In this document: in pieces, positions 1 to 46,187 of the stretch | How positions within the stretch are numbered: the first letter of the stretch is position 1 | How the letters are laid out: each line of letters begins with the position of its first letter | Source of the DNA: a virus | Length of the DNA stretch: 46,187 nt | Reading direction: 5' to 3' (one strand) | Virus record (IMG/VR): IMGVR_UViG_3300030334_000025 | The notes under the pieces: generated by a model | What the model saw: only the letters and a program-made list of their open reading frames with translations | Databases searched by the model: none | Told to the model about the DNA's origin: nothing | Made by a program: the position numbers and the translations under genes

Positions 1-99
1 GCATGATTGGCCCGTTTAGCGGCGTGTTTACCGCGAAAGGCACGATGCCCGTCAGTGTCACCTATGACGCTGTTGCCAGCATCACCGTGGCCGTCATCA
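1..99. repeat. Terminal duplication identical to 46089-46187, indicating a circular or terminally redundant genome or an assembly overlap
   Basis: Base-by-base comparison of the window's first 99 nt (gcatgattggcccgttt...ccgtcatca) with its last 99 nt. Confidence 0.95.
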
Positions 100-107
100 A
101 GGTTTAA
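1..107 (+). CDS. 3' end of the 109-aa structural-module protein that starts at 45866; the gene wraps the window junction
   Basis: The reading frame from 45866 continues through the duplicated 99 nt to TAA at 105-107 (...VAVIKV*). The next gene's ATG is at 108. Confidence 0.75.
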   Translation, partial: MIGPFSGVFTAKGTMPVSVTYDAVASITVAVIKV

Positions 108-515
108 ATGAGCAAGCTCACTGGCGTTGACACCGTTCGCAAGAATTTCGCCAAGAAGGTTGGCGAAATTAGCGGCGGCATGACCGAGAAAACCGTCACG
201 CAGGTATTGATTGCGGGCGGTAAGTACGCGGCTGCGTTGACGCCAGTAGCCACTAGCAATCTGATCAACAGCTCATACCGTGACGTTAAAAAAACCGCCA
301 GTGGCTACGAAGGACGCATGGGCTTCGGTGCCAATTATGCCGAGTACGTGCATAACGCTAAAGGCGTGCTGTTAGGCACCAATACGCCGCGTTATCCAAA
401 GTCGGACGGTAATGTCTGGGATCCTGACGCCGAGCCGCAGTTTTTGGTTAAAGGTTTCGAGCGCGATGGCGCTGCTGAGATTCAAGCCATTATCAAGCAA
501 GGTTATCGCGTATGA
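108..515 (+). CDS. Head-tail joining or tail completion protein, HK97 gp10-like
   Basis: TSNLINSSY and NYAEYVH resemble the gp10-family TGxLxxS and YAxYVE pattern. The ORF is tightly packed and lies upstream of the tail tube gene. Confidence 0.6.
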   Translation: MSKLTGVDTVRKNFAKKVGEISGGMTEKTVTQVLIAGGKYAAALTPVATSNLINSSYRDVKKTASGYEGRMGFGANYAEYVHNAKGVLLGTNTPRYPKSDGNVWDPDAEPQFLVKGFERDGAAEIQAIIKQGYRV

Positions 516-895
516 GCAATTTTCTAGTCAACGTGCGCAACCACCTTGATGCAGGCAACTTGCTTGATGGCTTCCAGGTGCAGTATTACAAATGGAATGA
601 TGCGCGGCGCGATGGGCGACCGATGTTTGTGTTGCGGCGACCCGGCCCCGGCGGTGCGTCCGATTATCTGGTTCAGCGCCCGCAAGTGCTGCTCATTTTA
701 ATCAGCGCCAGTGAGCGCGATGTTCGCGACGCAGAAAACAGCATGCACGAAATATTGCGCTACCTACGCGGCAACTATAAGTCGCCGGGCATTAAAAATT
801 ACGAACCCCTTGGCGGCATTACCGGGCCGACTTACACCGAGGATGGCCGTGGGGTTTTTCAGCTCAACGTTCAGTGCTTAACTGACGATCAGTAA
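512..895 (+). CDS. Tail-module protein, candidate tail terminator or completion protein
   Basis: ATGA overlap with the upstream gene. It sits between the gp10-like gene and the tail tube gene. No motif was recognised. Confidence 0.45.
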   Translation: MSNFLVNVRNHLDAGNLLDGFQVQYYKWNDARRDGRPMFVLRRPGPGGASDYLVQRPQVLLILISASERDVRDAENSMHEILRYLRGNYKSPGIKNYEPLGGITGPTYTEDGRGVFQLNVQCLTDDQ

Positions 896-958
896 ACGGG
901 CATTTTGCCCACAACGCCCATATAGGGCACACGCCCGAAAAGGGCAAAGGAGAAAAGC

Positions 959-1447
959 ATGGCTATTACGCTTTCCCCGACCGGAGCCTTTGTAGGGCGT
1001 GACACGGTCGTAGAGTTTGCAATCCTACCCCCGCAGACAACCCCGCTAGAGGCTGACTGGAAGCTGCTGGGCTGCACGCGGTCTAAGTCGCTGAGCTTGG
1101 CGTGGGATGAAGTGGACACCACGTCATCTTGCAGCACGGGGAATATTCGCGAGTCATTGGTGACGTACAAAAACGAAACGTTTTCGTTTGATGGCGTATC
1201 CAGTGTTGACGAAACGAAAAACCAAGAAGAGCTTTACTTGCATGTACGCAACCCGGATGGCGGTCAACCATCCGGCTGGCTGCGTTTCAGCGACCCGTCG
1301 AGCTCTACTGAAATGCTGGTCATTGAAGCGCCTGCGTTGTTCACCACGTTCAACAAGGATCGCTCCTATGATGCCGAGGCCACGTTTACGATTGAAGGCC
1401 GACTGACTGGCAACGGCACCACCAGCACCGTCATCATTCCGGCGTAA
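959..1447 (+). CDS. Major tail tube protein
   Basis: AAGGAG at 947-952 lies 6 nt before the ATG. The 162-aa T/S-rich protein lies directly before the chaperone and tape measure genes. Confidence 0.6.
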   Translation: MAITLSPTGAFVGRDTVVEFAILPPQTTPLEADWKLLGCTRSKSLSLAWDEVDTTSSCSTGNIRESLVTYKNETFSFDGVSSVDETKNQEELYLHVRNPDGGQPSGWLRFSDPSSSTEMLVIEAPALFTTFNKDRSYDAEATFTIEGRLTGNGTTSTVIIPA

Positions 1448-1448
1448 C

Positions 1449-2042
1449 ATGGCGAACATCGCGGCGGGTGAGTTTGGCGTTACCGTCGATGGGGTGGAAT
1501 ACACGTTCCGCCCCAGTTTTCGTGCGCTTGCGTCACTGGGCACGCCAGACGAATTAGCCGCGATGCTTGACCGTGTTCAGCGTGCCACCAAGAGCGGGTT
1601 TGCGTCAGCGCTAGCCGTCCTGTCTGCGTGCTGTGATGACGATTCTGTGAGCGATGCTATCGGATTTTACCGCGACGTGGGCGGTAAGCTACGTTACGTG
1701 CAAAAACGCTTACCATGGGAAGATGTATACGTGCTAGGCGCTCGATGCTTGATCAACGGCATGGTAGGCGACGTAAAAGACGCTAAGCGCATCAAGCCCA
1801 GCGATAAGCCACCTAAGCAGTTTAACCCGGCTGAATTTGCAAGCGTTGCCATGGTGCATCTTGGGGTGTCGCGCGATGACGCATGGAATATGACGATGCA
1901 CGAATTGCAGCGGGCGATGATGGTCAAGCATCCCGATATGGTGCAAGACCTGCCCACAAAAGAAGAATACCGCACGGCAGTCGATACCGTGAAGCGCATC
2001 CGCGAAAAAGCGGCACAATTAAGGAGCGGGCCGAATGGCTGA
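1449..2042 (+). CDS. Tail assembly chaperone with two domains in a single frame
   Basis: It lies between the tube and tape measure genes. The C-terminal segment HLGVSRDDAWNMTMHELQRAM resembles the GTA-type chaperone motif (LGLSPxxFWxLTPxEL). It overlaps the tape measure start by 8 nt. Confidence 0.55.
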   Translation: MANIAAGEFGVTVDGVEYTFRPSFRALASLGTPDELAAMLDRVQRATKSGFASALAVLSACCDDDSVSDAIGFYRDVGGKLRYVQKRLPWEDVYVLGARCLINGMVGDVKDAKRIKPSDKPPKQFNPAEFASVAMVHLGVSRDDAWNMTMHELQRAMMVKHPDMVQDLPTKEEYRTAVDTVKRIREKAAQLRSGPNG

Positions 2043-4539
2043 AAATGTCGGTGGTATCTACTACAGCGTGGACGCCGATACGTCGGGACTACTACGGGCT
2101 GAGCGTGATGTTGACCGTTCAACCGACCGCATGGAGCGCAGCTTTGACGACTCCACCAAAGCCACGCAGCGCCAAGAGCGCGCATACCGCAATTTAAATC
2201 CCGTTACCCGCGCTGTACGGCAAGAGACTGAGCGCTTAAGTCGTCAAAATAACCAGCTTGGGCAAACGGCGGGCATTGCGCGAAACGCTATTCAGGGGTT
2301 AATTGGCGCGCTGTCTGTGCGAGAAGTTATCCGCTACGCAGACGCATGGCAGAACGCTGAAAACCAGCTAAGGCAAGTGACTGATAGCACCGAGCAGTTA
2401 ACAGCGGTGCAAAAAGCGCTTGTCAATGTGGCCCGCGATACGCGCTCTAATTTTGAGTCAACAGCGAACTTGTACGCCCGACTGGCTCGCTCAACTACCG
2501 ACCTTGGTCTATCGCAAGAAGACCTCATTGGCCTGACGACGACGATTAACCAATCGTTTGCAACATCCGGGGCGACCGCAGAGGAAGCCAGCGCCGCTAT
2601 TACACAGCTTAGCCAAGGCTTGGCATCCGGCGCGCTGCGTGGCGACGAATTCAACAGCGTGGCCGAGCAAGCGCCCGATATTATGCGCGCCATCGCTGCA
2701 TCGCTAGATTTAACCATTGGCGAACTACGCGAATTTGCAGCCACAGGCGGTATCACTGCTGAGATAGTAGTCAACGCACTGCAGGGTGCAAGCGATGAGA
2801 TTGGTGGGAGGTTTGCTAACAGCGTGGCAACGTTCGGCCAGCAGCTAGAAGTGGCCCGAACCAATCTAATCGAGTGGGTTGGCTCAAGCGAGGAAGTGAG
2901 GGAAGCCGTACGAACGCTGGGTAGTAGCATTGTCACGCTGTCTGAAAATATGGATGCCATTGTTGCTATCGGTAAGGCGGTAGCTGCACTGTATGGCGGG
3001 CGATTGGCTGCGCAGCTACTTATCGGCGCAGGCGCAATGCTCAAGACCGCCACGGCGGCTGCATCTGCCGCCAGAGGTGTAGGCCTGATAACCCTTGCCG
3101 TTAAGGCGCTAACCAGCGCCACAGGGCTAGGCCTGCTGATTGGTGCGGGCGGATTGCTGTTTGCTTTCCGTGATGAGTTGGGGCTAACCACCGAAAAAGC
3201 AGGATTAACCGAAGATCAAATAGCCGACCTTCGCACCGAGCTGCGCGGCATGTCGGATGATGATTTGTCAGGCAGCCTAGATGATCTAAACGCAGAGCTT
3301 GATGAGGCTACGCTGAAAGCATCCGCAGCGCGTGAAGAGCTGGCGAAGTTGCGCAGCGAAAACCGTGGCAGCGGTGTGCTAGGTTTTGAGGGCGGTAGCG
3401 TTGGCGCTGAAATAGCGGGCATGCAGGCGCTGTCTGACGCCGAGAATAAGCTACTCGAAATCGAACAGCGCCGTAACACCGCCAACCGCGAAACAATACG
3501 CCGGTGGACTGAGCGCAATCAAGCGCAGGATGAGTCAACCGAATCGACCGACGAAAATACCGAATCGACGGAAGAAAACAGCGCGGCAACAAGGCGCGCA
3601 GCCGAAGCAGCCGACCAGCGGCAACGTGCCTTGCAGGCGCTAACCGACCAGCTCTACCCGTTAAATGCCGCGCAACGCGAATACAACGAACAATCGGCCA
3701 TGATTGATGAGGCGGTAGAGGCCGGGTTAATCAACGACAAAGCCGACGCGCAAAACCGACTAGCCGAAGCCTATCGCAACACCGTTCAATCGCTGGGTGG
3801 CTTTGATGACGCAATGGCGGCTTATCCGAGTATCTTTGAGCCGCGTGGTGAACAGCAGGATCAAGGCGAGCAGCAAGACCCGTTCGAGAAATGGTTGTCG
3901 AGCGCTGAGTCTGCGTTTAGCGACTTCGATGCGCTAAACGCCAATCTTGCGGAGAATTTCACCAGCAGCTTCGGCAACATGTTTGCTGACGTTTTGACGC
4001 AACAGACCTCATTCAAAGACGGTTTTCAGTCATTGATGCAAGGCTTAACACGCTCAGTGGTTGCGGGAATCGGCGAAATGATAGCGCAATGGTTGGCGTA
4101 TAAAGCGGTGACTGCATCACTTGGATTTTTCGGCGGCGGCGGTTTTGGTGGACTACTTGGCGGATTTGCTGGCCTATTCGACAAAGGCGGGCGCATCCCC
4201 GGAGGCCAATGGGGCATCGCGGGCGAAAACGGCCCCGAGATTATCAACGGCCCGGCCAACATTACCAGCACTGCTGATACGGCGCGCATCATTGGCCGCA
4301 GCGCTAACGACTACAATCCCAGTCGCTCGCAGCGCGCCATGAGCGGGCAGGCCGCAAGCAATGCGCCACAAACGTCGGTTTATGTTAATGTGCATAATGC
4401 GCCGCAGGGCACCGAAGTTGTCGAGCGTCAGACCGATGGCCGCCAGTTCATCGACGTGTTTATAGCCGATGTAACGGGTAACGGACGGAGTGCAAAAGCG
4501 CTACAATCAACGTTCGGATTACAGCGGCAGGGGCGATAA
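2035..4539 (+). CDS. Tape measure protein
   Basis: 834 aa, A/L/E/Q-rich with coiled-coil and hydrophobic central segments and a C-terminal glycine tract (FGGGGFGGLLGGFAG). It is the longest gene after the chaperone. Confidence 0.85.
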   Translation: MAENVGGIYYSVDADTSGLLRAERDVDRSTDRMERSFDDSTKATQRQERAYRNLNPVTRAVRQETERLSRQNNQLGQTAGIARNAIQGLIGALSVREVIRYADAWQNAENQLRQVTDSTEQLTAVQKALVNVARDTRSNFESTANLYARLARSTTDLGLSQEDLIGLTTTINQSFATSGATAEEASAAITQLSQGLASGALRGDEFNSVAEQAPDIMRAIAASLDLTIGELREFAATGGITAEIVVNALQGASDEIGGRFANSVATFGQQLEVARTNLIEWVGSSEEVREAVRTLGSSIVTLSENMDAIVAIGKAVAALYGGRLAAQLLIGAGAMLKTATAAASAARGVGLITLAVKALTSATGLGLLIGAGGLLFAFRDELGLTTEKAGLTEDQIADLRTELRGMSDDDLSGSLDDLNAELDEATLKASAAREELAKLRSENRGSGVLGFEGGSVGAEIAGMQALSDAENKLLEIEQRRNTANRETIRRWTERNQAQDESTESTDENTESTEENSAATRRAAEAADQRQRALQALTDQLYPLNAAQREYNEQSAMIDEAVEAGLINDKADAQNRLAEAYRNTVQSLGGFDDAMAAYPSIFEPRGEQQDQGEQQDPFEKWLSSAESAFSDFDALNANLAENFTSSFGNMFADVLTQQTSFKDGFQSLMQGLTRSVVAGIGEMIAQWLAYKAVTASLGFFGGGGFGGLLGGFAGLFDKGGRIPGGQWGIAGENGPEIINGPANITSTADTARIIGRSANDYNPSRSQRAMSGQAASNAPQTSVYVNVHNAPQGTEVVERQTDGRQFIDVFIADVTGNGRSAKALQSTFGLQRQGR

Positions 4540-5027
4540 TGACGATACTCGCAACAGTTTATGCCAGCGCGCCGGATAATGAGGTTTTGGTTCCGACGAT
4601 TGAACTATCAAGCGCCTCATTTGCAACACCTATTCGCATCTGCACAGGTTTTGAGGATCAAACGTTTACGCTAGAGACAAGCGAGACGGTTACATTTGAG
4701 GCATCCGGCCTAGATGTGGCGCTACCCAAGCGCGACACTAGCGGGCAGCAAAACCTGACGTTTGCGATTGATAACGTGACGGGCACCGCCCAAGCGGTGC
4801 TCGATCATGCAATTGAGGCCAATGAGCAAATCACGCTGACGTATCGGCTCTATTTGGCATCACAGCCAGAAGCGCCCGCAGAGAAGCCGCTAACTATGAT
4901 CGTGGTGGGCGCGCAAATGAACGCCAGCAGCGTGCAGGTAACATGCTCATTCCGCGACATACTGGGGCGCACCTGGCCGCGTGAACGCTACACTGCGCAA
5001 TTTGCGCCGGGGTTACGTTACCAATGA
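4539..5027 (+). CDS. Minor or distal tail protein, DUF1833-like
   Basis: Its ATG overlaps the tape measure stop. Synteny supports the call, and the N-terminal pattern YASAPDNEVLVPTIEL is recalled from DUF1833-type tail proteins. Confidence 0.45.
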   Translation: MTILATVYASAPDNEVLVPTIELSSASFATPIRICTGFEDQTFTLETSETVTFEASGLDVALPKRDTSGQQNLTFAIDNVTGTAQAVLDHAIEANEQITLTYRLYLASQPEAPAEKPLTMIVVGAQMNASSVQVTCSFRDILGRTWPRERYTAQFAPGLRYQ

Positions 5028-5407
5028 TTAGCGAATGGCAGCAACGATTCACGTACAAAGACAGCGGGCGCGGCCCAAGCGAGGTGGACTGTTTCGGATT
5101 TGCGCGCATCATCCGCCATGAGCAGTTTGACGCGCCCCTGCTGCCGAGTCGTGAGCATGTAGACCCGCGCGATAAACAAGCCGCTGGGGATGCACTGTTG
5201 GAAGTGGGCGAGCACTTGACGCCCTGCAAGCCTGAACACGGTGCATTTGCGCTTTGCTATATCGGCACTATCGCGTGGCATTGCGGCGTCGTGTGGTGCG
5301 TTGATGGGCGCTTAGGCGTGGTAGAATGCGATTATAAACGCGGCGTCCGCTGGATGCCGCTACGCAAATTTGAGCGCCTATTTACCCGCGTGGAGTATTA
5401 CGCATGA
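5024..5407 (+). CDS. NlpC/P60-like tail-associated peptidase
   Basis: Candidate catalytic Cys (EVDCFGFARII) and His (WHCGVVW). The position matches the GTA g14 or lambda K slot before the tip protein. Confidence 0.5.
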   Translation: MISEWQQRFTYKDSGRGPSEVDCFGFARIIRHEQFDAPLLPSREHVDPRDKQAAGDALLEVGEHLTPCKPEHGAFALCYIGTIAWHCGVVWCVDGRLGVVECDYKRGVRWMPLRKFERLFTRVEYYA

Positions 5408-8136
5408 TTCGAGTATACCCGTCGATACTGCCGGGCGAGCCGATAGAGACGCATCGCGTTGACGGCGGAACGCTAGCCGATTGGCTCGCTGACAATGTGC
5501 CGGATTTTGACCTGAGTGCTGACAGCCATCCAATCGTGGTCAAGCAGGATGGGCGCACTGTGCCGCCTAGCGCGTGGTCTAATTTATCGCTAACAGGCGC
5601 GGACATTGATATTTACATCGCCCCCCAATCCGGTGCAGTCGATGCTATCGGGAGTGCCATTAGCAGCGTTGTCAGCGCGGTCGGCAGTGTCGTTAATGCA
5701 GCCGTTGGGCTAATTGGAGAGCTGTTTAGTTTTCTTATCCCAAGCGTTCCCGGCGTTAATCAAGCGCGCGGGCAGAATCAGGGCAGCTCAATTTATGATC
5801 CCAATGTCCAGGCCAACCGACCCAAGCTCGGTGGTGTGATTCCAGAGATTGCAGGTCAGCACAAGGTTTTTCCTGATTACCTGAACCAGCCGCGCCGCTA
5901 CTTTATTGACCAGCGCAACCTTGCGGTAGACGTGTTTACCTGCATCGGCAAAGGCAGCTACCTTATTCCGCAATCTCAAATACGCATAGGCGCTACGCCA
6001 TTAAGCGCGCTAGGGCAGCAGGTCAACTTGTCAATCTTCGATCCGGGCGATGACGTTACCAGCCACCCGGCGCATCGCTGCTGGTATAACGCCCCCGAGG
6101 TGGGCGCAAGCGTGGGTAGCGGGGCAGGCTTACGGCTCAAATCTCCTTCTGACGTGACTATCGTTTGGGACGTATCGAGCGTAGATGTGAACGGCGTCAA
6201 CGTGACACGAGTTAGCGGCAATGCAGTACCGCCAGACTGGACGGTAGGGCTAGAGCTAAATGTCCGCATTCCTCGGCAGATTGTCGCTAATCCACCGCCA
6301 GATCCCATGACGGATGATCATGCCGTTTTCAGTGGCGCGTTTGGCGACCTGGGGCTATCCATCGGCGATGAGGTGATCATTTACGGCGGCGCGCTGGACG
6401 GTACGTACACCATCGCCAGCGTTAGCGCTACGGAGATCACGCTCGATTATCCGGACCTGACGCCCGTCACGTCGCCCACGAGCGGAACGTATATCAACAC
6501 GATTGACCGCGTTGGATCGCGCTACCGGATTGATGCGTTTATTGATGACGGCGGAACGCCTGCGGTTAATATCGGCTTCACTGTCACCAAACTGCTGTCT
6601 AACGGGAGCGAGGATGCAGGATGGCTAGGATTCCCATCGCAGCGCAGTAACAGCCCATTTATCCGCGTATCAGACGAAGAGGTCAACGGCGAATGGGCAG
6701 GGCCGTTCTTGGGTTGCCCGTCAGGTGAGTCAGTATCGGGCGTGGAGTGGGACATATTCGCGCCGCAAGGGCTGGGCCGCGTAAAAGACGATGGCGCAAT
6801 TGAGAATGTAAGCCGAGACGTGGAGCTACAGTGGCGGGCCGTAGGTGATGCCACCTGGAATACTGACAAGCGCAACATTCAAGGCAAGACCCGCGACCAA
6901 TTAGGGTGGACGTTCTTCACCAACTTTGGAACGACGATCACGCCAGAGATTCGCTTACGCCGTACCAGTGTAGAGGGCACGAGCGTTCAAGACTTAGACC
7001 GCCTAGAGTGGTTCGGCCTAAAGTCGCAGCTATCGGCAAAATCAACTTATCCAGGCGTCACCACTATGGCTCTGACGGTGGAGGGCAGCGACACCATTGC
7101 GGGGCAGTCTGAAAACAAAGTCAGCGCCGTGGTCACGCGAATAATACCTACACTTGGCACCGAGACCGAAGAACCTAGTCGAAGCATTGCCGATTGGTTC
7201 CGCTACGTGGCGCGCAATATTGGCTACACCGATAACGATTTAGACCAAGGCGAGTTAGCGCGCTTGGCCGTAATATGGGATTCACGGGGCGATACGTTCG
7301 ACTTTGTTCATGACGGCGATAGCACCGCATTTGCCGTTATGCAGCGCACACTCAGGGCGGGCGCTGCCGAGCTAACGATTAACCAGGGACTGCTAACGCC
7401 AGCCCGTGACGAGCCGCGCACCACGTTTGAACAAATGTACACCACGCAGAACATGCTAGATCCGTTGACGCGCAGCATTGAATCAATCCGGCCCGACGAA
7501 GTAGACGGCATCGACGTAGAGTTTTTTAGCGGCGAAACGTGGACAAACGAAACGGTTGAATGCCGATTGCCGGGCGATGCTGGCAACCGCCCCGAGAAAA
7601 TACGCATTGAGGGTGTTACTAGCCGGACACGGGCATGGCGGCTCGGCATGCGTGAGCGGTTGCGGTTGCGCTATCGCCGCAAAACCTATTCATTCAGCAC
7701 CGAGCTGGATGCACTGAACTCAAATTACTGGTCGTATTGCGCGCTAGCCGATGACGTGCCCGGTTACACGTCAAGCGGCCTAGTGATTCAGGCGTCTAGC
7801 ATCGGCGGGCAAACAACCATCCGCACAAGCGAGCCGCTAGACTGGCAAGATGGCGAATCTCATCTTATCGCATGGCGAGACCCGCAAGGTTCGCTAAAAG
7901 GGCCGTATACAGCAACACGCGGCGCTGATGACTATACAGTGGTGTATACTGGCGATGCTCCTACGGTCGATTATTCCAAAGAGCTGCCCCATTATATGTT
8001 CGGCGTGTCGCAGACGTTTAGCTATCCGGTGTTGATTGCCAGCATTGAGCCACAAGGGTTTAGCGCTGTTAGCGTGCAGGCGGTCAATTATGATGAGCGC
8101 GTTTACGATTACGATAACTCGGAGCCACCTGTATGA
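5404..8136 (+). CDS. Tail tip or host-specificity protein (J-like) with an N-terminal gpI-like domain
   Basis: 910 aa, and the largest tail gene after the tape measure. The N-terminal ~75 aa plus a hydrophobic G/S/V linker resemble a tail-assembly gpI-type domain. Confidence 0.65.
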   Translation: MIRVYPSILPGEPIETHRVDGGTLADWLADNVPDFDLSADSHPIVVKQDGRTVPPSAWSNLSLTGADIDIYIAPQSGAVDAIGSAISSVVSAVGSVVNAAVGLIGELFSFLIPSVPGVNQARGQNQGSSIYDPNVQANRPKLGGVIPEIAGQHKVFPDYLNQPRRYFIDQRNLAVDVFTCIGKGSYLIPQSQIRIGATPLSALGQQVNLSIFDPGDDVTSHPAHRCWYNAPEVGASVGSGAGLRLKSPSDVTIVWDVSSVDVNGVNVTRVSGNAVPPDWTVGLELNVRIPRQIVANPPPDPMTDDHAVFSGAFGDLGLSIGDEVIIYGGALDGTYTIASVSATEITLDYPDLTPVTSPTSGTYINTIDRVGSRYRIDAFIDDGGTPAVNIGFTVTKLLSNGSEDAGWLGFPSQRSNSPFIRVSDEEVNGEWAGPFLGCPSGESVSGVEWDIFAPQGLGRVKDDGAIENVSRDVELQWRAVGDATWNTDKRNIQGKTRDQLGWTFFTNFGTTITPEIRLRRTSVEGTSVQDLDRLEWFGLKSQLSAKSTYPGVTTMALTVEGSDTIAGQSENKVSAVVTRIIPTLGTETEEPSRSIADWFRYVARNIGYTDNDLDQGELARLAVIWDSRGDTFDFVHDGDSTAFAVMQRTLRAGAAELTINQGLLTPARDEPRTTFEQMYTTQNMLDPLTRSIESIRPDEVDGIDVEFFSGETWTNETVECRLPGDAGNRPEKIRIEGVTSRTRAWRLGMRERLRLRYRRKTYSFSTELDALNSNYWSYCALADDVPGYTSSGLVIQASSIGGQTTIRTSEPLDWQDGESHLIAWRDPQGSLKGPYTATRGADDYTVVYTGDAPTVDYSKELPHYMFGVSQTFSYPVLIASIEPQGFSAVSVQAVNYDERVYDYDNSEPPV

Positions 8137-8582
8137 ATTATCCTAGCGAGTTACCAGCGGCGCTACAGCAGGGCCACAGCGTACAAACAGTATCGCCATT
8201 GCTGCGCAGTCAGCTAGCCAGCGGGCGCGCCAGGCAGCGGCGTCGGTTTACGTCAGTTCCGCAGACCGTGCAGCTAGAGTGGGTGATGACTAATTCGCAG
8301 GCGCAACTCTTTGAAGTGTGGTTTAGGTATGGCGTGATGGATGGTGCAGCGTGGCATGACATGCCCGTCAAGACAGCGCTAGGCTTCCAAACTGAGCGTG
8401 TGAGATTTACGGATATTTACTCCGGGCCAACGATGATTAGCCCCCAACTTTTGCAATATAGCGCAGAGGTGGAGATATTTGAGCGTCAGACGCTGCCGCC
8501 GGAGTGGCTGGATTTCCCGCAATTCGTGGCTGGCAGCAGCATCATCGATCTAGCCCTAAACCGCGAATGGCCAGCACCATAG
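8133..8582 (+). CDS. Tail-module hypothetical protein
   Basis: ATGA overlap with the tip protein gene. 149 aa with no recognised motif. Confidence 0.6.
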   Translation: MNYPSELPAALQQGHSVQTVSPLLRSQLASGRARQRRRFTSVPQTVQLEWVMTNSQAQLFEVWFRYGVMDGAAWHDMPVKTALGFQTERVRFTDIYSGPTMISPQLLQYSAEVEIFERQTLPPEWLDFPQFVAGSSIIDLALNREWPAP

Positions 8583-8601
8583 GATAGCATAAAGCTATCA
8601 G

Positions 8602-8612
8602 TGTGCTAGAAT
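8602..8612 (+). promoter_or_regulatory. Extended -10 promoter TGTGC-TAGAAT upstream of the fibre gene
   Basis: TRTGn plus TAGAAT lies 28 nt before ATG 8640. It belongs to the recurring TGCTAnAnT family. Confidence 0.5.
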
Positions 8613-8639
8613 GCTATTAACATTTTCTATGGTGATGAT

Positions 8640-11600
8640 ATGACGACCTATAATACTCAAAACCCCCTCGGCAGCGCTGACCCGCGTGATTTGTATGACA
8701 ACGCAGAGAACGCAGACCGTCTGATTAACGGCTCTGAAAACAGCTATCCTGATCGGCTGGGCAATAATCGCCTGAGCTGGGCGGGAATGGAGTCGGAGTT
8801 TCAAGACGACCAGGCGCGCCGTGAAGGGGATTTTCAGGCGGCTCAATCCGACAAACAGGATCGATTCAACGATTTTATCGCCGCCAGCGGGTATCAGTTT
8901 GCAGGTGACTACGCCGCAGGCATTGAGATCACTGAATACAATCAGGTAGTGCGCGACGGCAGTGGCGAGTTTTGGCGGTTATCCGGAACCACTGATCTGC
9001 CATACACCACCACTGGCGCAGGATTGCCAGAGAGTGGCGCGTTTGTGACCGTAGGTGATGCTGCGTTGCGGCAGGAGTTGGCGGCTGGCGTGTCTACCGG
9101 CCAGGGCGGGCTGCTGGTGCGCGGGGCTGTCATCTACGTTGACACCATCGCTGATTTGCGGGCGCTGCCGAAAAGCGGACTGTCGAGCGGCCAATCTGCT
9201 AACGTTCGCGGCTCCTCGTTTACGTTTGACGGTGCCGACTGGCAGCCAAACGGCTATGTCACATTGATGGCGTTTGGTGCTGCTGGGGATGGCGTCACTG
9301 ACGACACTGGCGCAATCTCAGCGGCGGAGGGTACTGATTGGGCTATTGATGGTAACGGACTTACATACCTTTGTGTTAGTATTCCTGATATTATTAGGTT
9401 TAAGAATGCTAACTTCTTAGTAGATTCTATTGAATACCCCACATCGGATTACCTAAATGGCGAAATTAGTAAGATAACATCGACACCTTTTTATACGACG
9501 TGGACGGAGAATAAGGCGTTTACGTTCCAAAATCGAATCTTTGTTCCTTTCCAAATGGCACATGGGCACACTTACGACACAACACGCATTGCGTGGGTAA
9601 CGTCGTTTGATAACGGCAATACGTACAGCGCCCCTGAGATCATACTAGACCAGCATCCCAACCCATCGTTATACGGCTACAATGTATTTGCTGCGGGCGT
9701 GAAAGACTCTCGATTTGTAATGTGTGTTGAAGAGCGAAATGTTTCTGATAACTCGGTTAATGCACTGTACCTTTATGACCGAGTTTTGGACTGGTCGGCA
9801 AATAAGAGCGGAGGTATTGATTTAGTTAATGGGAGTTCTATTGCCACAATCCATCATCCTAAACATGGGCTGGTTTCAGGGGACACGGTAAGTTTTAGCG
9901 GGGTAAAAGGGGACGGTGTTAGTGGACTTTCGGGGGATTTAACTGTAGTTTCCGTTATTGATAATGATACTTTCACAGTCGATAAAGGGACGCCATCAGC
10001 AGTTACCGTTACCGATACGGGTAGCGAACTTTGGTTTTTAGCAACTAGCTGGTACTACAACAACTACCGCATTACAAACATGCCGCTGTTCCCTTCCGAT
10101 GCCACTGGCTTGCCGCTTACGCACGTACATTCGTTTACTGACAATCCGGGAACTCAAGAACTGTTCTTCGGCTTTCACAACGGACAAGGCGGCCCGCGTG
10201 AAGTGGGGGTTATTCGCGTCAGTGATTTTTACGGCACTCCTACGTTTGAAAAACGTCGCATTCCTGCCGAGTTCGAGGCCAGTTCTGGGGAGCCGTCAGT
10301 CAAAATATATGGCAGCAAGATGTACCTGACTACTCGCAGTCAGAGTACAACAGTTAACGGTAGTGCTTTTCTGCACAGTGATGACTACGGACAGACGTGG
10401 ACAGGGCACAGGTTCCCGGGGCAAATCCACTACGACCCCATCCCATTTGTTGTGCATGATGGTGAATTGTTCGCGTTCGGGACAGAAAGGCGGCCCGATG
10501 AATGGGATACACCAGCAATCAATCACTTCGTACAGGGACGCACGCGCTCATTTATGATGCGCGTCCCCGTTGCTAATGCAGAGGCAGGAGACTGGTCAAA
10601 CTACACAGTAACCACCCTTGGATACGGTATTTATGCTGGCGAGCAGCCTAGCAGCGGGAGCGGTGTGGGAAGTGCGCTCCTTACCGATGATGCAGTTTAT
10701 TATTTCTTTGGTAGCGAGGACTACCGAATACAGACTCGCTACTCGTTAAACACGTCGTCCGTTGATGACGAATTTATAGGGCATGGCTACCAGCCCGATA
10801 TCTTTGCGTTCCGCTTTCCTCTTTCGAAAAGGGCAGGTAAGAATGACATTGTTCTACGCGGAGTTGATACACGAACGCTAGGCCAGTACCGGGAAGGAAA
10901 CCTATCTAGGGTTCTGGCTCCTGTAAACTATGAGCGCACTCAGGTGATGCAGCGGTTGGCAGTGGGTGATACTTCCAGCGCTGTTGGTGATACCCGATCT
11001 TGGGTTGAAGCAAGAGCAGAAGGGGCGTCATATCATAGTTTGCTGTATGTTGAAAATTCGGTTCGCGCTGTCGGCAACTATGCGTCTTTACAGCCTACAA
11101 CGTCGTCGGGCAGCGATGACAAGTTTGCATCGCTAACAGGGGGCGGCGCTGTTAGTAGCTCTCGTGGCTCAATGCTGCAAGTTTTCGGCGCTAATCATTC
11201 CCCTCACGGTAATCGCATTATTGCACTCGGCACAACTTTACGTCCCTCTGCAAACGACGCCATGGATAATGGGCAGCCAGAGGCGGCTTGGCAAGATGGA
11301 TACTTTGTAAATAGCCCTGTTATTACATCCGACGAGAGACTCAAAACAGAAATCCAGGGATTTAGCGATGCTGAAAAAGCTGTCGCTAAAGACTTGGCAA
11401 AGCTGATCGTCAAATGGAAATGGAAGTCAGCGGTAGAGCGTGAAAAAGCAGGCGGTAACGAAGCGCGCTGGCATGTGGGTTGGATTGCGCAAGAGGTGGA
11501 GCGAGCGTTTACACGCCAGGGACTAAACGCTCACGAGTACAGCATGTTCTGCTATAACGAGTGGGGGGCACAGGATGCTGTAATTGACCCAGAGAGCGGC

Positions 11601-11702
11601 GAGGTAATAACACTGGCAGTTGAAGCGGGTGACAAATATCAGCTTAAGCAAGGAGAGGTAGAAGCGTTTGTAATGGCAGTTTTGGCCGACGCACTGCTAT
11701 AA
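8640..11702 (+). CDS. Tail fibre or tailspike: sialidase-like (BNR/Asp-box) central domain plus a C-terminal S74 intramolecular chaperone domain
   Basis: Asp-boxes SFDNGNTY (9603-9626) and SDDYGQTW (10377-10400). The SDERLKTEI autoproteolysis motif starts at 11328. The N-terminus has the common NPLGSADPRDLYDNAENAD fibre anchor pattern. Confidence 0.8.
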   Translation: MTTYNTQNPLGSADPRDLYDNAENADRLINGSENSYPDRLGNNRLSWAGMESEFQDDQARREGDFQAAQSDKQDRFNDFIAASGYQFAGDYAAGIEITEYNQVVRDGSGEFWRLSGTTDLPYTTTGAGLPESGAFVTVGDAALRQELAAGVSTGQGGLLVRGAVIYVDTIADLRALPKSGLSSGQSANVRGSSFTFDGADWQPNGYVTLMAFGAAGDGVTDDTGAISAAEGTDWAIDGNGLTYLCVSIPDIIRFKNANFLVDSIEYPTSDYLNGEISKITSTPFYTTWTENKAFTFQNRIFVPFQMAHGHTYDTTRIAWVTSFDNGNTYSAPEIILDQHPNPSLYGYNVFAAGVKDSRFVMCVEERNVSDNSVNALYLYDRVLDWSANKSGGIDLVNGSSIATIHHPKHGLVSGDTVSFSGVKGDGVSGLSGDLTVVSVIDNDTFTVDKGTPSAVTVTDTGSELWFLATSWYYNNYRITNMPLFPSDATGLPLTHVHSFTDNPGTQELFFGFHNGQGGPREVGVIRVSDFYGTPTFEKRRIPAEFEASSGEPSVKIYGSKMYLTTRSQSTTVNGSAFLHSDDYGQTWTGHRFPGQIHYDPIPFVVHDGELFAFGTERRPDEWDTPAINHFVQGRTRSFMMRVPVANAEAGDWSNYTVTTLGYGIYAGEQPSSGSGVGSALLTDDAVYYFFGSEDYRIQTRYSLNTSSVDDEFIGHGYQPDIFAFRFPLSKRAGKNDIVLRGVDTRTLGQYREGNLSRVLAPVNYERTQVMQRLAVGDTSSAVGDTRSWVEARAEGASYHSLLYVENSVRAVGNYASLQPTTSSGSDDKFASLTGGGAVSSSRGSMLQVFGANHSPHGNRIIALGTTLRPSANDAMDNGQPEAAWQDGYFVNSPVITSDERLKTEIQGFSDAEKAVAKDLAKLIVKWKWKSAVEREKAGGNEARWHVGWIAQEVERAFTRQGLNAHEYSMFCYNEWGAQDAVIDPESGEVITLAVEAGDKYQLKQGEVEAFVMAVLADALL

Positions 11703-11731
11703 CCACTACGGCGCAAGCCCGCGCCCCGCAT

Positions 11732-11742
11732 TGTGCTAAACT
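11732..11742 (+). promoter_or_regulatory. Extended -10 promoter TGTGC-TAAACT upstream of the lysis cassette
   Basis: Family motif, followed by a perfect 8-bp stem GAGCGCCC/GGGCGCTC (11758-11778) in the leader. Confidence 0.45.
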
Positions 11743-11795
11743 GTCAATACCCTAACTGAGCGCCCTGCGCGGGCGCTCTAAAGGAACCCAAACAA

Positions 11796-11897
11796 ATGAG
11801 CGAAAAACTCATGCAGACCAAAACGCTTTTTATCAGCGCGGGGCATAGCGACAGCGACCCCGGCGCGGTGGGTAAAGCGGGGTGTTTATGTGGCTAG
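11796..11897 (+). pseudogene. 33-codon N-terminal remnant of an Amidase_3-type N-acetylmuramoyl-L-alanine amidase
   Basis: MSEKLMQTKTLFISAGHSDSDPGAVGKAGCLCG* carries the [IV]xIxxGH[GS]xxDPGA signature. It stops inside the start of the GH19 gene, in a different frame. Confidence 0.4.
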
Positions 11898-12508
11898 ATG
11901 AAGCAGAGATTTATCGGCATATCACACCTGAGCAATTAGCCAACTGCTTGCCGGATTGCCCTAACCCTACTCAGTGGGCGGTAGCATTCGATGACGCTAT
12001 CGAGTTTTTCGACGTGCGCCGAGATGACCGGGCCATGTTGTTTGCGCAGGTAGGGCACGAAAGCCAAGACCTCAACACGCTGGAAGAAAACCTATCGTAT
12101 AGCGCCCGACGATTGATGCAGGTATGGCCGTCACGGTTCCCCAATGATCGCATCGCGTCGCAATACGCGCACAATCCCGAGGCGCTCGCTAATAACGTGT
12201 ACGGCGGGCGCATGGGTAACGATAAGGACGGCGATGGGTGGTTGTTCCGTGGACGCGGCCCTATTCAGTTAACAGGGCGCTACAATTACACCCGGTTTGC
12301 TGACGCGATCAACAGCAGAGAGCCAGTGCTGTATCCTGATTCGCTGTTAGAGCCGGGCATTGGAGCGCTTGCGGCATGCTGGTTTTACGTGACCAACGTT
12401 CCCGTTGGCGCTGACATTGTGACCGCTACGCGGCGCATTAACGGCGGCACGAATGGATTAGATGACAGACAGCGGCGCTATGAGCGCTGCATTGAGGTGC
12501 TTGGATGA
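11882..12508 (+). CDS. Endolysin, glycoside hydrolase family 19 (chitinase-like lysozyme)
   Basis: FAQVGHESQ...LEENLSYS...FRGRGPIQLTGRYNY...INGGTNGLDDR match GH19 catalytic and structural motifs. The start may be GTG 11882 or ATG 11888. Confidence 0.85.
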   Translation: MFMWLDEAEIYRHITPEQLANCLPDCPNPTQWAVAFDDAIEFFDVRRDDRAMLFAQVGHESQDLNTLEENLSYSARRLMQVWPSRFPNDRIASQYAHNPEALANNVYGGRMGNDKDGDGWLFRGRGPIQLTGRYNYTRFADAINSREPVLYPDSLLEPGIGALAACWFYVTNVPVGADIVTATRRINGGTNGLDDRQRRYERCIEVLG

Positions 12509-13035
12509 ACTGGAGAGATGTCGCAGAAACGGTGGCGAAAGCTGCGCCAGCTTTGGGCGGTGCTCTATACGGTGGCGCTGGTTACGCAGTTGGTAGCGGT
12601 ATCGCTAAGCTGTTGGGCGTTGAGGACAGTCCGGAGGCAGTTCAAGCCGCGCTACAGCAAGACCCGCAAGCCGCGCTAAAACTGCGTGAGCTAGAAGCTG
12701 AAATTGAGCGCGCACGAATTAACGCAGACCTAGATAGGCAGCGCATGGTCAATGAGACGATGCGCGTTGAAGCGCAGCAAGATGGGTGGTTTAAATCCGG
12801 CTGGAGGCCGGCACTTGGATGGGTATTTACGCTATCACTCGGCACGCTGGCAGGTTCAATGGCTTTTACTATCGTGAAAGACCCTACTGTTGTAAGTGAT
12901 GGCGAGTTTACAGGCATGCTGGTGTGGCTGTTCGTGACAATGGGCGCAGCGCTGGGGATTAACGTTAAGAAGCGTAGTGACGACAAGCAGGTAGGTGTGG
13001 CTCCAAGCTTTATTGACAGGGTGCTAAAACGATAG
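12505..13035 (+). CDS. Holin-like protein, 3TM GTA-type holin family
   Basis: ATGA overlap with the endolysin gene. It has a glycine-rich N-terminus, a coiled coil (ELEAEIERARINADLDRQR), then WRP and hydrophobic helices (ALGWVFTLSLGTLAG, LVWLFVTMGAALGI). Confidence 0.6.
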   Translation: MNWRDVAETVAKAAPALGGALYGGAGYAVGSGIAKLLGVEDSPEAVQAALQQDPQAALKLRELEAEIERARINADLDRQRMVNETMRVEAQQDGWFKSGWRPALGWVFTLSLGTLAGSMAFTIVKDPTVVSDGEFTGMLVWLFVTMGAALGINVKKRSDDKQVGVAPSFIDRVLKR

Positions 13036-13052
13036 AATTATTTTCTATTTGC

Positions 13053-13061
13053 TGCTACAAT
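13053..13061 (+). promoter_or_regulatory. Extended -10 promoter TGC-TACAAT upstream of the HNH gene
   Basis: TG-n-TACAAT lies 30 nt before ATG 13091, in an AT-rich spacer. Confidence 0.4.
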
Positions 13062-13090
13062 ATCCACCTAGGGATCTATAGGGGATTAAA

Positions 13091-13660
13091 ATGTGTAAAA
13101 TAGAAAATTGCTCAAATTCAGTTCATGTTAAAAAGCATAACCTTTGCCGCGCGCATTACCTCCGATGGAAAAAGTATGGCGATCCCCTGCATTTTCCTGA
13201 GCCCAGGAGAGGTAAGGATTCTTCAAGATATAAGCACGGAGCGTGGGGGGAAGAGCTTTTTAAAACATGGAGCCACATGATTGATAGGTGTCATAACCCA
13301 AAGTGCAAAGCATATAAACACTACGGAAAAAGAGGAATTCATGTTTGCGAATCTTGGCGAAATGACTTTTTTCAATTTAAGAAAGATATGGGCGAAAGGC
13401 CAGAAAACACTAGCATTGAAAGAATTGACAATAACAAGGGGTATAATCCACATAATTGCAAATGGGCAACCAGTGTGGAGCAAGGAAGAAATAGGCGATG
13501 CGTTAAGCTGACAAAAGAAAAAGCCGATGAAATGCGATCACTACCAAGAAGAGCAAAAAATGGCAGGGGGTCAGGTTACAGCCGTGAAGATATGGCTGAA
13601 AAATACGGCGTATCTGTAGCAACAGTAAAAAAAGTTCTTTCTGGTGCATATTGGAAGTAA
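13091..13660 (+). CDS. HNH-type homing-endonuclease-like DNA-binding protein
   Basis: N-terminal Cys/His cluster (CSNSVHVKKHNLCRAHYLRWKKYGDP) plus the ERIDNNKGYNPHNCKWAT...EQGRNRR motif typical of phage HNH/AP2-like genes. G+C is visibly low. Confidence 0.6.
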   Translation: MCKIENCSNSVHVKKHNLCRAHYLRWKKYGDPLHFPEPRRGKDSSRYKHGAWGEELFKTWSHMIDRCHNPKCKAYKHYGKRGIHVCESWRNDFFQFKKDMGERPENTSIERIDNNKGYNPHNCKWATSVEQGRNRRCVKLTKEKADEMRSLPRRAKNGRGSGYSREDMAEKYGVSVATVKKVLSGAYWK

Positions 13661-13661
13661 T

Positions 13662-13696
13662 AAAAAAAGCCCCGATTGGTGGTCGGGGCTGGCTTT
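13662..13696. terminator. Bidirectional intrinsic terminator between convergent arms, strong on the minus strand
   Basis: Stem AGCCCCGA/TCGGGGCT (13668-13690). An A7 run upstream gives a U-run for the minus-strand transcript. Only GGCTTTG follows on the plus strand. Confidence 0.8.
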
Positions 13697-13754
13697 GCGT
13701 CGGTTAGTAGCTGTGCTTTCAAGGAAGGTTTGACGACAAGTAAATTGTAGGCCA

Positions 13755-14117
13755 CTAGCACTTGGTAAACAAGGGCATGTCGTGCTTAACGCGGTATCGA
13801 TTCCACCGCATTATTCGTTCTGCTTCGGTCATTTCCTTCATTCTTCTTACCGCCTTAATCGCAGCCTTCTGACTAATGCCTGTCTGCTCCTCTACTTTCT
13901 TGTAAGACCTGCATGAAAGATATGAATACCAAATCGTTTCCCAGTCTACGTTAGGGCATTGGAACTTATCGGGTCGACTAAGCCCCATGCGGCGCGCGGC
14001 GCGCAATACTGTGCTGTCTGACTTATCGAGCTTTTCAGCTATCTGAATCAGTGTCCACGAGGGGTCTGGATACGTTTCACGTATAAACGCTAAGTCTGTT
14101 TCGTCTAGACTTCTCAT
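13755..14117 (-). CDS. Double helix-turn-helix DNA-binding protein with sigma region-4-like HTHs; candidate transcription regulator
   Basis: HTH-like segments WTLIQIAEKLDKSDSTVLRAARRMG and YKKVEEQTGISQKAAIKAVRRMKE. ATG 14117 with AGGGGTGG upstream is preferred over the track's TTG 14144. Confidence 0.55.
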   Translation of the reverse strand: MRSLDETDLAFIRETYPDPSWTLIQIAEKLDKSDSTVLRAARRMGLSRPDKFQCPNVDWETIWYSYLSCRSYKKVEEQTGISQKAAIKAVRRMKEMTEAERIMRWNRYRVKHDMPLFTKC

Positions 14118-14118
14118 A

Positions 14119-14334
14119 TCACCACCCCTGCTTAAACGTGCCAACGGGGATCACGCACGCATCATGCAGCGACATATCTTTGTACCGCATGCGTTGTTCA
14201 GCAGTTTTAATAGACACGACGCGCCCGGGGTAGTCCTTGATTTGCCGCTTGATAGACCGCGAGCCTGCGGCTATACACTGCTGGCGTTGCTGTTCGAATA
14301 TCTGTTGTTCGTATTTGCTCATTGCTAATAGCAT
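14119..14334 (-). CDS. Hypothetical protein, 71 aa
   Basis: AAGGAG lies 6 nt before ATG 14334. The track's longer N-terminus (to 14436) would run through a terminator hairpin. Confidence 0.6.
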   Translation of the reverse strand: MLLAMSKYEQQIFEQQRQQCIAAGSRSIKRQIKDYPGRVVSIKTAEQRMRYKDMSLHDACVIPVGTFKQGW

Positions 14335-14356
14335 GATCCGCTCCTTTTTTGAGTAT

Positions 14357-14379
14357 AAAAAAGCCCCGTCTCGTGGGGC
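14357..14379 (-). terminator. Intrinsic terminator inside the leftward arm
   Basis: Minus-strand stem GCCCC/GGGGC (14363-14379) followed by a U6 run (plus-strand A run 14357-14362). It ends about 12 nt before the next RBS. Confidence 0.7.
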
Positions 14380-14544
14380 GTACGGCGATTGCCCGAAACT
14401 ACCGCACGTGGCGGTTTGCCTGCGTCCCTGTCGCATAGGGATAGCGAGGCTAGGAGGCGTTTCGTCAATCGCTGCTGGCGTTATTGCTCCCCCACTAGGC
14501 CAGCTTTGGGTAAGCCCCGCTATTTACGCCACGGGGCAGGCGTG

Positions 14545-15366
14545 TTATCGGTGTTTGGCTAGGATGTACTGTTCCCAGCGGGCGCAATAGTCTTTCATTT
14601 TACGCACTTCTTTCAGCATGTCATCTTTTTTACCCATGCGTCGGTTATATTTACCGATGGTAAACCGCATAGCGCCATGAAACTCTTCAGCCGTGGCCGT
14701 TCGAGCAAACTCGTCTATCCAGTCGTCTCCTTTCGCATCCTGATATCGTGGCTTCTTCATATCCTGCATTAACTGCCAATCCAGCCGTCGCGCATCCTGA
14801 GCATGTGGAGCGTTGGGGCAGTCGGTGCAATAATCCTCCTGCCCGCATGGCTGGCCGTCGCTGCATGTTTTGAACTCCTCCGAAAATTCACGCGCCTGTG
14901 AGTTAGTCAAACTGCTAGCAGCTTGGTTTAGTTGGCGGTCAACGCGATGCTTTACGCCTGTTATGCCGTGCGGCTCATTCCGGCTCTTAACTGGCTCATT
15001 ATTGCTCATATATTGATTCACTGGTTTTAGTGTTTTTCGCCAGTCGTGGCCTGCGGGGATTTTTCCATACGATGCAATCATTTGATTTTCATCGTTAGGG
15101 CAATACATGTCCCACGTATGCTCATCGCTGTGCGGCTGGGCTTCATGCCAGTACCATTCTCCATCCCCATCCTGCGCCTTCCACCGTGCCCACTCAGGCG
15201 CTTCCGCGTCATCTGGTTCGTTGATGAGTTCGGTGCGGCGTTGCTGGTAATCATCCCATTGGATTATCACGCCGCAAAAGGCTTTGATTTTATCGTAGCC
15301 CCAGAGCGCTGGCTCAACCTGCATGGCACACTTGGTCAGCGCCTGATCTTTATCATTCTGATTCAT
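14545..15366 (-). CDS. Hypothetical protein with a DUF3310-like C-terminal domain
   Basis: The C-terminal segment DDWIDEFARTATAEEFHGAMRFTIGKYNRRMGKK...DYCARWEQY resembles the DUF3310 pattern. The N-terminus is W/D/E-rich. Confidence 0.5.
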   Translation of the reverse strand: MNQNDKDQALTKCAMQVEPALWGYDKIKAFCGVIIQWDDYQQRRTELINEPDDAEAPEWARWKAQDGDGEWYWHEAQPHSDEHTWDMYCPNDENQMIASYGKIPAGHDWRKTLKPVNQYMSNNEPVKSRNEPHGITGVKHRVDRQLNQAASSLTNSQAREFSEEFKTCSDGQPCGQEDYCTDCPNAPHAQDARRLDWQLMQDMKKPRYQDAKGDDWIDEFARTATAEEFHGAMRFTIGKYNRRMGKKDDMLKEVRKMKDYCARWEQYILAKHR

Positions 15367-15539
15367 TTCAAATACCCCACCTTCTCAGCAATCCAAACAC
15401 CCAGCGCGGCAATAAACAGCACCGCACCAATGCAAATTAACAGTCCTGCACCAATCGCCAGCCCTTGCCCGAAAATGGTATCGGGCACATGGGCCATGAT
15501 GGCGTTGGTAATGCTCTGTAGCGGGTTAAAGCTGTTCAT
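15363..15539 (-). CDS. Small membrane protein, 58 aa, absent from the ORF track
   Basis: MNSFNPLQ...GLAIGAGLLICIGAVLFIAALGVWIAEKVGYLK. ATGA-type overlaps at both ends indicate translational coupling. Confidence 0.6.
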   Translation of the reverse strand: MNSFNPLQSITNAIMAHVPDTIFGQGLAIGAGLLICIGAVLFIAALGVWIAEKVGYLK

Positions 15540-15820
15540 CCGATACGCTCCTCGATAACTCCATCCGCCAGTTCATGCAACCGCGCTGCCAGCTCATACC
15601 CGGCCGTGCGCAGGTCGTTGCCGAGGTGGTGATAGTCGCGCAGTAGGTTGAGCGCTTCAAGCGGATGCTCGGTTAGCCGCTCTAGCACCTCGCTGATGTC
15701 GCCGTCATCGCTCAGCATTTCATCCCATGCGGCTTGGCGCTTCGCTTCTAGCTCAAGGTCGCGGGCGTCGCGGGCGTCTGCGTCGATGTCGTCCAGCATG
15801 TAGTCGGGTACGGTTTTCAC
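15536..15820 (-). CDS. Acidic hypothetical protein, 94 aa
   Basis: GTG start within a GTGA overlap with the upstream small ORF. The composition looks coding. Confidence 0.6.
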   Translation of the reverse strand: MKTVPDYMLDDIDADARDARDLELEAKRQAAWDEMLSDDGDISEVLERLTEHPLEALNLLRDYHHLGNDLRTAGYELAARLHELADGVIEERIG

Positions 15821-15993
15821 TTCACCACCTCCAATCCAGTCATCAAATTAGCCATCCGCCGCGCATACATGCGGGCTTGCGTCTTGTCGCGGACAATGCG
15901 ACCGCCGGGGAGTGCCCAGCCTGATTCGGTGCCGACTACGGTGGCGTTGCCGATTACGATGTCGGGGTTTAACTTCACTGTGTTATTTTCCAT
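15817..15993 (-). CDS. Hypothetical protein, 58 aa, absent from the ORF track
   Basis: AGGAG lies 9 nt before ATG 15993 (MENNTVKLNPDIV...). Its stop overlaps the next start. Confidence 0.55.
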   Translation of the reverse strand: MENNTVKLNPDIVIGNATVVGTESGWALPGGRIVRDKTQARMYARRMANLMTGLEVVK

Positions 15994-16161
15994 TTAAAAT
16001 ACTCCTATCCAGATGCCAAAGCCGTGGATTATGGCGATGGGGAACATAAGCGCGCCAGCGATCAGGAAGCCCCAAGAGCCGTCTTGAAGGCATGTCACGA
16101 TGTGCGTTAGCCAGGATGCAATGAACGTCATGGCGATGGTGAAAGATAGGATGGCTTGCAT
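15994..16161 (-). CDS. Small membrane protein, 55 aa, absent from the ORF track
   Basis: AGGAGAAAAACC precedes ATG 16161. Two hydrophobic helices (MQAILSFTIAMTFIASWL...FLIAGALMFPIAIIHGFGIWIGVF). It replaces the implausible 88-aa ORF 15983-16249. Confidence 0.55.
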   Translation of the reverse strand: MQAILSFTIAMTFIASWLTHIVTCLQDGSWGFLIAGALMFPIAIIHGFGIWIGVF

Positions 16162-16218
16162 GGTTTTTCTCCTGTTGTTTAGCAGCCCCGCGCTGTGCGG
16201 GGCGTGTTGGTGTTAGTG

Positions 16219-16431
16219 TTATGCAACCTTCACTAGCTTGTCGCTCCAATTGATGTAATAAGTGCGGCGCGTCTCTAAAATATCATCTGCGCGATAACCA
16301 ATGGCACGAACTTTTCCGTTGCCCGTGCATCCACCTATATCCGTATAAATAACCTTGCCACCGCGCTTTACGAACTTGCCGGAAACGTCGCCCTCTTCGT
16401 GCCAATCATCAACTCGTTTAGCGTTGTTCAT
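16219..16431 (-). CDS. Hypothetical protein, 70 aa
   Basis: AAGGAG RBS. It is the first gene downstream of box-promoter copy E6. Confidence 0.65.
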   Translation of the reverse strand: MNNAKRVDDWHEEGDVSGKFVKRGGKVIYTDIGGCTGNGKVRAIGYRADDILETRRTYYINWSDKLVKVA

Positions 16432-16469
16432 TGCCTTTCTCCTTAATGCTTCGCTTTATGTATGAGATG

Positions 16470-16538
16470 ATATTAGAGGTTTTTAGGCTGAATTTATAAT
16501 TGTAATTCTCTATACGATTCGGTGATTCGTTAGGTTTT
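16470..16538 (-). promoter_or_regulatory. Box-promoter element copy E6 (AAAACCTA...GAATTACAATTATAA-N18-TAATAT)
   Basis: Read on the minus strand it aligns with E1-E5. The 18-nt spacer (16476-16493) separates the box (16494-16499) from TAATAT (16470-16475). It fills the gap between dut and the next gene. Confidence 0.55.
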
Positions 16539-16540
16539 GG

Positions 16541-16963
16541 CTATCGACCAGAGCTACCGAATCCACCCGCGCCGCGCTCAGTGTCGTCTAGCTCATCGAC
16601 CTCTACTGAGTCAGTCAGGCAATACGTCACCACAAGCTGCGCAATCCGGTCACCGGGACGGAACTCCACAACGTCTAGGCCGTGGTTAATCAGCGATACA
16701 TGTAGCTCGCCCCGGTAGTCAGCGTCGATGAACCCTGCCAACCGATCAATGCCGCGATTGGCTGCTAGCCCGCTGCGGGGCCATACCATCGCGCAGGTGC
16801 CATGCGGTAACGCCATGGCAATGCCCGTTGGCAATAACATCCGCTGCCCTGGCGGTAGGTCGACGCGCTCAGTGCAGTACAGGTCGAATCCACCACTGCC
16901 GTCAGTGGCGCGCGTTGGGATGGTGGCGTTTTTGGTTAGTCGTTTAAACTGAATGGCGCTCAT
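16541..16963 (-). CDS. dut: dUTP pyrophosphatase (dUTPase)
   Basis: Conserved dUTPase motifs: GSGGFDLY, PRSGLA, IDADYRGEL and C-terminal RGAGGFGSSG. Confidence 0.92.
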   Translation of the reverse strand: MSAIQFKRLTKNATIPTRATDGSGGFDLYCTERVDLPPGQRMLLPTGIAMALPHGTCAMVWPRSGLAANRGIDRLAGFIDADYRGELHVSLINHGLDVVEFRPGDRIAQLVVTYCLTDSVEVDELDDTERGAGGFGSSGR

Positions 16964-16972
16964 GGTTTTTCC

Positions 16973-17134
16973 TCAATGAACAGTATCGGTCTTTTCATCA
17001 TCCTGCATCGGTACGGTATGGCCCAGCTCGTCAAGAAATGCAAGCACTTCTCCTGCATCGCCCTTTAGCTCGGTTGTGTCAGTAACCGCGCGGTCGTCAA
17101 TGCGCTGCGTTTTTGTGATTTTTACGGTAATCAT
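16973..17134 (-). CDS. Acidic hypothetical protein, 53 aa, absent from the ORF track
   Basis: ATGA overlap with the upstream gene (MITVKITKTQRIDD...). It ends 9 nt before the dut start. Confidence 0.5.
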   Translation of the reverse strand: MITVKITKTQRIDDRAVTDTTELKGDAGEVLAFLDELGHTVPMQDDEKTDTVH

Positions 17135-17469
17135 TTTCGCTTCCTCCGATTAACCCTATCAATCGTAGACTTGGCGGCCTCTTTTTGCCGAGCGCTGGCA
17201 CCAGTAGGGAACCGTATATCCCACTTTCGGCACCAGTGGCCTAGCGTGTCCTTTTTGATACCCCATTCACGCGCTAAGTCAGCGCAGGTATAGCCCGTTT
17301 GTGGTGCTGCTTTGGCTGCCGCTGCCAGTATTTCGCGCAACGGCTGGCCTTCCTGTTCTTCAATTGCCCGCATCCAGCGCGGGCAGTGTTTGGGTAGCGT
17401 GTGCGCCTGTTCGTGGTCGTAGCCAGCGGCTAGGCGTTTGTAGTATGTGCTTTGGTGCATGTTAGCCAC
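17131..17469 (-). CDS. Helix-turn-helix DNA-binding protein
   Basis: YTCADLAREWGIKKDTLGHWCRKW is HTH-like. The C-terminus is basic. It overlaps the 3' end of the SNF2 gene. Confidence 0.55.
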   Translation of the reverse strand: MANMHQSTYYKRLAAGYDHEQAHTLPKHCPRWMRAIEEQEGQPLREILAAAAKAAPQTGYTCADLAREWGIKKDTLGHWCRKWDIRFPTGASARQKEAAKSTIDRVNRRKRK

Positions 17470-18836
17470 TCCGGTATGTGCATATCAACGCTGGGCAGGT
17501 AGTCGGTTTTTTCCGCCTTACTGCCGAACACTTCGGCCTGCATAAACGCTTTCATGTGCGTCATCATCGCCGAGCTTAGCTCTTCATGCTGTGCGTCTTT
17601 GCGTCGGATGTTTTCGACCACCAGGCCTTCAACGTCCGCGCTGACAATGTGGCACTGAACGGCGTGCTTTTGACCAAAGCGCCATTGGCGGCGAATCGCT
17701 TGATAGTACGATTCCCAGCTATCGGATAGTCCGACAAACACACAATTGTAAGTTGACTGCCAGTTCATGCCGAATCCTGCGATTTTTGGCTTACTGACCA
17801 GGCATTTAATCTTGCCATCCGCGAACGCTAACAGTGACTCGCTTTTGTGCTGGTCTTTATCGCTGCCCTTCACTTCAACCGCGCCATCAATTAGCTTTGT
17901 GAGCAATTCGGACTCAGCATTCAGGTTGCACCATACCACGCATGGCGCATCCATCCCATTGACAATATCGGCGGCGCGCTGGCAGCGCTGTTCGACCGTT
18001 TCGCGCCGTGCCGTGTTGCGCTCTTGCAATGACTGCGCAGGCTCTACAAACAGTCCGTCGGTCGCCTGCGTTTCAATCGTATGCTGATAATAGTCGACTG
18101 GCGGCAGGTCGTACCCATCAGCATCAAAACCCATATCGGCAGGGCTGCGCAGGAATACGCACCACGTCGATAGCCACTTCCAAAACTTCGCTTTGCCGTG
18201 ATGCTTTAGCCGCCAATCGCCAGTTCCTCCACCCGTGTCGTGGATGAAAAACATGGCCAGCATTTCTGTCTGACTCATGATGCCCAGAAACTCAGACTGC
18301 GTACCCAGCTCCATAAAATCGTTAGGGCTTGGAGTCGCGGTGCATGAAAGACGATAAGGCGTTGCGCCAAATGCGTCGGTAATTTGCTGACGCACTTTGC
18401 CCATCATGCCCTTGAGAATACTGGATTCGTCTAGCACCACGCCCGCGAAAATTGACGTATCGAAATGATGCAGCTTTTCATAGTTCGTGATGTAGATTCC
18501 CGGATCGCCAATGGCGTCGCCATTTTCAACAAACATAGCGACCATGCCAAACTTCACGGCTTCGCGTTCAGTCTGTTTTGCAACGGCTAGCGGCGTCAGT
18601 ATCAGCACGTAGCCATTGTCTTTGGCTTGCACCTGCTGCGCCCATGCTAGCTGCGTGATGGTCTTGCCTAGCCCGGTATCAAAGAACACGCCAGCACGTC
18701 CCTTACGACAAGCCCATGCCGCTACCGATTGCTGGTGATGGAACATATCAGCGGGCCATAGCGCATCGTTAGGCTCAAATCCAACAGGGATAGTTTTCAG
18801 TTCTTTTGACTCGATAAAATCCTGATAGCTGCTCAT
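17430..18836 (-). CDS. SNF2-family (SF2) helicase
   Basis: Motif I DTGLGKT and motif II DESSILK, with C-terminal helicase-domain architecture. ATGA-coupled to the methyltransferase gene. Confidence 0.85.
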   Translation of the reverse strand: MSSYQDFIESKELKTIPVGFEPNDALWPADMFHHQQSVAAWACRKGRAGVFFDTGLGKTITQLAWAQQVQAKDNGYVLILTPLAVAKQTEREAVKFGMVAMFVENGDAIGDPGIYITNYEKLHHFDTSIFAGVVLDESSILKGMMGKVRQQITDAFGATPYRLSCTATPSPNDFMELGTQSEFLGIMSQTEMLAMFFIHDTGGGTGDWRLKHHGKAKFWKWLSTWCVFLRSPADMGFDADGYDLPPVDYYQHTIETQATDGLFVEPAQSLQERNTARRETVEQRCQRAADIVNGMDAPCVVWCNLNAESELLTKLIDGAVEVKGSDKDQHKSESLLAFADGKIKCLVSKPKIAGFGMNWQSTYNCVFVGLSDSWESYYQAIRRQWRFGQKHAVQCHIVSADVEGLVVENIRRKDAQHEELSSAMMTHMKAFMQAEVFGSKAEKTDYLPSVDMHIPEWLTCTKAHTTNA

Positions 18837-19837
18837 ACCGCACCCCCGCCAAATAGGTCGTCTTGACCCTTGCCTGCTTGCTCAAGATTGCGCAGCGCTA
18901 GCTTGTAGTAGGACTCTTTCAGTTCGGCACCTATAAACTTGCGACCCATGCGGATGGATACATAGCCTTCGCTGCCAATACCCGCAAACGGACTCCATAC
19001 GGTATCGCCGGGCATTGACCATAGTTGCAGGCAGCGCTCAATAACACCCAACTGCAACGGGCAAATGTGGCGTTCATCGTCGCTGGCGCGACCTTCGCGG
19101 AAATTGAGCGTATCGCCTTGGTCAATATCCATCCATACCGGGCTGGCATATCGCTGCCAAATGTCAATAGGCGTGTTGTGGTCTGCGTGTGGCACGTAAG
19201 CGCAGCGGTTATCGTCATATTCAATTTGCTTGAATCCAGCGGGCGGCGCATCGCCAGTGTAGTGCGTCAACGCGCCTTCAATCGGCACTTCGTTTTGTCC
19301 GGGCTTGCGCATGATGACCATGGTGTCAGGGATACCTTGGCGGCTCATGCTGCTATCTTTCTTAATGGTCTTGTGAAGCAGTCCCATAGCTTTGGTGCGC
19401 TGCATTGCCGTTACAGGGTCTTTCCAAATGACGACTTCGGAATGATAGATAAACCCGGCATCTTGATAAGCGCGGATGATCTCGCCACGGAAGTCGCGGA
19501 TGCCAATGTAGCCGTCGTTCACTTTGCTGGTGGGCAGGTTCATGCAATGAATAGCTACCAAACGCCCCGGCATCATAACGCGGAACTGCTCGGCAATCAG
19601 ATATTGATATTGCTGCCAAAACTCGCTGCTGTTTTTGGCGTTGCCCATGTCGCGGTCGGAGTTGGAATATGTGAACAACGTCTCAAAAGGAGGACTAAAA
19701 CAGGAAAATCCAACGCTATCAGATGGTAAGTGCTGCGCCACTTCTACAGTATCAGCGTGGTACAGAGCGTACTGCTCTGTGATTTTTTGGTCTATTACTT
19801 TCATGTGCTTATCCAGTGGTGTCGTGTTGCGTCTCAA
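18833..19837 (-). CDS. DNA N6-adenine/N4-cytosine methyltransferase, beta-class motif order
   Basis: Catalytic SPPF (FSCFSPPFETL) precedes the AdoMet motif (VWSPFAGIGSEG). TTG 19837 has a GAGGTGG RBS. ATG 19804 is the alternative start if transcription begins at E5. Confidence 0.85.
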   Translation of the reverse strand: MRRNTTPLDKHMKVIDQKITEQYALYHADTVEVAQHLPSDSVGFSCFSPPFETLFTYSNSDRDMGNAKNSSEFWQQYQYLIAEQFRVMMPGRLVAIHCMNLPTSKVNDGYIGIRDFRGEIIRAYQDAGFIYHSEVVIWKDPVTAMQRTKAMGLLHKTIKKDSSMSRQGIPDTMVIMRKPGQNEVPIEGALTHYTGDAPPAGFKQIEYDDNRCAYVPHADHNTPIDIWQRYASPVWMDIDQGDTLNFREGRASDDERHICPLQLGVIERCLQLWSMPGDTVWSPFAGIGSEGYVSIRMGRKFIGAELKESYYKLALRNLEQAGKGQDDLFGGGAV

Positions 19838-19905
19838 ATACTGCCACCTCTAGCGCGGGGTGGCTAATTGATTTTGTTTATGGGTTATTGGATTTTGATA
19901 GTTAG
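19838..19905 (-). promoter_or_regulatory. Box-promoter element copy E5 (AACTATCA...AAAATCAATTAGCC-N18-CAGTAT)
   Basis: Minus-strand box ATTAGCC (plus strand 19862-19868), an 18-nt spacer, then CAGTAT (19838-19843). It fills the gap between ssb and the methyltransferase gene. Confidence 0.55.
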
Positions 19906-19907
19906 CA

Positions 19908-20312
19908 TCAAAACGGAATCGAGTCATCCATATCGCTAGCCGAAGACTGCGGCGCTGCCTGCTGCGGCTGACTCTGCGCCGCTGGTTGCGCATTTCCACC
20001 GCTTCCGCCTTCCTGCTTACCACCCACCAGATCAACGCTATTGCAACGCAACTGTAAGTACGTTTTTCCTTCATGCTCGCGTGTGGATAGTTCGCCGGAT
20101 ACCGCTACTTGTTGGCCTTTTTTCAGAAACTCAGGCAGCCGGGACTCTGCCTGTTTGCCCCATAGCGCACAGTCGAGCCATAGCGTTTGAGCGCGGTCGC
20201 CATAGCCTGACTTCATAGCAACGCTAAAATTGCATACAGTGGTGCCAGATACTTGGTTGATACGGCAATCGCTGCCCAGGTTGCCTGTGGCGCTTAGTAC
20301 ATTCATGCTCAA
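19908..20312 (-). CDS. ssb: Single-stranded DNA-binding protein
   Basis: OB-fold N-terminus, a G/Q/P-rich linker and the hallmark acidic tail DMDDSIPF. Confidence 0.9.
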   Translation of the reverse strand: MSMNVLSATGNLGSDCRINQVSGTTVCNFSVAMKSGYGDRAQTLWLDCALWGKQAESRLPEFLKKGQQVAVSGELSTREHEGKTYLQLRCNSVDLVGGKQEGGSGGNAQPAAQSQPQQAAPQSSASDMDDSIPF

Positions 20313-20959
20313 ATTCCTTCATGCTTAGTGGGTTGGTTATCAGTGCCCGCTGCGGGCTGCTGGTTTAGTTGCGGCTCATCGGGATGCCCTTCATCCTCGA
20401 TGGGCGCGTTTTGCTCAAGTACCTTGATCTGCTCAGGCGTGAGCTGACCGGTCTTCTGGCATTGCGCAATAACCTGCGGCAGCGTCATCTTTCCGGACTG
20501 CATAGCGTCGATCATGGCTTGTTTAACGGCGTCGAATTTTTCCTGTGGGTACATCGTGGGCTCTACGCTCAGGTGTTCGACCGGAAACGGAATGCGCTTG
20601 CTGCGATTGATCGCGAGCGAGAACATCATGCCCTTCGCCGGAATGTCGCTCATGGCCTTAACCCAAATGCCGCCCACCTCTTTACCTGCGTACATGACAC
20701 TTGGCTCGTACTCAAGGCGCGCATAGCGCCCAATCCATGCGTCTGTTTCGGTGCCCCACGCGCCGCACAAGATGCGGATCATACCTTTGCTGGGCTTCCA
20801 TGGCCGCTGATTGTCGCCATCAAAATACACCCATACTGGCTGTTCGCGGCCTTGTTTGTAATCAACGCCTCTGATTTTGATAATCAACGGCGAACCGATG
20901 ATATCCAGGCTGTTGAGCTGATCGCTCTTCGCTTGCATTGCTTGGCTAATATCGGCCAT
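20309..20959 (-). CDS. Hypothetical protein in the recombination module; possible annealing or mediator partner by position only
   Basis: 216 aa, between the exonuclease and SSB genes and ATGA-coupled. No motif was recognised. Confidence 0.35.
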   Translation of the reverse strand: MADISQAMQAKSDQLNSLDIIGSPLIIKIRGVDYKQGREQPVWVYFDGDNQRPWKPSKGMIRILCGAWGTETDAWIGRYARLEYEPSVMYAGKEVGGIWVKAMSDIPAKGMMFSLAINRSKRIPFPVEHLSVEPTMYPQEKFDAVKQAMIDAMQSGKMTLPQVIAQCQKTGQLTPEQIKVLEQNAPIEDEGHPDEPQLNQQPAAGTDNQPTKHEGI

Positions 20960-20972
20960 GGTCGTTCTCCTG

Positions 20973-21827
20973 TTAGGTTAGCTCTTCGTCTAGCATATCC
21001 ATCATCACCCAGTCCGGCAGGCTGCAAATGTCGCTGTGCAAGCCGTAGGCGGGCCATTCGTTTTTATGCTCTGCCTCGGCATAGGCTAGCAGCGCCTCGC
21101 GGTATTCCTGGTGGCCTTTCATCTTCGCCATGTCATCAAGCGTGTACAGAACGTTGGCGCACGGCGGGTGCTCCTCAATGGCTAGGAACTGGTAGCTATC
21201 TAGCTGCGTACCCATGATTAGCTCAAAAATATGGCGATACATAGCCTCTTGCACGTAATAACGGTATGCAAACACGCTGCGACTGAACGCGCGCTGTCGG
21301 CAATCCTGCGTTTTCTTAACGTCGATAACGCGCTGCGTGTCGGTGATCCAGTCATAACGGCAGCGTAGCAATACGCCAGTTTCGGGGTCTTCAGCAAACG
21401 CCGATAGCTCTGCATGGCCGGGTTCGCTGAGGATGGCGTTCGCGTCTGGATTGTTGCGCACGGATTCTACCATCACGTCAACAGATGCGCCTTCGTTGTC
21501 AGTCAGCGTGGCATGGTCTCCATAGATTTTTTTGGCCTGCTGGTATTCATACTTGCGGCGGTCATTTATGCCCTTAATGGTCATGTATTCAGATGCGTAG
21601 CGTTCCGGCTCAAGTAATGCCGTGTGAAACGCGGTGCCAATATCCATCGCTCGCGTGGATTTAAAACCGCTACGGTAGGCGTAGTGTGCCGGGCTGCGTG
21701 CGACCAGTGACAGGCCGCTGTTGCTGATGCCTGGATATTGGTGGTAGGCGGCGTTCGGCATGTTGCGCACAAAGACGCCCCGGCGTGCTAGCTCTGGCGT
21801 TAGGTCTGAGTAGTTGATGATGTGCAT
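20973..21827 (-). CDS. PD-(D/E)XK family exonuclease, RecE/DUF3799-like
   Basis: N-terminal NAAYHQYPGISNSGL and a core RYDW...IDVKKT (D...D/ExK). It sits next to SSB. Confidence 0.7.
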   Translation of the reverse strand: MHIINYSDLTPELARRGVFVRNMPNAAYHQYPGISNSGLSLVARSPAHYAYRSGFKSTRAMDIGTAFHTALLEPERYASEYMTIKGINDRRKYEYQQAKKIYGDHATLTDNEGASVDVMVESVRNNPDANAILSEPGHAELSAFAEDPETGVLLRCRYDWITDTQRVIDVKKTQDCRQRAFSRSVFAYRYYVQEAMYRHIFELIMGTQLDSYQFLAIEEHPPCANVLYTLDDMAKMKGHQEYREALLAYAEAEHKNEWPAYGLHSDICSLPDWVMMDMLDEELT

Positions 21828-22021
21828 TATTTATCCCACTCCAAATCTACAATAGCGTTGTTGATTTCATTTATCTGGTCATTGATATAGTCAAGCAATC
21901 CACTAGATTCATCCTGTGTCATTGATAATTCTTGATGCGTTGCTTTGTCCGCAATACAGCGCTCAAGAATGTTAGAAATATCTTCTAGTTCTTCAAGCAG
22001 GCTTAGTATGCGTTGCTTCAT
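21827..22021 (-). CDS. Acidic coiled-coil hypothetical protein, 64 aa; first gene of the leftward arm
   Basis: AAGGAG lies 6 nt before ATG 22021 (MKQRILSLLEELEDI...). The track's 175-aa version extends across the promoter region and the opposing Cro-like gene. Confidence 0.6.
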   Translation of the reverse strand: MKQRILSLLEELEDISNILERCIADKATHQELSMTQDESSGLLDYINDQINEINNAIVDLEWDK

Positions 22022-22051
22022 GCTGCTCTCCTTTGCCATGTGTTTTATCGG

Positions 22052-22081
22052 TTGACGCCCACAAACTATAGGGGCTACACT
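22052..22081 (+). promoter_or_regulatory. Rightward early promoter: TTGACG-18-TACACT, interdigitated with the leftward promoter
   Basis: TTGACG at 22052-22057 and TACACT at 22076-22081. Each promoter's -10 lies inside the other's spacer. Confidence 0.65.
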
Positions 22082-22093
22082 TTGCGATGTCAA
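22065..22093 (-). promoter_or_regulatory. Leftward early promoter: TTGACA-17-TATAGT
   Basis: On the minus strand, TTGACA is at 22093-22088 and TATAGT at 22070-22065, with an exact 17-nt spacer. This is a near-consensus sigma70 promoter. Confidence 0.75.
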
Positions 22094-22115
22094 ACACAAA
22101 ATTGGAGCGCAACAA

Positions 22116-22295
22116 ATGAAGCTAATCGACCAGTTAGTTACCCGTATGCAGGGAAAAAACCTATCTGAAATTGCCCGCCGTGCCCATGTGGCGCGTGACC
22201 ATGTGACGGATATTGCCGCCGGGCGCGTGCATAACATGAAGGTGGTGACGTATGAAAAGCTGAGTGCTGCGCTGGATGAAATGGAGGCGCGGTAA
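22116..22295 (+). CDS. Cro/XRE-like helix-turn-helix regulator, 59 aa, absent from the ORF track
   Basis: GGAG lies 8 nt before the ATG. The HTH is NLSEIARRAHVARDHVTDIAAGR. It is the first gene of the rightward early arm. Confidence 0.7.
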   Translation: MKLIDQLVTRMQGKNLSEIARRAHVARDHVTDIAAGRVHNMKVVTYEKLSAALDEMEAR

Positions 22296-22297
22296 GA

Positions 22298-23794
22298 ATG
22301 AAAAACTTCACCCTTTTTGAGGATCAAAACGAGTTTGTTGATAACCTTCGTCATGCTTTGCGCGAGGGGTTCAGGTCAATACTTGGTGTTGCGTCACCTG
22401 CCTTTGGCAAGACTGTTGTGGCGGGATACATAACCTCTGAGGCCAAGAAAAAAACAGGCGGTAGCGTTTGGTTTTTGGTGCATCGAAAAAACCTGCTGCG
22501 CCAAACAAGCCAGAGCTTTTGGAAAGCTGGCATTGAGCACGGTTTAATTACCAGCGGCAAGCGCAGAAGCGAGCTACCTGTTCAGGTCGGCACCATTGGC
22601 ACCGTGCATTCGCGCTACGCTAGCATGAAGGCACCAACGATATTGTTTATTGACGAGGCGCACCTGGGTAAGGGCCGGATGTTTGAGACGGTTATCACAT
22701 GGGCAATTGAGCAAGGCTCAATAGTCATAGGTTTAACTGGCACCCCTCAGCGCCTAGATGGTAAGCCACTCGATATTTTCCAAAAAATGATTGAGGCAAA
22801 ATCAACGCGATGGCTGATAGATCAAGGCCGTTTGTCAAGATATGAAATTTACAGCACTCCCAACCTGCCGGACATTTCAACCGTCAGGAAGTCAGGCGGC
22901 GATTTAAACCGTGAAGACTTGGCAGCGGTAATGGATACCAAGACCATCGTTGGTGACGCCATCGGTCACTGGCGAAAATATGCCAACGGCATGATAACTG
23001 TCTGCTACTGCGTGAATGTTGCGCACAGCAAGCATACAGCGGCAGCTTTCAATGCGGCGGGCATAGCTGCCGTACACGTTGACGCCGACACCACCACAGC
23101 CGAGCTAAAAGATGCATGCGAAGGGCTTGCAGACGGTCGCTACAAAACCCTGTGTAACTGCGAATTGGTAATTGAAGGTTTCGACCTCAGTGCGCAAGTG
23201 GGCAGGGACATTACTCTAGAGTGTTGCATACTGCTCAGGCCTACTGAATCATTAGCGCGCTATCTGCAAATGGTGTTCAGGGCACTACGAAAAAAGAACC
23301 GCCCCGCCGTTATCCTTGACCATGCTGGATGTGTATGGAAGCACGGACTACCCGACGACGACCGCGAATGGAGCCTAGAAGGCCGCAAAAAAGGCAAGCG
23401 CAAAAAAGACGAAGACGAACAGCCAGATTTACAAATTCAACAGTGCATGAATTGTTACCACGTATTCAAAGCGGGGCCGGATTGTTGCCCATCGTGTGGC
23501 GAGCCACTACCACGCAAAGCACGCGCAGAAATTGAAGTGGTCGACGGCGAACTAGAAAAAATCGACGTGGCGCAAATTCGCCGGGAGCGCAAACGGGAAC
23601 AGGGGCAGGCGCGCACGTTGCGGGAGCTGATAGAGTTGGGATTGCGGCGCGGCATGAATAAGCCCTCGCAGTGGGCAGCTATCACGCTGTCAGCCAGGGC
23701 AGGACGCAAGCCCACGGCGAAGGATTTTGCCGAGGCTAAGCGTGTGATGCTGGAGATTCAACAGGGTGGTAGTAGTGAAGAGGAGGCGTTTTGA
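22298..23794 (+). CDS. DEAD/DEAH-box SF2 helicase with a C-terminal zinc ribbon
   Basis: Motif I SPAFGKT, motif II IDEAH, motif III TGTPQR. The zinc ribbon is CMNCYHVFKAGPDCCPSCGE. Confidence 0.85.
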   Translation: MKNFTLFEDQNEFVDNLRHALREGFRSILGVASPAFGKTVVAGYITSEAKKKTGGSVWFLVHRKNLLRQTSQSFWKAGIEHGLITSGKRRSELPVQVGTIGTVHSRYASMKAPTILFIDEAHLGKGRMFETVITWAIEQGSIVIGLTGTPQRLDGKPLDIFQKMIEAKSTRWLIDQGRLSRYEIYSTPNLPDISTVRKSGGDLNREDLAAVMDTKTIVGDAIGHWRKYANGMITVCYCVNVAHSKHTAAAFNAAGIAAVHVDADTTTAELKDACEGLADGRYKTLCNCELVIEGFDLSAQVGRDITLECCILLRPTESLARYLQMVFRALRKKNRPAVILDHAGCVWKHGLPDDDREWSLEGRKKGKRKKDEDEQPDLQIQQCMNCYHVFKAGPDCCPSCGEPLPRKARAEIEVVDGELEKIDVAQIRRERKREQGQARTLRELIELGLRRGMNKPSQWAAITLSARAGRKPTAKDFAEAKRVMLEIQQGGSSEEEAF

Positions 23795-24063
23795 TGGACG
23801 GTAAAATCCAGCAGGAAATAACACCATCCGACCCCGTGCCCGGAAAATACATGCTACTCCGTCACGGTGGCACCAAAAAACCAGTGGCCTATTGCACCGT
23901 GCCCGTGCCGTATGCGTTTAAAACGATGGTCGAGGGTTTTTCAGAGCCTGAGCATTGCCAAGTCAAGGTTGCAGATTGCGACGGCACACGAGAAGCACTG
24001 GCGGCGCTGTTTCGTGATGATGCCGGGTGGCGTGCGCCGAATATCAAACAGGAGGAAAAATGA
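23791..24063 (+). CDS. Hypothetical protein, 90 aa
   Basis: ATGA-coupled at both ends. No motif was recognised. Confidence 0.6.
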   Translation: MMDGKIQQEITPSDPVPGKYMLLRHGGTKKPVAYCTVPVPYAFKTMVEGFSEPEHCQVKVADCDGTREALAALFRDDAGWRAPNIKQEEK

Positions 24064-24428
24064 CACCAGAAGCCAGAATACAACGTGAAGTCATGCTAGC
24101 GCTTTCGCAAGCCGGGTGCCTAGTTTGGCGGCAGAACACTGGGCAGGCATGGCAGGGTAAGCAGCTTCACAAGGCCCGCGACCAGATAACGCTAGGCCAA
24201 TGCCGTCCGGTACATTTTGGATTGTGCAAGGGCAGCTCAGACGTGCTTGGCATCGCCCCCGGCGGCGCGTTTCTAGCAGTAGAAGTCAAAACAAAAACAG
24301 GCCGCATAACACAAGAACAACAAAACTTCATCGTTGCCGTGAACCGTGCAGGCGGGATAGGATTCGTGGCGCGCAGTGCCGATGATGCGCTAACACAACT
24401 AGGAGAGCGGCTGCATGACAATCAATGA
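24060..24428 (+). CDS. VRR-NUC domain nuclease
   Basis: AGGAGG RBS before ATG 24060. IQREVMLAL...GSSDVLGI...FLAVEVKTKTGRITQEQQNF fits the PD-(D/E)XK VRR-NUC pattern. Confidence 0.8.
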   Translation: MTPEARIQREVMLALSQAGCLVWRQNTGQAWQGKQLHKARDQITLGQCRPVHFGLCKGSSDVLGIAPGGAFLAVEVKTKTGRITQEQQNFIVAVNRAGGIGFVARSADDALTQLGERLHDNQ

Positions 24429-27132
24429 ATATGCGCGTGAGTACGTGTCGCGGTATGGTTTCCAGTTAGTGCCGATAGAGCCGGGCCGCAAATTTCCTAC
24501 GGCGAACGACTGGGGCAATCAGGTGCTGAGCGACCCGGATGCTGCCGATGCGTTTTATCGTGAGCATCCGAACTGGAATATGGGCCTAGCGTTAGGGCCG
24601 TCACGGATGTGCAGCCTGGACATTGATTGTTCGGAGTCGTTTGGCACGGTGCTAGACGAGTTCGGCATTCCACGCAACGCGCTGGATCACTACCCAACGA
24701 TTCAGGGTAGCGCTAAGGGCCGTCGCGTCATGTTTCGCGTGCCTGATAGCATGGCGCTGCCGTATGCCAAGCTGAATTGGCCGAAACGCGGCGCGGATAC
24801 GCTGTTTACGGTATTCGAGCTACGGGCTGCATGTGACGGCAAACAACGGCAGGACGTCCTACCCCCCTCTATCCATCCCGAAACACAACAGCCTTACCAG
24901 TGGTTAGTCAAGCCTCCAGCGGCAGGTCAAGACTTCCCGACACCGCCGGACTGGCTGCTGGCTATCTGGGAAGCGTGGGATAAATTCAAGCCACAATTCA
25001 AAGACGCTTGCCCATGGGCAGTCCGAGAACAAACGCCACCACCGAAAACGCCGCGCGAACCACGCGACAACCACGGCACCAGCGTTATTGACGAGTGCCT
25101 GAGTCGTGAGGATTTGCGCGCCACGTTGCAGCGTTTCGGCTACAAGCCCGTTGGTCGCCGCCGGTTTCTGAGTCCGCATAGCAACACTGGTCTACCTGGT
25201 GTTGTGATGTTTGACGGTGATCAGTCGTGCTGGATACATCATGCGAGCGACGAGCTGTGCAGCGAAGAAACAGGCCGCCCGGTTAACGCTTTTGATCTGA
25301 TTTGCCAGTTTGAACACGGCGGCGATGCAAGCAAGGCTGTCAAGGCGCTGGCGGACGAGTACGGCATTAAGCGCGAGCGCGTAAAATCGCCCCAGGCGGC
25401 TGCACTGGAAGCACCGCCGCCCGATATGCCACCGGATGACTTGCCGCCCGCTTGCAGCCCGGATGATGCCGACACGCATGCGCCAGATGATTTACCCGCT
25501 GCCGAGCCAGCGGCAGCCACCGAACGAACCAGCATGCCGTTTCGTGCGCTGGGATTCGACGGCGCGATGTATTACTACCTGCCGCGTGGGACTGAGCAGG
25601 TGTGCGAGATTCGCCGGGGCAGCCATACGTCGCCCGCTGAAATGCTAGCGCTCGCACCCGTCGAATGGTGGGATATGGCGTACCCAAAGGATAAATCCGG
25701 CACCGACTGGCAGGCGGCGGCATCGTCGTGTATGCGTGCGTGCGAGGCGCGTGGCGTGTACAGCCTGCGTAACGTGCGTGGTCGCGGTGCGTGGTATGAC
25801 GGTGGTAACAGCGTGCTGCACCTTGGGGATCGGCTGATTGTCAACGGTGAGGCTAAGCGCATCGCGGATCACGACACGCGATTCATTTACACACGTCAGG
25901 GGCCGATGGAGTCCACGATTGACGCACCGCCAGCCGATAATAACGCGGCTAACGAAGTGTTTAAGCTATTCCAGCAACTCAACTGGTCAACGCCGTTTCA
26001 CGGCTGGGCGATGGCCGGATGGACGGTGCTAGCGCCGATATGCGGGGCGCTCGGGTGGCGTCCGCACGTATGGCTGACGGCGCAGCGTGGCGCGGGAAAA
26101 TCGTGGGTGCAGGAAAACATCATTCAGCCCCTGCTTGGGCAGTCTGCGCTTATGGTGCAGGGCGGCACCACTGAGGCCGGGATACGTCAGCACCTCAAGC
26201 AGGATGCGCGCCCGGTGATTTTCGATGAGGCAGAATCCGAAGATCACAGCGCGCAGAAACGCATGAAATCGGTTATCGAGCTAGCACGACAATCATCGAG
26301 CGATGGCAGCGCGGAAATCGTGAAGGGCACCAGCGGTGGCGGTGGCATGGCGTTTCGTATGCGCTCGATGTTCCTGCTGGGGAGTGTGAACGTGTCGCTG
26401 AGTCAGGCCGCTGACGAGTCGCGGTTTACGGTCGTGTCGCTAAAACAGCCTGACAAAACTGCCGCCGAAATCGCCCGGTTTAATGAGTTCGTGCTGCATG
26501 TGGGTAATACGCTAACGCCTGAGCGCTGCGCTGCGATTCGCGCGCGGTCGTACCATCTGATTCCCGTTATCCGTAAAAACGCCAAAACGCTCGCGCAGGC
26601 CGTTGCAGAGACGCTAGGCAGTCAACGTATAGGGGATCAGGTCGGAACGCTGCTGGCGGGGGCTGTGAGCCTGTCTATGGATAGAGAGATCAGTATCGAG
26701 GAGGCGCGTGTCTGGACATCGAAGATAAACCTCGATGAAGCCAAAGAATCCGAGGAGGTGTCTGACGAAGGCATGTGCCTGAACGCGATACTGCAAACAC
26801 AACTCACATTCGACGCCGCCGGGCACCGCTACCAGCGCACGGTATCGGAGATCATCATGGCAGCGGGCGGTAGGAAGGCAATTAGCGGTGACGTCTACGC
26901 CGATGACTGCAACGCGGTGCTGTCACGGCATGGCCTGTTTGTAGACGGCGGGCTGCTGGTCATATCGAACACGCACAACGAGCTGAAACGGATGCTTCGT
27001 GATACGCCGTGGGCGGCTGGCTGGCGGCGGGTACTGTCGCGGCTACCGGGTGCCGATGTATGCCCAGCGCCGCAACGGTTCGCCGGATCACAGACGCGGG
27101 CTATACGTGTGCCGCTGGATTCGTTTTTGTGA
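24415..27132 (+). CDS. Primase-helicase: N-terminal prim-pol-like domain plus a C-terminal P-loop (P4 alpha/D5-like) helicase
   Basis: The N-terminus GFQLVPIEPGRKFP...WNMGLALG...SLDIDC is prim-pol-like. Walker A is QRGAGKSW and Walker B is VIFDEAE. A Pro/Asp-rich linker carries PDD(L)P repeats. Confidence 0.8.
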   Translation: MTINEYAREYVSRYGFQLVPIEPGRKFPTANDWGNQVLSDPDAADAFYREHPNWNMGLALGPSRMCSLDIDCSESFGTVLDEFGIPRNALDHYPTIQGSAKGRRVMFRVPDSMALPYAKLNWPKRGADTLFTVFELRAACDGKQRQDVLPPSIHPETQQPYQWLVKPPAAGQDFPTPPDWLLAIWEAWDKFKPQFKDACPWAVREQTPPPKTPREPRDNHGTSVIDECLSREDLRATLQRFGYKPVGRRRFLSPHSNTGLPGVVMFDGDQSCWIHHASDELCSEETGRPVNAFDLICQFEHGGDASKAVKALADEYGIKRERVKSPQAAALEAPPPDMPPDDLPPACSPDDADTHAPDDLPAAEPAAATERTSMPFRALGFDGAMYYYLPRGTEQVCEIRRGSHTSPAEMLALAPVEWWDMAYPKDKSGTDWQAAASSCMRACEARGVYSLRNVRGRGAWYDGGNSVLHLGDRLIVNGEAKRIADHDTRFIYTRQGPMESTIDAPPADNNAANEVFKLFQQLNWSTPFHGWAMAGWTVLAPICGALGWRPHVWLTAQRGAGKSWVQENIIQPLLGQSALMVQGGTTEAGIRQHLKQDARPVIFDEAESEDHSAQKRMKSVIELARQSSSDGSAEIVKGTSGGGGMAFRMRSMFLLGSVNVSLSQAADESRFTVVSLKQPDKTAAEIARFNEFVLHVGNTLTPERCAAIRARSYHLIPVIRKNAKTLAQAVAETLGSQRIGDQVGTLLAGAVSLSMDREISIEEARVWTSKINLDEAKESEEVSDEGMCLNAILQTQLTFDAAGHRYQRTVSEIIMAAGGRKAISGDVYADDCNAVLSRHGLFVDGGLLVISNTHNELKRMLRDTPWAAGWRRVLSRLPGADVCPAPQRFAGSQTRAIRVPLDSFL

Positions 27133-27153
27133 AGTGGTGGGAAATGCAAGATT

Positions 27154-27176
27154 AGCGCCCAAATGGGCGCTTTTTT
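27154..27176 (+). terminator. Intrinsic terminator ending the replication arm
   Basis: Stem AGCGCCC/GGGCGCT, loop AAAT, then T6. Confidence 0.85.
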
Positions 27177-27185
27177 ATGCCTAGC

Positions 27186-27469
27186 CGTTACGTTTCTGTA
27201 CCGCTGTAACGGTGCGTACCGGTCAAAAATCCAGTTTTTGTGATAAATATCAATAACTTATACAACCGTTACGTTTGTTACGGTACGCGGCAATAGATAG
27301 ACCTATAGAGATAGAGACTCATAGGTCAGCATGACAATATCTACCCCTCTCTATTAAATTAAATCTTTTTTAGTTATTTTTGTTATTATTGTCACATAGC
27401 TTTGATTTTACTGGATTTTTTAGCGGTACAAGTTTAATTAGGAGCGTAACGTCTGTAACGGGCGTAACG
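27186..27469. repeat. Module A: AT-rich core bounded by oppositely oriented CGTAACG heptamer arrays; paralog of 39181-39481
   Basis: Heptamers lie at 27186, 27206, 27267, 27277 (left) and 27445, 27455, 27463 (right), with 9-bp spacing. It shares the exact 17-mer CCGTTACGTTTGTTACG and the 19-mer GGTACAAGTTTAATTAGGA with module B. Confidence 0.85.
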
Positions 27470-27510
27470 ATAGCGGGGCATGGCTAGCCGGGCGCGGTTC
27501 AGTAATAGCA

Positions 27511-27579
27511 AAAACCTACCAACACCAACCACCACATAAAAATTACTCATTAGCCACCACGCCACGGCGGGTTCATACT
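27511..27579 (+). promoter_or_regulatory. Box-promoter element copy E1 (AAAACCTACCA...AAAAATTACTCATTAGCC-N18-CATACT)
   Basis: Box at 27549-27555, 18-nt GC-rich spacer, CATACT at 27574-27579. It lies 30 nt before ATG 27609, which has a GGAGGAGG RBS. Confidence 0.55.
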
Positions 27580-27608
27580 TTGGGTATCACAACGGAGGAG
27601 GTCAGGGC

Positions 27609-27971
27609 ATGAGCACAGGAATCGGACGGCATAAGTTTGTAGGTGGTGACGAATACGCTCGCAGTGCGTACAGCACGCCGAAGGCAATATGCCCTTACTG
27701 TGGCTATGACGGCTGCGAAGCAGATTATGTAGATGTTGGTGTTGGTATGGTTCAGTGTGGCCCGTATTACTGCACAGAATGCCACGCTAGCGAAGCCAGC
27801 TATTTGGATACAAGAGAGCTTTCAAACCAAGAAAAAGAAACAGGCTGGTATGAGCCGGAGTCCCCGGTAAGCGAAAACGCCAATACGGTAGGCGGGATGC
27901 TGGTAGATCATAAAACAGCTAAGGCTATGTACGTTAATGGCCTACTTGACAGTAAGGAGTTAAACCTATGA
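27609..27971 (+). CDS. Zinc-ribbon hypothetical protein, 120 aa
   Basis: CPYCGYDGC...CGPYYCTEC cysteine pairs. Strong RBS. Confidence 0.7.
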   Translation: MSTGIGRHKFVGGDEYARSAYSTPKAICPYCGYDGCEADYVDVGVGMVQCGPYYCTECHASEASYLDTRELSNQEKETGWYEPESPVSENANTVGGMLVDHKTAKAMYVNGLLDSKELNL

Positions 27972-28255
27972 CCACAACCAATATCCAAACAGACACCGCG
28001 CGTGCCCTATGCGCCCGCATACAGGCCGCAGCGATAAAATGCGAGGCTTACCATGTGTTTGTTGATTACGCGGCGCATACGAGCGGATTGACCATTCGCG
28101 TGCATGACTGCCGCATGGATTACAGCGCGCCACCTTCCACGTGGCCGGAGCCGATGCTTTACGAGACCGTCTACCTGAATGCCGAATGGTGCGATGCCGT
28201 CGCAAAACTAACCGAGATTGTTGATCAGCTACAGCGACTGGAGGTGGAAGTATGA
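27968..28255 (+). CDS. Hypothetical protein, 95 aa
   Basis: ATGA-coupled in the cassette. Confidence 0.65.
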   Translation: MTTTNIQTDTARALCARIQAAAIKCEAYHVFVDYAAHTSGLTIRVHDCRMDYSAPPSTWPEPMLYETVYLNAEWCDAVAKLTEIVDQLQRLEVEV

Positions 28256-28710
28256 ACAATTTTGAGCACGCAGAGCGACTTGCCGAGTTAACCGCCATGG
28301 GCACACATGAGCTGGCGCTAATGGTGATCAGGTTAGAGCGGGATGTCGACGCGTATCAGTTAAGCGATGAGCTACAGGTTGCGTTGCGGCAGCGGGGAGA
28401 GCGTGACGCCTTGCAGCAGCTAAACGCCGCCATTGAGCGCGAGGCGGCGCTGGTGCTTTATGTTGAACGGTTACTGGGATGCCTTGTTATTGACGACGAC
28501 GGGGCCGATATAAAAAAAGTCTCCGAACTAAAGGAAGTCATTAGTCAATCTCCCACCACTTGCCTCACCCGCCGCGATGCGCTCAAGCAGGCGGAGACGT
28601 TGGATGAGTTAGAGGTTGCGCTCAAGCAGTGCGGCTATGGCGACGCTGCTCAAGCAACACGGGTTCGCGCTAACGATAAACGCAAACAAGCCGAGGGCTT
28701 ATCAAAATGA
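28252..28710 (+). CDS. Coiled-coil protein, Ea22-like architecture; paralog of the next gene
   Basis: It shares the segment SPTTCLTRRDALKQAETL with EPTNALTRRDLIKQAEGL of 28707-29381. Confidence 0.65.
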   Translation: MNNFEHAERLAELTAMGTHELALMVIRLERDVDAYQLSDELQVALRQRGERDALQQLNAAIEREAALVLYVERLLGCLVIDDDGADIKKVSELKEVISQSPTTCLTRRDALKQAETLDELEVALKQCGYGDAAQATRVRANDKRKQAEGLSK

Positions 28711-29381
28711 CACCGATGGAGCGAATAGAGGGCGAGTTGAGCGACGCACAGAAGCGCATTGCCGAGCTAGAGTATTTGCTGGCACGCCAGGCTAAAGCCG
28801 CCCAGCGCGGTATGGATGCCGCCAAAAAAGCGGCAGGTTCAAATCTGGAACAAGCCAAGCGGTTACATGATGAGTGCAATCCGCAGGCGCTAGAGAGCGA
28901 GCGTGCTGCTAATGCACAGATGACTGAGCAAATAGCCAAGCTAGAGGCACACATAGCAGCACTAAGAGATGATCTCGAAATTCACCGTGCCGCTGAGGAG
29001 GCGTTGGTTGCGCATGTGGAGCAGTTAAGTTACGTCATCGTTGACGCGAAGCGTTGCGCTGCAGTGTTGGCCTTTCCCTCAAATTACAATGCTTCGGATT
29101 ATCAAAGCTTCGCAGACGCTGTGATGGGTAATATTGAAACTTTGAGCAAGCAAGAGCCTACAAACGCCCTCACCCGCCGCGACCTGATTAAGCAGGCGGA
29201 GGGCTTGCGATTGGCTGCGGATTTTATTGAGCAAAAAGCCACCGACTATGATGCCGAGCACGGCAGCACAGACCCATCGACCGGGCACCGCGAATATCCC
29301 GGTGATGGGGCTGATTATTACAACGAAATGATGGAGCTTGCCGATGACCTTCGCCAACGCGCCCAGGAGCTAACCGAATGA
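28707..29381 (+). CDS. Coiled-coil protein, Ea22-like architecture; paralog of the previous gene
   Basis: Long heptad-like A/E/K/Q N-terminus, with the shared LTRRDxxKQAE motif near 29165-29210. Confidence 0.65.
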   Translation: MTPMERIEGELSDAQKRIAELEYLLARQAKAAQRGMDAAKKAAGSNLEQAKRLHDECNPQALESERAANAQMTEQIAKLEAHIAALRDDLEIHRAAEEALVAHVEQLSYVIVDAKRCAAVLAFPSNYNASDYQSFADAVMGNIETLSKQEPTNALTRRDLIKQAEGLRLAADFIEQKATDYDAEHGSTDPSTGHREYPGDGADYYNEMMELADDLRQRAQELTE

Positions 29382-29584
29382 CCACCAGAACCTTCACCCT
29401 GATATACGGCAAAACCCGCGACACGATGACGGATGATCTAACGTTTGAAACGCTCGCACGGGCAAAAGTGGCGTACTACGCCATGACGATGAATAACTAT
29501 TGCGCGTTGCAGCGGGACGGGTATACGCTGATGAGTAATATTAACGAGGGGCCGGTATCGGCTAATTTGGGAGGCAATAGATGA
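29378..29584 (+). CDS. Hypothetical protein, 68 aa
   Basis: ATGA-coupled. Confidence 0.55.
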   Translation: MTTRTFTLIYGKTRDTMTDDLTFETLARAKVAYYAMTMNNYCALQRDGYTLMSNINEGPVSANLGGNR

Positions 29585-29802
29585 ATAGCGAAAAACGAGC
29601 AGCATTACTCGAGTATCTGGCCGGAACCTGCAACAGCCTGGATGATGCCGTTGATGAACTCGGCGTCGATTACGCAGAAGCCTGCGAAGTTTTAGCAGAG
29701 GAAGAGCTACAGATTTGCGAGACTTGCGGCTGGTGGAGCGAGACCTCAGAAATGGAGATCATTGATGACGAATACGTTTGCCATGATTGCTTGGCGCAAT
29801 GA
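29581..29802 (+). CDS. Acidic hypothetical protein with a CxxC...CxxC motif, 73 aa
   Basis: ICETCGWW...YVCHDC. ATGA-coupled, and the last gene before the terminator. Confidence 0.6.
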   Translation: MNSEKRAALLEYLAGTCNSLDDAVDELGVDYAEACEVLAEEELQICETCGWWSETSEMEIIDDEYVCHDCLAQ

Positions 29803-29838
29803 TCGACGCTCCTGTTTGGGGGCTGGTGTCAAAACAGG

Positions 29839-29867
29839 TTGACGGCAAGATGCCGGGGCGGTAATTT
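29839..29867 (+). promoter_or_regulatory. Sigma70-like promoter TTGACG-17-TAATTT that fires straight into a terminator
   Basis: TTGACG at 29839-29844 and TAATTT at 29862-29867. The terminator hairpin begins at 29881. Confidence 0.4.
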
Positions 29868-29880
29868 ATATGCAGCACGG

Positions 29881-29914
29881 CCCCTCTTGCGTACTGCGTA
29901 CTGAGGGGTTTTTT
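29881..29914 (+). terminator. Intrinsic terminator closing cassette C1
   Basis: Stem CCCCTC/GAGGGG, a 16-nt loop containing GTACTGCGTACT, then T6. Confidence 0.7.
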
Positions 29915-29924
29915 GTGCTAGTAT
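29914..29924 (+). promoter_or_regulatory. Extended -10 promoter TGTGC-TAGTAT fused to the terminator T-run
   Basis: TRTGn plus TAGTAT lies immediately after T6, about 30 nt before the next gene. Confidence 0.5.
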
Positions 29925-29953
29925 GGACGCAATAGAAACCAGAGGAGATGACT

Positions 29954-30181
29954 ATGCCAATTCCGCAAACGGTCGATGAGAGCGGCCATATCACCTATCA
30001 CCTAAATGCTGAGCAAATTGCCGCATTTGATAAGATTGTTAGTCAGCCCGCTGCTGAGTGTGAGTCGTTTGCCGAGCTGCTAAACAAGACGCCTATTTGG
30101 GCGCGCAATGCTGACGAAGATTGGGGCGTTTACGAAGAAGATCGCGGCTTACTCAAGATTGACGAAAACGATGGGTTTTGA
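29954..30181 (+). CDS. Acidic hypothetical protein, about 75 aa
   Basis: AGGAG at 29943-29947 favours ATG 29954 (6-nt spacing) over the track's 29948. Confidence 0.6.
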   Translation: MPIPQTVDESGHITYHLNAEQIAAFDKIVSQPAAECESFAELLNKTPIWARNADEDWGVYEEDRGLLKIDENDGF

Positions 30182-30183
30182 TT

Positions 30184-30564
30184 ATGGCTAGGCCAACCAA
30201 GATGACAGAGGAGTTAAAAGCGGCCTGCCTCGCTTACGTGCAGGATTATGAGATGCACGGGCACGCAGTGCCATCGGTCGCAGGCATGGCGGTTGTGGTA
30301 GGTGTGGCACGCGGCACCCTGCATCGATGGGCGTCTGAAAATACTGAGTTTAGTGACATATTAGACGCTGTTAACGAAATGCAAGAGTTTAAAGCCATGA
30401 ACGGCGGACTTACCAACACGTTTAATGCGCAGATTGTTAAGCTGCTGCTTGGAAAGCATGGGTATCACGATAAGATTGACAGCGACCACACTACTGCTGG
30501 CAAACCAATACAATCCACCCAAGACGCCGTGCTTAAGGCGCTGGAAGCAAAGTACCGGGAATGA
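30184..30564 (+). CDS. terS: Terminase small subunit
   Basis: ARPTKMTEEL...GVARGTLHRWASENTEFSDILD matches the common gp3-type TerS N-terminal HTH pattern (GRPTKYTxE...STIYRWxxxxxEF). It lies upstream of terL. Confidence 0.65.
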   Translation: MARPTKMTEELKAACLAYVQDYEMHGHAVPSVAGMAVVVGVARGTLHRWASENTEFSDILDAVNEMQEFKAMNGGLTNTFNAQIVKLLLGKHGYHDKIDSDHTTAGKPIQSTQDAVLKALEAKYRE

Positions 30565-30588
30565 CTAGCAAAGGGAACTATTACAGGG

Positions 30589-30594
30589 TACAAT
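30589..30594 (+). promoter_or_regulatory. -10-like TACAAT immediately upstream of a terminator hairpin and the homing-endonuclease start codon
   Basis: GGGTACAATTAAGCC. The same nested layout occurs at 34155 and 44859. Confidence 0.35.
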
Positions 30595-30595
30595 T

Positions 30596-30621
30596 AAGCC
30601 ACTGCACAGGTGGCTTTTTTT
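30596..30621 (+). terminator. Intrinsic terminator between terS and the GIY-YIG gene
   Basis: Stem AAGCCAC/GTGGCTT, a 7-nt loop and T7 running directly into ATG 30622. Confidence 0.7.
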
Positions 30622-31335
30622 ATGAAAAAAACATACGAAGTCTATGTAATAACGAACAGCAAGAACGGCAAGAAATATGTCGGAGTGACAACTCGCGGCT
30701 ACCAAAACAGGTTTGCAAATCACTTATGGCATTCTCGCAAAAATAGCGGCAATTGCTCGGCCCTTTATTCTGCCATCCGCAAGCATGGTGCTAACTGCTT
30801 TTCGGTTGAGCTAGTTGAGCAATGTTCAAGCTTCGAGGAAATGAACTCGAGAGAGCGCTATTGGATAAAGTCATTTAATACTATGTCGCCATCTGGATAC
30901 AATCTGACAGACGGTGGAGACGCTGGCGTATTCGTTGAATCGACAAGGATGAAGATGTCTCAAAGACTGAAAGGGTTGCCCATGTCTGAAAAAAACAAAG
31001 AGGGACTGAGGAACGCATGGTCAAACCCTGAGGTTCGTGCTAGTCGAATTGAAAAAATAAAAGAAGCAATGGCAAGGCCGGAGGTAAGAGAGGCTACTGG
31101 TGCAAGGCAGCGAGGAGTTAAAAAAACGCCGGAGCACGTCGCGTCTCTTAGAAAGGCAAGGGCTAGGAAGGTAACCTGCGTAGACACAGGTGAGCAGTTT
31201 GAAGCAATAGCAGACGCTGTACAGTGGGTTAGGTCGCAAGGCAAATACCCGAAAGCTAACCATTCAAAAATAATCCGGGCAACAAAAAGAGAAGATTACA
31301 CAGCATACGGATACAGGTGGAAGCTGTCATGTTGA
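30622..31335 (+). CDS. GIY-YIG homing endonuclease with NUMOD3-like repeats
   Basis: YEVYVITNSKNGKKYVGVT (GIY...YIG variant), RFANH, ERYWI, YNLTDGG. Repeated SEKNKEGLRNAW and TPEHVASLRKA motifs. G+C is low. It lies between terS and terL. Confidence 0.85.
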   Translation: MKKTYEVYVITNSKNGKKYVGVTTRGYQNRFANHLWHSRKNSGNCSALYSAIRKHGANCFSVELVEQCSSFEEMNSRERYWIKSFNTMSPSGYNLTDGGDAGVFVESTRMKMSQRLKGLPMSEKNKEGLRNAWSNPEVRASRIEKIKEAMARPEVREATGARQRGVKKTPEHVASLRKARARKVTCVDTGEQFEAIADAVQWVRSQGKYPKANHSKIIRATKREDYTAYGYRWKLSC

Positions 31336-32726
31336 GCGCTGATGATATTGCAGAATGCAGGTCTGACCTTTTGGCATACACTAAGGTTATGTTTAAAGCC
31401 AGGAAGGGGGCAAATTTAAAGCATAATTGGCACCAAGATGCTATATGCTCAGCATTGGAGAAGGTTGTTATTGGAAAGACCAAGCGGTTAATAATCAATA
31501 TACCGCCAAGGTCTGGAAAGACAGAGTTAGCCGTCATTAATTTTATAGCTTGGTGTATGGGGAATTTTCCTGATAGCGAATTTATTCATGCTAGCTATTC
31601 AAAAAGGCTGGCAACAAATAACACCTATAATGTTCGTTCAATCATGCAGCACGAAATGCATGCCAATATATTTGGCAGGCCTGCATTTCAAAACGACTCT
31701 AATGCGAAAGACGAATTTAGAACTATGGAGGGCGGGGTTGTTTACGCCACTGGTGCGGAAGGGAGCATAACTGGCTTTGGAGCGGGTAAAATGCGCGACC
31801 ACTTTGGCGGGGCAATCATAATTGACGATCCGCACAAAGCCGGGGAAGGCAATAGTGACACGATGCGCCAAAACGTGCTGGACTGGTTTAGCACAACAAT
31901 GGAAAGCCGGAAAAACAGCCCGGACACACCTATCATCGTTATCATGCAGCGGCTGCATGAAGAGGATTTATCCGGGTACTTGCTTAACGGCGGTAATGGC
32001 GAGCATTGGGAGCACTTGAACATTCCCGCTATCAATGATGCGGATACGTCATTCTGGCCTGAGCAGTTCCCGTTAGAGGACTTGCGCCGCATGGAAAGCT
32101 CAGACGCCTATCGCTTCGCAGGGCAATATATGCAGCGCCCGGCACCGATTGGCGGCGGCATATTCAAAGATGCTTGGTGGCAGTATTATCAACGCCTACC
32201 GCAAATGGAGTGGCGCGGCATATACGCAGACACGGCTCAAAAGACAAAAGAGCATAACGACTACAGCGTTTTTCAGTGCTGGGGTAAGTCAAAATCCGGC
32301 CAAGCGTATCTAATTGATATGATCCGAGGCAAATGGGAAGCCCCTGAGCTGTTAACGCATGCCCGTGCATTCTGGAATAAGCACAATGCAGTTCGTGATG
32401 CTGGCTTTTTACGGTCAATGAAGGTTGAGGACAAGGTTTCAGGCACCGGGCTAATACAAACGCTAAAACGCGAAGGCGTGCCAGTGGTGGATATACAGCG
32501 AGACCGCGACAAAATTACCAGGGCGATGGATGCGGCCCCGTTGGTGCAGTCCGGAAATGTGTACTTGCCGCAAGATGCCCCGTGGCTGTCTGAGCTTTTG
32601 GCAGAAACCAGCTCCTTCCCCAATGCCAAGCACGATGACACGGTTGACCCAATGATGGATGCGCTGTCAGATATGTTAGGCGGCAACGTGAGCGGCCCTG
32701 CTGTATTGCTCAAGAAACGTCGTTAG
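31329..32726 (+). CDS. terL: Terminase large subunit
   Basis: Walker A-like PPRSGKT, Walker B IIIDDPHK, and a nuclease domain with YADTAQKTKEHNDYSVFQCWG. AGGTGG lies 8 nt before ATG 31329, inside the 3' end of the homing-endonuclease gene. Confidence 0.9.
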   Translation: MLSADDIAECRSDLLAYTKVMFKARKGANLKHNWHQDAICSALEKVVIGKTKRLIINIPPRSGKTELAVINFIAWCMGNFPDSEFIHASYSKRLATNNTYNVRSIMQHEMHANIFGRPAFQNDSNAKDEFRTMEGGVVYATGAEGSITGFGAGKMRDHFGGAIIIDDPHKAGEGNSDTMRQNVLDWFSTTMESRKNSPDTPIIVIMQRLHEEDLSGYLLNGGNGEHWEHLNIPAINDADTSFWPEQFPLEDLRRMESSDAYRFAGQYMQRPAPIGGGIFKDAWWQYYQRLPQMEWRGIYADTAQKTKEHNDYSVFQCWGKSKSGQAYLIDMIRGKWEAPELLTHARAFWNKHNAVRDAGFLRSMKVEDKVSGTGLIQTLKREGVPVVDIQRDRDKITRAMDAAPLVQSGNVYLPQDAPWLSELLAETSSFPNAKHDDTVDPMMDALSDMLGGNVSGPAVLLKKRR

Positions 32727-32728
32727 GT

Positions 32729-32798
32729 AAAACCTATCACCACCACGCCACACCATTAGAAATTACAATTAGCCACCCTGCCATCGGTGGTTTATTGT
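32729..32798 (+). promoter_or_regulatory. Box-promoter element copy E2 (AAAACCTATCACCACCACGCCACACCATTAGAAATTACAATTAGCC-N18-TATTGT)
   Basis: It starts 3 nt after the terL stop. Box at 32768-32774, 18-nt spacer with CCACC/GGTGG, TATTGT at 32793-32798, 35 nt before ATG 32833. Confidence 0.55.
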
Positions 32799-32832
32799 TT
32801 GGGGTGTCAGTAAACAACAGGAGCAAACAACC

Positions 32833-33870
32833 ATGACAAACCTAATCACACGCACCAACGGCGACCCGTTCGCCACCGAAGGCAACGCCAAGTGCGCACG
32901 CACGTGGAAGGGGCTGACGCATACGCACGAGGTTATTCAGCATGGCGGCGGGTGGGTGCTGCGTGAGAAGCAGAGTGGTGCGGAGCAGGATGGCTCGGCG
33001 GTAACATTACAGCCAGGCGATTACATCGCTACCGAAGGGCTTAGCGAAGATGACTATCACGCCGTGGCAGAAGCGTTTATGGCGGCGGGGGCGGGGAAGG
33101 GGGAGTATCCGTCGGATGGACAGTTTTATCCTTATTTTGGATGGCGCGAGAAAATCGATAATCTGTACCATGGATATAACGGTTCAGGATGGGGAGAGCG
33201 CCAACTCACCCTATCCCAAATCCTGAGCGCGACGAATGCGGTTGGTGATGAGCCGCAGATGACTAGCAAACAATGGGTGCCGGAGGTGGGGGATCGTGAG
33301 GAAGTCGCAGAGGAAGGATATTTGCCAATTCCAAGCCCCAAACAGTGCGCCGAAGATTTGCGCGATGATGGTTTTCACCCGCAAGCGACTTGCGTAGAGC
33401 GCATGATGGAAGCTTTGGAATGGATAGCACGCAATGCCTGTCAGTCATCGCGCCTTGAATGTCAGAAGCGCGCTTCTGCTGCATTAGCCACCGAAGAAGA
33501 CCGCGCGGTTGAGGAGATGGTTAGCCATGTGCAGGCGTCTGATAATTTCCATAGCTTTTCCAAGCGACTGTACCAGCAAGGCTACCGCAAACAACCACAG
33601 CCAGCAGACGATGATTGTGTTAAGTGGCCAGAAAATATTGAGTGGGGGCGGCCAGCTGACGATATGACTGACCCGGCGAATTGGCGGGCGGGGGATGTTA
33701 TTCAATTTATTTCGCATGGAGGATGCTTTACGCATGGTGAGGAGTACATTGTTCGTGATCCGAGAGACCCTGATGATGATGATTTTGATTTAATTGATGA
33801 CGATGGCGATGTACGTGCTTGGGATTTTGCCCCCGCTGGTGAAAACTTCCGCTTCGTCCGCCGCCCATAA
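32833..33870 (+). CDS. Acidic hypothetical protein, 345 aa
   Basis: AGGAG RBS. The C-terminal Asp-rich tract is DPRDPDDDDFDLIDDDGD. No motif was recognised. Confidence 0.7.
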   Translation: MTNLITRTNGDPFATEGNAKCARTWKGLTHTHEVIQHGGGWVLREKQSGAEQDGSAVTLQPGDYIATEGLSEDDYHAVAEAFMAAGAGKGEYPSDGQFYPYFGWREKIDNLYHGYNGSGWGERQLTLSQILSATNAVGDEPQMTSKQWVPEVGDREEVAEEGYLPIPSPKQCAEDLRDDGFHPQATCVERMMEALEWIARNACQSSRLECQKRASAALATEEDRAVEEMVSHVQASDNFHSFSKRLYQQGYRKQPQPADDDCVKWPENIEWGRPADDMTDPANWRAGDVIQFISHGGCFTHGEEYIVRDPRDPDDDDFDLIDDDGDVRAWDFAPAGENFRFVRRP

Positions 33871-33917
33871 CACCACAGCGCGATAAATACCAAGCCGCTC
33901 AAAAGGGCGGCATTGAG
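33871..33917 (+). promoter_or_regulatory. Degenerate seventh copy of the box element
   Basis: CACCACAGCGCGATAAATACCAAGCC-N15-ATTGAG aligns with the left half of E3, but the box and spacing are decayed. Confidence 0.25.
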
Positions 33918-33926
33918 GAGAAAGAA

Positions 33927-34142
33927 ATGAGCTACTCAAAGCGCGTAAAGCTAGTGTTAGAAAGGCTTTCTAAAATTGCAGGCGACGAAGACGAAGCCGA
34001 ATCAATTGCTGGCCCGTTAGACATGATGCTTGATGATCTTCACGAGGAAGACTTTTTTGGCACGGAAGGCCAATGCGACCCCAGGGGGGATTTTAGAGAA
34101 GAGGTGTGGAGCATTGACCGAGTTCAAGGCGTAGACGACTAA
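33927..34142 (+). CDS. Small, highly acidic protein, 71 aa
   Basis: GAGGAG RBS. By manual count it has 20 D/E and 8 K/R. Confidence 0.65.
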   Translation: MSYSKRVKLVLERLSKIAGDEDEAESIAGPLDMMLDDLHEEDFFGTEGQCDPRGDFREEVWSIDRVQGVDD

Positions 34143-34154
34143 GTCAAGCCTAGG

Positions 34155-34163
34155 TGCTACAAT
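34155..34163 (+). promoter_or_regulatory. Extended -10 promoter TGC-TACAAT nested just upstream of the terminator hairpin before the portal gene
   Basis: GGTGCTACAAT is followed at once by the 5' arm of the hairpin at 34164. Confidence 0.45.
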
Positions 34164-34197
34164 AAGCCCCAAGACATCACCTCTTCGGGGCTTTTTT
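34164..34197 (+). terminator. Intrinsic terminator closing cassette C2, abutting the portal start codon
   Basis: Stem AAGCCCC/GGGGCTT, extended by AAGA/TCTT, then a T-run leading straight into ATG 34198. Confidence 0.75.
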
Positions 34198-35601
34198 ATG
34201 GCACAGCAAGACAAAGAAACACGGCTAACGATGGCCGTTAATCAGTACATGAGTGAGCGTCGGTTGGCGTCGATGCGGCAAGCGCTAGCTTATGGCGCGG
34301 GCTATAACGCCAGCAGCGACACGAAAAGACCGAAGTCCTGGGAGAATTATGGATTTCCCAATACTCTGAACTTCTACGACTTCTTAAATCTCTACCAGCG
34401 CAACAGCCTAGCCAAAGCTGGCGTCAATCGCCTGATCCGCAAAACATGGCAGGATAACCCATGGATCATCCAGGGTGACACGACGGACGAAAAGACCACC
34501 GAAAAACCGTGGGAACGCGACGTTCGAAAGCTGTTCAAGCGCCTGAACGTCTGGCAGAAATTCCAGGATGCTGACCGCCGCCGGATGGTGGGGGCTTACT
34601 CTGGTTTAATCCTGCGAGTGGCTGACAATGCGCGATGGGATGAAGAGTTGCAGCCCGGTGGTGACCTGATTGAGATTATCCCGGCATGGGAAGGGCAATT
34701 AACGCCTGGAACATGGGATGAAAACCCCAACAGCCCGCGCTACGGCCAGCCTACAACGTGGAACTACAACGAGGGCAACGTTCAGACCGCAGACACACCA
34801 CCGCCAGCCCGTAGCGTGACGATTCACCATAGCCGTGTCGTGATTGTAGGCGATTACCGGGAAGGCGTTAGCGAGCTGGAAGCGGCGTATAACGACTTCG
34901 TTTCGGTAGTGAAAATTACCGGGGGCAGCGGCGAAGGTTTTCTGAAGAATGCTTCACGGCAGTTAAGCGTTGAGTATAGCGACTCACAGAGCCTGCCAGA
35001 GCTTGCCCGGTCGTATGGCGTCGGCATGGATGAGCTGAACGAACGCCTGAACGAGATGATGGCCGACCTAAACTCGGTCATTGACGCAGCAGCGTTCACG
35101 ACCGGGGGCAAAATTAACCCGCTGGTGGCTAACGTCCCCCAGCCGAAAGAGCATTTCGAGATACAGGTACAATGCATCGCTGCGTCGTTGGAAATACCGA
35201 CGAAGGTGCTTATCGGCAATCAGCAGGGCGAGCGGGCAAGCACCGAAGACCAGGATGACTTTAATAACCGCTGTCAGGCGCGCCGGGGGGGCGACCTGCA
35301 AACGGATATTCGCCGCTTTATCGACCGACTGATGGAATACCGCATCATTCCACCCGTGCCGGGAGATGAATACGAAGTGATGTGGTCTGAGCTGAACGAC
35401 GCCTCGCTTGCTGATAAACTGGCGATGCTAAAGACCGCTACCGAGGCCGTTAAAAACATGGCAGGCACCGGGGAGATTATCGCGACAGGTGACGAATTGC
35501 GGGCTATTATTGGGTGGGAGGCGCTGACAGAGCCTGAGGTGCCTGCGGATGATTTGGGTGATGATAATGGAGAATATGATGAGCGAATGGCAGCCGATTG
35601 A
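34198..35601 (+). CDS. Portal protein
   Basis: 467 aa between terL and the MuF-like gene, with an acidic C-terminus. The size and position fit the portal family that accompanies this scaffold and capsid type. Confidence 0.8.
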   Translation: MAQQDKETRLTMAVNQYMSERRLASMRQALAYGAGYNASSDTKRPKSWENYGFPNTLNFYDFLNLYQRNSLAKAGVNRLIRKTWQDNPWIIQGDTTDEKTTEKPWERDVRKLFKRLNVWQKFQDADRRRMVGAYSGLILRVADNARWDEELQPGGDLIEIIPAWEGQLTPGTWDENPNSPRYGQPTTWNYNEGNVQTADTPPPARSVTIHHSRVVIVGDYREGVSELEAAYNDFVSVVKITGGSGEGFLKNASRQLSVEYSDSQSLPELARSYGVGMDELNERLNEMMADLNSVIDAAAFTTGGKINPLVANVPQPKEHFEIQVQCIAASLEIPTKVLIGNQQGERASTEDQDDFNNRCQARRGGDLQTDIRRFIDRLMEYRIIPPVPGDEYEVMWSELNDASLADKLAMLKTATEAVKNMAGTGEIIATGDELRAIIGWEALTEPEVPADDLGDDNGEYDERMAAD

Positions 35602-35845
35602 TACAGCGCCACTTGATGGAACGATGGTAGATTTATGGGTAGTAGCCGTACCCAGGTATAACGCATACTTTGAAAAATATTTCACAGATGGTGATGATCA
35701 AAGGCTTACAGACTGCATATTTGAAGATGACCAATGGAAGCACTGGACAGAAATTGGCGACCATGAATACGATCCGCACCATGAGCCAATCGGGGATTGT
35801 TTTAAGCCTACCCACTGGATGCCACTTCCGGAGCCACCACAATGA
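35579..35845 (+). CDS. DUF551-like protein
   Basis: WQPIDTAP...THWMPLPEPP matches the DUF551 pattern. The start is ambiguous (35549-35579); GGAG at 35569 favours 35576 or 35579. Confidence 0.6.
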   Translation: MSEWQPIDTAPLDGTMVDLWVVAVPRYNAYFEKYFTDGDDQRLTDCIFEDDQWKHWTEIGDHEYDPHHEPIGDCFKPTHWMPLPEPPQ

Positions 35846-35955
35846 CCGAAACACACCAACACTGGTACGAAACCGCCAAATACCAAGAGGTGGCTGCGTT
35901 TCAGTGGTATTTGCAGATGAAGTGGCTGGATATGCGGCCTAAGGGGGTAGTATGA
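35842..35955 (+). CDS. Micro-ORF, 37 aa, ATGA-coupled at both ends
   Basis: MTETHQHWYETAKYQEVAAFQWYLQMKWLDMRPKGVV. Support is positional only. Confidence 0.35.
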   Translation: MTETHQHWYETAKYQEVAAFQWYLQMKWLDMRPKGVV

Positions 35956-36143
35956 CCATCTTGCAAACATGGCGCTGGGTAGCCGCAACCGCAACGCTAG
36001 ACAAGTGGTATCTGGCCGCTCGATTGCCCAGCAATCATAGCCCGTTAGGGTGCCGCGCTGCCGGATTGGTTTGGCATGACCGTTATTTGTGTGGTGATGC
36101 TGACCGTGGGCGTAGGTGGGATGGGCGGAATGTTGTTAATTGA
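35952..36143 (+). CDS. Doubtful 63-aa ORF, W/R-rich
   Basis: ATGA-coupled to the upstream micro-ORF, but the composition is atypical. A competing 27-aa hydrophobic ORF (36076-36159) overlaps it in another frame. Confidence 0.3.
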   Translation: MTILQTWRWVAATATLDKWYLAARLPSNHSPLGCRAAGLVWHDRYLCGDADRGRRWDGRNVVN

Positions 36144-36155
36144 GGGGATGGCGGG

Positions 36156-36308
36156 ATGAATCATTACATATGCATGAGATGCTTAAAGCCTGTAACTAAG
36201 GCGAAGATGAGTGAGCCGACAGCAAAAGACATAAAGAAAGGTGGCTCATCAAAGCGCTGCCCAGGGTGTGGGCATAGAACATTTATGACTGGCGGTCACA
36301 ATGCCTAA
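36156..36308 (+). CDS. Zinc-ribbon micro-protein, 50 aa, absent from the ORF track
   Basis: MNHYICMRC...KRCPGCGH has two CxxC pairs. It overlaps the MuF-like gene start by 8 nt. Confidence 0.5.
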   Translation: MNHYICMRCLKPVTKAKMSEPTAKDIKKGGSSKRCPGCGHRTFMTGGHNA

Positions 36309-37206
36309 ATACCCCACCCTGCCCCGAAACACAGAGAACCCAGTGGGGCACGCCCGCCTGCAACAACAGACCGTGAGCCGCTTAAAACGCGGCTTGCGCG
36401 ACGTTCGCCGATGGGTGCTAGAGCGTTTTGAGGAGATACCAAAGCGTGAGATCACGATTAACGCTCAAGTGCCGGGCTATGTGGTCAACGAAACGCGCTA
36501 CGAATACCTAATTAGCGTGGAGGAGCTGCGACTTATTGTTGAGGAGATTCGCCGTCGCCTGGGCATCGAGGTGCCACCGGATTATATGGCCGCGCAAACG
36601 GTGCTAGCGTATGAAGCAGGCACCGGAACCGCCGTGGCACAGTTAGCGGCGCTGACGGATGACTATACGCGGGAGATAACGCAGGTCTTGGCGTCGGAGC
36701 CGTGGCAGCGGCGGGTGGCGTTGATTCGTTCGCGGGTGTTCGAGCAGATGGACTCATTCAACGGCGATACGGCTACGGAGCTGGGGCGTGTGCTTAGCCA
36801 GGGCGTTGAGGATGGGCTGAATCCGCGTACGGTGGCGAAGGATATACGGGCGCGGTTTAAGGTTAGCGAGAGCAGAGCAGAGCGTATCGCTAGGACTGAG
36901 GTGACTTCAGCGCTGCGCAGAGCTGCACGAGACGAGAATCAAGACGCACAAGAGCGCTTAGGCATTCGCACGGCTATGTTGTGGTACAGCGCATTACTGC
37001 CGAGCACACGCCAAAGCCACGCTTCCAAACATGGGCGCACATTCAGTGCGCAGGAGGTTGCGGAGTTTTATAGCCAGGGGGGTGAATCGATAAATTGCCG
37101 CTGCTCGCAGCAAAGCGTACTCCTAGACGAATCAGGCCAGCCCATCCTTGGCCCGCTAAAAGAACGCATGCAAAAACAGCGCGCCGCGTTTGAGCCTGAT
37201 AGCTAA
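36301..37206 (+). CDS. Head morphogenesis / minor capsid protein, SPP1 gp7 / Mu F-like
   Basis: ERIARTEVTSALRRA...RQSHASKHG...INCRCS fits the Mu F family pattern. It lies downstream of the portal gene. Confidence 0.85.
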   Translation: MPKYPTLPRNTENPVGHARLQQQTVSRLKRGLRDVRRWVLERFEEIPKREITINAQVPGYVVNETRYEYLISVEELRLIVEEIRRRLGIEVPPDYMAAQTVLAYEAGTGTAVAQLAALTDDYTREITQVLASEPWQRRVALIRSRVFEQMDSFNGDTATELGRVLSQGVEDGLNPRTVAKDIRARFKVSESRAERIARTEVTSALRRAARDENQDAQERLGIRTAMLWYSALLPSTRQSHASKHGRTFSAQEVAEFYSQGGESINCRCSQQSVLLDESGQPILGPLKERMQKQRAAFEPDS

Positions 37207-37273
37207 CCCCTATCATCCACCGCTACACGATAAAAAAATACCATTAGCCCCGGCAGCCGCTGGGGTTTATTGT
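37205..37273 (+). promoter_or_regulatory. Box-promoter element copy E3 (AACCCCTATCATCCACCGCTACACGATAAAAAAATACCATTAGCC-N18-TATTGT)
   Basis: Box at 37243-37249. The spacer hairpin CCCCGGC/GCTGGGG has the same stem as the capsid terminator at 42211. TATTGT at 37268-37273 lies 24 nt before ATG 37297. Confidence 0.55.
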
Positions 37274-37296
37274 TGATGTATAACTAGAGAGGAGGG

Positions 37297-37746
37297 ATGT
37301 TAGTGAGAGATCATGATGTTTTTTACAAGATGCGCCTCGCGATAGACGAGCAAGGAATCAATGTTATCACCAAGGAGTTAGTTAGCATCCACGAATCTGA
37401 ATGCTGGCATTGGTGCATTGAGAAAACGAGGGCTGGCTATATTAGGAGCTATCAGCGCGAAGATGAAAGCCTCTTACAGGCTGCTAAGCGAAGCGGCGAA
37501 AAGATACACAAGGTCGCCAAGGTTGGTAGCCGAGTAGCATTCAAGACCCTTCCTGACGCCTTTGACCATTTAATGATGCTTAAGCGAAAGCAGATTAATC
37601 ACATGAGGCGAGAGATCGCGATACTGGAGGATTTTACGAAAAAAGCGGATGGATTGGATATTGAGTCAATCAATCCGGACAGCCATGGTGATCGCGTTAT
37701 TCCAGATACTCACGAGGTGGTTCACGGCCACTACCGATTCGATTAA
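37297..37746 (+). CDS. Hypothetical protein, 149 aa, lower G+C
   Basis: GAGAGGAGGG RBS. An in-frame GTG at 37303 is an alternative start. Confidence 0.65.
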   Translation: MLVRDHDVFYKMRLAIDEQGINVITKELVSIHESECWHWCIEKTRAGYIRSYQREDESLLQAAKRSGEKIHKVAKVGSRVAFKTLPDAFDHLMMLKRKQINHMRREIAILEDFTKKADGLDIESINPDSHGDRVIPDTHEVVHGHYRFD

Positions 37747-37786
37747 ACAACCCCGCCCGCCTAGCGCGGGCATGGAGGAGGAAGTG

Positions 37787-38020
37787 ATGACCAGGAAGAG
37801 ATCTGCTAGATGCGTTGTTTGTTACGAAGCAGCGTGGAAAAAGTATGGAACAAGAACCACCTACTCAGGTGATCCATTGGTGTACAGTTATAAGGGAACA
37901 TGGGAGCACGTAAGAGTTATCAAGGGGCCTCGCGGCGGTTACAAGGCTGAATGTAAAAACTGCGGGCATATTTGGCGAATATCCTCAAAAACAGCATCTT
38001 CTACCGTAGGTATATTATGA
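37787..38020 (+). CDS. Zinc-ribbon hypothetical protein, 77 aa
   Basis: GGAGGAGGA RBS before ATG 37787, with CVVC...CKNCGH. The track's longer N-terminus crosses the hairpin at 37755-37771. Confidence 0.6.
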   Translation: MTRKRSARCVVCYEAAWKKYGTRTTYSGDPLVYSYKGTWEHVRVIKGPRGGYKAECKNCGHIWRISSKTASSTVGIL

Positions 38021-38208
38021 CCACCTACACCATCCCCAGCTTCACAGGCCGCCACATTCAGGGCGGCGGCAGCGAAACCAAATTCCAGAGCCGCATCCGC
38101 AACGACGTGTATGCGACCGAAAAACACTACGCCAAGCGGCCATTGATTGACAGACGTCTAGAAGAAATGGCGCTTGAGCGTGAATTGAAGGAGTGGAGTT
38201 ATGACTGA
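38017..38208 (+). CDS. Hypothetical protein, 63 aa
   Basis: ATGA overlap with the upstream gene. Confidence 0.55.
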   Translation: MTTYTIPSFTGRHIQGGGSETKFQSRIRNDVYATEKHYAKRPLIDRRLEEMALERELKEWSYD

Positions 38209-38464
38209 AAGAGAGCGTTTTGAGGCGTGGGCGCAGAGCCGAAACATGGGTTTGTGCGTAATGGTGGACGGAAGTTATTACCATACGGCAGCGGATGAGG
38301 CTTGGGCCGCATGGCAAGCCCGCTGCCCGGATGGGTACAAATGCGTGCCCGTCGAGCCAACTGAGGAGATGGTAGACGCCGCTAGTGAGGCTTACATGCC
38401 GTTTGGTGATATGGCGCTCGCGATCCAGGCGGCAATTGTTTATGCGCCGGAGGAACAGCAATGA
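38201..38464 (+). CDS. Hypothetical protein, 87 aa
   Basis: The ERFEAWA...AWAAWQA pattern is common in small phage proteins. It overlaps its neighbours. Confidence 0.6.
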   Translation: MTERERFEAWAQSRNMGLCVMVDGSYYHTAADEAWAAWQARCPDGYKCVPVEPTEEMVDAASEAYMPFGDMALAIQAAIVYAPEEQQ

Positions 38465-38892
38465 ACCGCGCCCAAAAACGCGCCCAGGCTGGCGAGATTA
38501 AGCGCCGTAAGCGGCTGGTGAGTCAGAAGCAGTACCAACACTATCAGACGAACGCACGGCGCTGGTGTGTAGGTATTAAGGCCACTGGTCGGCATATCGG
38601 CGGGGAATTTGAGGGTGAATGGTCGTTTCCGGCGCATATTCCGCAGCGTAAGCAGCAGGACATTGCCACGTACGCCACGCACGCCCCGTTGCGGTGGCGC
38701 ATCATTGCCAGGCTAGTGCTGCGCTATGATGACGGCAGCATGGAAACACGCGAGGCTGATGCAGAGGTAGGGCAAGCGCAGATCATTAGCGAGCTGCAAG
38801 AGGCGCGTGAGGCGTTGATGCGTGACTTGGAGCGCACCGCTAATGGGCGGTATGTGTGGGATAAACTGTATTTGATGGAGTGTTTGGGATGA
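38461..38892 (+). CDS. Basic hypothetical protein, 143 aa
   Basis: ATGA-coupled, with a K/R-rich N-terminus. Confidence 0.6.
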   Translation: MNRAQKRAQAGEIKRRKRLVSQKQYQHYQTNARRWCVGIKATGRHIGGEFEGEWSFPAHIPQRKQQDIATYATHAPLRWRIIARLVLRYDDGSMETREADAEVGQAQIISELQEAREALMRDLERTANGRYVWDKLYLMECLG

Positions 38893-39095
38893 GTAACATG
38901 ATAGCAAAAGTTAAATTTATGCCAGGAACATCATTAGTGGATGCAGTGCGAGAGGCTAAAAACAAAGCCATCTTGTGGGATGTAAAAAAGGTTGAGTTCT
39001 GCTTTAACGGCAAGTATTTCAGCATAGGCAAATCTGCGGACATAGAGAAATGCGTGAAAGCATATCAGGATGGGGCAGATTTTATTTTCAGCTAA
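38889..39095 (+). CDS. Hypothetical protein, 68 aa, lower G+C
   Basis: ATG 38889 forms an ATGA overlap with the upstream stop. Confidence 0.55.
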   Translation: MSNMIAKVKFMPGTSLVDAVREAKNKAILWDVKKVEFCFNGKYFSIGKSADIEKCVKAYQDGADFIFS

Positions 39096-39111
39096 CCGCG
39101 CTGCAACACCA

Positions 39112-39136
39112 ACCCGCCACCTCGGCGGGTTTTTTT
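39112..39136 (+). terminator. Intrinsic terminator closing cassette C3
   Basis: Stem ACCCGCC/GGCGGGT, loop ACCTC, then T7. Confidence 0.85.
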
Positions 39137-39137
39137 G

Positions 39138-39148
39138 TGTGCTGAAAT
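39138..39148 (+). promoter_or_regulatory. Weak family member TGTGC-TGAAAT fused to the terminator T-run
   Basis: TRTGn is present, but the hexamer has G at position 2. Confidence 0.3.
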
Positions 39149-39180
39149 ATGCACAGCTTGCGCTTACGTCAACGGCCAAT

Positions 39181-39481
39181 CGTTACGTTTTAAAAGTGCG
39201 TAACGCCACAAAATAGCCAGCGTAACGCGCAACTTGTTGTTTTAATTAAAAAATTACAGCCGTTACGTTTGTTACGATGTTTTGCGAACGATAGTCACAT
39301 ATACATAAACACTGATAGGCACTTAGATAGACATACCTCTCTATATATATATCTATTTTCTGTAATTATTGTTATATATGTCACAAGCCTTTGAATCCAT
39401 TGGATTTTTCACCGGTACAAGTTTAATTAGGACTGTAACGCTTGTAACGTCTGTAACGGCACACTGTTTTTCGTCGTAACG
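39181..39481. repeat. Module B: AT-rich core bounded by oppositely oriented CGTAACG heptamer arrays; paralog of 27186-27469
   Basis: Heptamers lie at 39181, 39199, 39221, 39261, 39271 (left) and 39435, 39444, 39453, 39475 (right). It carries the same 17-mer (39260-39276) and 19-mer (39414-39432) as module A. Confidence 0.85.
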
Positions 39482-39533
39482 CCACCTTGATGAGCCGCCA
39501 ACCCGTGGGCACGCACGACATGGTTGAGCCACT

Positions 39534-39563
39534 TTGCACGCACCGATAGCCTTGTGCTATACT
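39534..39563 (+). promoter_or_regulatory. Promoter TTGCAC-18-(TGTGC)TATACT for the head operon
   Basis: It has both a -35-like hexamer and a TRTGn extended -10, 28 nt before ATG 39591. Confidence 0.55.
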
Positions 39564-39590
39564 GCGAGCAGATTCTAATAGGGCTAATTC

Positions 39591-40736
39591 ATGGCCGACC
39601 AAATCCGCGTCAACATCAAGCACCGCGTCAACAACGCCGCCATCAAGCGCGAAAAGCGCAATGGTCGTGAGGTGATTGTGGTGCCTAGCGCTGTGGCGAA
39701 GTTCGACACGGTGTTAAACAACATCTTTTACCCACGCGCTGAGCTAGAGGCGAGCTACCAGCAGTTGGAAGGTTTGCCCGCCCCGCTTGGGCATCCGGTG
39801 GTGAATAACCAGTTTGTTAGCGCGCGCACGCCTGAGGCCATCAACGGCTTTTGGGCGGGCGCGTGGAACACCAACCCACGCATCGAAGGCGACCGCGTTT
39901 TTGCCGATAAGGTTATCGACGTGGAGTTTGCCCAGAATAGCGAGAACGGGCGCAAGCTGCTGGCGGCGATTGACGAAGGCAAGCCGATTAGTACCAGTAC
40001 CGGATTGCTGATGCAGCGCGAACCAGCACCCGAAGGCGCTGACTATGAGTGGGTAGGCAACAGCTTTGCATTCGATCACGATGCGATTTTAATTTCCGAG
40101 ACGCCCGCCATTGGCACCGATGCAGGCGTTGGAATGATGGTCAACTCCTCCGGCGAGCAAGTCGAAGTCGTTAACTCTGAGCTAGAGATGGACGACGACT
40201 ACGTTACCGCGATGGTGTTTGAAATCGTGGATAGCTACGAGCGCAAGGAAAAACAGAAGCGCAACGCTGGATTAGTCGAACGCATCAAAAACGCAGTACG
40301 CGCCGTGCTGAACGGCGATAAAACCGAAGAGGCCGCTGGCCTGCAAACCAACTCTCAAACGTCTACCGAGGAACCGCAAATGACGACTGAAGAGCTACAG
40401 GCCATGCTCGATAAGCAGGCCGAAACACTGCAAGCGAATCAGGCGCAAGCTATCGCGTCTGCCGTGTCTGACGCAGTCAAACCCATACAAGACAAGCTCG
40501 ACGCGATCAACGCCGAGTCCGAAGCCGCTGCAAAAGCTGAGAAAGAAACGCTTGAGGCGACTGTGGTAGAAGCCAAGCTAGCGACCGAAGATGAAGCCAA
40601 GGCGCTCGACGTAAACGCCCTGCGCATCATGGCGCGTAACTGCAAGGCACCGAAGGGCGCGGATCATCCGCTGAATGGTGGGCGGTTGAGCACGAATGCC
40701 GATAAACTTGAATTTGAAGCACCGGAGGCAATCTAA
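39591..40736 (+). CDS. Scaffolding protein, possibly fused to a prohead protease (DUF2213-like N-terminus)
   Basis: The N-terminal ~170 aa globular domain (LPAPLGHP...GKPISTSTG) is followed by an A/E/K-rich coiled coil. It lies directly upstream of the decoration and capsid genes. Confidence 0.55.
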   Translation: MADQIRVNIKHRVNNAAIKREKRNGREVIVVPSAVAKFDTVLNNIFYPRAELEASYQQLEGLPAPLGHPVVNNQFVSARTPEAINGFWAGAWNTNPRIEGDRVFADKVIDVEFAQNSENGRKLLAAIDEGKPISTSTGLLMQREPAPEGADYEWVGNSFAFDHDAILISETPAIGTDAGVGMMVNSSGEQVEVVNSELEMDDDYVTAMVFEIVDSYERKEKQKRNAGLVERIKNAVRAVLNGDKTEEAAGLQTNSQTSTEEPQMTTEELQAMLDKQAETLQANQAQAIASAVSDAVKPIQDKLDAINAESEAAAKAEKETLEATVVEAKLATEDEAKALDVNALRIMARNCKAPKGADHPLNGGRLSTNADKLEFEAPEAI

Positions 40737-41179
40737 TGGCTCGTTATAGCAAAATCTACGCAGGCCCGGTCTCCGAGCTATTGCCGCAGGTAATGGAGCG
40801 CCCGTCGGCTGTGGACATCACCCCCGGCTCTATCGTTACGGTTAACGCCAGTGATGAATTTGAGCCACATGGCACCGCTGGTGCGCGCGGAACTTACTTG
40901 GTGGCCCAAGAGAACTACATGAAGCTGGAAGGCGCGGACGATGTTATCCCTGCTGGTGATACCGTGGTTGCCGCCCGCCCACTTGATGAACAGTTCTTCA
41001 ATGTCCGCGTAGCCGCTGGGACTTACGTGCAGGGGTTTACTGAACTAGCATCCGCTGGCGATGGTACGCTAGCCGCAGCCACCACTGGGCAAGAAGTGCT
41101 GTTCTATTCAGAAGAATCCGTGACACTCGCAGAGGCAGACTTGCTGCGTGTTCGCAAAGCTACAGGAGCGATTGCGTAA
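40736..41179 (+). CDS. Head decoration-like protein, DUF2190-like
   Basis: 147 aa between the scaffold and capsid genes, with TAATG overlaps on both sides. Confidence 0.45.
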   Translation: MARYSKIYAGPVSELLPQVMERPSAVDITPGSIVTVNASDEFEPHGTAGARGTYLVAQENYMKLEGADDVIPAGDTVVAARPLDEQFFNVRVAAGTYVQGFTELASAGDGTLAAATTGQEVLFYSEESVTLAEADLLRVRKATGAIA

Positions 41180-42189
41180 TGCTACATTTTGATAAGCAGT
41201 TAATCACTAACAGCAAGCTGCACGCGCAAAAGTGGCAGGAGCTTTCGCTCAACCGCCGCTACTTTGCCCAGCGTGAGCAAGAGCTTGTGGGTAACGCCAT
41301 CACCAAGCCGCAACCATGGTTACAGCTCGATAGCGTGACTGCTCGCGTAATGCGCGACAACGCAGGCCAAGTCATCATGGGTGATTTGATGCCGCTGGCG
41401 ACCACGGTCAATATCGGCAAGGTCGTTCACGGCTATCGCTTCAACTCTGATGGCGCGAACACTACCCAGCGCTCTATCAGCGGCCAGAAGCCGCAGCCAA
41501 TGGATAAAGGCAGCTATGACTTCCGTGGCGTGCCGGTTCCTATCTTCACTAACGGCGTAGGTCGAGAGTGGCGCGAGTGGAACGTCCTGCAAAACGATGA
41601 TTTTGACGCATGGGCCGAAGATGTAGAAAAGGCCACGTATGACATGCGCACCGACATGGCTAACTACTTGCTGGACGGTGATTCTACCATTCAGTTTGAT
41701 GGCTACCAGGGTTACGGTATCCGCAACTCGCCGTATACGCAATCTGTCGATATGACGGGCATCGACCTGACCACCGCCACCACCGTGCAATGGGAAAACT
41801 TCTTGGCGCAAACGCTAGGCGGCGCGGCTGACGATAACCTCGTTACCGAGCCGATGAACCTCTATGTTTCGCCCGAAATTGCGCGCAACCTAGACCTGCC
41901 GTACAACCAGGATGAGTACCTCTCTGGTACGCGCTTCCAGCGGCTTGCCACCAACCGCCGAATCAATGAAATCAAGGTTGATTATGCGCTTTCTGGTAAC
42001 GAGTGGACGGCGTTTGTGCCTAACCGCCGCTACATTCGTCCGGTCGTGGGTATGCCCGTTGGTACGCAGATGATGCCGCGCACCTACCCAATGGACAACT
42101 ACCAAATGTTGATCATGGGTGCGATGGGCTTTGAGATCGTAGCAGACGCCAATGGCCGTTCGGCTGTGTTCTATGGTGTTGGTTCCTAA
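41179..42189 (+). CDS. Major capsid protein
   Basis: 336 aa, at the end of the head operon and followed by a strong terminator. Synteny with the scaffold and decoration genes supports the call. Confidence 0.75.
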   Translation: MLHFDKQLITNSKLHAQKWQELSLNRRYFAQREQELVGNAITKPQPWLQLDSVTARVMRDNAGQVIMGDLMPLATTVNIGKVVHGYRFNSDGANTTQRSISGQKPQPMDKGSYDFRGVPVPIFTNGVGREWREWNVLQNDDFDAWAEDVEKATYDMRTDMANYLLDGDSTIQFDGYQGYGIRNSPYTQSVDMTGIDLTTATTVQWENFLAQTLGGAADDNLVTEPMNLYVSPEIARNLDLPYNQDEYLSGTRFQRLATNRRINEIKVDYALSGNEWTAFVPNRRYIRPVVGMPVGTQMMPRTYPMDNYQMLIMGAMGFEIVADANGRSAVFYGVGS

Positions 42190-42210
42190 TCGCTAGGCAC
42201 TAAAACAGAA

Positions 42211-42236
42211 ACCCCGGCTTAGGCTGGGGTTTTTTA
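42211..42236 (+). terminator. Intrinsic terminator after the capsid gene
   Basis: Stem ACCCCGGC/GCTGGGGT with one G-U pair, loop TTAG, then T6. Confidence 0.85.
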
Positions 42237-42357
42237 TTGCTTGCTAGACAAGTGTGCGCTATGGTTGTATTGCGGCAGCGTCTGCGCAGACGTGGTGGAG
42301 TTGAGCGCCCACTAGCCGCACCCATAAACGCTCGCCTAATGCTTAAAGGTGAATTAT

Positions 42358-42735
42358 ATGAATAGAATTACGCTAAAAAAACCAACCATTAAAGACTTTT
42401 TGGTTCATTGGTACATCTCAGCTTGCGGTATTGCACTGCCGTTCGTTGACGGCGGCCTGTTTAATGTTGCCAATTACTCTATTCTTGTTTATGGATGGCT
42501 GTTCAGCGTCTTGTTTTTTGGCGCTTGCTTTATGAAGCACTTGGACACGTTGCCAGACATAACCCCATGGCATCAGGTCGTTACTTCAGTTCCTCGAATC
42601 GCTTGTATCATGCTGTTGATTTATTTTGAGTTCTATTGGCACGCTAGCTTGCTGTTGTGCTGCTGGATGTTCGCCGCCGCCATTGTCAATAAGACAAAAA
42701 CCGCATACAAAGAGCAAGAGAATAGCACCGCCTAG
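42358..42735 (+). CDS. Polytopic membrane protein, about 125 aa, lower G+C
   Basis: It has 3-4 hydrophobic helices. AAAGG lies 8 nt before ATG 42358 (the track uses GTG 42349). Terminators flank it on both sides. Confidence 0.65.
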   Translation: MNRITLKKPTIKDFLVHWYISACGIALPFVDGGLFNVANYSILVYGWLFSVLFFGACFMKHLDTLPDITPWHQVVTSVPRIACIMLLIYFEFYWHASLLLCCWMFAAAIVNKTKTAYKEQENSTA

Positions 42736-42742
42736 CCCTGCC

Positions 42743-42767
42743 AGCCCGCCACAGCGCGGGCTTTTTT
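42743..42767 (+). terminator. Intrinsic terminator after the membrane-protein gene
   Basis: Stem AGCCCGC/GCGGGCT, a 6-nt loop, then T6. Confidence 0.85.
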
Positions 42768-42777
42768 GTGCTAAAAT
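42767..42777 (+). promoter_or_regulatory. Extended -10 promoter TGTGC-TAAAAT fused to the terminator T-run
   Basis: TTTTTTGTGCTAAAATCAG lies 26 nt before ATG 42803. Confidence 0.55.
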
Positions 42778-42802
42778 CAGAGAAACATCTCAGGAGCCAA
42801 TT

Positions 42803-43075
42803 ATGCTAATCGAAATCACCCGCCGTGGCGTTTATCGCGGAACCGGCGAGATGGTGCCAGTAGGCACACAGGTTGAAGTGCCGGACGATTTTACCGGATG
42901 GGCGAATAAATACCGTGTCGTATCTAGTGGCGCTGATAAGACGCTAGAAGTCGCCACGCCTAAGCGCCCGCGCAAGAAACGCCAGCCAAAGCAGGAACAA
43001 GAGCCGGAACAGTCTAGGCTAGACACTAAGTCCGAGTTTGATGGTAACGATGCGCGTGGTGGCGATTATGAGTAA
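42803..43075 (+). CDS. Hypothetical protein with a basic, low-complexity C-terminus, 90 aa
   Basis: AGGAG lies 6 nt before ATG 42803. The track's N-terminal extension (from 42626) runs through the terminator and overlaps the previous gene. Confidence 0.6.
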   Translation: MLIEITRRGVYRGTGEMVPVGTQVEVPDDFTGWANKYRVVSSGADKTLEVATPKRPRKKRQPKQEQEPEQSRLDTKSEFDGNDARGGDYE

Positions 43076-43283
43076 AGTAGTTAGGCTGCCGAGCCAAGAG
43101 TTTAAAGGCGGCGAGACAAGTTTTGTGTCATGCCCGTGTGGCACGCAAGAAAGCATGGTGCCTGTTGTGATGCACGGTGGCGAGCCGTTTATTGCCGCGC
43201 TTATCTGTTCTGAATGCAGCATCGAAGTTCCGGTAGTGAACGGCTATATTAAAATGGGGGATGCGACCTATGATGACGAATAA
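43068..43283 (+). CDS. Cysteine-motif (zinc-ribbon-like) protein, 71 aa
   Basis: CPCG...CSEC. Its start overlaps the upstream stop. Confidence 0.55.
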   Translation: MSKVVRLPSQEFKGGETSFVSCPCGTQESMVPVVMHGGEPFIAALICSECSIEVPVVNGYIKMGDATYDDE

Positions 43284-43298
43284 CGAAGGCTACCGCCC

Positions 43299-43682
43299 AT
43301 GATAACCACCGACGAAGCCACCGCCTATCTACGCGAGCTGGGTATTACCGTTCCGTCATTCCTGCTAGAAGCCATCACTGAGGAAGCTGGCGGAATCCAA
43401 GACTGCTTAGACGCCAACAATGTCAGCGCAAGCCGCCAAGTGGCTATTTATACCTACTTGATTGGGTTGTTGGCCCTGTCAGGTGGCGCGCGCCAAGTTA
43501 CCTCTCAGTCCGCGCCTTCTGGTGCTAGTCAGTCGTTCAAGTACAGTAACCCAAGCGACGCTTATGACCAGATATATGCAGCGCTGCAAGTTGTGGATAC
43601 CCACGGATGCGCTGCACCGCTGACGCCTGCTAAGCCGGGCGGGAGTACTGGGTTTATGGTGGTCAAGGGATCGAGGTGCTAG
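43299..43682 (+). CDS. Head-tail connector / head completion candidate
   Basis: 127 aa. The call rests on its position after the capsid block and an N-terminal helical region typical of gp6-like adaptors. No firm motif was recognised. Confidence 0.4.
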   Translation: MITTDEATAYLRELGITVPSFLLEAITEEAGGIQDCLDANNVSASRQVAIYTYLIGLLALSGGARQVTSQSAPSGASQSFKYSNPSDAYDQIYAALQVVDTHGCAAPLTPAKPGGSTGFMVVKGSRC

Positions 43683-43743
43683 ACACCACGGCCTAACGCT
43701 GCCATACTCTACCCACTCCTTGTTGTGTGTTGCTCCTCCTATT

Positions 43744-43769
43744 GACCGCCCTCCTGGCGGTCTTTTTTT
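43744..43769 (+). terminator. Intrinsic terminator
   Basis: Stem GACCGCC/GGCGGTC, loop CTCCT, then T7. Confidence 0.85.
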
Positions 43770-43779
43770 GTGCTACACT
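43769..43779 (+). promoter_or_regulatory. Extended -10 promoter TGTGC-TACACT, overlapping a second TAAAAT hexamer, fused to the terminator T-run
   Basis: TTTTTTTGTGCTACACTAAAATCAGA has the same flanks as 42767-42783, with an extra CACTA. Confidence 0.5.
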
Positions 43780-43785
43780 AAAATC

Positions 43786-43897
43786 AGATACGGCAGACCG
43801 CCATAAGGAGGTTGATCCTATCTGATAATGGGTTGCGCGTCGTGAGACGGTGATCGCAACACTAGACGCCCCGGCACCTACCGGGGCGTTGCCGTTT
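43786..43897 (+). ncRNA. Candidate small non-coding transcript or structured leader
   Basis: About 110 nt between the promoter at 43769 and the 9-bp GC hairpin ACGCCCCGG/CCGGGGCGT (43866-43889). It has no plausible ORF and contains AAGGAGG between inverted repeats ATCAGATA/TATCTGAT. Confidence 0.3.
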
Positions 43898-43906
43898 ATA
43901 GGTGGT

Positions 43907-43973
43907 GGCTATCGAGTGGCGTGAGTCGATAGAAAAATACCATTAGCGGGGAGGTGGTGGGGTGGGCTATTGT
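43907..43973 (+). promoter_or_regulatory. Box-promoter element copy E4 (CTATCGA...TCGATAGAAAAATACCATTAGCG-N19-TATTGT)
   Basis: Box at 43942-43948, G-rich 19-nt spacer, TATTGT at 43968-43973, 29 nt before ATG 44002, which has a GAGGAG RBS. Confidence 0.5.
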
Positions 43974-44001
43974 TTGGGGATACCGGCGAGGAGAATGAAC
44001 C

Positions 44002-44580
44002 ATGATTTATGCAGTGAATAACACCACAAAAGAACATCGCGTGATTACAGGGGAAGCCGGTGAAGTAGATGATTGGCGCAGAAAGATGCAAGGCTGGAAT
44101 GTCGTCAAAGCCGATGCCGATGGGTGGATTGAGTGGAGTGGCCATGCTGATAACCCACTGCCAGAACATTCAGCCGTTAGTTATCATGATGGCGGCGCTG
44201 CTTGTCGCTCAATTGCACAGTTAGCCCCATGGAGCCATATCATCGCCTACCGCCCCATCATCGACCAGCCCGCCAGCGAGGAAGCCCAACCGTGGGAGCC
44301 AGCGGCAGGCGAACCAGCTCGCACCAGTGGCGGTGATTGCATGGTGTTGGCGATAGACCGTAAGCGCAATCGAGCGGCCATCCGCTGGGACGATGGCGAG
44401 CTAGGCGTGGTCAAAATCGAAGTTATCAAGCAGCGGACAACACCGCGCGAGCAGTGGCTAGCGGCAGCAGAGCACGCAATCGAAAGCACAACAGGCGAGC
44501 CAGCCCAAAGCAGCCACCTAGAGATTATCCACGACGCCCTAGCAAGCGGCGAACTACCGACACCGGAGCAAACAAAATGA
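44002..44580 (+). CDS. Hypothetical protein, 192 aa
   Basis: Good RBS. No motif was recognised. Confidence 0.7.
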   Translation: MIYAVNNTTKEHRVITGEAGEVDDWRRKMQGWNVVKADADGWIEWSGHADNPLPEHSAVSYHDGGAACRSIAQLAPWSHIIAYRPIIDQPASEEAQPWEPAAGEPARTSGGDCMVLAIDRKRNRAAIRWDDGELGVVKIEVIKQRTTPREQWLAAAEHAIESTTGEPAQSSHLEIIHDALASGELPTPEQTK

Positions 44581-44834
44581 CCCACAACATCGTAACGCAA
44601 AAATCAAAAACCGCTGCCGTGTTGCTGCGCCTCAGCCTGGGCAGCATTGGCGCGCACCGCTGGTATCTGGGCCATCCGTGGATTGCCTTCGGCTGGATTG
44701 TGCTTACCGTTGCGTGTTTGGCATCCGGCGCGATGTTGGTGATTGCCGCGCTGTTATGCATTGAAGCGTTGGTGTTGCTGTTTCGGAGAAAGGCGTATTA
44801 TCGGCGGTTTAAGTGGGTGGAGTTAGCCGCCTAG
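44577..44834 (+). CDS. TM2-domain membrane protein, 85 aa
   Basis: GSIGAHRWYLG matches the TM2 GxxGxHRFYxG signature, and there are two hydrophobic helices. ATGA overlap with the upstream gene. Confidence 0.7.
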   Translation: MTHNIVTQKSKTAAVLLRLSLGSIGAHRWYLGHPWIAFGWIVLTVACLASGAMLVIAALLCIEALVLLFRRKAYYRRFKWVELAA

Positions 44835-44856
44835 CCAATAACACACCCCGCCGCCC

Positions 44857-44867
44857 TATGCTATACT
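44857..44867 (+). promoter_or_regulatory. Extended -10 promoter TATGC-TATACT nested just upstream of a terminator hairpin
   Basis: TRTGn plus TATACT is followed at once by the 5' arm of the hairpin at 44868. Confidence 0.5.
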
Positions 44868-44894
44868 GCCCCATAATCTTTTATGGGGCTTTTT
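44868..44894 (+). terminator. Intrinsic terminator closing cassette C4
   Basis: Stem GCCCCATAA/TTATGGGGC (9 bp), loop TCTT, then T5. The ATG at 44883 lies inside the 3' arm. Confidence 0.8.
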
Positions 44895-45263
44895 ATTGTG
44901 TCAAACATAGCGAGCTGGTCATACGCCCACGGCCCCGCGACCGTGTGGCCCGCAGGCGGCACCGATGAATGGGGGCAACCTATCGGCGGCACGCCTTACA
45001 TTATCCCTCGCGTGGGATACGAGGGCGGCGGCGATGTGGCGCGTGATGACAACGGGACTGAGTTCACGCCCAATCAAACGTTTCGCTTCGAGGCCGCGCT
45101 AGATTCGCCACTAGTGCCAGAGCGTGAGTGGTATATCCAATTAGGCGACCACACCGCCCTAACCACCGCGCCGCCCACTGCTGAACGTATCCGCGCCATC
45201 CGCTGGTGGCCGATAGATGAACTCGAGCCGGGCGGACTGCCTGACTGGGAATTGATGACATAA
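44883..45263 (+). CDS. Head-tail module hypothetical protein; start uncertain (ATG 44883 or in-frame GTG 44898)
   Basis: The ORF resumes the structural series. ATG 44883 is buried in the terminator stem, whereas GTG 44898 follows the T-run. Confidence 0.6.
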   Translation: MGLFIVSNIASWSYAHGPATVWPAGGTDEWGQPIGGTPYIIPRVGYEGGGDVARDDNGTEFTPNQTFRFEAALDSPLVPEREWYIQLGDHTALTTAPPTAERIRAIRWWPIDELEPGGLPDWELMT

Positions 45264-45271
45264 GGGCGGTT

Positions 45272-45637
45272 ATGGACGATATGCAAACGCGATTAATGCG
45301 GGCAGAGTGGAGAATTGAGGCGTTAGAGGACGGTTATCGGACGCAAACCGACCGCATCACCGACCTGTCTACCCGCATGGATACGCATCATAAAGAAGTG
45401 ATGGCCGCCATTGGCTCACTAAAAGACGACCGTGCAAAAGCACAGGGCGCTGCTGAGGCCCGACTGCTAGACGCTCAGACACGGCAGAATCGGCTTAAGT
45501 GGTTATCGTTTGGGCTTGCCGCTATTGGTACGCTGATTGCCCTTGGCTGGATCGGCGAGGCAAAGGCGATCACTCACACCGACCAAGTTAGCAAGCGAAT
45601 ACAAGCCCAGCATCACGCGAGAGATTGCAATGATTAG
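45272..45637 (+). CDS. Coiled-coil protein with one C-proximal transmembrane helix, 121 aa
   Basis: The N-terminus has a heptad-like pattern. The hydrophobic segment is WLSFGLAAIGTLIALGWIG. Confidence 0.6.
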   Translation: MDDMQTRLMRAEWRIEALEDGYRTQTDRITDLSTRMDTHHKEVMAAIGSLKDDRAKAQGAAEARLLDAQTRQNRLKWLSFGLAAIGTLIALGWIGEAKAITHTDQVSKRIQAQHHARDCND

Positions 45638-45809
45638 GTGGGCGGCTATGGGCGCGGTGATGGCGACGTTGGGGTGGTTAATATACCCTGGCGAGCCTAT
45701 TATTGTTGGCGGCGCTACCGCTATTTGTCAGAGCGGCGCTTATTCAGTGTCGCAATCTAGGCGCGGCACATGCGCGCACCATGGTGGGGTGAGGGAGTGG
45801 GTGAAGTAA
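45630..45809 (+). CDS. Small exported or membrane protein with a DUF3761-like motif, 59 aa
   Basis: N-terminal hydrophobic helix, then CQSGAYSVSQSRRGTCAHHGGV, which resembles the CxDGxxSxSxxxxGxCSxHGGV pattern. 8-nt overlap with the upstream gene. Confidence 0.45.
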   Translation: MIRWAAMGAVMATLGWLIYPGEPIIVGGATAICQSGAYSVSQSRRGTCAHHGGVREWVK

Positions 45810-45828
45810 TGCAATCATAGCGAAATAC

Positions 45829-45837
45829 TGCTAAAAT
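45829..45837 (+). promoter_or_regulatory. Extended -10 promoter TGC-TAAAAT
   Basis: ACTGCTAAAATCAA lies 29 nt before ATG 45866. Confidence 0.4.
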
Positions 45838-45865
45838 CAAGCCATAAATTAATGGAGGCTATGAA

Positions 45866-46187
45866 ATGGCGACTCTTAACGCGCAGCAAACTGTAGTGAC
45901 CGGATTAAACCCTACCTATGCAGCCGCAGACGTAGCAGGTGATGAATTTGACGCAGGCAATGGCGTGTTTTTGCATGTCGTCAACGATGACGTCAGCCCA
46001 CACACCGCGACAGTGGTATCTACGTTTAACGCAGAGCCGGGCATCGCGCCGACTAACGTAGACGTAACCATTCCGGCGGGCGAGTCGCGCATGATTGGCC
46101 CGTTTAGCGGCGTGTTTACCGCGAAAGGCACGATGCCCGTCAGTGTCACCTATGACGCTGTTGCCAGCATCACCGTGGCCGTCATCA
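45866..46187 (+). CDS. Conserved structural-module protein, 109 aa in total; continues at 100-107 after the junction
   Basis: GGAGG lies 7 nt before ATG 45866. The ORF is open to the window end and is absent from the track because it has no stop inside the window end. Confidence 0.7.
   Translation, partial: MATLNAQQTVVTGLNPTYAAADVAGDEFDAGNGVFLHVVNDDVSPHTATVVSTFNAEPGIAPTNVDVTIPAGESRMIGPFSGVFTAKGTMPVSVTYDAVASITVAVI
46089..46187. repeat. Terminal duplication identical to 1-99
   Basis: Exact 99-nt match to the window start. Confidence 0.95.

Follow-up and report, generated by a model that had tools for sequence, protein, structure and literature searches.

In a 46,187-nucleotide stretch of viral DNA (IMG/VR record IMGVR_UViG_3300030334_000025; hereafter, the window), we analyzed two related non-coding modules, module A at 27186–27469 and module B at 39181–39481. 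The best explanation of the sequence comparisons is that module A is a replication origin and that module B is a second, optional copy kept cognate with it. We consider it probable that the pair represents an origin of the class of SaPI ori, P4, and pRN1, accompanied by a second copy that is optional and that evolves in concert with the first. Two sets of observations lead to this reading. First, opposed short repeats flank the most easily melted DNA of the genome, together with IHF sites, behind a helicase gene. Second, the specificity of the repeats changes with the replication cassette over three unrelated helicase types. A preliminary description of this DNA had proposed an iteron and AT-rich origin of the adjacent primase-helicase; after comparative tests, this is the reading that the sequences support best, whereas the analogy drawn there to the ori/crr arrangement of P4 is a loose one.

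Architecture of the two modules

Both termini of the window carry an exact 99-bp direct repeat, indicating a complete genome of ~46.1 kb in circular assembly. The gene set, assigned from Pfam and PHROG families over the window, is that of a tailed phage. An early operon on the − strand (13.7–22.3 kb) encodes a dUTPase, an SNF2-like helicase, an N6 methyltransferase, an SSB, an annealing-protein-like ORF, and a RecE-like exonuclease. The replication operon on the + strand (22.3–27.1 kb) encodes a ResIII/DEAD helicase, a VRR-NUC-type nuclease, and a 905-amino acid Prim-Pol/AAA+ helicase fusion, the proposed initiator (24415–27132, +; Pfam PF09250 and PHROG primase families). Two further + strand operons carry the late genes. 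One (27.6–39.1 kb) encodes the small terminase, large terminase, portal, and Mu-F-like head protein, along with small proteins and a GIY-YIG homing endonuclease; the other runs from 39.6 kb through the circular junction to 13.7 kb and encodes scaffold-like, decoration, capsid, tail, and lysis proteins. No DNA polymerase gene was found among the window ORFs scanned, and an Rfam search of the window returned no RNA families. GC skew was discarded as an origin signal, as it tracks gene orientation only and holds no origin information.

Modules A and B, 12 kb apart as first described, align in the same orientation with 73% identity over ~290 bp, and their parts follow the same order. A terminator, outer-left repeats, an A/T-rich spacer, an inner-left reverse pair, and GATAGA/CTCTAT repeats make up the first half. 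The second half comprises an AT core, degenerate GTAAT/GTTAT/GTCAC units, a 20-mer containing CGGTAC, and three forward GTAACG units. Beyond the right array, ~75–80 bp lead to a sigma-70-type promoter and then to the first gene of the next operon. Placed between a terminator and the promoter that follows, both modules are insulated from upstream transcription. Three exact blocks are common to the modules: the 17-mer CCGTTACGTTTGTTACG, which had been noted before; the 20-mer CGGTACAAGTTTAATTAGGA, which had been taken for a 19-mer; and one 16-mer.

Module A begins 54 bp past the stop codon of the primase-helicase gene (27132), a position that module B does not share. In between, an intrinsic terminator found by terminator scan (27154–27177, +), with a GC stem followed by a T-run, closes the replication operon. 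The outer-left cluster (27186–27221) consists of CGTTACG at 27186 in reverse orientation and of GTACCG at 27198, GTAACG at 27206, and GTACCG at 27216 in forward orientation, the forward repeats being spaced 8–10 bp apart. The A/T-rich spacer between outer and inner left iterons holds an IHF consensus site, TATCAATAACTTA (27248–27260, +). The inner-left pair (27266–27286, −) reads CCGTTACG-TTT-GTTACG with an overlapping CGGTAC; its 17-mer is exact in module B, and all of its units face away from the right array. The core (27295–27400), delineated by duplex stability and A+T content, contains GATAGA and CTCTAT repeats followed by an AT-rich putative unwinding element, with the lowest stability at 27350–27390 and degenerate iteron-like GTTAT/GTCAC units at 27372–27396. 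The right arm (27424–27469, +) comprises CGGTAC inside the 20-mer and then GTAACG at 27446, 27455, and 27464. Promoter P_A (TTAGCC-N18-CATACT; 27550–27579, +), read from the sequence, lies outside the exchangeable module and precedes the operon start at 27609.

Module B is preceded by its own intrinsic terminator (39111–39131, +; terminator scan). Its left arm (39181–39276) carries CGTTACG at 39181 in reverse orientation, GTAACG at 39200 and 39222 in forward orientation, and the inner pair CCGTTACG-TTT-GTTACG at 39260–39276, again reversed. The AT-rich core, CTCTATATATATATCTATTTTCTGTAATTATTGTTATATAT (39326–39385), includes the least stable 40-bp stretch of the genome. The right arm (39413–39481, +) holds the 20-mer, GTAACG at 39435, 39444, and 39453, and one more unit at 39476. 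Promoter P_B (TTGCAC-N18-TATACT with an upstream TG; 39534–39563, +), also read from the sequence and outside the module, precedes the scaffold/capsid/tail operon, which starts at 39591. Sigma-54 promoter motifs downstream of the arrays, checked by eye, did not fit the required spacing.

The motif positions first reported for module A (CGTTACG at 27186, GTAACG at 27206, CGTTACG-TTT-GTTACG at 27267–27282, and CGTAACG-TCT-GTAACG-GG-CGTAACG at 27445–27469) proved exact. The right array, described as spaced by 9 and then 8 bp, is spaced by exactly 9 + 9 bp in both modules when read as GTAACG hexamers. Judged from close relatives, the true repeat is GTA(A/C)CG, and the set in module A then also takes in GTACCG at 27198 and 27216 and CGGTAC at 27281 and 27424. 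Genome-wide, GTAACG occurs 37 times, compared with 19.4 ± 4.4 in shuffled sequences. The GTAMCG form occurs 10 times in module A and 9 times in module B, and its background frequency is 0.2 per 300 bp; across 300 shuffles, the largest count per 300 bp was 7 (mean 3.1). A k-mer cluster search found no further repeat clusters elsewhere in the genome.

The description of opposed arrays around an AT-rich core also held. The two cores are 67.9% and 69.0% A+T, compared with 46.6% for the genome, and they are the two weakest 40-bp duplexes in the whole circular genome (−37.9 and −39.1 kcal/mol; genome-wide mean −58.6 kcal/mol, sd 4.3). The AT-rich center lies between the inner-left reverse pair and the right forward triple, which are separated by 162 bp in module A and 158 bp in module B. 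The IHF match noted at 27248–27260 is present and perfect, being one of two matches to the consensus WATCAANNNNTTR in 46 kb. Across 24 related modules, we found 11 such matches where 0.3 were expected (~35-fold enrichment), and the related loci, 257 kb in all, contain 16 matches, of which these 11 form the majority.

Two copies whose ends form inverted repeats could also represent a small, non-autonomous mobile element (MITE) whose terminal inverted repeats are imperfect, as the preliminary description had suggested, and an 11-bp direct repeat with one mismatch does flank module A. However, chance alone should yield about one single-mismatch pair of 11-mers in 550 bp, no duplication flanks module B, and identity between the two copies is only 73%. 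In bacterial and archaeal genomes totaling 596 Gb (185,579 genomes), we found the 17-mer at 38 sites, fewer than the ~70 expected by chance, and none of the 38 lies in a module. Moreover, the modules occupy a syntenic position in all relatives, and their repeat type tracks the replication genes. Since the bacterial genomes contain no copies, we consider a mobile element extremely improbable.

Exchange of the modules with replication cassettes

We found no close relative among deposited phages, and INPHARED DNA searches with the module and with the region returned nothing. Relatives were drawn from IMG/VR and assembled read archives, which contain many. A module of the same layout follows the primase-helicase gene in all relatives at 50–97% identity, including the Serratia phage MQ-4. 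It lies directly 3′ of the gene in most of them and after one inserted gene in L134/L135/L144. Every locus in the range of 50–79% identity shows this layout. The repeat is GTAAC(G) or GTACC in the window, L137, L139–L141, L199, and L264–L266; GTCACG in L131, L132, L136, L138, L148, and L149; and GTAGTCG or GTAGACA in L133. Across these types, the inner-pair frame ...ACG-TTT-G... and the CTCTATATATAT-type core are unchanged, whereas the recognition bases vary, and the iteron type goes with the primase-helicase lineage. Conservation of the repeats in related genomes is thus true of the layout, whereas the GTAACG sequence itself varies by lineage.

MQ-4 (ON853583.1) is a cultured phage that combines P2-like myovirus late genes with a helicase related to that of the window. 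Its single, GTAAC-type module (41,325–41,720) lies ~1.6 kb downstream of the helicase gene, with genes intervening (one to four in MQ-4 and L134/L135/L144). Within this module are 16 repeat cores, along with the MQ-4 genome's least stable 40-mer, and it precedes a late-gene promoter. In the Bordetella phage PY223, the two intergenic gaps inspected near a related helicase gene contained no such module. Two wider searches were abandoned: a generic k-mer cluster finder applied to TerL-anchored loci was too noisy for modules in distant phages, and the pattern GTAACG-N3-GTAACG-N3-GTAACG retrieved mostly unrelated tandem repeats in giant-virus contigs from IMG/VR.

Exchange of whole replication cassettes was evident from phages that share late genes with the window. 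The late genes of L222/L240 are 85–99% identical to those of the window (TerL 99%, TerS 98%), and their early region has no detectable protein similarity to that of the window. Homology between the window and L222 starts exactly at 27536 and a second time at 39529. In L222/L240, both modules are replaced at the same two sites by modules with the same architecture, carrying GGATAGCAG / CTACTAAGCTGC repeats and the AT core ATATATATAAAAA(A)ATATATATAAA, and the gene before the first of these encodes a different Prim-Pol/PriCT-2/DUF3987 protein. A third cassette, in L268, has another P-loop helicase type, with AAATCACC/GGTGAT repeats before the same P_A. In L222 and L268, which have two unrelated helicase types, the module is likewise directly 3′ of the helicase gene. 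P_A is kept in L222, L264–L266, and L268 despite their different upstream modules.

The converse combination, window-type replication genes with diverged late genes, occurs in L309/L310 (scaffold 72% identical) and L264/L312 (scaffold 45%). Both retain module B with GTAAC/GTACC repeats, and in L264/L312 a lineage-specific inner pair, CGTTACGAACGGTACG, is present in both copies. Matched A/B pairs were found in four genomes. Module A occurs without module B in L265/L311 (one contig), in MQ-4, and, within a 21-kb sequence, in L230. In L311 and in L214, a separate relative, the terminator is followed directly by an identical P_B, with no module B. By these sequence comparisons, module B is dispensable in relatives and thus optional.

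These exchanges bear on whether the modules might be packaging recognition sites (pac or cosB-like sites bound by the small terminase) or centromere-like sites. Lambda cosB and P1 parS pair an IHF site with arrays of repeats in both orientations, and the modules resemble both in these features. However, the window and L222 have near-identical terminases (small subunit 98%, large subunit 99%), yet both modules are wholly replaced. That near-identity of the small terminase across a module swap argues against packaging sites; against a centromere-like site, neither ParA nor ParB was found in the window. We regard this explanation as very unlikely.

The serious rival is a late-promoter control region, in which the modules would be the regulatory regions of two late operons and an early-region DNA-binding protein, such as a small HTH protein, would switch P_A and P_B together with IHF. 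The preliminary description had listed operator arrays for a phage regulator among its alternatives. Each module is directly upstream of a late-operon promoter, with packaging and portal genes after module A and scaffold, capsid, and tail genes after module B, and the genome has no repeat cluster outside them. The modules co-vary with the early region, where such a regulator would be encoded and where some ORFs have weak HTH matches, and IHF sites are typical of enhancer-like promoter regions too. However, the last repeat ends ~75–80 bp upstream of the −35 element, so the arrays do not overlap the promoters. In relatives, the promoters 3′ of the modules are close to consensus (TTTACA-N17-TATAAT), and an activator should be unnecessary; moreover, P_B persists in two relatives, L214 and L311, that have no module B. 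An operator would have no obvious use for the conserved (TA)n core, the weakest duplex of the genome, and the module accompanies the replication gene in phages whose late genes are unrelated (L230 and MQ-4). Taken together, we consider control of the late promoters alone unlikely.

Because both modules and that of MQ-4 precede late-gene promoters, a role in transcription is possible alongside replication. The modules could be dual-purpose origins, at which the loaded helicase or the local unwinding would also switch on the neighboring late promoter and thereby couple it to replication. The terminator-module-promoter layout heads both late operons and recurs in MQ-4, and module B is kept and co-evolves with module A in four genomes, although P_B exists without it elsewhere. 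If true, such a switch would explain why a second cognate origin copy heads the capsid/tail operon and why this copy stays matched at each exchange of the replication module. Against this, the promoters look constitutive, and the insulated intergenic gaps may be the sole places that tolerate a 300-bp non-coding insert. A dual role therefore appears distinctly improbable to us.

The primase-helicase and a proposed mechanism of initiation

The origin reading assigns a central role to the product of 24415–27132, a protein with over a thousand homologues. It consists of a Prim-Pol domain (residues 7–180), a helicase (~375–770), and a C-terminal helix/β-hairpin domain (~774–905). On the full 905 residues, the N-terminal Prim-Pol (PF09250) was the only domain matched by Pfam; the protein had been called P4-alpha-like, and its primase domain is thus not of the DnaG type. 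We utilized AlphaFold to model residues 330–905 with 67 homologues (pLDDT 87) and searched the model with Foldseek. The best PDB match was SCCmec Cch (5dgk), an MCM-like self-loading helicase (E = 2e-7), and the other top folds were the C-terminal region of the phage NrS-1 primase-polymerase, poxvirus D5/E5, and ASFV PrimPol. These are all enzymes that join initiation and unwinding. The helicase part is thus predicted to fold like the self-loading initiator helicases of the AAA+ ring class.

The last 136 residues form helix and β-hairpin units (pLDDT 92) and evolve faster than the helicase core, with ~45% versus ~60% identity in the same homologues. Searched alone, this C-terminal domain gave no significant PDB match (best E > 0.1), and RepE and wHTH regulators were present solely among the non-significant matches; its identity as a winged helix is therefore putative. 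We found no residues or segments of the primase-helicase that track the repeat type independently of phylogeny. Columns 584, 602, 613, 619, 716, and 790 discriminated between repeat types and were considered as specificity residues; they are inseparable from phylogeny, as they coincide with one clade and also occur in the GTAGTCG phage L133. The Prim-Pol part of the protein in L308/L309 (to ~residue 528) is a diverged recombinant patch, and the helicase, C-terminal domain, and module are identical. As judged from the sequences, this patch is compatible with a location of the repeat specificity in the C-terminal half. That module A is 100% identical between these two genomes carries no weight as a sign of constraint, because the flanking 2 kb are identical too and the genomes are near-identical outside the patch, with differences confined to 24250–26000.

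On the origin reading, initiation may proceed as follows. The 905-amino acid Prim-Pol/helicase would bind the GTA(A/C)CG repeats, most likely via its C-terminal domain, and would assemble on both sides of the AT-rich core, where the opposed direction of the inner arrays would suit two opposed helicase rings. Host IHF may bend the left arm and thereby bring the outer repeat cluster near the core. The (TA)n/AT core would melt, the helicase would load itself, and the Prim-Pol domain would lay the first primers, after which a host polymerase would take over, as the ORFs scanned include no phage DNA polymerase gene. Later concatemers for packaging may be made by the phage exonuclease, annealing protein, and SSB. 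Since the whole early region swaps with the modules, any early protein is a possible binder of the repeats. Alternative binders could be the conserved 90-amino acid ORF of the early region (23791–24063) or the early ORFs with weak HTH matches at 13755–14144 (−), 17131–17469 (−), and 22116–22295 (+).

Comparison with known origins

The SaPI origins consist of 6–12 penta- or hexanucleotide iterons directly 3′ of rep, with an AT-rich center and opposed orientation on each side; the iterons are bound by the C-terminal winged helix of Rep, and their specificity differs between elements (PMC9371898). In PriRep5, primase and helicase are fused (PMC9371898). The likeness to the window is almost point for point in the iterons, their position, the AT center, the orientation, the element-specific repeats, and the primase-helicase fusion, and SCCmec Cch has the closest fold to our predicted helicase structure. 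However, SaPIs are satellite islands, whereas the window is a virulent-looking tailed phage of Gram-negative bacteria, and we detected no sequence similarity between the window and SaPI or SCCmec. In addition, unlike the SaPI ori, the module includes an additional outer cluster of repeats as well as an IHF site and is present twice, and its presumed initiator carries a domain that is only putatively a winged helix (no significant fold match), in contrast to that of SaPI Rep.

The satellite phage P4 offers a looser parallel. Its ori and crr are two cis elements that lie kilobases apart and carry the same short repeats. P4 crr is a repeat block, whereas module B copies module A in full and includes an AT core of its own. 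In the P4-type arrangement, the second element is required together with ori, whereas module B is missing from L311, L214, MQ-4, and the 21 kb of L230. The bipartite ori/crr arrangement that had been suggested for the two modules was thus given up, as module B is complete in itself and dispensable in relatives. P4 alpha unites a primase, an AAA+ helicase, and a C-terminal DNA-binding part in one polypeptide (PMC2777425). The window thus shares with P4 a one-polypeptide primase-helicase and two distant cis elements with common repeats, but the primase of P4 alpha is of the DnaG type and that of the window is an archaeo-eukaryotic Prim-Pol (PF09250).

The passages of the pRN1 reports on which we draw place an essential non-coding origin just 3′ of the gene for the Prim-Pol/SF3 helicase ORF904 (PMC4234260, PMC2777425). 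An origin downstream of a Prim-Pol/helicase gene is, on these passages, common to pRN1 and the window, and a profile of the window protein weakly matched the Prim-Pol domain of ORF904 (E = 0.025). However, pRN1 is an archaeal plasmid, and the same passages describe a genetically defined, single-copy origin 166 bp downstream of the gene, with no iteron/AT-core architecture like that of the window. The virulent tailed Bacillus phage SPP1 has two separate regions for initiator binding, each with the same repeats beside an AT-rich unwinding element, and its G38P binds both origins, oriL and oriR, with comparable affinity (PMC5737612). In contrast to the helicase fusion proposed here, G38P is a separate non-AAA+ initiator that works with a loader and a DnaB-type helicase; SPP1 oriL lies inside the initiator gene, and neither SPP1 origin has a sequence relationship to the modules of the window. 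By analogy, SaPI ori with PriRep, pRN1 ORF904 with its downstream ori, and SPP1 oriL/oriR appear closer to the modules than P4 does.

The element belongs to a textbook class and is thus a useful annotation rather than a surprise. Its class is familiar; here, according to the sequence comparisons, it is duplicated, and in related phages it is swapped together with the replication genes as one matched set. In the literature and data searched, no origin has been described for phages with this primase-helicase, and the modules provide a testable candidate origin and likely initiator for a large, uncultured group of ~45-kb tailed phages. The informative part is the natural exchange of cassettes at two sites, together with the cultured phage MQ-4 (ON853583.1), in which the same module type is available for direct experiments. 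Three unrelated replication cassettes, each with its own repeats at the same site, and one lineage with two sites constitute a natural swap experiment. Because the cassettes are naturally exchanged, these phages are a good system for studying the evolution of initiator-origin specificity and the retention of a second origin.

Iteron modules of the window and its relatives

We found a module of the same design as those in the window, the homologous iteron and AT-core modules A and B, in a cultured phage. Serratia phage MQ-4 (ON853583.1), which has P2-like late genes, carries one GTAAC-repeat/AT-core module at 41325-41720, 1.6 kb downstream of MQ4_52, its gene for a related helicase. In the deposited record, no feature is annotated across the intergenic stretch that holds this module.

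Module B has a further element, the box CAGCTTGCGCTTACGTCAACG (39153-39175), which follows the terminator and precedes the first repeat. This box is kept in all B-type modules (relative loci L211-L213, L216, and L310), is not present in module A, and may contain degenerate repeats (CTTACG). Outside the modules, the only further close GTAACG pair in the genome lies in the tape-measure gene, where the motif occurs twice, 7 bp apart (4471-4483), most likely by chance.

The region downstream of the primase-helicase gene differs among relatives. In L134, L135, and L144, an additional minus-strand gene and an ATGTGCA(Y) repeat array are inserted between this gene and the iteron module, in the first 550 bp or so after the primase stop codon (for example, 6610-7150 in L134). 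The insertion looks like a small regulator carrying its own operators. A third replication cassette was identified in L268 (1120-1450), in which a P-loop helicase of another family is followed by AAATCACC/GGTGAT repeats. The window's promoter P_A, located beyond module A, is also present in L268, downstream of these repeats.

Candidate repeat-binding proteins

Between the helicase and nuclease genes lies a 90-amino acid ORF (23791-24063) that matched no family. It is 73-92% conserved across all relatives with GTAMC-type iterons, and none was detected in relatives bearing other repeats. As an alternative to the primase-helicase, its product is a candidate to bind the repeats. Sub-threshold helix-turn-helix matches were obtained for three small early ORFs, at 13755-14144 (-), 17131-17469 (-), and 22116-22295 (+). 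Of these three, the 129-amino acid ORF contains two HTH-like stretches, and the 59-amino acid ORF resembles Cro in standing first in the replication operon.

Genome ends, homing endonucleases, and recombination

An exact 99-bp terminal direct repeat (1-99 = 46089-46187) was detected, and the window is a complete, circularly assembled genome about 46,088 bp long. The nearest protein cluster bears the NCBI label Herbaspirillum sp. and is also represented in metagenome assemblies, marine ones among them.

A GIY-YIG homing endonuclease gene (30610-31335) separates the small and large terminase genes; at the matching site, the near-identical contig L308 carries an HNH_3 gene and another terminase family. 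A second HNH endonuclease gene (13091-13660) is the last of the late operon. When the window was compared with L308 and L309 over 22.3-28.3 kb, every difference was confined to the Prim-Pol-encoding half of the primase-helicase gene, at 24250-26000, where mismatches reached 46 per 250 bp. This stretch is a recombinant patch within a single gene.

Follow-up and report, generated by a model that had tools for sequence, protein, structure and literature searches.

A candidate promoter-terminator cassette repeated six times in a 46-kb sequence of an uncultured phage

Introduction

What is the role of a sequence that recurs, with the same arrangement of parts, in front of genes that are unrelated to each other? 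The question is raised by a stretch of phage DNA of 46,187 nucleotides (IMG/VR record IMGVR_UViG_3300030334_000025; hereafter, the window), in which six intergenic copies of one element (E1-E6) are found, all in the orientation of the flanking genes and each before a different gene. A preliminary description had proposed that these elements form a class of phage-specific promoters. Our analysis leads us to regard the element as probably a composite promoter-terminator cassette that punctuates the long operons of the phage.

Results

Copies and layout of the element

A profile HMM of the six copies recovered exactly these six in the window (nhmmer), and a second HMM, built from 40 unique copies, recovered the same six and none extra. 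The next-best match in the window (E 0.34) was E4 on the opposite strand. The six intergenic, co-oriented copies of the preliminary description are thus well defined. A further, decayed copy that it placed at 33871-33917 was detected by neither HMM (E > 50); this sequence shares with the element just GATAAATACCA..AGCC and a hairpin, and has a Shine-Dalgarno sequence (GAGGAG) in the place of the hexamer.

The cassette is about 90 nt long and its parts follow a constant order: ATAG-N7-CTATC-N14-ATAG/A, an A/T-tract, a box, a spacer and a hexamer (Table 1). It is longer than the ~70 nt given initially, with a 5' end that lies some 12 nt beyond the one first described, at the ATAG motif. The box is ATTAGCC, with ATTAGCG in E4 and ATTATAA in E6, and immediately 5' of it every copy carries ATAAAAATTAC, GATAAAAAAATACC or TATAGAGAATTAC. 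Box and hexamer are separated by exactly 18 nt (19 in E4), and the hexamer is CATACT in E1, TATTGT in E2, E3 and E4, CAGTAT in E5 and TAATAT in E6. A start codon preceded by a GGAG-type Shine-Dalgarno sequence is located 23-38 nt 3' of the hexamer. The succession of box, spacer of 18-19 nt, hexamer and nearby start codon, as originally described, is therefore confirmed in the six copies. At the 5' end, the stop codon of the upstream gene adjoins the start of the element in four copies, and the left ATAG overlaps this stop codon in E2, E5 and E6. The elements are present in the replication operon and in structural operons, and one kinetic class is therefore not obviously defined.

Table 1. Positions in the window of the six copies, their parts and the associated hairpins (E2 is the focal copy).
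Copy	Feature	Position	Strand	Score or support
E1	Whole cassette	27505..27590	+	nhmmer E 6e-16
E1	ATAG; CTACC; A-tract; box ATTAGCC	27505-27508; 27516-27520; 27536-27548; 27549-27555	+	
E1	18-nt spacer, then hexamer CATACT; start codon	27574-27579; 27609	+	
E1	Spacer hairpin, weak	27556..27572	+	centroid -7.2 kcal/mol; z -0.24, no better than shuffles
E2	Whole cassette	32722..32808	+	nhmmer E 1.4e-24
E2	TerL stop TAG (within GTTAG); CTATC	32724-32726; 32733-32737	+	
E2	Box; hexamer TATTGT; start codon	32768-32774; 32793-32798; 32833	+	
E2	Spacer hairpin AGCCACC..GGTGGTT, then TATTGTTTGG	32771..32792	+	terminator scan; -9.6 kcal/mol, z -0.30
E3	Whole cassette	37199..37284	+	nhmmer E 2.4e-24
E3	ATAG-N7-CTAT; stop TAA of head-morphogenesis gene	37199-37213; 37204-37206	+	
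E3	GATAA and A-tract; box; hexamer TATTGT; start codon	~37229-37242; 37243-37249; 37268-37273; 37297	+	
E3	Spacer hairpin, 9 pairs, loop AGCC, then UAUUGUUG	37246..37267	+	terminator scan; -15.8 kcal/mol, z -2.66
E4	Whole cassette	43898..43984	+	nhmmer E 1.3e-15
E4	ATAG-N7-CTAT; perfect dyad CTATCGA-N10-TCGATAG	43898-43912; 43909-43932	+	
E4	Box ATTAGCG; G-rich 19-nt spacer, then hexamer TATTGT; start codon	43942-43948; 43968-43973; 44002	+	
E4	Upstream hairpin, 10-bp G+C, then UGCCGUUUAU	43865..43890	+	-23 kcal/mol for 43855-43905, z -3.15
E5	Whole cassette	19828..19917	-	nhmmer E 5e-11
E5	SSB stop TGA; CTATC; box; hexamer CAGTAT; ATG	19910-19908; 19901-19897; 19868-19862; 19843-19838; ~19804	-	
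E5	Spacer hairpin GCCACC..GGUGGC, poor U-tract AGUAUUUGAG	19843..19864	-	-12.4 kcal/mol, z -2.0
E6	Whole cassette	16460..16550	-	nhmmer E 2.7e-6
E6	dUTPase stop TAG (within GATAG); then CTAAC; TATAG	16543-16541	-	
E6	Box ATTATAA; AT-rich 18-nt spacer, then hexamer TAATAT; start codon	16500-16494; 16475-16470; 16431	-	

Promoter-like features

Among the paralogues and their relatives, the hexamer occurs as TATTGT, CATACT, CAGTAT, TAATAT, TATGCT, TATAGT, GATAAT and CATTAT. Positions 1, 3, 4 and 5 vary between these forms, whereas A at position 2 and T at position 6 never do (nor in the TATAAT of the uncertain copy L164), a combination that we take to be the signature of a sigma-70 -10 element. 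The spacing of 18 nt to the box is found in E1, E2, E3, E5 and E6, and in divergent copies from L052, L138, L130, L146 and L180 (two copies), with spacer sequences that are unrelated. The initial view of a spacer conserved in length and not in sequence missed the hairpin that most copies form here. The hairpin-less copies E6, L180_2598, L182 and L146 retain the same geometry of box, 18 nt and hexamer, which is therefore not derived from the hairpin. In the box, which had been called highly conserved, ATT is the sole universal part, and the GCC half is the base of the hairpin. Hairpin-less copies mostly have ATTATAA, ATTTTAA or ATTATAC at this site, with E4 (ATTAGCG) and L164 (ATTAGCT) as exceptions.

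The A-tract is located at the position of an UP element, and the 40 nt 3' of the hexamer contain a purine, at about 7 nt, and a Shine-Dalgarno sequence with its start codon. Together with the fixed 18 nt and the invariant A2 and T6, these features are comparative evidence in favour of the promoter reading of the preliminary description, and from them we infer that the elements have promoter activity. The match to the sigma-70 consensus is limited to 3/6 positions of the -35 (TT is shared) and 3-4/6 of the -10 (3 in E5), with a spacer of 18 instead of 17 nt. An extended -10 is absent from the elements, and they fail a scan for 9 of the 12 sigma-70 consensus positions. Near-consensus early promoters are located at 22052-22093, and the elements form a class separate from these. 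Consensus-like early promoters elsewhere in the phage show the host polymerase to read signals of the TTGACA/TATAAT type.

Hairpins and terminator-like features

In most copies the spacer is a hairpin, the 5' arm of which starts with the GCC of the box, while the U-tract overlaps the -10. By folding, the hairpin is clear in E3 and E5 and weaker in E1 and E2, where its stability in the window is no better than that of shuffled sequence (z-scores in Table 1). For E1, relatives with a G for T at 27573 reach -10.3, and orthologues of E2 have a sixth G-C pair in the hairpin and reach -14.0. Folding predicts no hairpin in the spacers of E4 (z +0.92) and E6; a separate hairpin is located 8 nt 5' of E4, with a stem that is invariant in all five E4 orthologues.

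The register of the hairpin differs between families, with the 5' arm beginning in the box in all of them. The E2 and E3 lineages share a register, in which 90.7% of cells pair versus 75% in shuffles, and three pairs differ on both sides between E3 and E2; the basis for this covariation is essentially these two lineages and one orthologue pair. In L052, the orthologue of E5 is likewise 3' of the SSB gene; it retains the layout, and its stem is wholly different and unrelated in sequence. The sense strand folds better than the antisense strand in E3 (by 6 kcal/mol) and in L138, because of G-U pairs. A lengthening of the hairpin through pairing of the A-tract with the U-tract was considered and is unsupported by the folds.

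Since E2 and E3 pass a terminator scan, the element is best read as promoter and terminator combined, and we infer terminator activity besides promoter activity. Both E1 and E5 have poor U-tracts; the E5 hairpin is also flagged as terminator-like on the + strand. Could the elements then be intrinsic terminators or attenuators alone, in which the hexamer is a U-tract, the A-tract accounts for bidirectionality and no initiation takes place? The preliminary description itself had named terminator signals as the alternative to a promoter, and for E2 and E3 this is borne out by the scan. It is also in line with the A-tract and T-tract that flank the hairpin, with the opposite-strand signal of E5, and with the four elements that adjoin an upstream stop codon. 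However, E6, L180_2598 and L182 are hairpin-less and E4 and L164 have no hairpin in the spacer, and the box, the spacing of 18-19 nt and nAnnnT are kept in all of these. The hexamers include forms that are no U-tracts, among them TATAGT, GATAAT and TAATAT, and the 45 nt conserved 5' of the hairpin would have no part in termination. Moreover, the phage has ordinary terminators elsewhere, with runs of T5-7 (at 27154, 39111, 42207, 42743, 43744 and 44868 in the terminator scan), and E4 and E1 are already about 150 and 350 nt, respectively, 3' of one of these. A purely terminating role is therefore unlikely.

A cis-acting RNA element in read-through transcripts, either a Rho-loading (rut) site, a processing site or an antitermination signal similar to put or nut, would account for the excess of C over G in the 60 nt 5' of the box in five of the six copies (19 C and 8 G in E1, 14 and 6 in E5) and for the strand-specific hairpins, by G-U pairs, of E3 and L138. 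In the E4 family, which is conserved in five relatives, the composition is reversed (10 C and 22 G in the same 60 nt), and, in contrast to boxB or put, the families have no hairpin sequence or loop in common. At the gathering threshold, Rfam gives no match for the window, L052 or L164, and behind the strong terminators upstream of E1 and E4 little read-through RNA is expected. We consider such an RNA element very unlikely. The flipped strand composition of E4, G-rich where the others are C/A-rich, is left unexplained by the composite model.

Upstream half-sites and candidate regulators

The motifs upstream of the box occur more often than expected, with five occurrences of CTATC-N14/15-ATAG (0.35 expected) and four of ATAG-N7-CTAT (0.42 expected). 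The latter is also found at 8584-8598 and 39546-39560, before a tail-fibre gene (8640) and the scaffold-capsid operon (39591), where it adjoins the extended -10-like sequences TGcTAGAAT and TGcTATACT. The CTATC..GATAG module of E4 is inverted in appearance, yet conserved, and the dyad is imperfect in E1, E2 and E5. Within E4, the CTATC-N14-GATAG module would be orientation-independent.

The conserved half-sites bring up, in a sharpened form, the activator-dependent promoter class that had been suggested at the outset: a phage factor on the box and/or the ATAG/CTAT dyads would recruit or re-target the host RNA polymerase, and the six genes would form one middle or late regulon, as for T4 MotA, Mu Mor/C or P2 Ogr. 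A -35 that is weak but conserved, unlike that of consensus early promoters, is what such a class would show, as are the conserved spacing and high counts of the half-sites and the presence of the ATAG-N7-CTAT dyad before two other late genes. An inverted but conserved module in E4 fits a symmetric binding site in duplex DNA, and small helix-turn-helix-like ORFs with sub-threshold matches are encoded at 13755-14144, 17131-17469 and 22116-22295. Nevertheless, these matches are below the curated cut-offs, and the 13755-14144 protein, with sub-threshold matches to helix-turn-helix and sigma-r4 families, has just two homologues among 5.8 billion proteins. No homologues of MotA, AsiA, sigma factors or RNA polymerase were found in 61 of ~66 ORFs (PHROGs or Pfam scans, which leave room for remote homologues), nor any match to the Mor/C, Ogr or TraR families in the ORFs scanned. 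The two small Cys4 ORFs (27609-27971 and 29581-29802) have no family match, and the 73-aa CxxC-x17-CxxC protein encoded by the second does not match DksA/TraR. The GCC half of the box follows the hairpin and not a separate contact, the left ATAG is the site of the upstream stop codon in E2, E5 and E6, and replication-type genes as well as structural and accessory genes are preceded by elements. An activator-dependent class is thus a tentative possibility and rather improbable.

Two other candidates for recognition were rejected. An IHF site at TATCAA lacks, by eye, the TTR half of the consensus in every copy, and a Chi-like reading of GGTGGTGG/CCACCAC is not element-specific, as TGGTGG occurs 43 times genome-wide.

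Conservation and mosaic context

Among relatives, the elements are 84-97% identical, the 200 nt upstream 40-90%, and the 200 nt downstream are often unalignable. At least nine different genes follow E3-type copies and at least five follow E4-type copies, and E6 is nearly identical in L179. BLAST blocks terminate at the elements: homology with L002, L051, L053, L058 and L088 stops at 37273/37274 in E3 and homology of E4 with its relatives at 43979-43984, whereas homology with L051 starts at 32729 in E2, the 5' edge of the element as first described, and homology with L004 and L053 at 27536 in E1, which is the A-tract.

Is the element a linker or binding site at the DNA level, that is, a patch of homology or a target of a recombination or packaging protein, which is kept via module exchange and has no transcriptional role? 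It forms islands of conservation between unrelated flanks, with breakpoints at its edges and at the A-tract. The copies in L167 and L146 are chimeric, with a left half from one family joined to a right half from a second one, and in L180 the genes around the elements are in a shuffled order. Among the phage proteins are an exonuclease VIII-like protein, an SSB and a Holliday-junction-resolvase-like protein. Of 144 distinct breakpoints, 10 are within elements versus 2.5 expected (p 2.6e-4), but relative to other intergenic DNA alone the enrichment is not significant (8/33 versus 4.9 expected, p 0.10; a comparison of low power at 33 intergenic breakpoints), and a role as recombination linker is therefore merely suggestive. 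Furthermore, co-orientation, a fixed distance to nAnnnT and a constant 23-38 nt to a Shine-Dalgarno sequence and start codon are traits of expression signals that a homology patch does not need, which makes a linker without a role in transcription quite unlikely.

Against GenBank phages, a megablast of 10 kb gave no match and a blastn search with E3 gave just 30-34-nt matches to P1/P7-like phages, at chance level (E >= 0.06). Among cultured phages, Pseudomonas MR14 (72% aa) and Yersinia fEV-1 have the most similar TerL; the element is absent from both, and from IMG/VR contigs with a TerL of <=73% identity. A pattern scan of genome contigs yielded six matches in unrelated taxa, which we treat as chance because none of the five loci searched by tblastn (L173-L177; the Helicobacteraceae locus L178 was left out) showed homology to the window proteins. 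The metagenome pattern matches L142-144, L160, L164, L166 and L169 were likewise treated as chance, and L164 was excluded from the evidence even though it has a perfect TATAAT at the right distance.

Discussion

If the composite reading is correct, the host RNA polymerase would read the promoter part of the cassette as a weak promoter of the sigma-70 type, with a -35-like TTA(GCC) at about -36 to -31, a spacer of 18 bp, and nAnnnT as the -10 hexamer. The A-tract, at about -50 to -42, would take the place of an UP element. Further upstream, the ATAG-N7-CTATC-N14-ATAG half-sites, with a dyad centre at about -58, are probably bound by a dimeric protein, and the promoter may therefore need help. 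Transcription would start about 7 nt past the hexamer, resulting in a leader of 16-31 nt with a Shine-Dalgarno sequence. In the putative terminator part, RNA of the upstream gene may form the G+C hairpin in E2 and E3 (in E1 and E5 weakly), with the GCC of the box as 5' arm and the T-rich -10 region (UUUAUUGUUU) as U-rich tail, so that incoming transcripts would be terminated or attenuated where new ones begin. In E4 the hairpin would act from immediately upstream of the promoter part, and the hairpin-less E6 would be a plain internal promoter. As the same ~90-nt cassette precedes unrelated genes, it could also act as a patch of homology for related phages that swap the genes downstream; an exonuclease VIII-like protein and an SSB are encoded by the phage itself.

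A more far-reaching reading, which we regard as possible though doubtful, is that the elements are the operators and promoters of a phage-specific regulon, in which a putative dimeric phage protein on the ATAG/CTAT dyads would activate a feeble promoter. Through the nested hairpin, the arriving polymerase would then be released in a step coupled to a new initiation at that site, and the cassette would be an insulated, portable "stop-and-restart" unit as well as a homology patch for accessory genes among marine phages.

A cassette of this kind would be unusually compact, with a terminator stem taken from the -35 box and a U-tract from the -10. It may mark the sites of variable "cargo" genes in this uncultured marine phage clade, could serve as a short portable unit for expression and insulation in phage engineering, and its upstream dyad motif could lead to the transcription regulator of the clade.

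Several phage systems resemble the cassette in part. In T4, the MotA box, (a/t)(a/t)TGCTT(t/c)A, is centred near -30, 11-13 bp from the -10. Middle promoters of this type share with the elements a sigma-70 -10, a conserved box other than TTGACA, and a class apart from the early promoters of the same phage. The parallel drawn in the preliminary description does not extend to the box, however: ATTAGCC is not a MotA box, its 18 bp to the hexamer correspond to the normal position of a -35 element, TGCTT is absent from every copy, half of the box is a hairpin arm, and the ORF scans revealed no MotA or AsiA homologue. The late promoters of P2, 186 and P4 (Ogr/B/Delta) and of Mu (Mor, C) combine a poor -35 with dyad symmetry centred around -55, close to the centre of CTATC-N14-GATAG at about -58. 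In contrast to the TGT-N12-ACA half-sites of P2, those of the cassette are CTATC/GATAG; the dyad is imperfect in E1, E2 and E5, and no Ogr-like or Mor/C-like protein was found. The morons of lambdoid phages are accessory genes with their own promoter and terminator, inserted between conserved genes, and mosaic lambdoid phages have short conserved intergenic sequences at mosaic junctions. To our knowledge, morons have no single repeated cassette of ~90 nt in common within one genome, whereas here the same cassette precedes six unrelated genes.

The closest parallel is with the promoter-early stem-loops (PeSLs), known cassettes of T4-like myoviruses (Arbiol et al., 2010, PMC2839356; Comeau et al., 2014, PMC4122927), in which a stable stem-loop immediately precedes the promoter (PMC4122927, Fig. 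3 legend); PmSLs are described in phage nt-1 (PMC4122927). Like PeSLs, the elements are repeated intergenic composites of a putative sigma-70-type promoter, an AT-rich upstream region and a terminator-like stem-loop, which end in a Shine-Dalgarno sequence and the start codon of the next gene. They similarly precede variable genes, mostly of unknown function, at boundaries of insertion or replacement between close relatives, and degraded or half copies occur. The differences concern the host genome, the sequence and the order of parts. The cassette described here is found in a 46-kb non-T4 phage without T4-like genes, has copies in the structural-gene region too, carries an extra conserved upstream module of 40 nt with ATAG/CTAT dyads, and shows no sequence similarity to the published PeSL consensus sequences. 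Its -35, TTAGCC, is far from consensus, and its spacer is 18 rather than 17 nt. In E1, E2, E3 and E5 the stem-loop is nested in the promoter, with the -35-like box on one side and the -10 on the other, instead of upstream of the -35 as in PeSLs; the PeSL order is seen in E4 only, and E6 is without a stem-loop. By this comparison, the elements are probably PeSL-like cassettes, but in a non-T4 phage and with the stem-loop nested in the promoter. If confirmed, insulating and mobilising promoter-terminator cassettes would not be limited to T4-like myoviruses, and could represent a more general route to modularity of phage genomes.

Phage genome and relatives

Because bases 1-99 are identical to 46089-46187 (99 nt), the window (53% G+C) closes circularly at ~46.1 kb and is a complete genome of ~46,088 bp, circularly closed or terminally redundant. 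PHROGs or Pfam scans of 61 of about 66 ORFs gave no RNA polymerase and no sigma factor, so that the host polymerase must transcribe the phage genome. There is no close cultured phage and no DNA match to any; the best TerL match among cultured phages is that of Pseudomonas phage MR14 (72% amino acid identity), and relatives were drawn from IMG/VR, Tara and other metagenome contigs. The genes for the small and large terminase are separated by one for a GIY-YIG homing endonuclease (phrog_314, E 8e-41), and in MR14 an endonuclease gene is likewise directly upstream of TerL.

Elements, gene blocks and other features of the window, with folding energy (kcal/mol) and z-score of hairpins (spacer hairpins for E1-E6)
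Feature	Position	Strand or direction	Energy	z
E1	27505..27590	+	-7.2	-0.24
E2	32722..32808	+	-9.6	-0.30
E2 orthologues			-14.0	
E3	37199..37284	+	-15.8	-2.66
E4 (spacer hairpin absent)	43898..43984	+		+0.9
E5	19828..19917	-	-12.4	-2.0
E6	16460..16550	-		
Hairpin 5' of E4	43865-43890			-3.15
Second hairpin, 5' of the former	43831-43857			
Canonical terminator	43744-43762			
Tail and lysis genes	108 to 13660	rightward		
Recombination and replication genes (exonuclease VIII-like protein, SSB, DNA methyltransferase, helicase, dUTPase among them)	22354 to 13755	leftward		
Helicase, primase, small ORFs, TerS, GIY-YIG endonuclease, TerL, portal, head-morphogenesis protein, scaffold, decoration protein, capsid	from 22116	rightward		
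GIY-YIG endonuclease gene	30610-31335			
Face-to-face promoters	22052-22093	divergent		
Cro-like helix-turn-helix gene	22116-22295			
Long ORF	21827-22354			
Paralogous intergenic regions	27133-27608; 39135-39590			
Common core of these	27261-27469; 39255-39458			
Tandem GTAACG/CGTTAC hexamers	27446-27469; 39435-39458			
ATAG-N7-CTAT before tail-fibre gene (8640)	8584-8598			
ATAG-N7-CTAT before scaffold-capsid operon (39591)	39546-39560			
~32-nt repeats	8599-8630; 13017-13048; 21957-21988			
TTGACA-17-AATTAT	13013-13041			

Layout of the element

The six element copies (E1-E6) of the preliminary description are all real and lie where it placed them. Profile searches of the window recovered exactly these (E from 1e-24 to 3e-6; all else E >0.3) and missed the seventh, "decayed" copy proposed at 33871-33917. 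All six are intergenic and co-oriented with their genes. Anchored on the -35-like box, the copies align without gaps as (G)ATAG-N7-CTATC-N14-(C/G/T)ATA(G/A)-A/T-rich-TAC-N-ATTAGCC (N14 being 16 in E2), followed by an 18-nt spacer (19 nt in E4), the -10-like hexamer and 23-38 nt to the start codon. In E2, E5 and E6 the left ATAG shares bases with the stop codon of the preceding gene, and in E3 that stop lies 2 nt past it. If the hexamer is assumed to occupy -12 to -7, this puts the box at -37 to -31 and the A-tract at about -50 to -42, with the centre of the CTATC/GATAG dyad at about -58.

Features of a probable promoter

Nine different hexamers were found at the fixed position among the paralogues and relatives (neighbouring helicase down to 70% protein identity): TATTGT, CATACT, CAGTAT, TAATAT, TATGCT, TATAGT, GATAAT, CATTAT and, from one uncertain locus, TATAAT. 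Positions 1, 3, 4 and 5 vary, and A2 and T6 are invariant; positions 2 and 6 are the most conserved of the sigma-70 -10 element. Only ATT is universal in the box (variants ATTATAA, ATTTTAA, ATTATAC, ATTGGCC and ATTAGTC). By consensus the predicted promoter is weak, with 3/6 matches at -35, an 18-nt spacer and 3-4/6 matches at -10.

Several features argue for a promoter: the constant geometry, the A2/T6 signature, the A-tract, a short leader that ends in a Shine-Dalgarno sequence plus start codon, and the survival of all these in copies without a hairpin. The host sigma-70 holoenzyme would read it. The proposal of a promoter class has support on comparative grounds, but the parallel drawn with T4 MotA-box promoters does not hold: box sequence and spacing both differ, and neither MotA nor AsiA was found among the 61 of about 66 ORFs scanned.

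Near-consensus sigma-70 promoters are found face to face in a divergent region (TTGACA-17-TATAGT leftward, TTGACG-18-TACACT rightward), which is probably the early control region. They sit between the leftward operon and a gene for a 59-aa Cro-like helix-turn-helix protein; the true start of the long ORF is probably further downstream than listed.

A requirement of the promoter for a phage factor seems rather unlikely to us. Two observations speak for such a factor: the conserved upstream dyads, which also precede the scaffold operon and the tail-fibre gene, and the CTATC..GATAG module of E4, which seems to be inverted. No regulator was identified among the ORFs scanned. The left-arm dyad ATAG-N7-CTAT has four exact matches against 0.42 expected and may be a shared operator for a putative regulator; the two outside the elements adjoin extended -10-like sequences (TGcTAGAAT / TGcTATACT). 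In E4 and its orthologues (L048, L056, L093, L118, L147) all three variable segments are G-rich, those of other copies being C/A-rich; the reverse complement of the E4 CTATC..GATAG segment has CACGCCAC or ACGCCACAC in common with E2, and the fixed motifs keep their orientation.

Hairpins

The spacer had been described as conserved in length and variable in sequence; the length is indeed conserved, but a G+C hairpin in E2, E3, E5 and, weakly, E1 was overlooked. Its 5' arm starts with the (A)GCC of the box, and the z-scores of E1 and E2 of the window are non-significant. E2 and E3 are among the hits of a terminator scan, with the tail UUUAUUGUUU overlapping the hexamer. E2-type and E3-type copies share a pairing register (90.7% of cells paired vs 75% in shuffles and 25-65% with a slid partner), with three pairs altered on both sides between the types, essentially a single lineage contrast. 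The stem of E5 (GCCACC/GGUGGC) is unrelated to that of the orthologue 3' of the SSB gene in L052 (AUUAGCCCUC/GAGGGCUAAU), and more independent stems, in other registers, occur in L138, L130 and L180. The sense strand folds better owing to G-U pairs (E3, L138); an action of the element as a cis-acting RNA is nonetheless a less likely reading.

In E4, a conserved 10-bp hairpin lies 8 nt 5' of the element, so that a stem-loop is associated with five of the six copies, in four of them inside the promoter. The second hairpin 5' of E4 shows compensatory changes between relatives (UUGCGCG..CGCAA vs GCACGGCG..CCGUG or GUGCGGCG..CCGCA); with the canonical terminator, this 320-nt gap thus holds three stem-loops.

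Since independently evolved hairpins end in the U-rich -10 region, most copies would also terminate or attenuate incoming transcripts. Copies entirely without a hairpin have a box without GCC (E6 ATTATAA, L180 ATTTTAA, L182 ATTATAC) and retain both the spacing of 18 nt and a hexamer that fits nAnnnT; pure terminators are less likely. We somewhat favour a composite of promoter and terminator, as judged from sequence comparison.

Conservation and mosaic context

The 52 retrieved loci that carry the element all belong to a single narrow clade; the element is absent from contigs with TerL of <=73% identity, as well as from MR14 and fEV-1. Orthologous elements are 84-97% identical, compared with 40-90% over the 200 nt upstream; the 200 nt downstream often align no better than random. 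The gene that comes next differs: nine or more are seen after E3-type copies, five or more after E4-type copies and several after E2-type copies. BLAST blocks end at 37273/37274 and 43979-43984 (3' edges), 32729 (5' edge) and 27536 (A-tract), and L146, L167 and L179 carry chimeric copies. Gene order is shuffled around the elements in L180 (IMGVR_UViG_3300027580_000137, 2186-5130; helicase 78% amino acid identical), where two elements border the MTase-helicase module and the dUTPase gene lies upstream of it, unlike in the window, where it is downstream of the helicase. Distinct breakpoints fall in elements more often than expected (10/144 vs 2.5, p 2.6e-4), an excess that is non-significant against intergenic DNA alone (8/33, p 0.10); a recombination patch neutral to transcription is a less likely explanation of the element. 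The predicted promoter-terminator cassette would serve as a stop-and-restart punctuation mark before mostly accessory genes of unknown function.

Other repeats

The first of two long paralogous intergenic regions (core 72-78% identical) has E1 at its 3' end. Both regions are conserved in relatives and crowded with hexamers of the GTAACG/CGTTAC type (6 in the first and 8 in the second, around an AT-rich centre, three of them in tandem with a 9-nt period; 37 GTAACG in the window vs 19.4 expected). Given their iteron-like look, these arrays may represent either a replication origin or a regulator array. A second repeat family (~32 nt, 69-75% identical) has ATAGAA..TTCTAT dyads; of its copies, two precede late genes, in intergenic gaps, and one of these two adjoins TTGACA-17-AATTAT.

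Comparison with known systems

Among described systems, the promoter-early stem-loop (PeSL) of T4-like phages comes closest; this composite joins an early sigma-70 promoter whose upstream region is AT-rich to a neighbouring stem-loop terminator and sits at indel boundaries (PMC2839356, PMC4122927). The present element is real and specific to its clade, and we infer that it is a PeSL-like cassette of promoter and terminator that would work likewise, with an unusual nested architecture. In PeSLs the stem-loop is, as a defining feature, upstream of the -35, whereas here it is nested inside the promoter in four copies; moreover, the element occurs in an unrelated, non-T4 phage and has a non-consensus -35 and an additional upstream module.

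Follow-up and report, generated by a model that had tools for sequence, protein, structure and literature searches.

Module B, an AT-rich element flanked by short repeats at 39181-39481, is probably a paralogous second copy of this phage's iteron-type replication origin, comparable to oriR of Bacillus phage SPP1. The window (the whole stretch of viral DNA that was analyzed, 46,187 nucleotides) contains a related iteron / AT-rich / iteron element, module A (27186-27469, no strand assigned), with ten GTAMCG sites. Given its position after the primase-helicase gene and a design like that published for SaPI origins, module A reads as the primary origin of the phage. Since module B carries the full design of module A, we read it as a second copy of that origin.

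The first 99 bases of the window are identical to the last 99, indicating a circular contig of 46,088 bp. Tail genes occupy 0.1-13.7 kb. The early block has a leftward part (13.7-22.3 kb) that encodes a RecE-like exonuclease, SSB, a methyltransferase, a helicase, and a dUTPase, and a rightward part (22.3-27.1 kb) that encodes an SF2 helicase, a VRR-NUC nuclease, and a 905-aa PrimPol protein. Located 3' of the PrimPol gene are small genes, terS, a GIY-YIG homing endonuclease gene, terL, the portal gene (34198), and a head morphogenesis gene similar to those for Mu F and SPP1 gp7 (36301). The head genes, from 39591, comprise a scaffold-like gene and genes for a decoration protein and the major capsid protein. 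In Tara and other marine samples, dozens of 20-50-kb contigs encode proteins that exactly match the primase and portal, and the phage is therefore an abundant, uncultured marine one. The nearest cultured relatives have portal and capsid proteins that are only ~40% identical. A blastn search of the module B region against GenBank phages returned no match, and scans of genomes and metagenomes with the portal as the query added few further lineages.

Architecture and conservation of the two modules

To the left of module B is an intrinsic terminator at the end of the portal/head-morphogenesis operon (39111-39138, + strand), formed by a hairpin (39111-39131) and a T-run. The outer-left iteron group (39162-39227, no strand assigned) comprises a degenerate GCTTACG (39162), a bottom-strand CGTTACG (39181), and two top-strand CGTAACG sites (39199 and 39221); CGTWACG is nearly palindromic, and the orientation called for each iteron depends on its central base. 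The sites at 39181 and 39199 are kept in five orthologs, and the 39221 site is replaced or moved in two lineages (L225 and L227). The inner-left iteron pair (39260-39276, - strand) is the 17-mer CCGTTACGTTTGTTACG, in which CGTTACG-TTT-GTTACG spans 39261-39276. Its two sites are 10 bp apart and oriented opposite to the right array, and module A has an exact copy of this 17-mer at 27266.

The AT-rich core (39277-39433, no strand assigned) is a putative DNA-unwinding element. It contains a (TA)n run (39342-39352), AGATAGA and CTCTCTAT repeats, the conserved TTGTTATATATGTCACAAGCC...TGGATTTTT, and a GTACCG variant site (39413-39418). The exact 19-mer GGTACAAGTTTAATTAGGA at 39414-39432 occurs elsewhere in the window only at 27425, where chance would predict 0 copies. 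The right iteron array (39434-39481, + strand) consists of three TGTAACG sites at 9-bp spacing (39434-39458; GTAACG starts at 39435, 39444, and 39453) and a CGTAACG at 39475-39481. The right triple is also present in module A (27446-27469).

The -35 of the head-operon promoter, TTGCAC-18-TATACT (39534-39563, + strand), begins 53 bp past the end of the right array, and its spacer contains a GCAC...GTGC hairpin. A simple sigma-70 scan misses this promoter, as its -35 matches at 3/6 positions; the element is conserved in all relatives. The terminator and the promoter, which is outside the module, form the left and right edges of a cassette. Homology to relatives with other module types ends at the terminator. 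A preliminary description had listed the heptamers, core elements, 19-mer, and right-side sites, and had placed the module between a terminator and the TTGCAC-18-TATACT promoter; each of these was found where it had been described.

That description also said that module B duplicates module A and shares its architecture, and alignment bears this out. The modules are direct-orientation paralogs with ~71% identity over ~210 bp, spaced 11,989-11,994 bp start to start. In both, GTA(A/C)CG sites flank a ~155-bp AT-rich core, and the inner-left pair is oriented opposite to the right triple. The distance from the 17-mer to the 19-mer is 154 bp in module B versus 159 bp in module A, as first reported. 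Module A begins 54 bp past the stop codon of the primase-helicase gene and its terminator, and both modules are preceded by an intrinsic terminator and followed by the next rightward promoter. Independent ENA, Logan, and NCBI assemblies contain the two modules with 100% identity, so they are not an assembly artifact.

Orthologs of module A were found in L236, L255, L259, and L258, and module B is present in at least seven lineages (L015, L225, L227, L016, L255, L259, and the window). Identity is 87-92% among close module A orthologs (56-61% for that of L259) and 81-92% among close module B orthologs (65-71% for that of L259), versus 64-68% between modules A and B of the same genome. The A modules group together, as do the B modules; of the diverged modules of L259, only B clearly sides with its clade. 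Because identity within each clade exceeds that between copies, the duplication is old, and both copies have been retained.

Conservation within module B is uneven. Across five orthologs, pairwise identity is 95% for the inner iteron pair, 94% for the right triple, 90% for the fourth iteron (39475-39481), and 92% for the right half of the core. It is 76% for the left half of the core, 65% for the 5'UTR, and 48% for the spacer between module and promoter. The contrast between the iterons and right core (90-95%) and the spacer indicates purifying selection on the iterons and on a specific part of the core. Conservation of the heptamers in related phages had been suggested as a check, and no other part of the region proved to be as well conserved.

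The window contains 37 copies of GTAACG versus 19.4 +/- 4.4 expected, a count reached in 0/100 shuffles; eight of these sites are in module B and six are in module A. The degenerate GTAMCG occurs nine times in the 301 bp of module B, ten times in module A, and 31 times in the other 45.6 kb, which gives a background outside the modules of ~0.2 per 300 bp. Module B therefore displays the noncoding cluster of at least six short (5-8-nt) iterons that is typical of SaPI origins. It also has the SaPI-type placement of iterons on both sides of an AT-rich center in opposite orientation, as the inner-left pair is bottom-strand and the right triple top-strand. Duplex stability in the window is lowest in the module B core (39322-39381, z = 4.7; 39287-39386, z = 4.5), followed by the module A core. 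The two cores rank lowest in duplex stability at 60-, 100-, and 150-bp scales, with z from 4.3 to 4.7. DnaA boxes were not enriched, and an IHF consensus was found in module A only (27248-27260).

The candidate initiator and its homologs

The 905-aa PrimPol-helicase fusion (24415-27132, + strand) is the most likely candidate for an initiator that would bind both modules. It has a Pfam Prim-Pol domain at its N-terminus, a Walker A motif (GAGKS), and a Walker B motif (FDEAE). An AF2 model of the helicase half (residues 376-905; pLDDT 80) was compared to known structures using Foldseek. The matches were SCCmec Cch, poxvirus D5/E5, NrS-1, and SaPI PriRep1 (PDB 5dgk, 8wh0, 8apl, 6lrb, and 7pds), with probability 1.0 and TM-scores of only 0.3-0.4. 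At that level of similarity, the modeled helicase half has the Rep/Cch/D5-like hexameric helicase fold of SaPI-type initiators. From the Prim-Pol domain, the Walker motifs, and the model matches, the protein is predicted to be a primase-helicase fusion of the self-loading initiator class. The C-terminal 130 aa are modeled with a pLDDT of 92.7; this region had no PDB match with E < 0.1 and matched none of the known winged-helix or iteron-binding domains. A sequence search of the PDB with the full protein found nothing.

We examined 80 viral contigs that encode homologs of the PrimPol-helicase. In ~45 of them (34-63% protein identity), the 550 bp 3' of the gene contains a single cluster of a repeated hexamer that differs between lineages, such as GTAAC(G/A), GTCAC(G/A), TGCACA, GTCAAC, TGCAAAC, GCATACA, or GTAGTC. 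The layout is shared: left sites of mixed orientation, a CT/TA-rich core (e.g., CTCTCTATATCTATCTA), and three to four direct right sites at 9-10-bp spacing, and it is unchanged at 39% protein identity. Placement directly downstream of the initiator ORF, as in SaPIs, thus applies to module A and the ~45 homologous loci and not to module B, which is 12 kb away.

The primases of L049 and L055 are 96% identical, yet all of their iterons show one and the same base difference (TGCAAAC versus TGCATAC). Such a concerted change is the pattern expected if a specific binding protein imposes the sequence. When the primases were compared window by window across the family, no segment set the GTAAC type apart from the others, and none tracks iteron type; the idea that one part of the primase determines specificity was therefore rejected. 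The pattern GTAACG-N3-GTAACG-N3-GTAACG was also searched for in viral contigs. Most occurrences are coding tandem repeats of giant viruses, and only two additional primase-linked modules were recovered (L121 and L149).

Module exchange among lineages and alternative explanations

Module class is linked to the primase-helicase genes. In four relatives (L220, L224, L228, and L229), late genes are up to 100% identical to those of the window and the replication block is different. Their primase-helicase is a 763-aa PrimPol/PriCT_2/DUF3987 protein, and both module positions have TATCCTGC-type (T-type) iterons and a (TA)n core. The two copies in these T-type phages are again paralogs, ~68% identical. 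L259, whose primase is 83% identical and whose portal-region proteins are 68% identical to those of the window, has GTAACG-type (G-type) modules at both sites. Its inner pair is changed to CGTTACGAACGGTACG in both modules, the same private variant. This shared variant and the matching types in five lineages give indirect evidence that one initiator would bind both copies.

Strict co-variation of the two sites was considered and fails in two cases. In L225, L226, and L240, from three samples, module A is TATCCTGC-type and module B is G-type. L227 encodes a third initiator (PrimPol/PriCT_2/AAA_25), and its AAATCACC-type (C-type) repeats at site A are combined with a G-type module B. Of the lineages with a module B, five are matched and two are mismatched, a tally that is not significant alone. 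Module B is missing from L258, which has a G-type module A, and from L260. Judged from these genomes, module B is therefore dispensable, and it is exchangeable as a cassette bounded by the conserved terminator and promoter.

Several other functions could be imagined for an element of this type. The preliminary description suggested a crr-like second replication site; crr belongs to satellite phage P4. The P4 alpha protein is a multifunctional primase, helicase, and origin-binding protein, and its short iteron occurs at two sites several kb apart. The crr site consists of two 120-bp direct repeats that carry iterons and are required in cis, and it does not reproduce the origin design in full. 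Distant sites loop to origins in P4 (ori/crr) and R6K, and P1 incA exerts negative control by handcuffing. By analogy, module B could be a set of distant initiator-binding sites that loops to or handcuffs module A and is not itself an origin. The phage resembles P4 in having one multifunctional primase-helicase (here a candidate binder) and the same short iteron at two distant sites, 12 kb apart, and five lineages have matching module types at both. However, module B is a complete origin-like copy that includes the unstable core, more than binding sites would need. A requirement in cis, as for crr, is not what comparison of the genomes indicates: L258 has module A without module B, and T/G and C/G mismatched lineages circulate, in several samples. 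In addition, no second cluster was seen within +/-10 kb of the ~45 primase-homolog loci. Together these observations suggest that module A is sufficient. We thus retain the idea of a second replication site, which is favored by the location of module A after the primase-helicase gene and by the modules of the ~45 relatives, and consider a strictly crr-like role quite unlikely, given L258 and the mismatched L225 and L227.

A regulatory role was also suggested, in which the heptamers would recruit a phage DNA-binding protein that activates or times the head-operon promoter. The right array ends close to the -35, and both modules are just upstream of rightward promoters. This reading is very unlikely, as the head promoter occurs with a G-type module, a T-type module, or none, and is retained unchanged where an unrelated iteron type replaces the module (L018 and L020) or the module is absent (L258 and L260). 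Module type follows the replication genes and not the late genes, the module class is tied to primase-helicase genes regardless of what is downstream, no transcription-factor gene co-varies with it, and module-adjacent proteins are 87-98% identical across types.

Module B adjoins the head genes, a location that would also suit a pac site, a parS-like partition site, or a noncoding RNA gene. SPP1 pac and P1 parS likewise have repeats around a bent or AT-rich center. We regard all three as extremely unlikely. Counter to a pac site, the terminase differs in L255 and L248 (Sf6-type small subunit, Terminase_3), and the same modules are retained in L248 and, at both sites, in L255. Counter to a parS-like site, no ParA or ParB match was found among the called genes. 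For a noncoding RNA, there is no Rfam match, searches for known RNA families and tRNAs found none, and no promoter-like site is conserved between the modules. A sigma-70 scan inside the modules found one promoter-like site in each, no more than in shuffles and in nonequivalent places (27331-27360, + strand, in module A; 39384-39355, - strand, in module B).

Finally, module B could be a copied origin carried along by recombination at the terminator and promoter edges, with no present function for the phage or with use only in mixed infections, by the initiator of a co-infecting phage. The exact coincidence of the cassette edges with the conserved terminator and promoter, and the existence of mismatched and module-less lineages, are in line with this. 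Nevertheless, it is unlikely as a general explanation: the iterons and right core are far better conserved than the adjacent spacer, modules A and B have remained distinct yet intact since before the window/L259 split, and site B is occupied by either of two different iteron types (G and T), an indication that an origin copy there has been selected for repeatedly. A functionless relic is possible in the mismatched lineages.

Comparison with known origins and a proposed mechanism

The closest analog of the proposed arrangement is the oriL/oriR pair of SPP1. Both SPP1 origins combine direct repeats with an AT-rich unwinding region and are 12-13 kb apart, and oriR lies in a gap in the head-gene block bracketed by transcription signals (PMC6316719, PMC3485210). 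Initiator bound at oriR has been proposed to stall the fork from oriL, causing a recombination-dependent switch to concatemers (PMC3485210). In the SPP1 record, the order is portal, gene 7, a 336-bp gap, genes 8-10, scaffold, and capsid, and the gap holds a terminator, GACAC-type repeats, an AT-rich stretch, and a promoter. The phage described here is similar in having two paralogous repeat plus AT-rich elements ~12-13 kb apart in a genome of ~44-46 kb. The second copy is likewise in the late region, where the portal and gp7/Mu-F-like genes precede it and the scaffold, decoration, and capsid genes follow; a terminator and a promoter bracket it. The phage also has genes for an exonuclease, SSB, and a junction nuclease, as the SPP1 fork-restart model requires.

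There are also clear differences. SPP1 oriL is inside the initiator gene (gene 38), whereas module A is intergenic, after the gene. SPP1 uses a dedicated origin-binding protein, a loader, a DnaB-type helicase, and host primase; the window phage instead has a single PrimPol-SF3-like helicase fusion, and the proteins that were scanned included neither a loader nor DnaB. The repeats are unlike in sequence and length, and in this phage they flank the core on both sides. In addition, oriR precedes the moron genes 8-10, whereas module B follows small genes.

Module A by itself most resembles the Rep-ori units of SaPIs and PICIs, including the Pri-Rep fusion of SaPI5. SaPI origins have 5-6-nt iterons right after rep, in opposite orientations on either side of an AT-rich center, and are read by the Rep helicase (PMC9371898). 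Shared features are six to twelve iterons directly after the rep gene, an AT-rich center, lineage-specific iterons, and a primase-helicase initiator, with the fold of the helicase half matching PriRep1 and Cch. A second, distant copy of the origin is not described for SaPIs (PMC9371898), whereas this phage has module B. Further, SaPI iterons are read by a C-terminal winged-helix domain, and none was recognized in the predicted structure here. The window phage is a 46-kb siphovirus-like phage, whereas SaPIs are satellites.

We infer that the PrimPol-SF3-like helicase would bind the iterons on both flanks of a module, melt the AT-rich core, and then load itself. The PrimPol domain would prime synthesis, and a host polymerase would extend the primers. 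A promoter firing away from each module may aid core opening via negative supercoiling. Module B, which lies in the late region 12 kb downstream of module A, might fire as a second initiation site. Alternatively, as proposed for SPP1 oriR, initiator bound tightly at module B could stall the fork from module A and provoke a recombination-dependent switch to concatemer synthesis. The exonuclease, SSB, and VRR-NUC nuclease genes of the phage would fit such a pathway.

GC skew was considered as a proxy for fork arrest. For plus-strand genes, GC and GC3 skew falls or reverses sign precisely at module B. L258 and L260, which do not have module B, show the same drop at the head gene; the drop was therefore attributed to head-gene composition, and the proxy was rejected.

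A more far-reaching version of the fork-arrest idea is that module B is an exchangeable cassette for switching replication mode, and that the orphan module B of mismatched lineages is read by the initiator of a co-infecting G-type phage. We consider this improbable. If true, the SPP1 oriR mechanism would be widespread and modular in tailed phages of Gram-negative marine hosts. The lineages that combine a T- or C-type initiator with a G-type module B would then let one phage exploit or titrate the replication machinery of another.

If the preferred reading of module B as a second origin copy is correct, an abundant uncultured marine phage lineage gains predictions of an origin, an initiator, and a second origin. 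The iteron / AT-rich / iteron module after the PrimPol-helicase gene would also mark candidate origins in many related contigs. The two-copy origin arrangement has previously been characterized mainly in Bacillus phage SPP1. This phage group would provide a second independent system for the question posed by SPP1, namely whether a late-region origin copy is a start site or a mode-switching fork barrier. Natural variants are at hand, with matched, mismatched, and absent second copies and three primase-helicase/iteron pairs at the same genomic site.

Genome form and the candidate initiator

An exact 99-nt direct repeat occupies the two ends of the window (1-99 and 46089-46187). Judging from these identical ends, the genome is circular or otherwise complete, with a length of 46,088 bp.

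The candidate initiator is a 905-aa PrimPol-helicase fusion (24415-27132, + strand). An identical protein, P0001, is named 'bifunctional DNA primase/polymerase [Herbaspirillum sp.]' at NCBI. Given that the long contigs bearing P0001 all derive from marine metagenomes (Tara and other), the Herbaspirillum sp. label probably stems from a mis-binned metagenome-assembled genome. The C-terminal residues 776-905 (26740-27129) were modeled by AF2 with very high confidence (pLDDT 92.7) as a helix/beta-hairpin/helix unit that occurs twice. Comparison of this model with the PDB returned no match at E < 0.1, and the predicted domain may represent an undescribed DNA-binding fold.

Elements of the iteron modules and intergenic promoter-like sequences

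Module A, the iteron-flanked AT-rich element read as the primary origin (27186-27469), includes an inverted repeat around its core. The 20-nt arms, GTACCGGTCAAAAATCCAGT (27216-27235) and ACTGGATTTTTTAGCGGTAC (27410-27429), are 90% complementary and lie 174 nt apart; only the right arm is present in module B, the paralogous element at 39181-39481. We also identified an exact IHF consensus, TATCAATAACTTA, to the left of the inner iteron pair of module A (27248-27260). This site is conserved in the A-modules of two related viral lineages (L236 and L255) and is absent from module B of the window. The B-modules of L255 and L016 carry an IHF site with one mismatch at the same place as in module A.

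A family of intergenic elements in the window consists of AAATTAC-N-ATTAGCC and a G+C hairpin, followed by TATTGT or CATACT. Members are found at 27527-27580, 32746-32799, 37221-37274, and 43927-43947, and as the reverse complement at 19855-19883. From their sequence, these can be read as promoters in which an 18-bp spacer, containing the hairpin, separates a -35-like TTAGCC from a -10-like hexamer. The element at 27527 is kept in relatives regardless of the type of module upstream. A hairpin within the spacer is a design shared with the head promoter, TTGCAC-18-TATACT (39534-39563, + strand).

Among + strand genes, GC3 skew switches at the head gene, from +0.105 (27609-39095) to -0.072 (39591-46088). 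As a replication signal this drop was ruled out, because relatives without module B show the same drop; it reflects the composition of the head and tail genes.

Exchange of primase-helicases, iterons, and packaging genes

One genomic site holds three different PrimPol-helicase fusions in phages with near-identical late genes, and each fusion has its own iteron type 3' of it. The window (24415-27469, including the module) pairs an SF3/D5-like fusion with GTAACG, L220 (4597-7210) a PriCT_2+DUF3987 fusion with TATCCTGC, and L227 (1297-3560) a PriCT_2+AAA_25 fusion with AAATCACC.

In the window, terS and terL are separated by a GIY-YIG homing endonuclease gene (30610-31335). The entire packaging block has been exchanged in L248 and L255, where its place is taken by an Sf6-type terS and a Terminase_3 terL together with an HNH gene. 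Despite this exchange, their primases are identical or near-identical to that of the window, and module A is identical in L248 and about 93% identical in L255.

Finer change is seen between L049 and L055, whose primases share 96% identity. All iteron copies (11620-11900 in both) differ by the same single base, TGCAAAC in L049 versus TGCATAC in L055. The pair is a clear natural example of concerted iteron change, from which the residues that determine specificity could be pinpointed.
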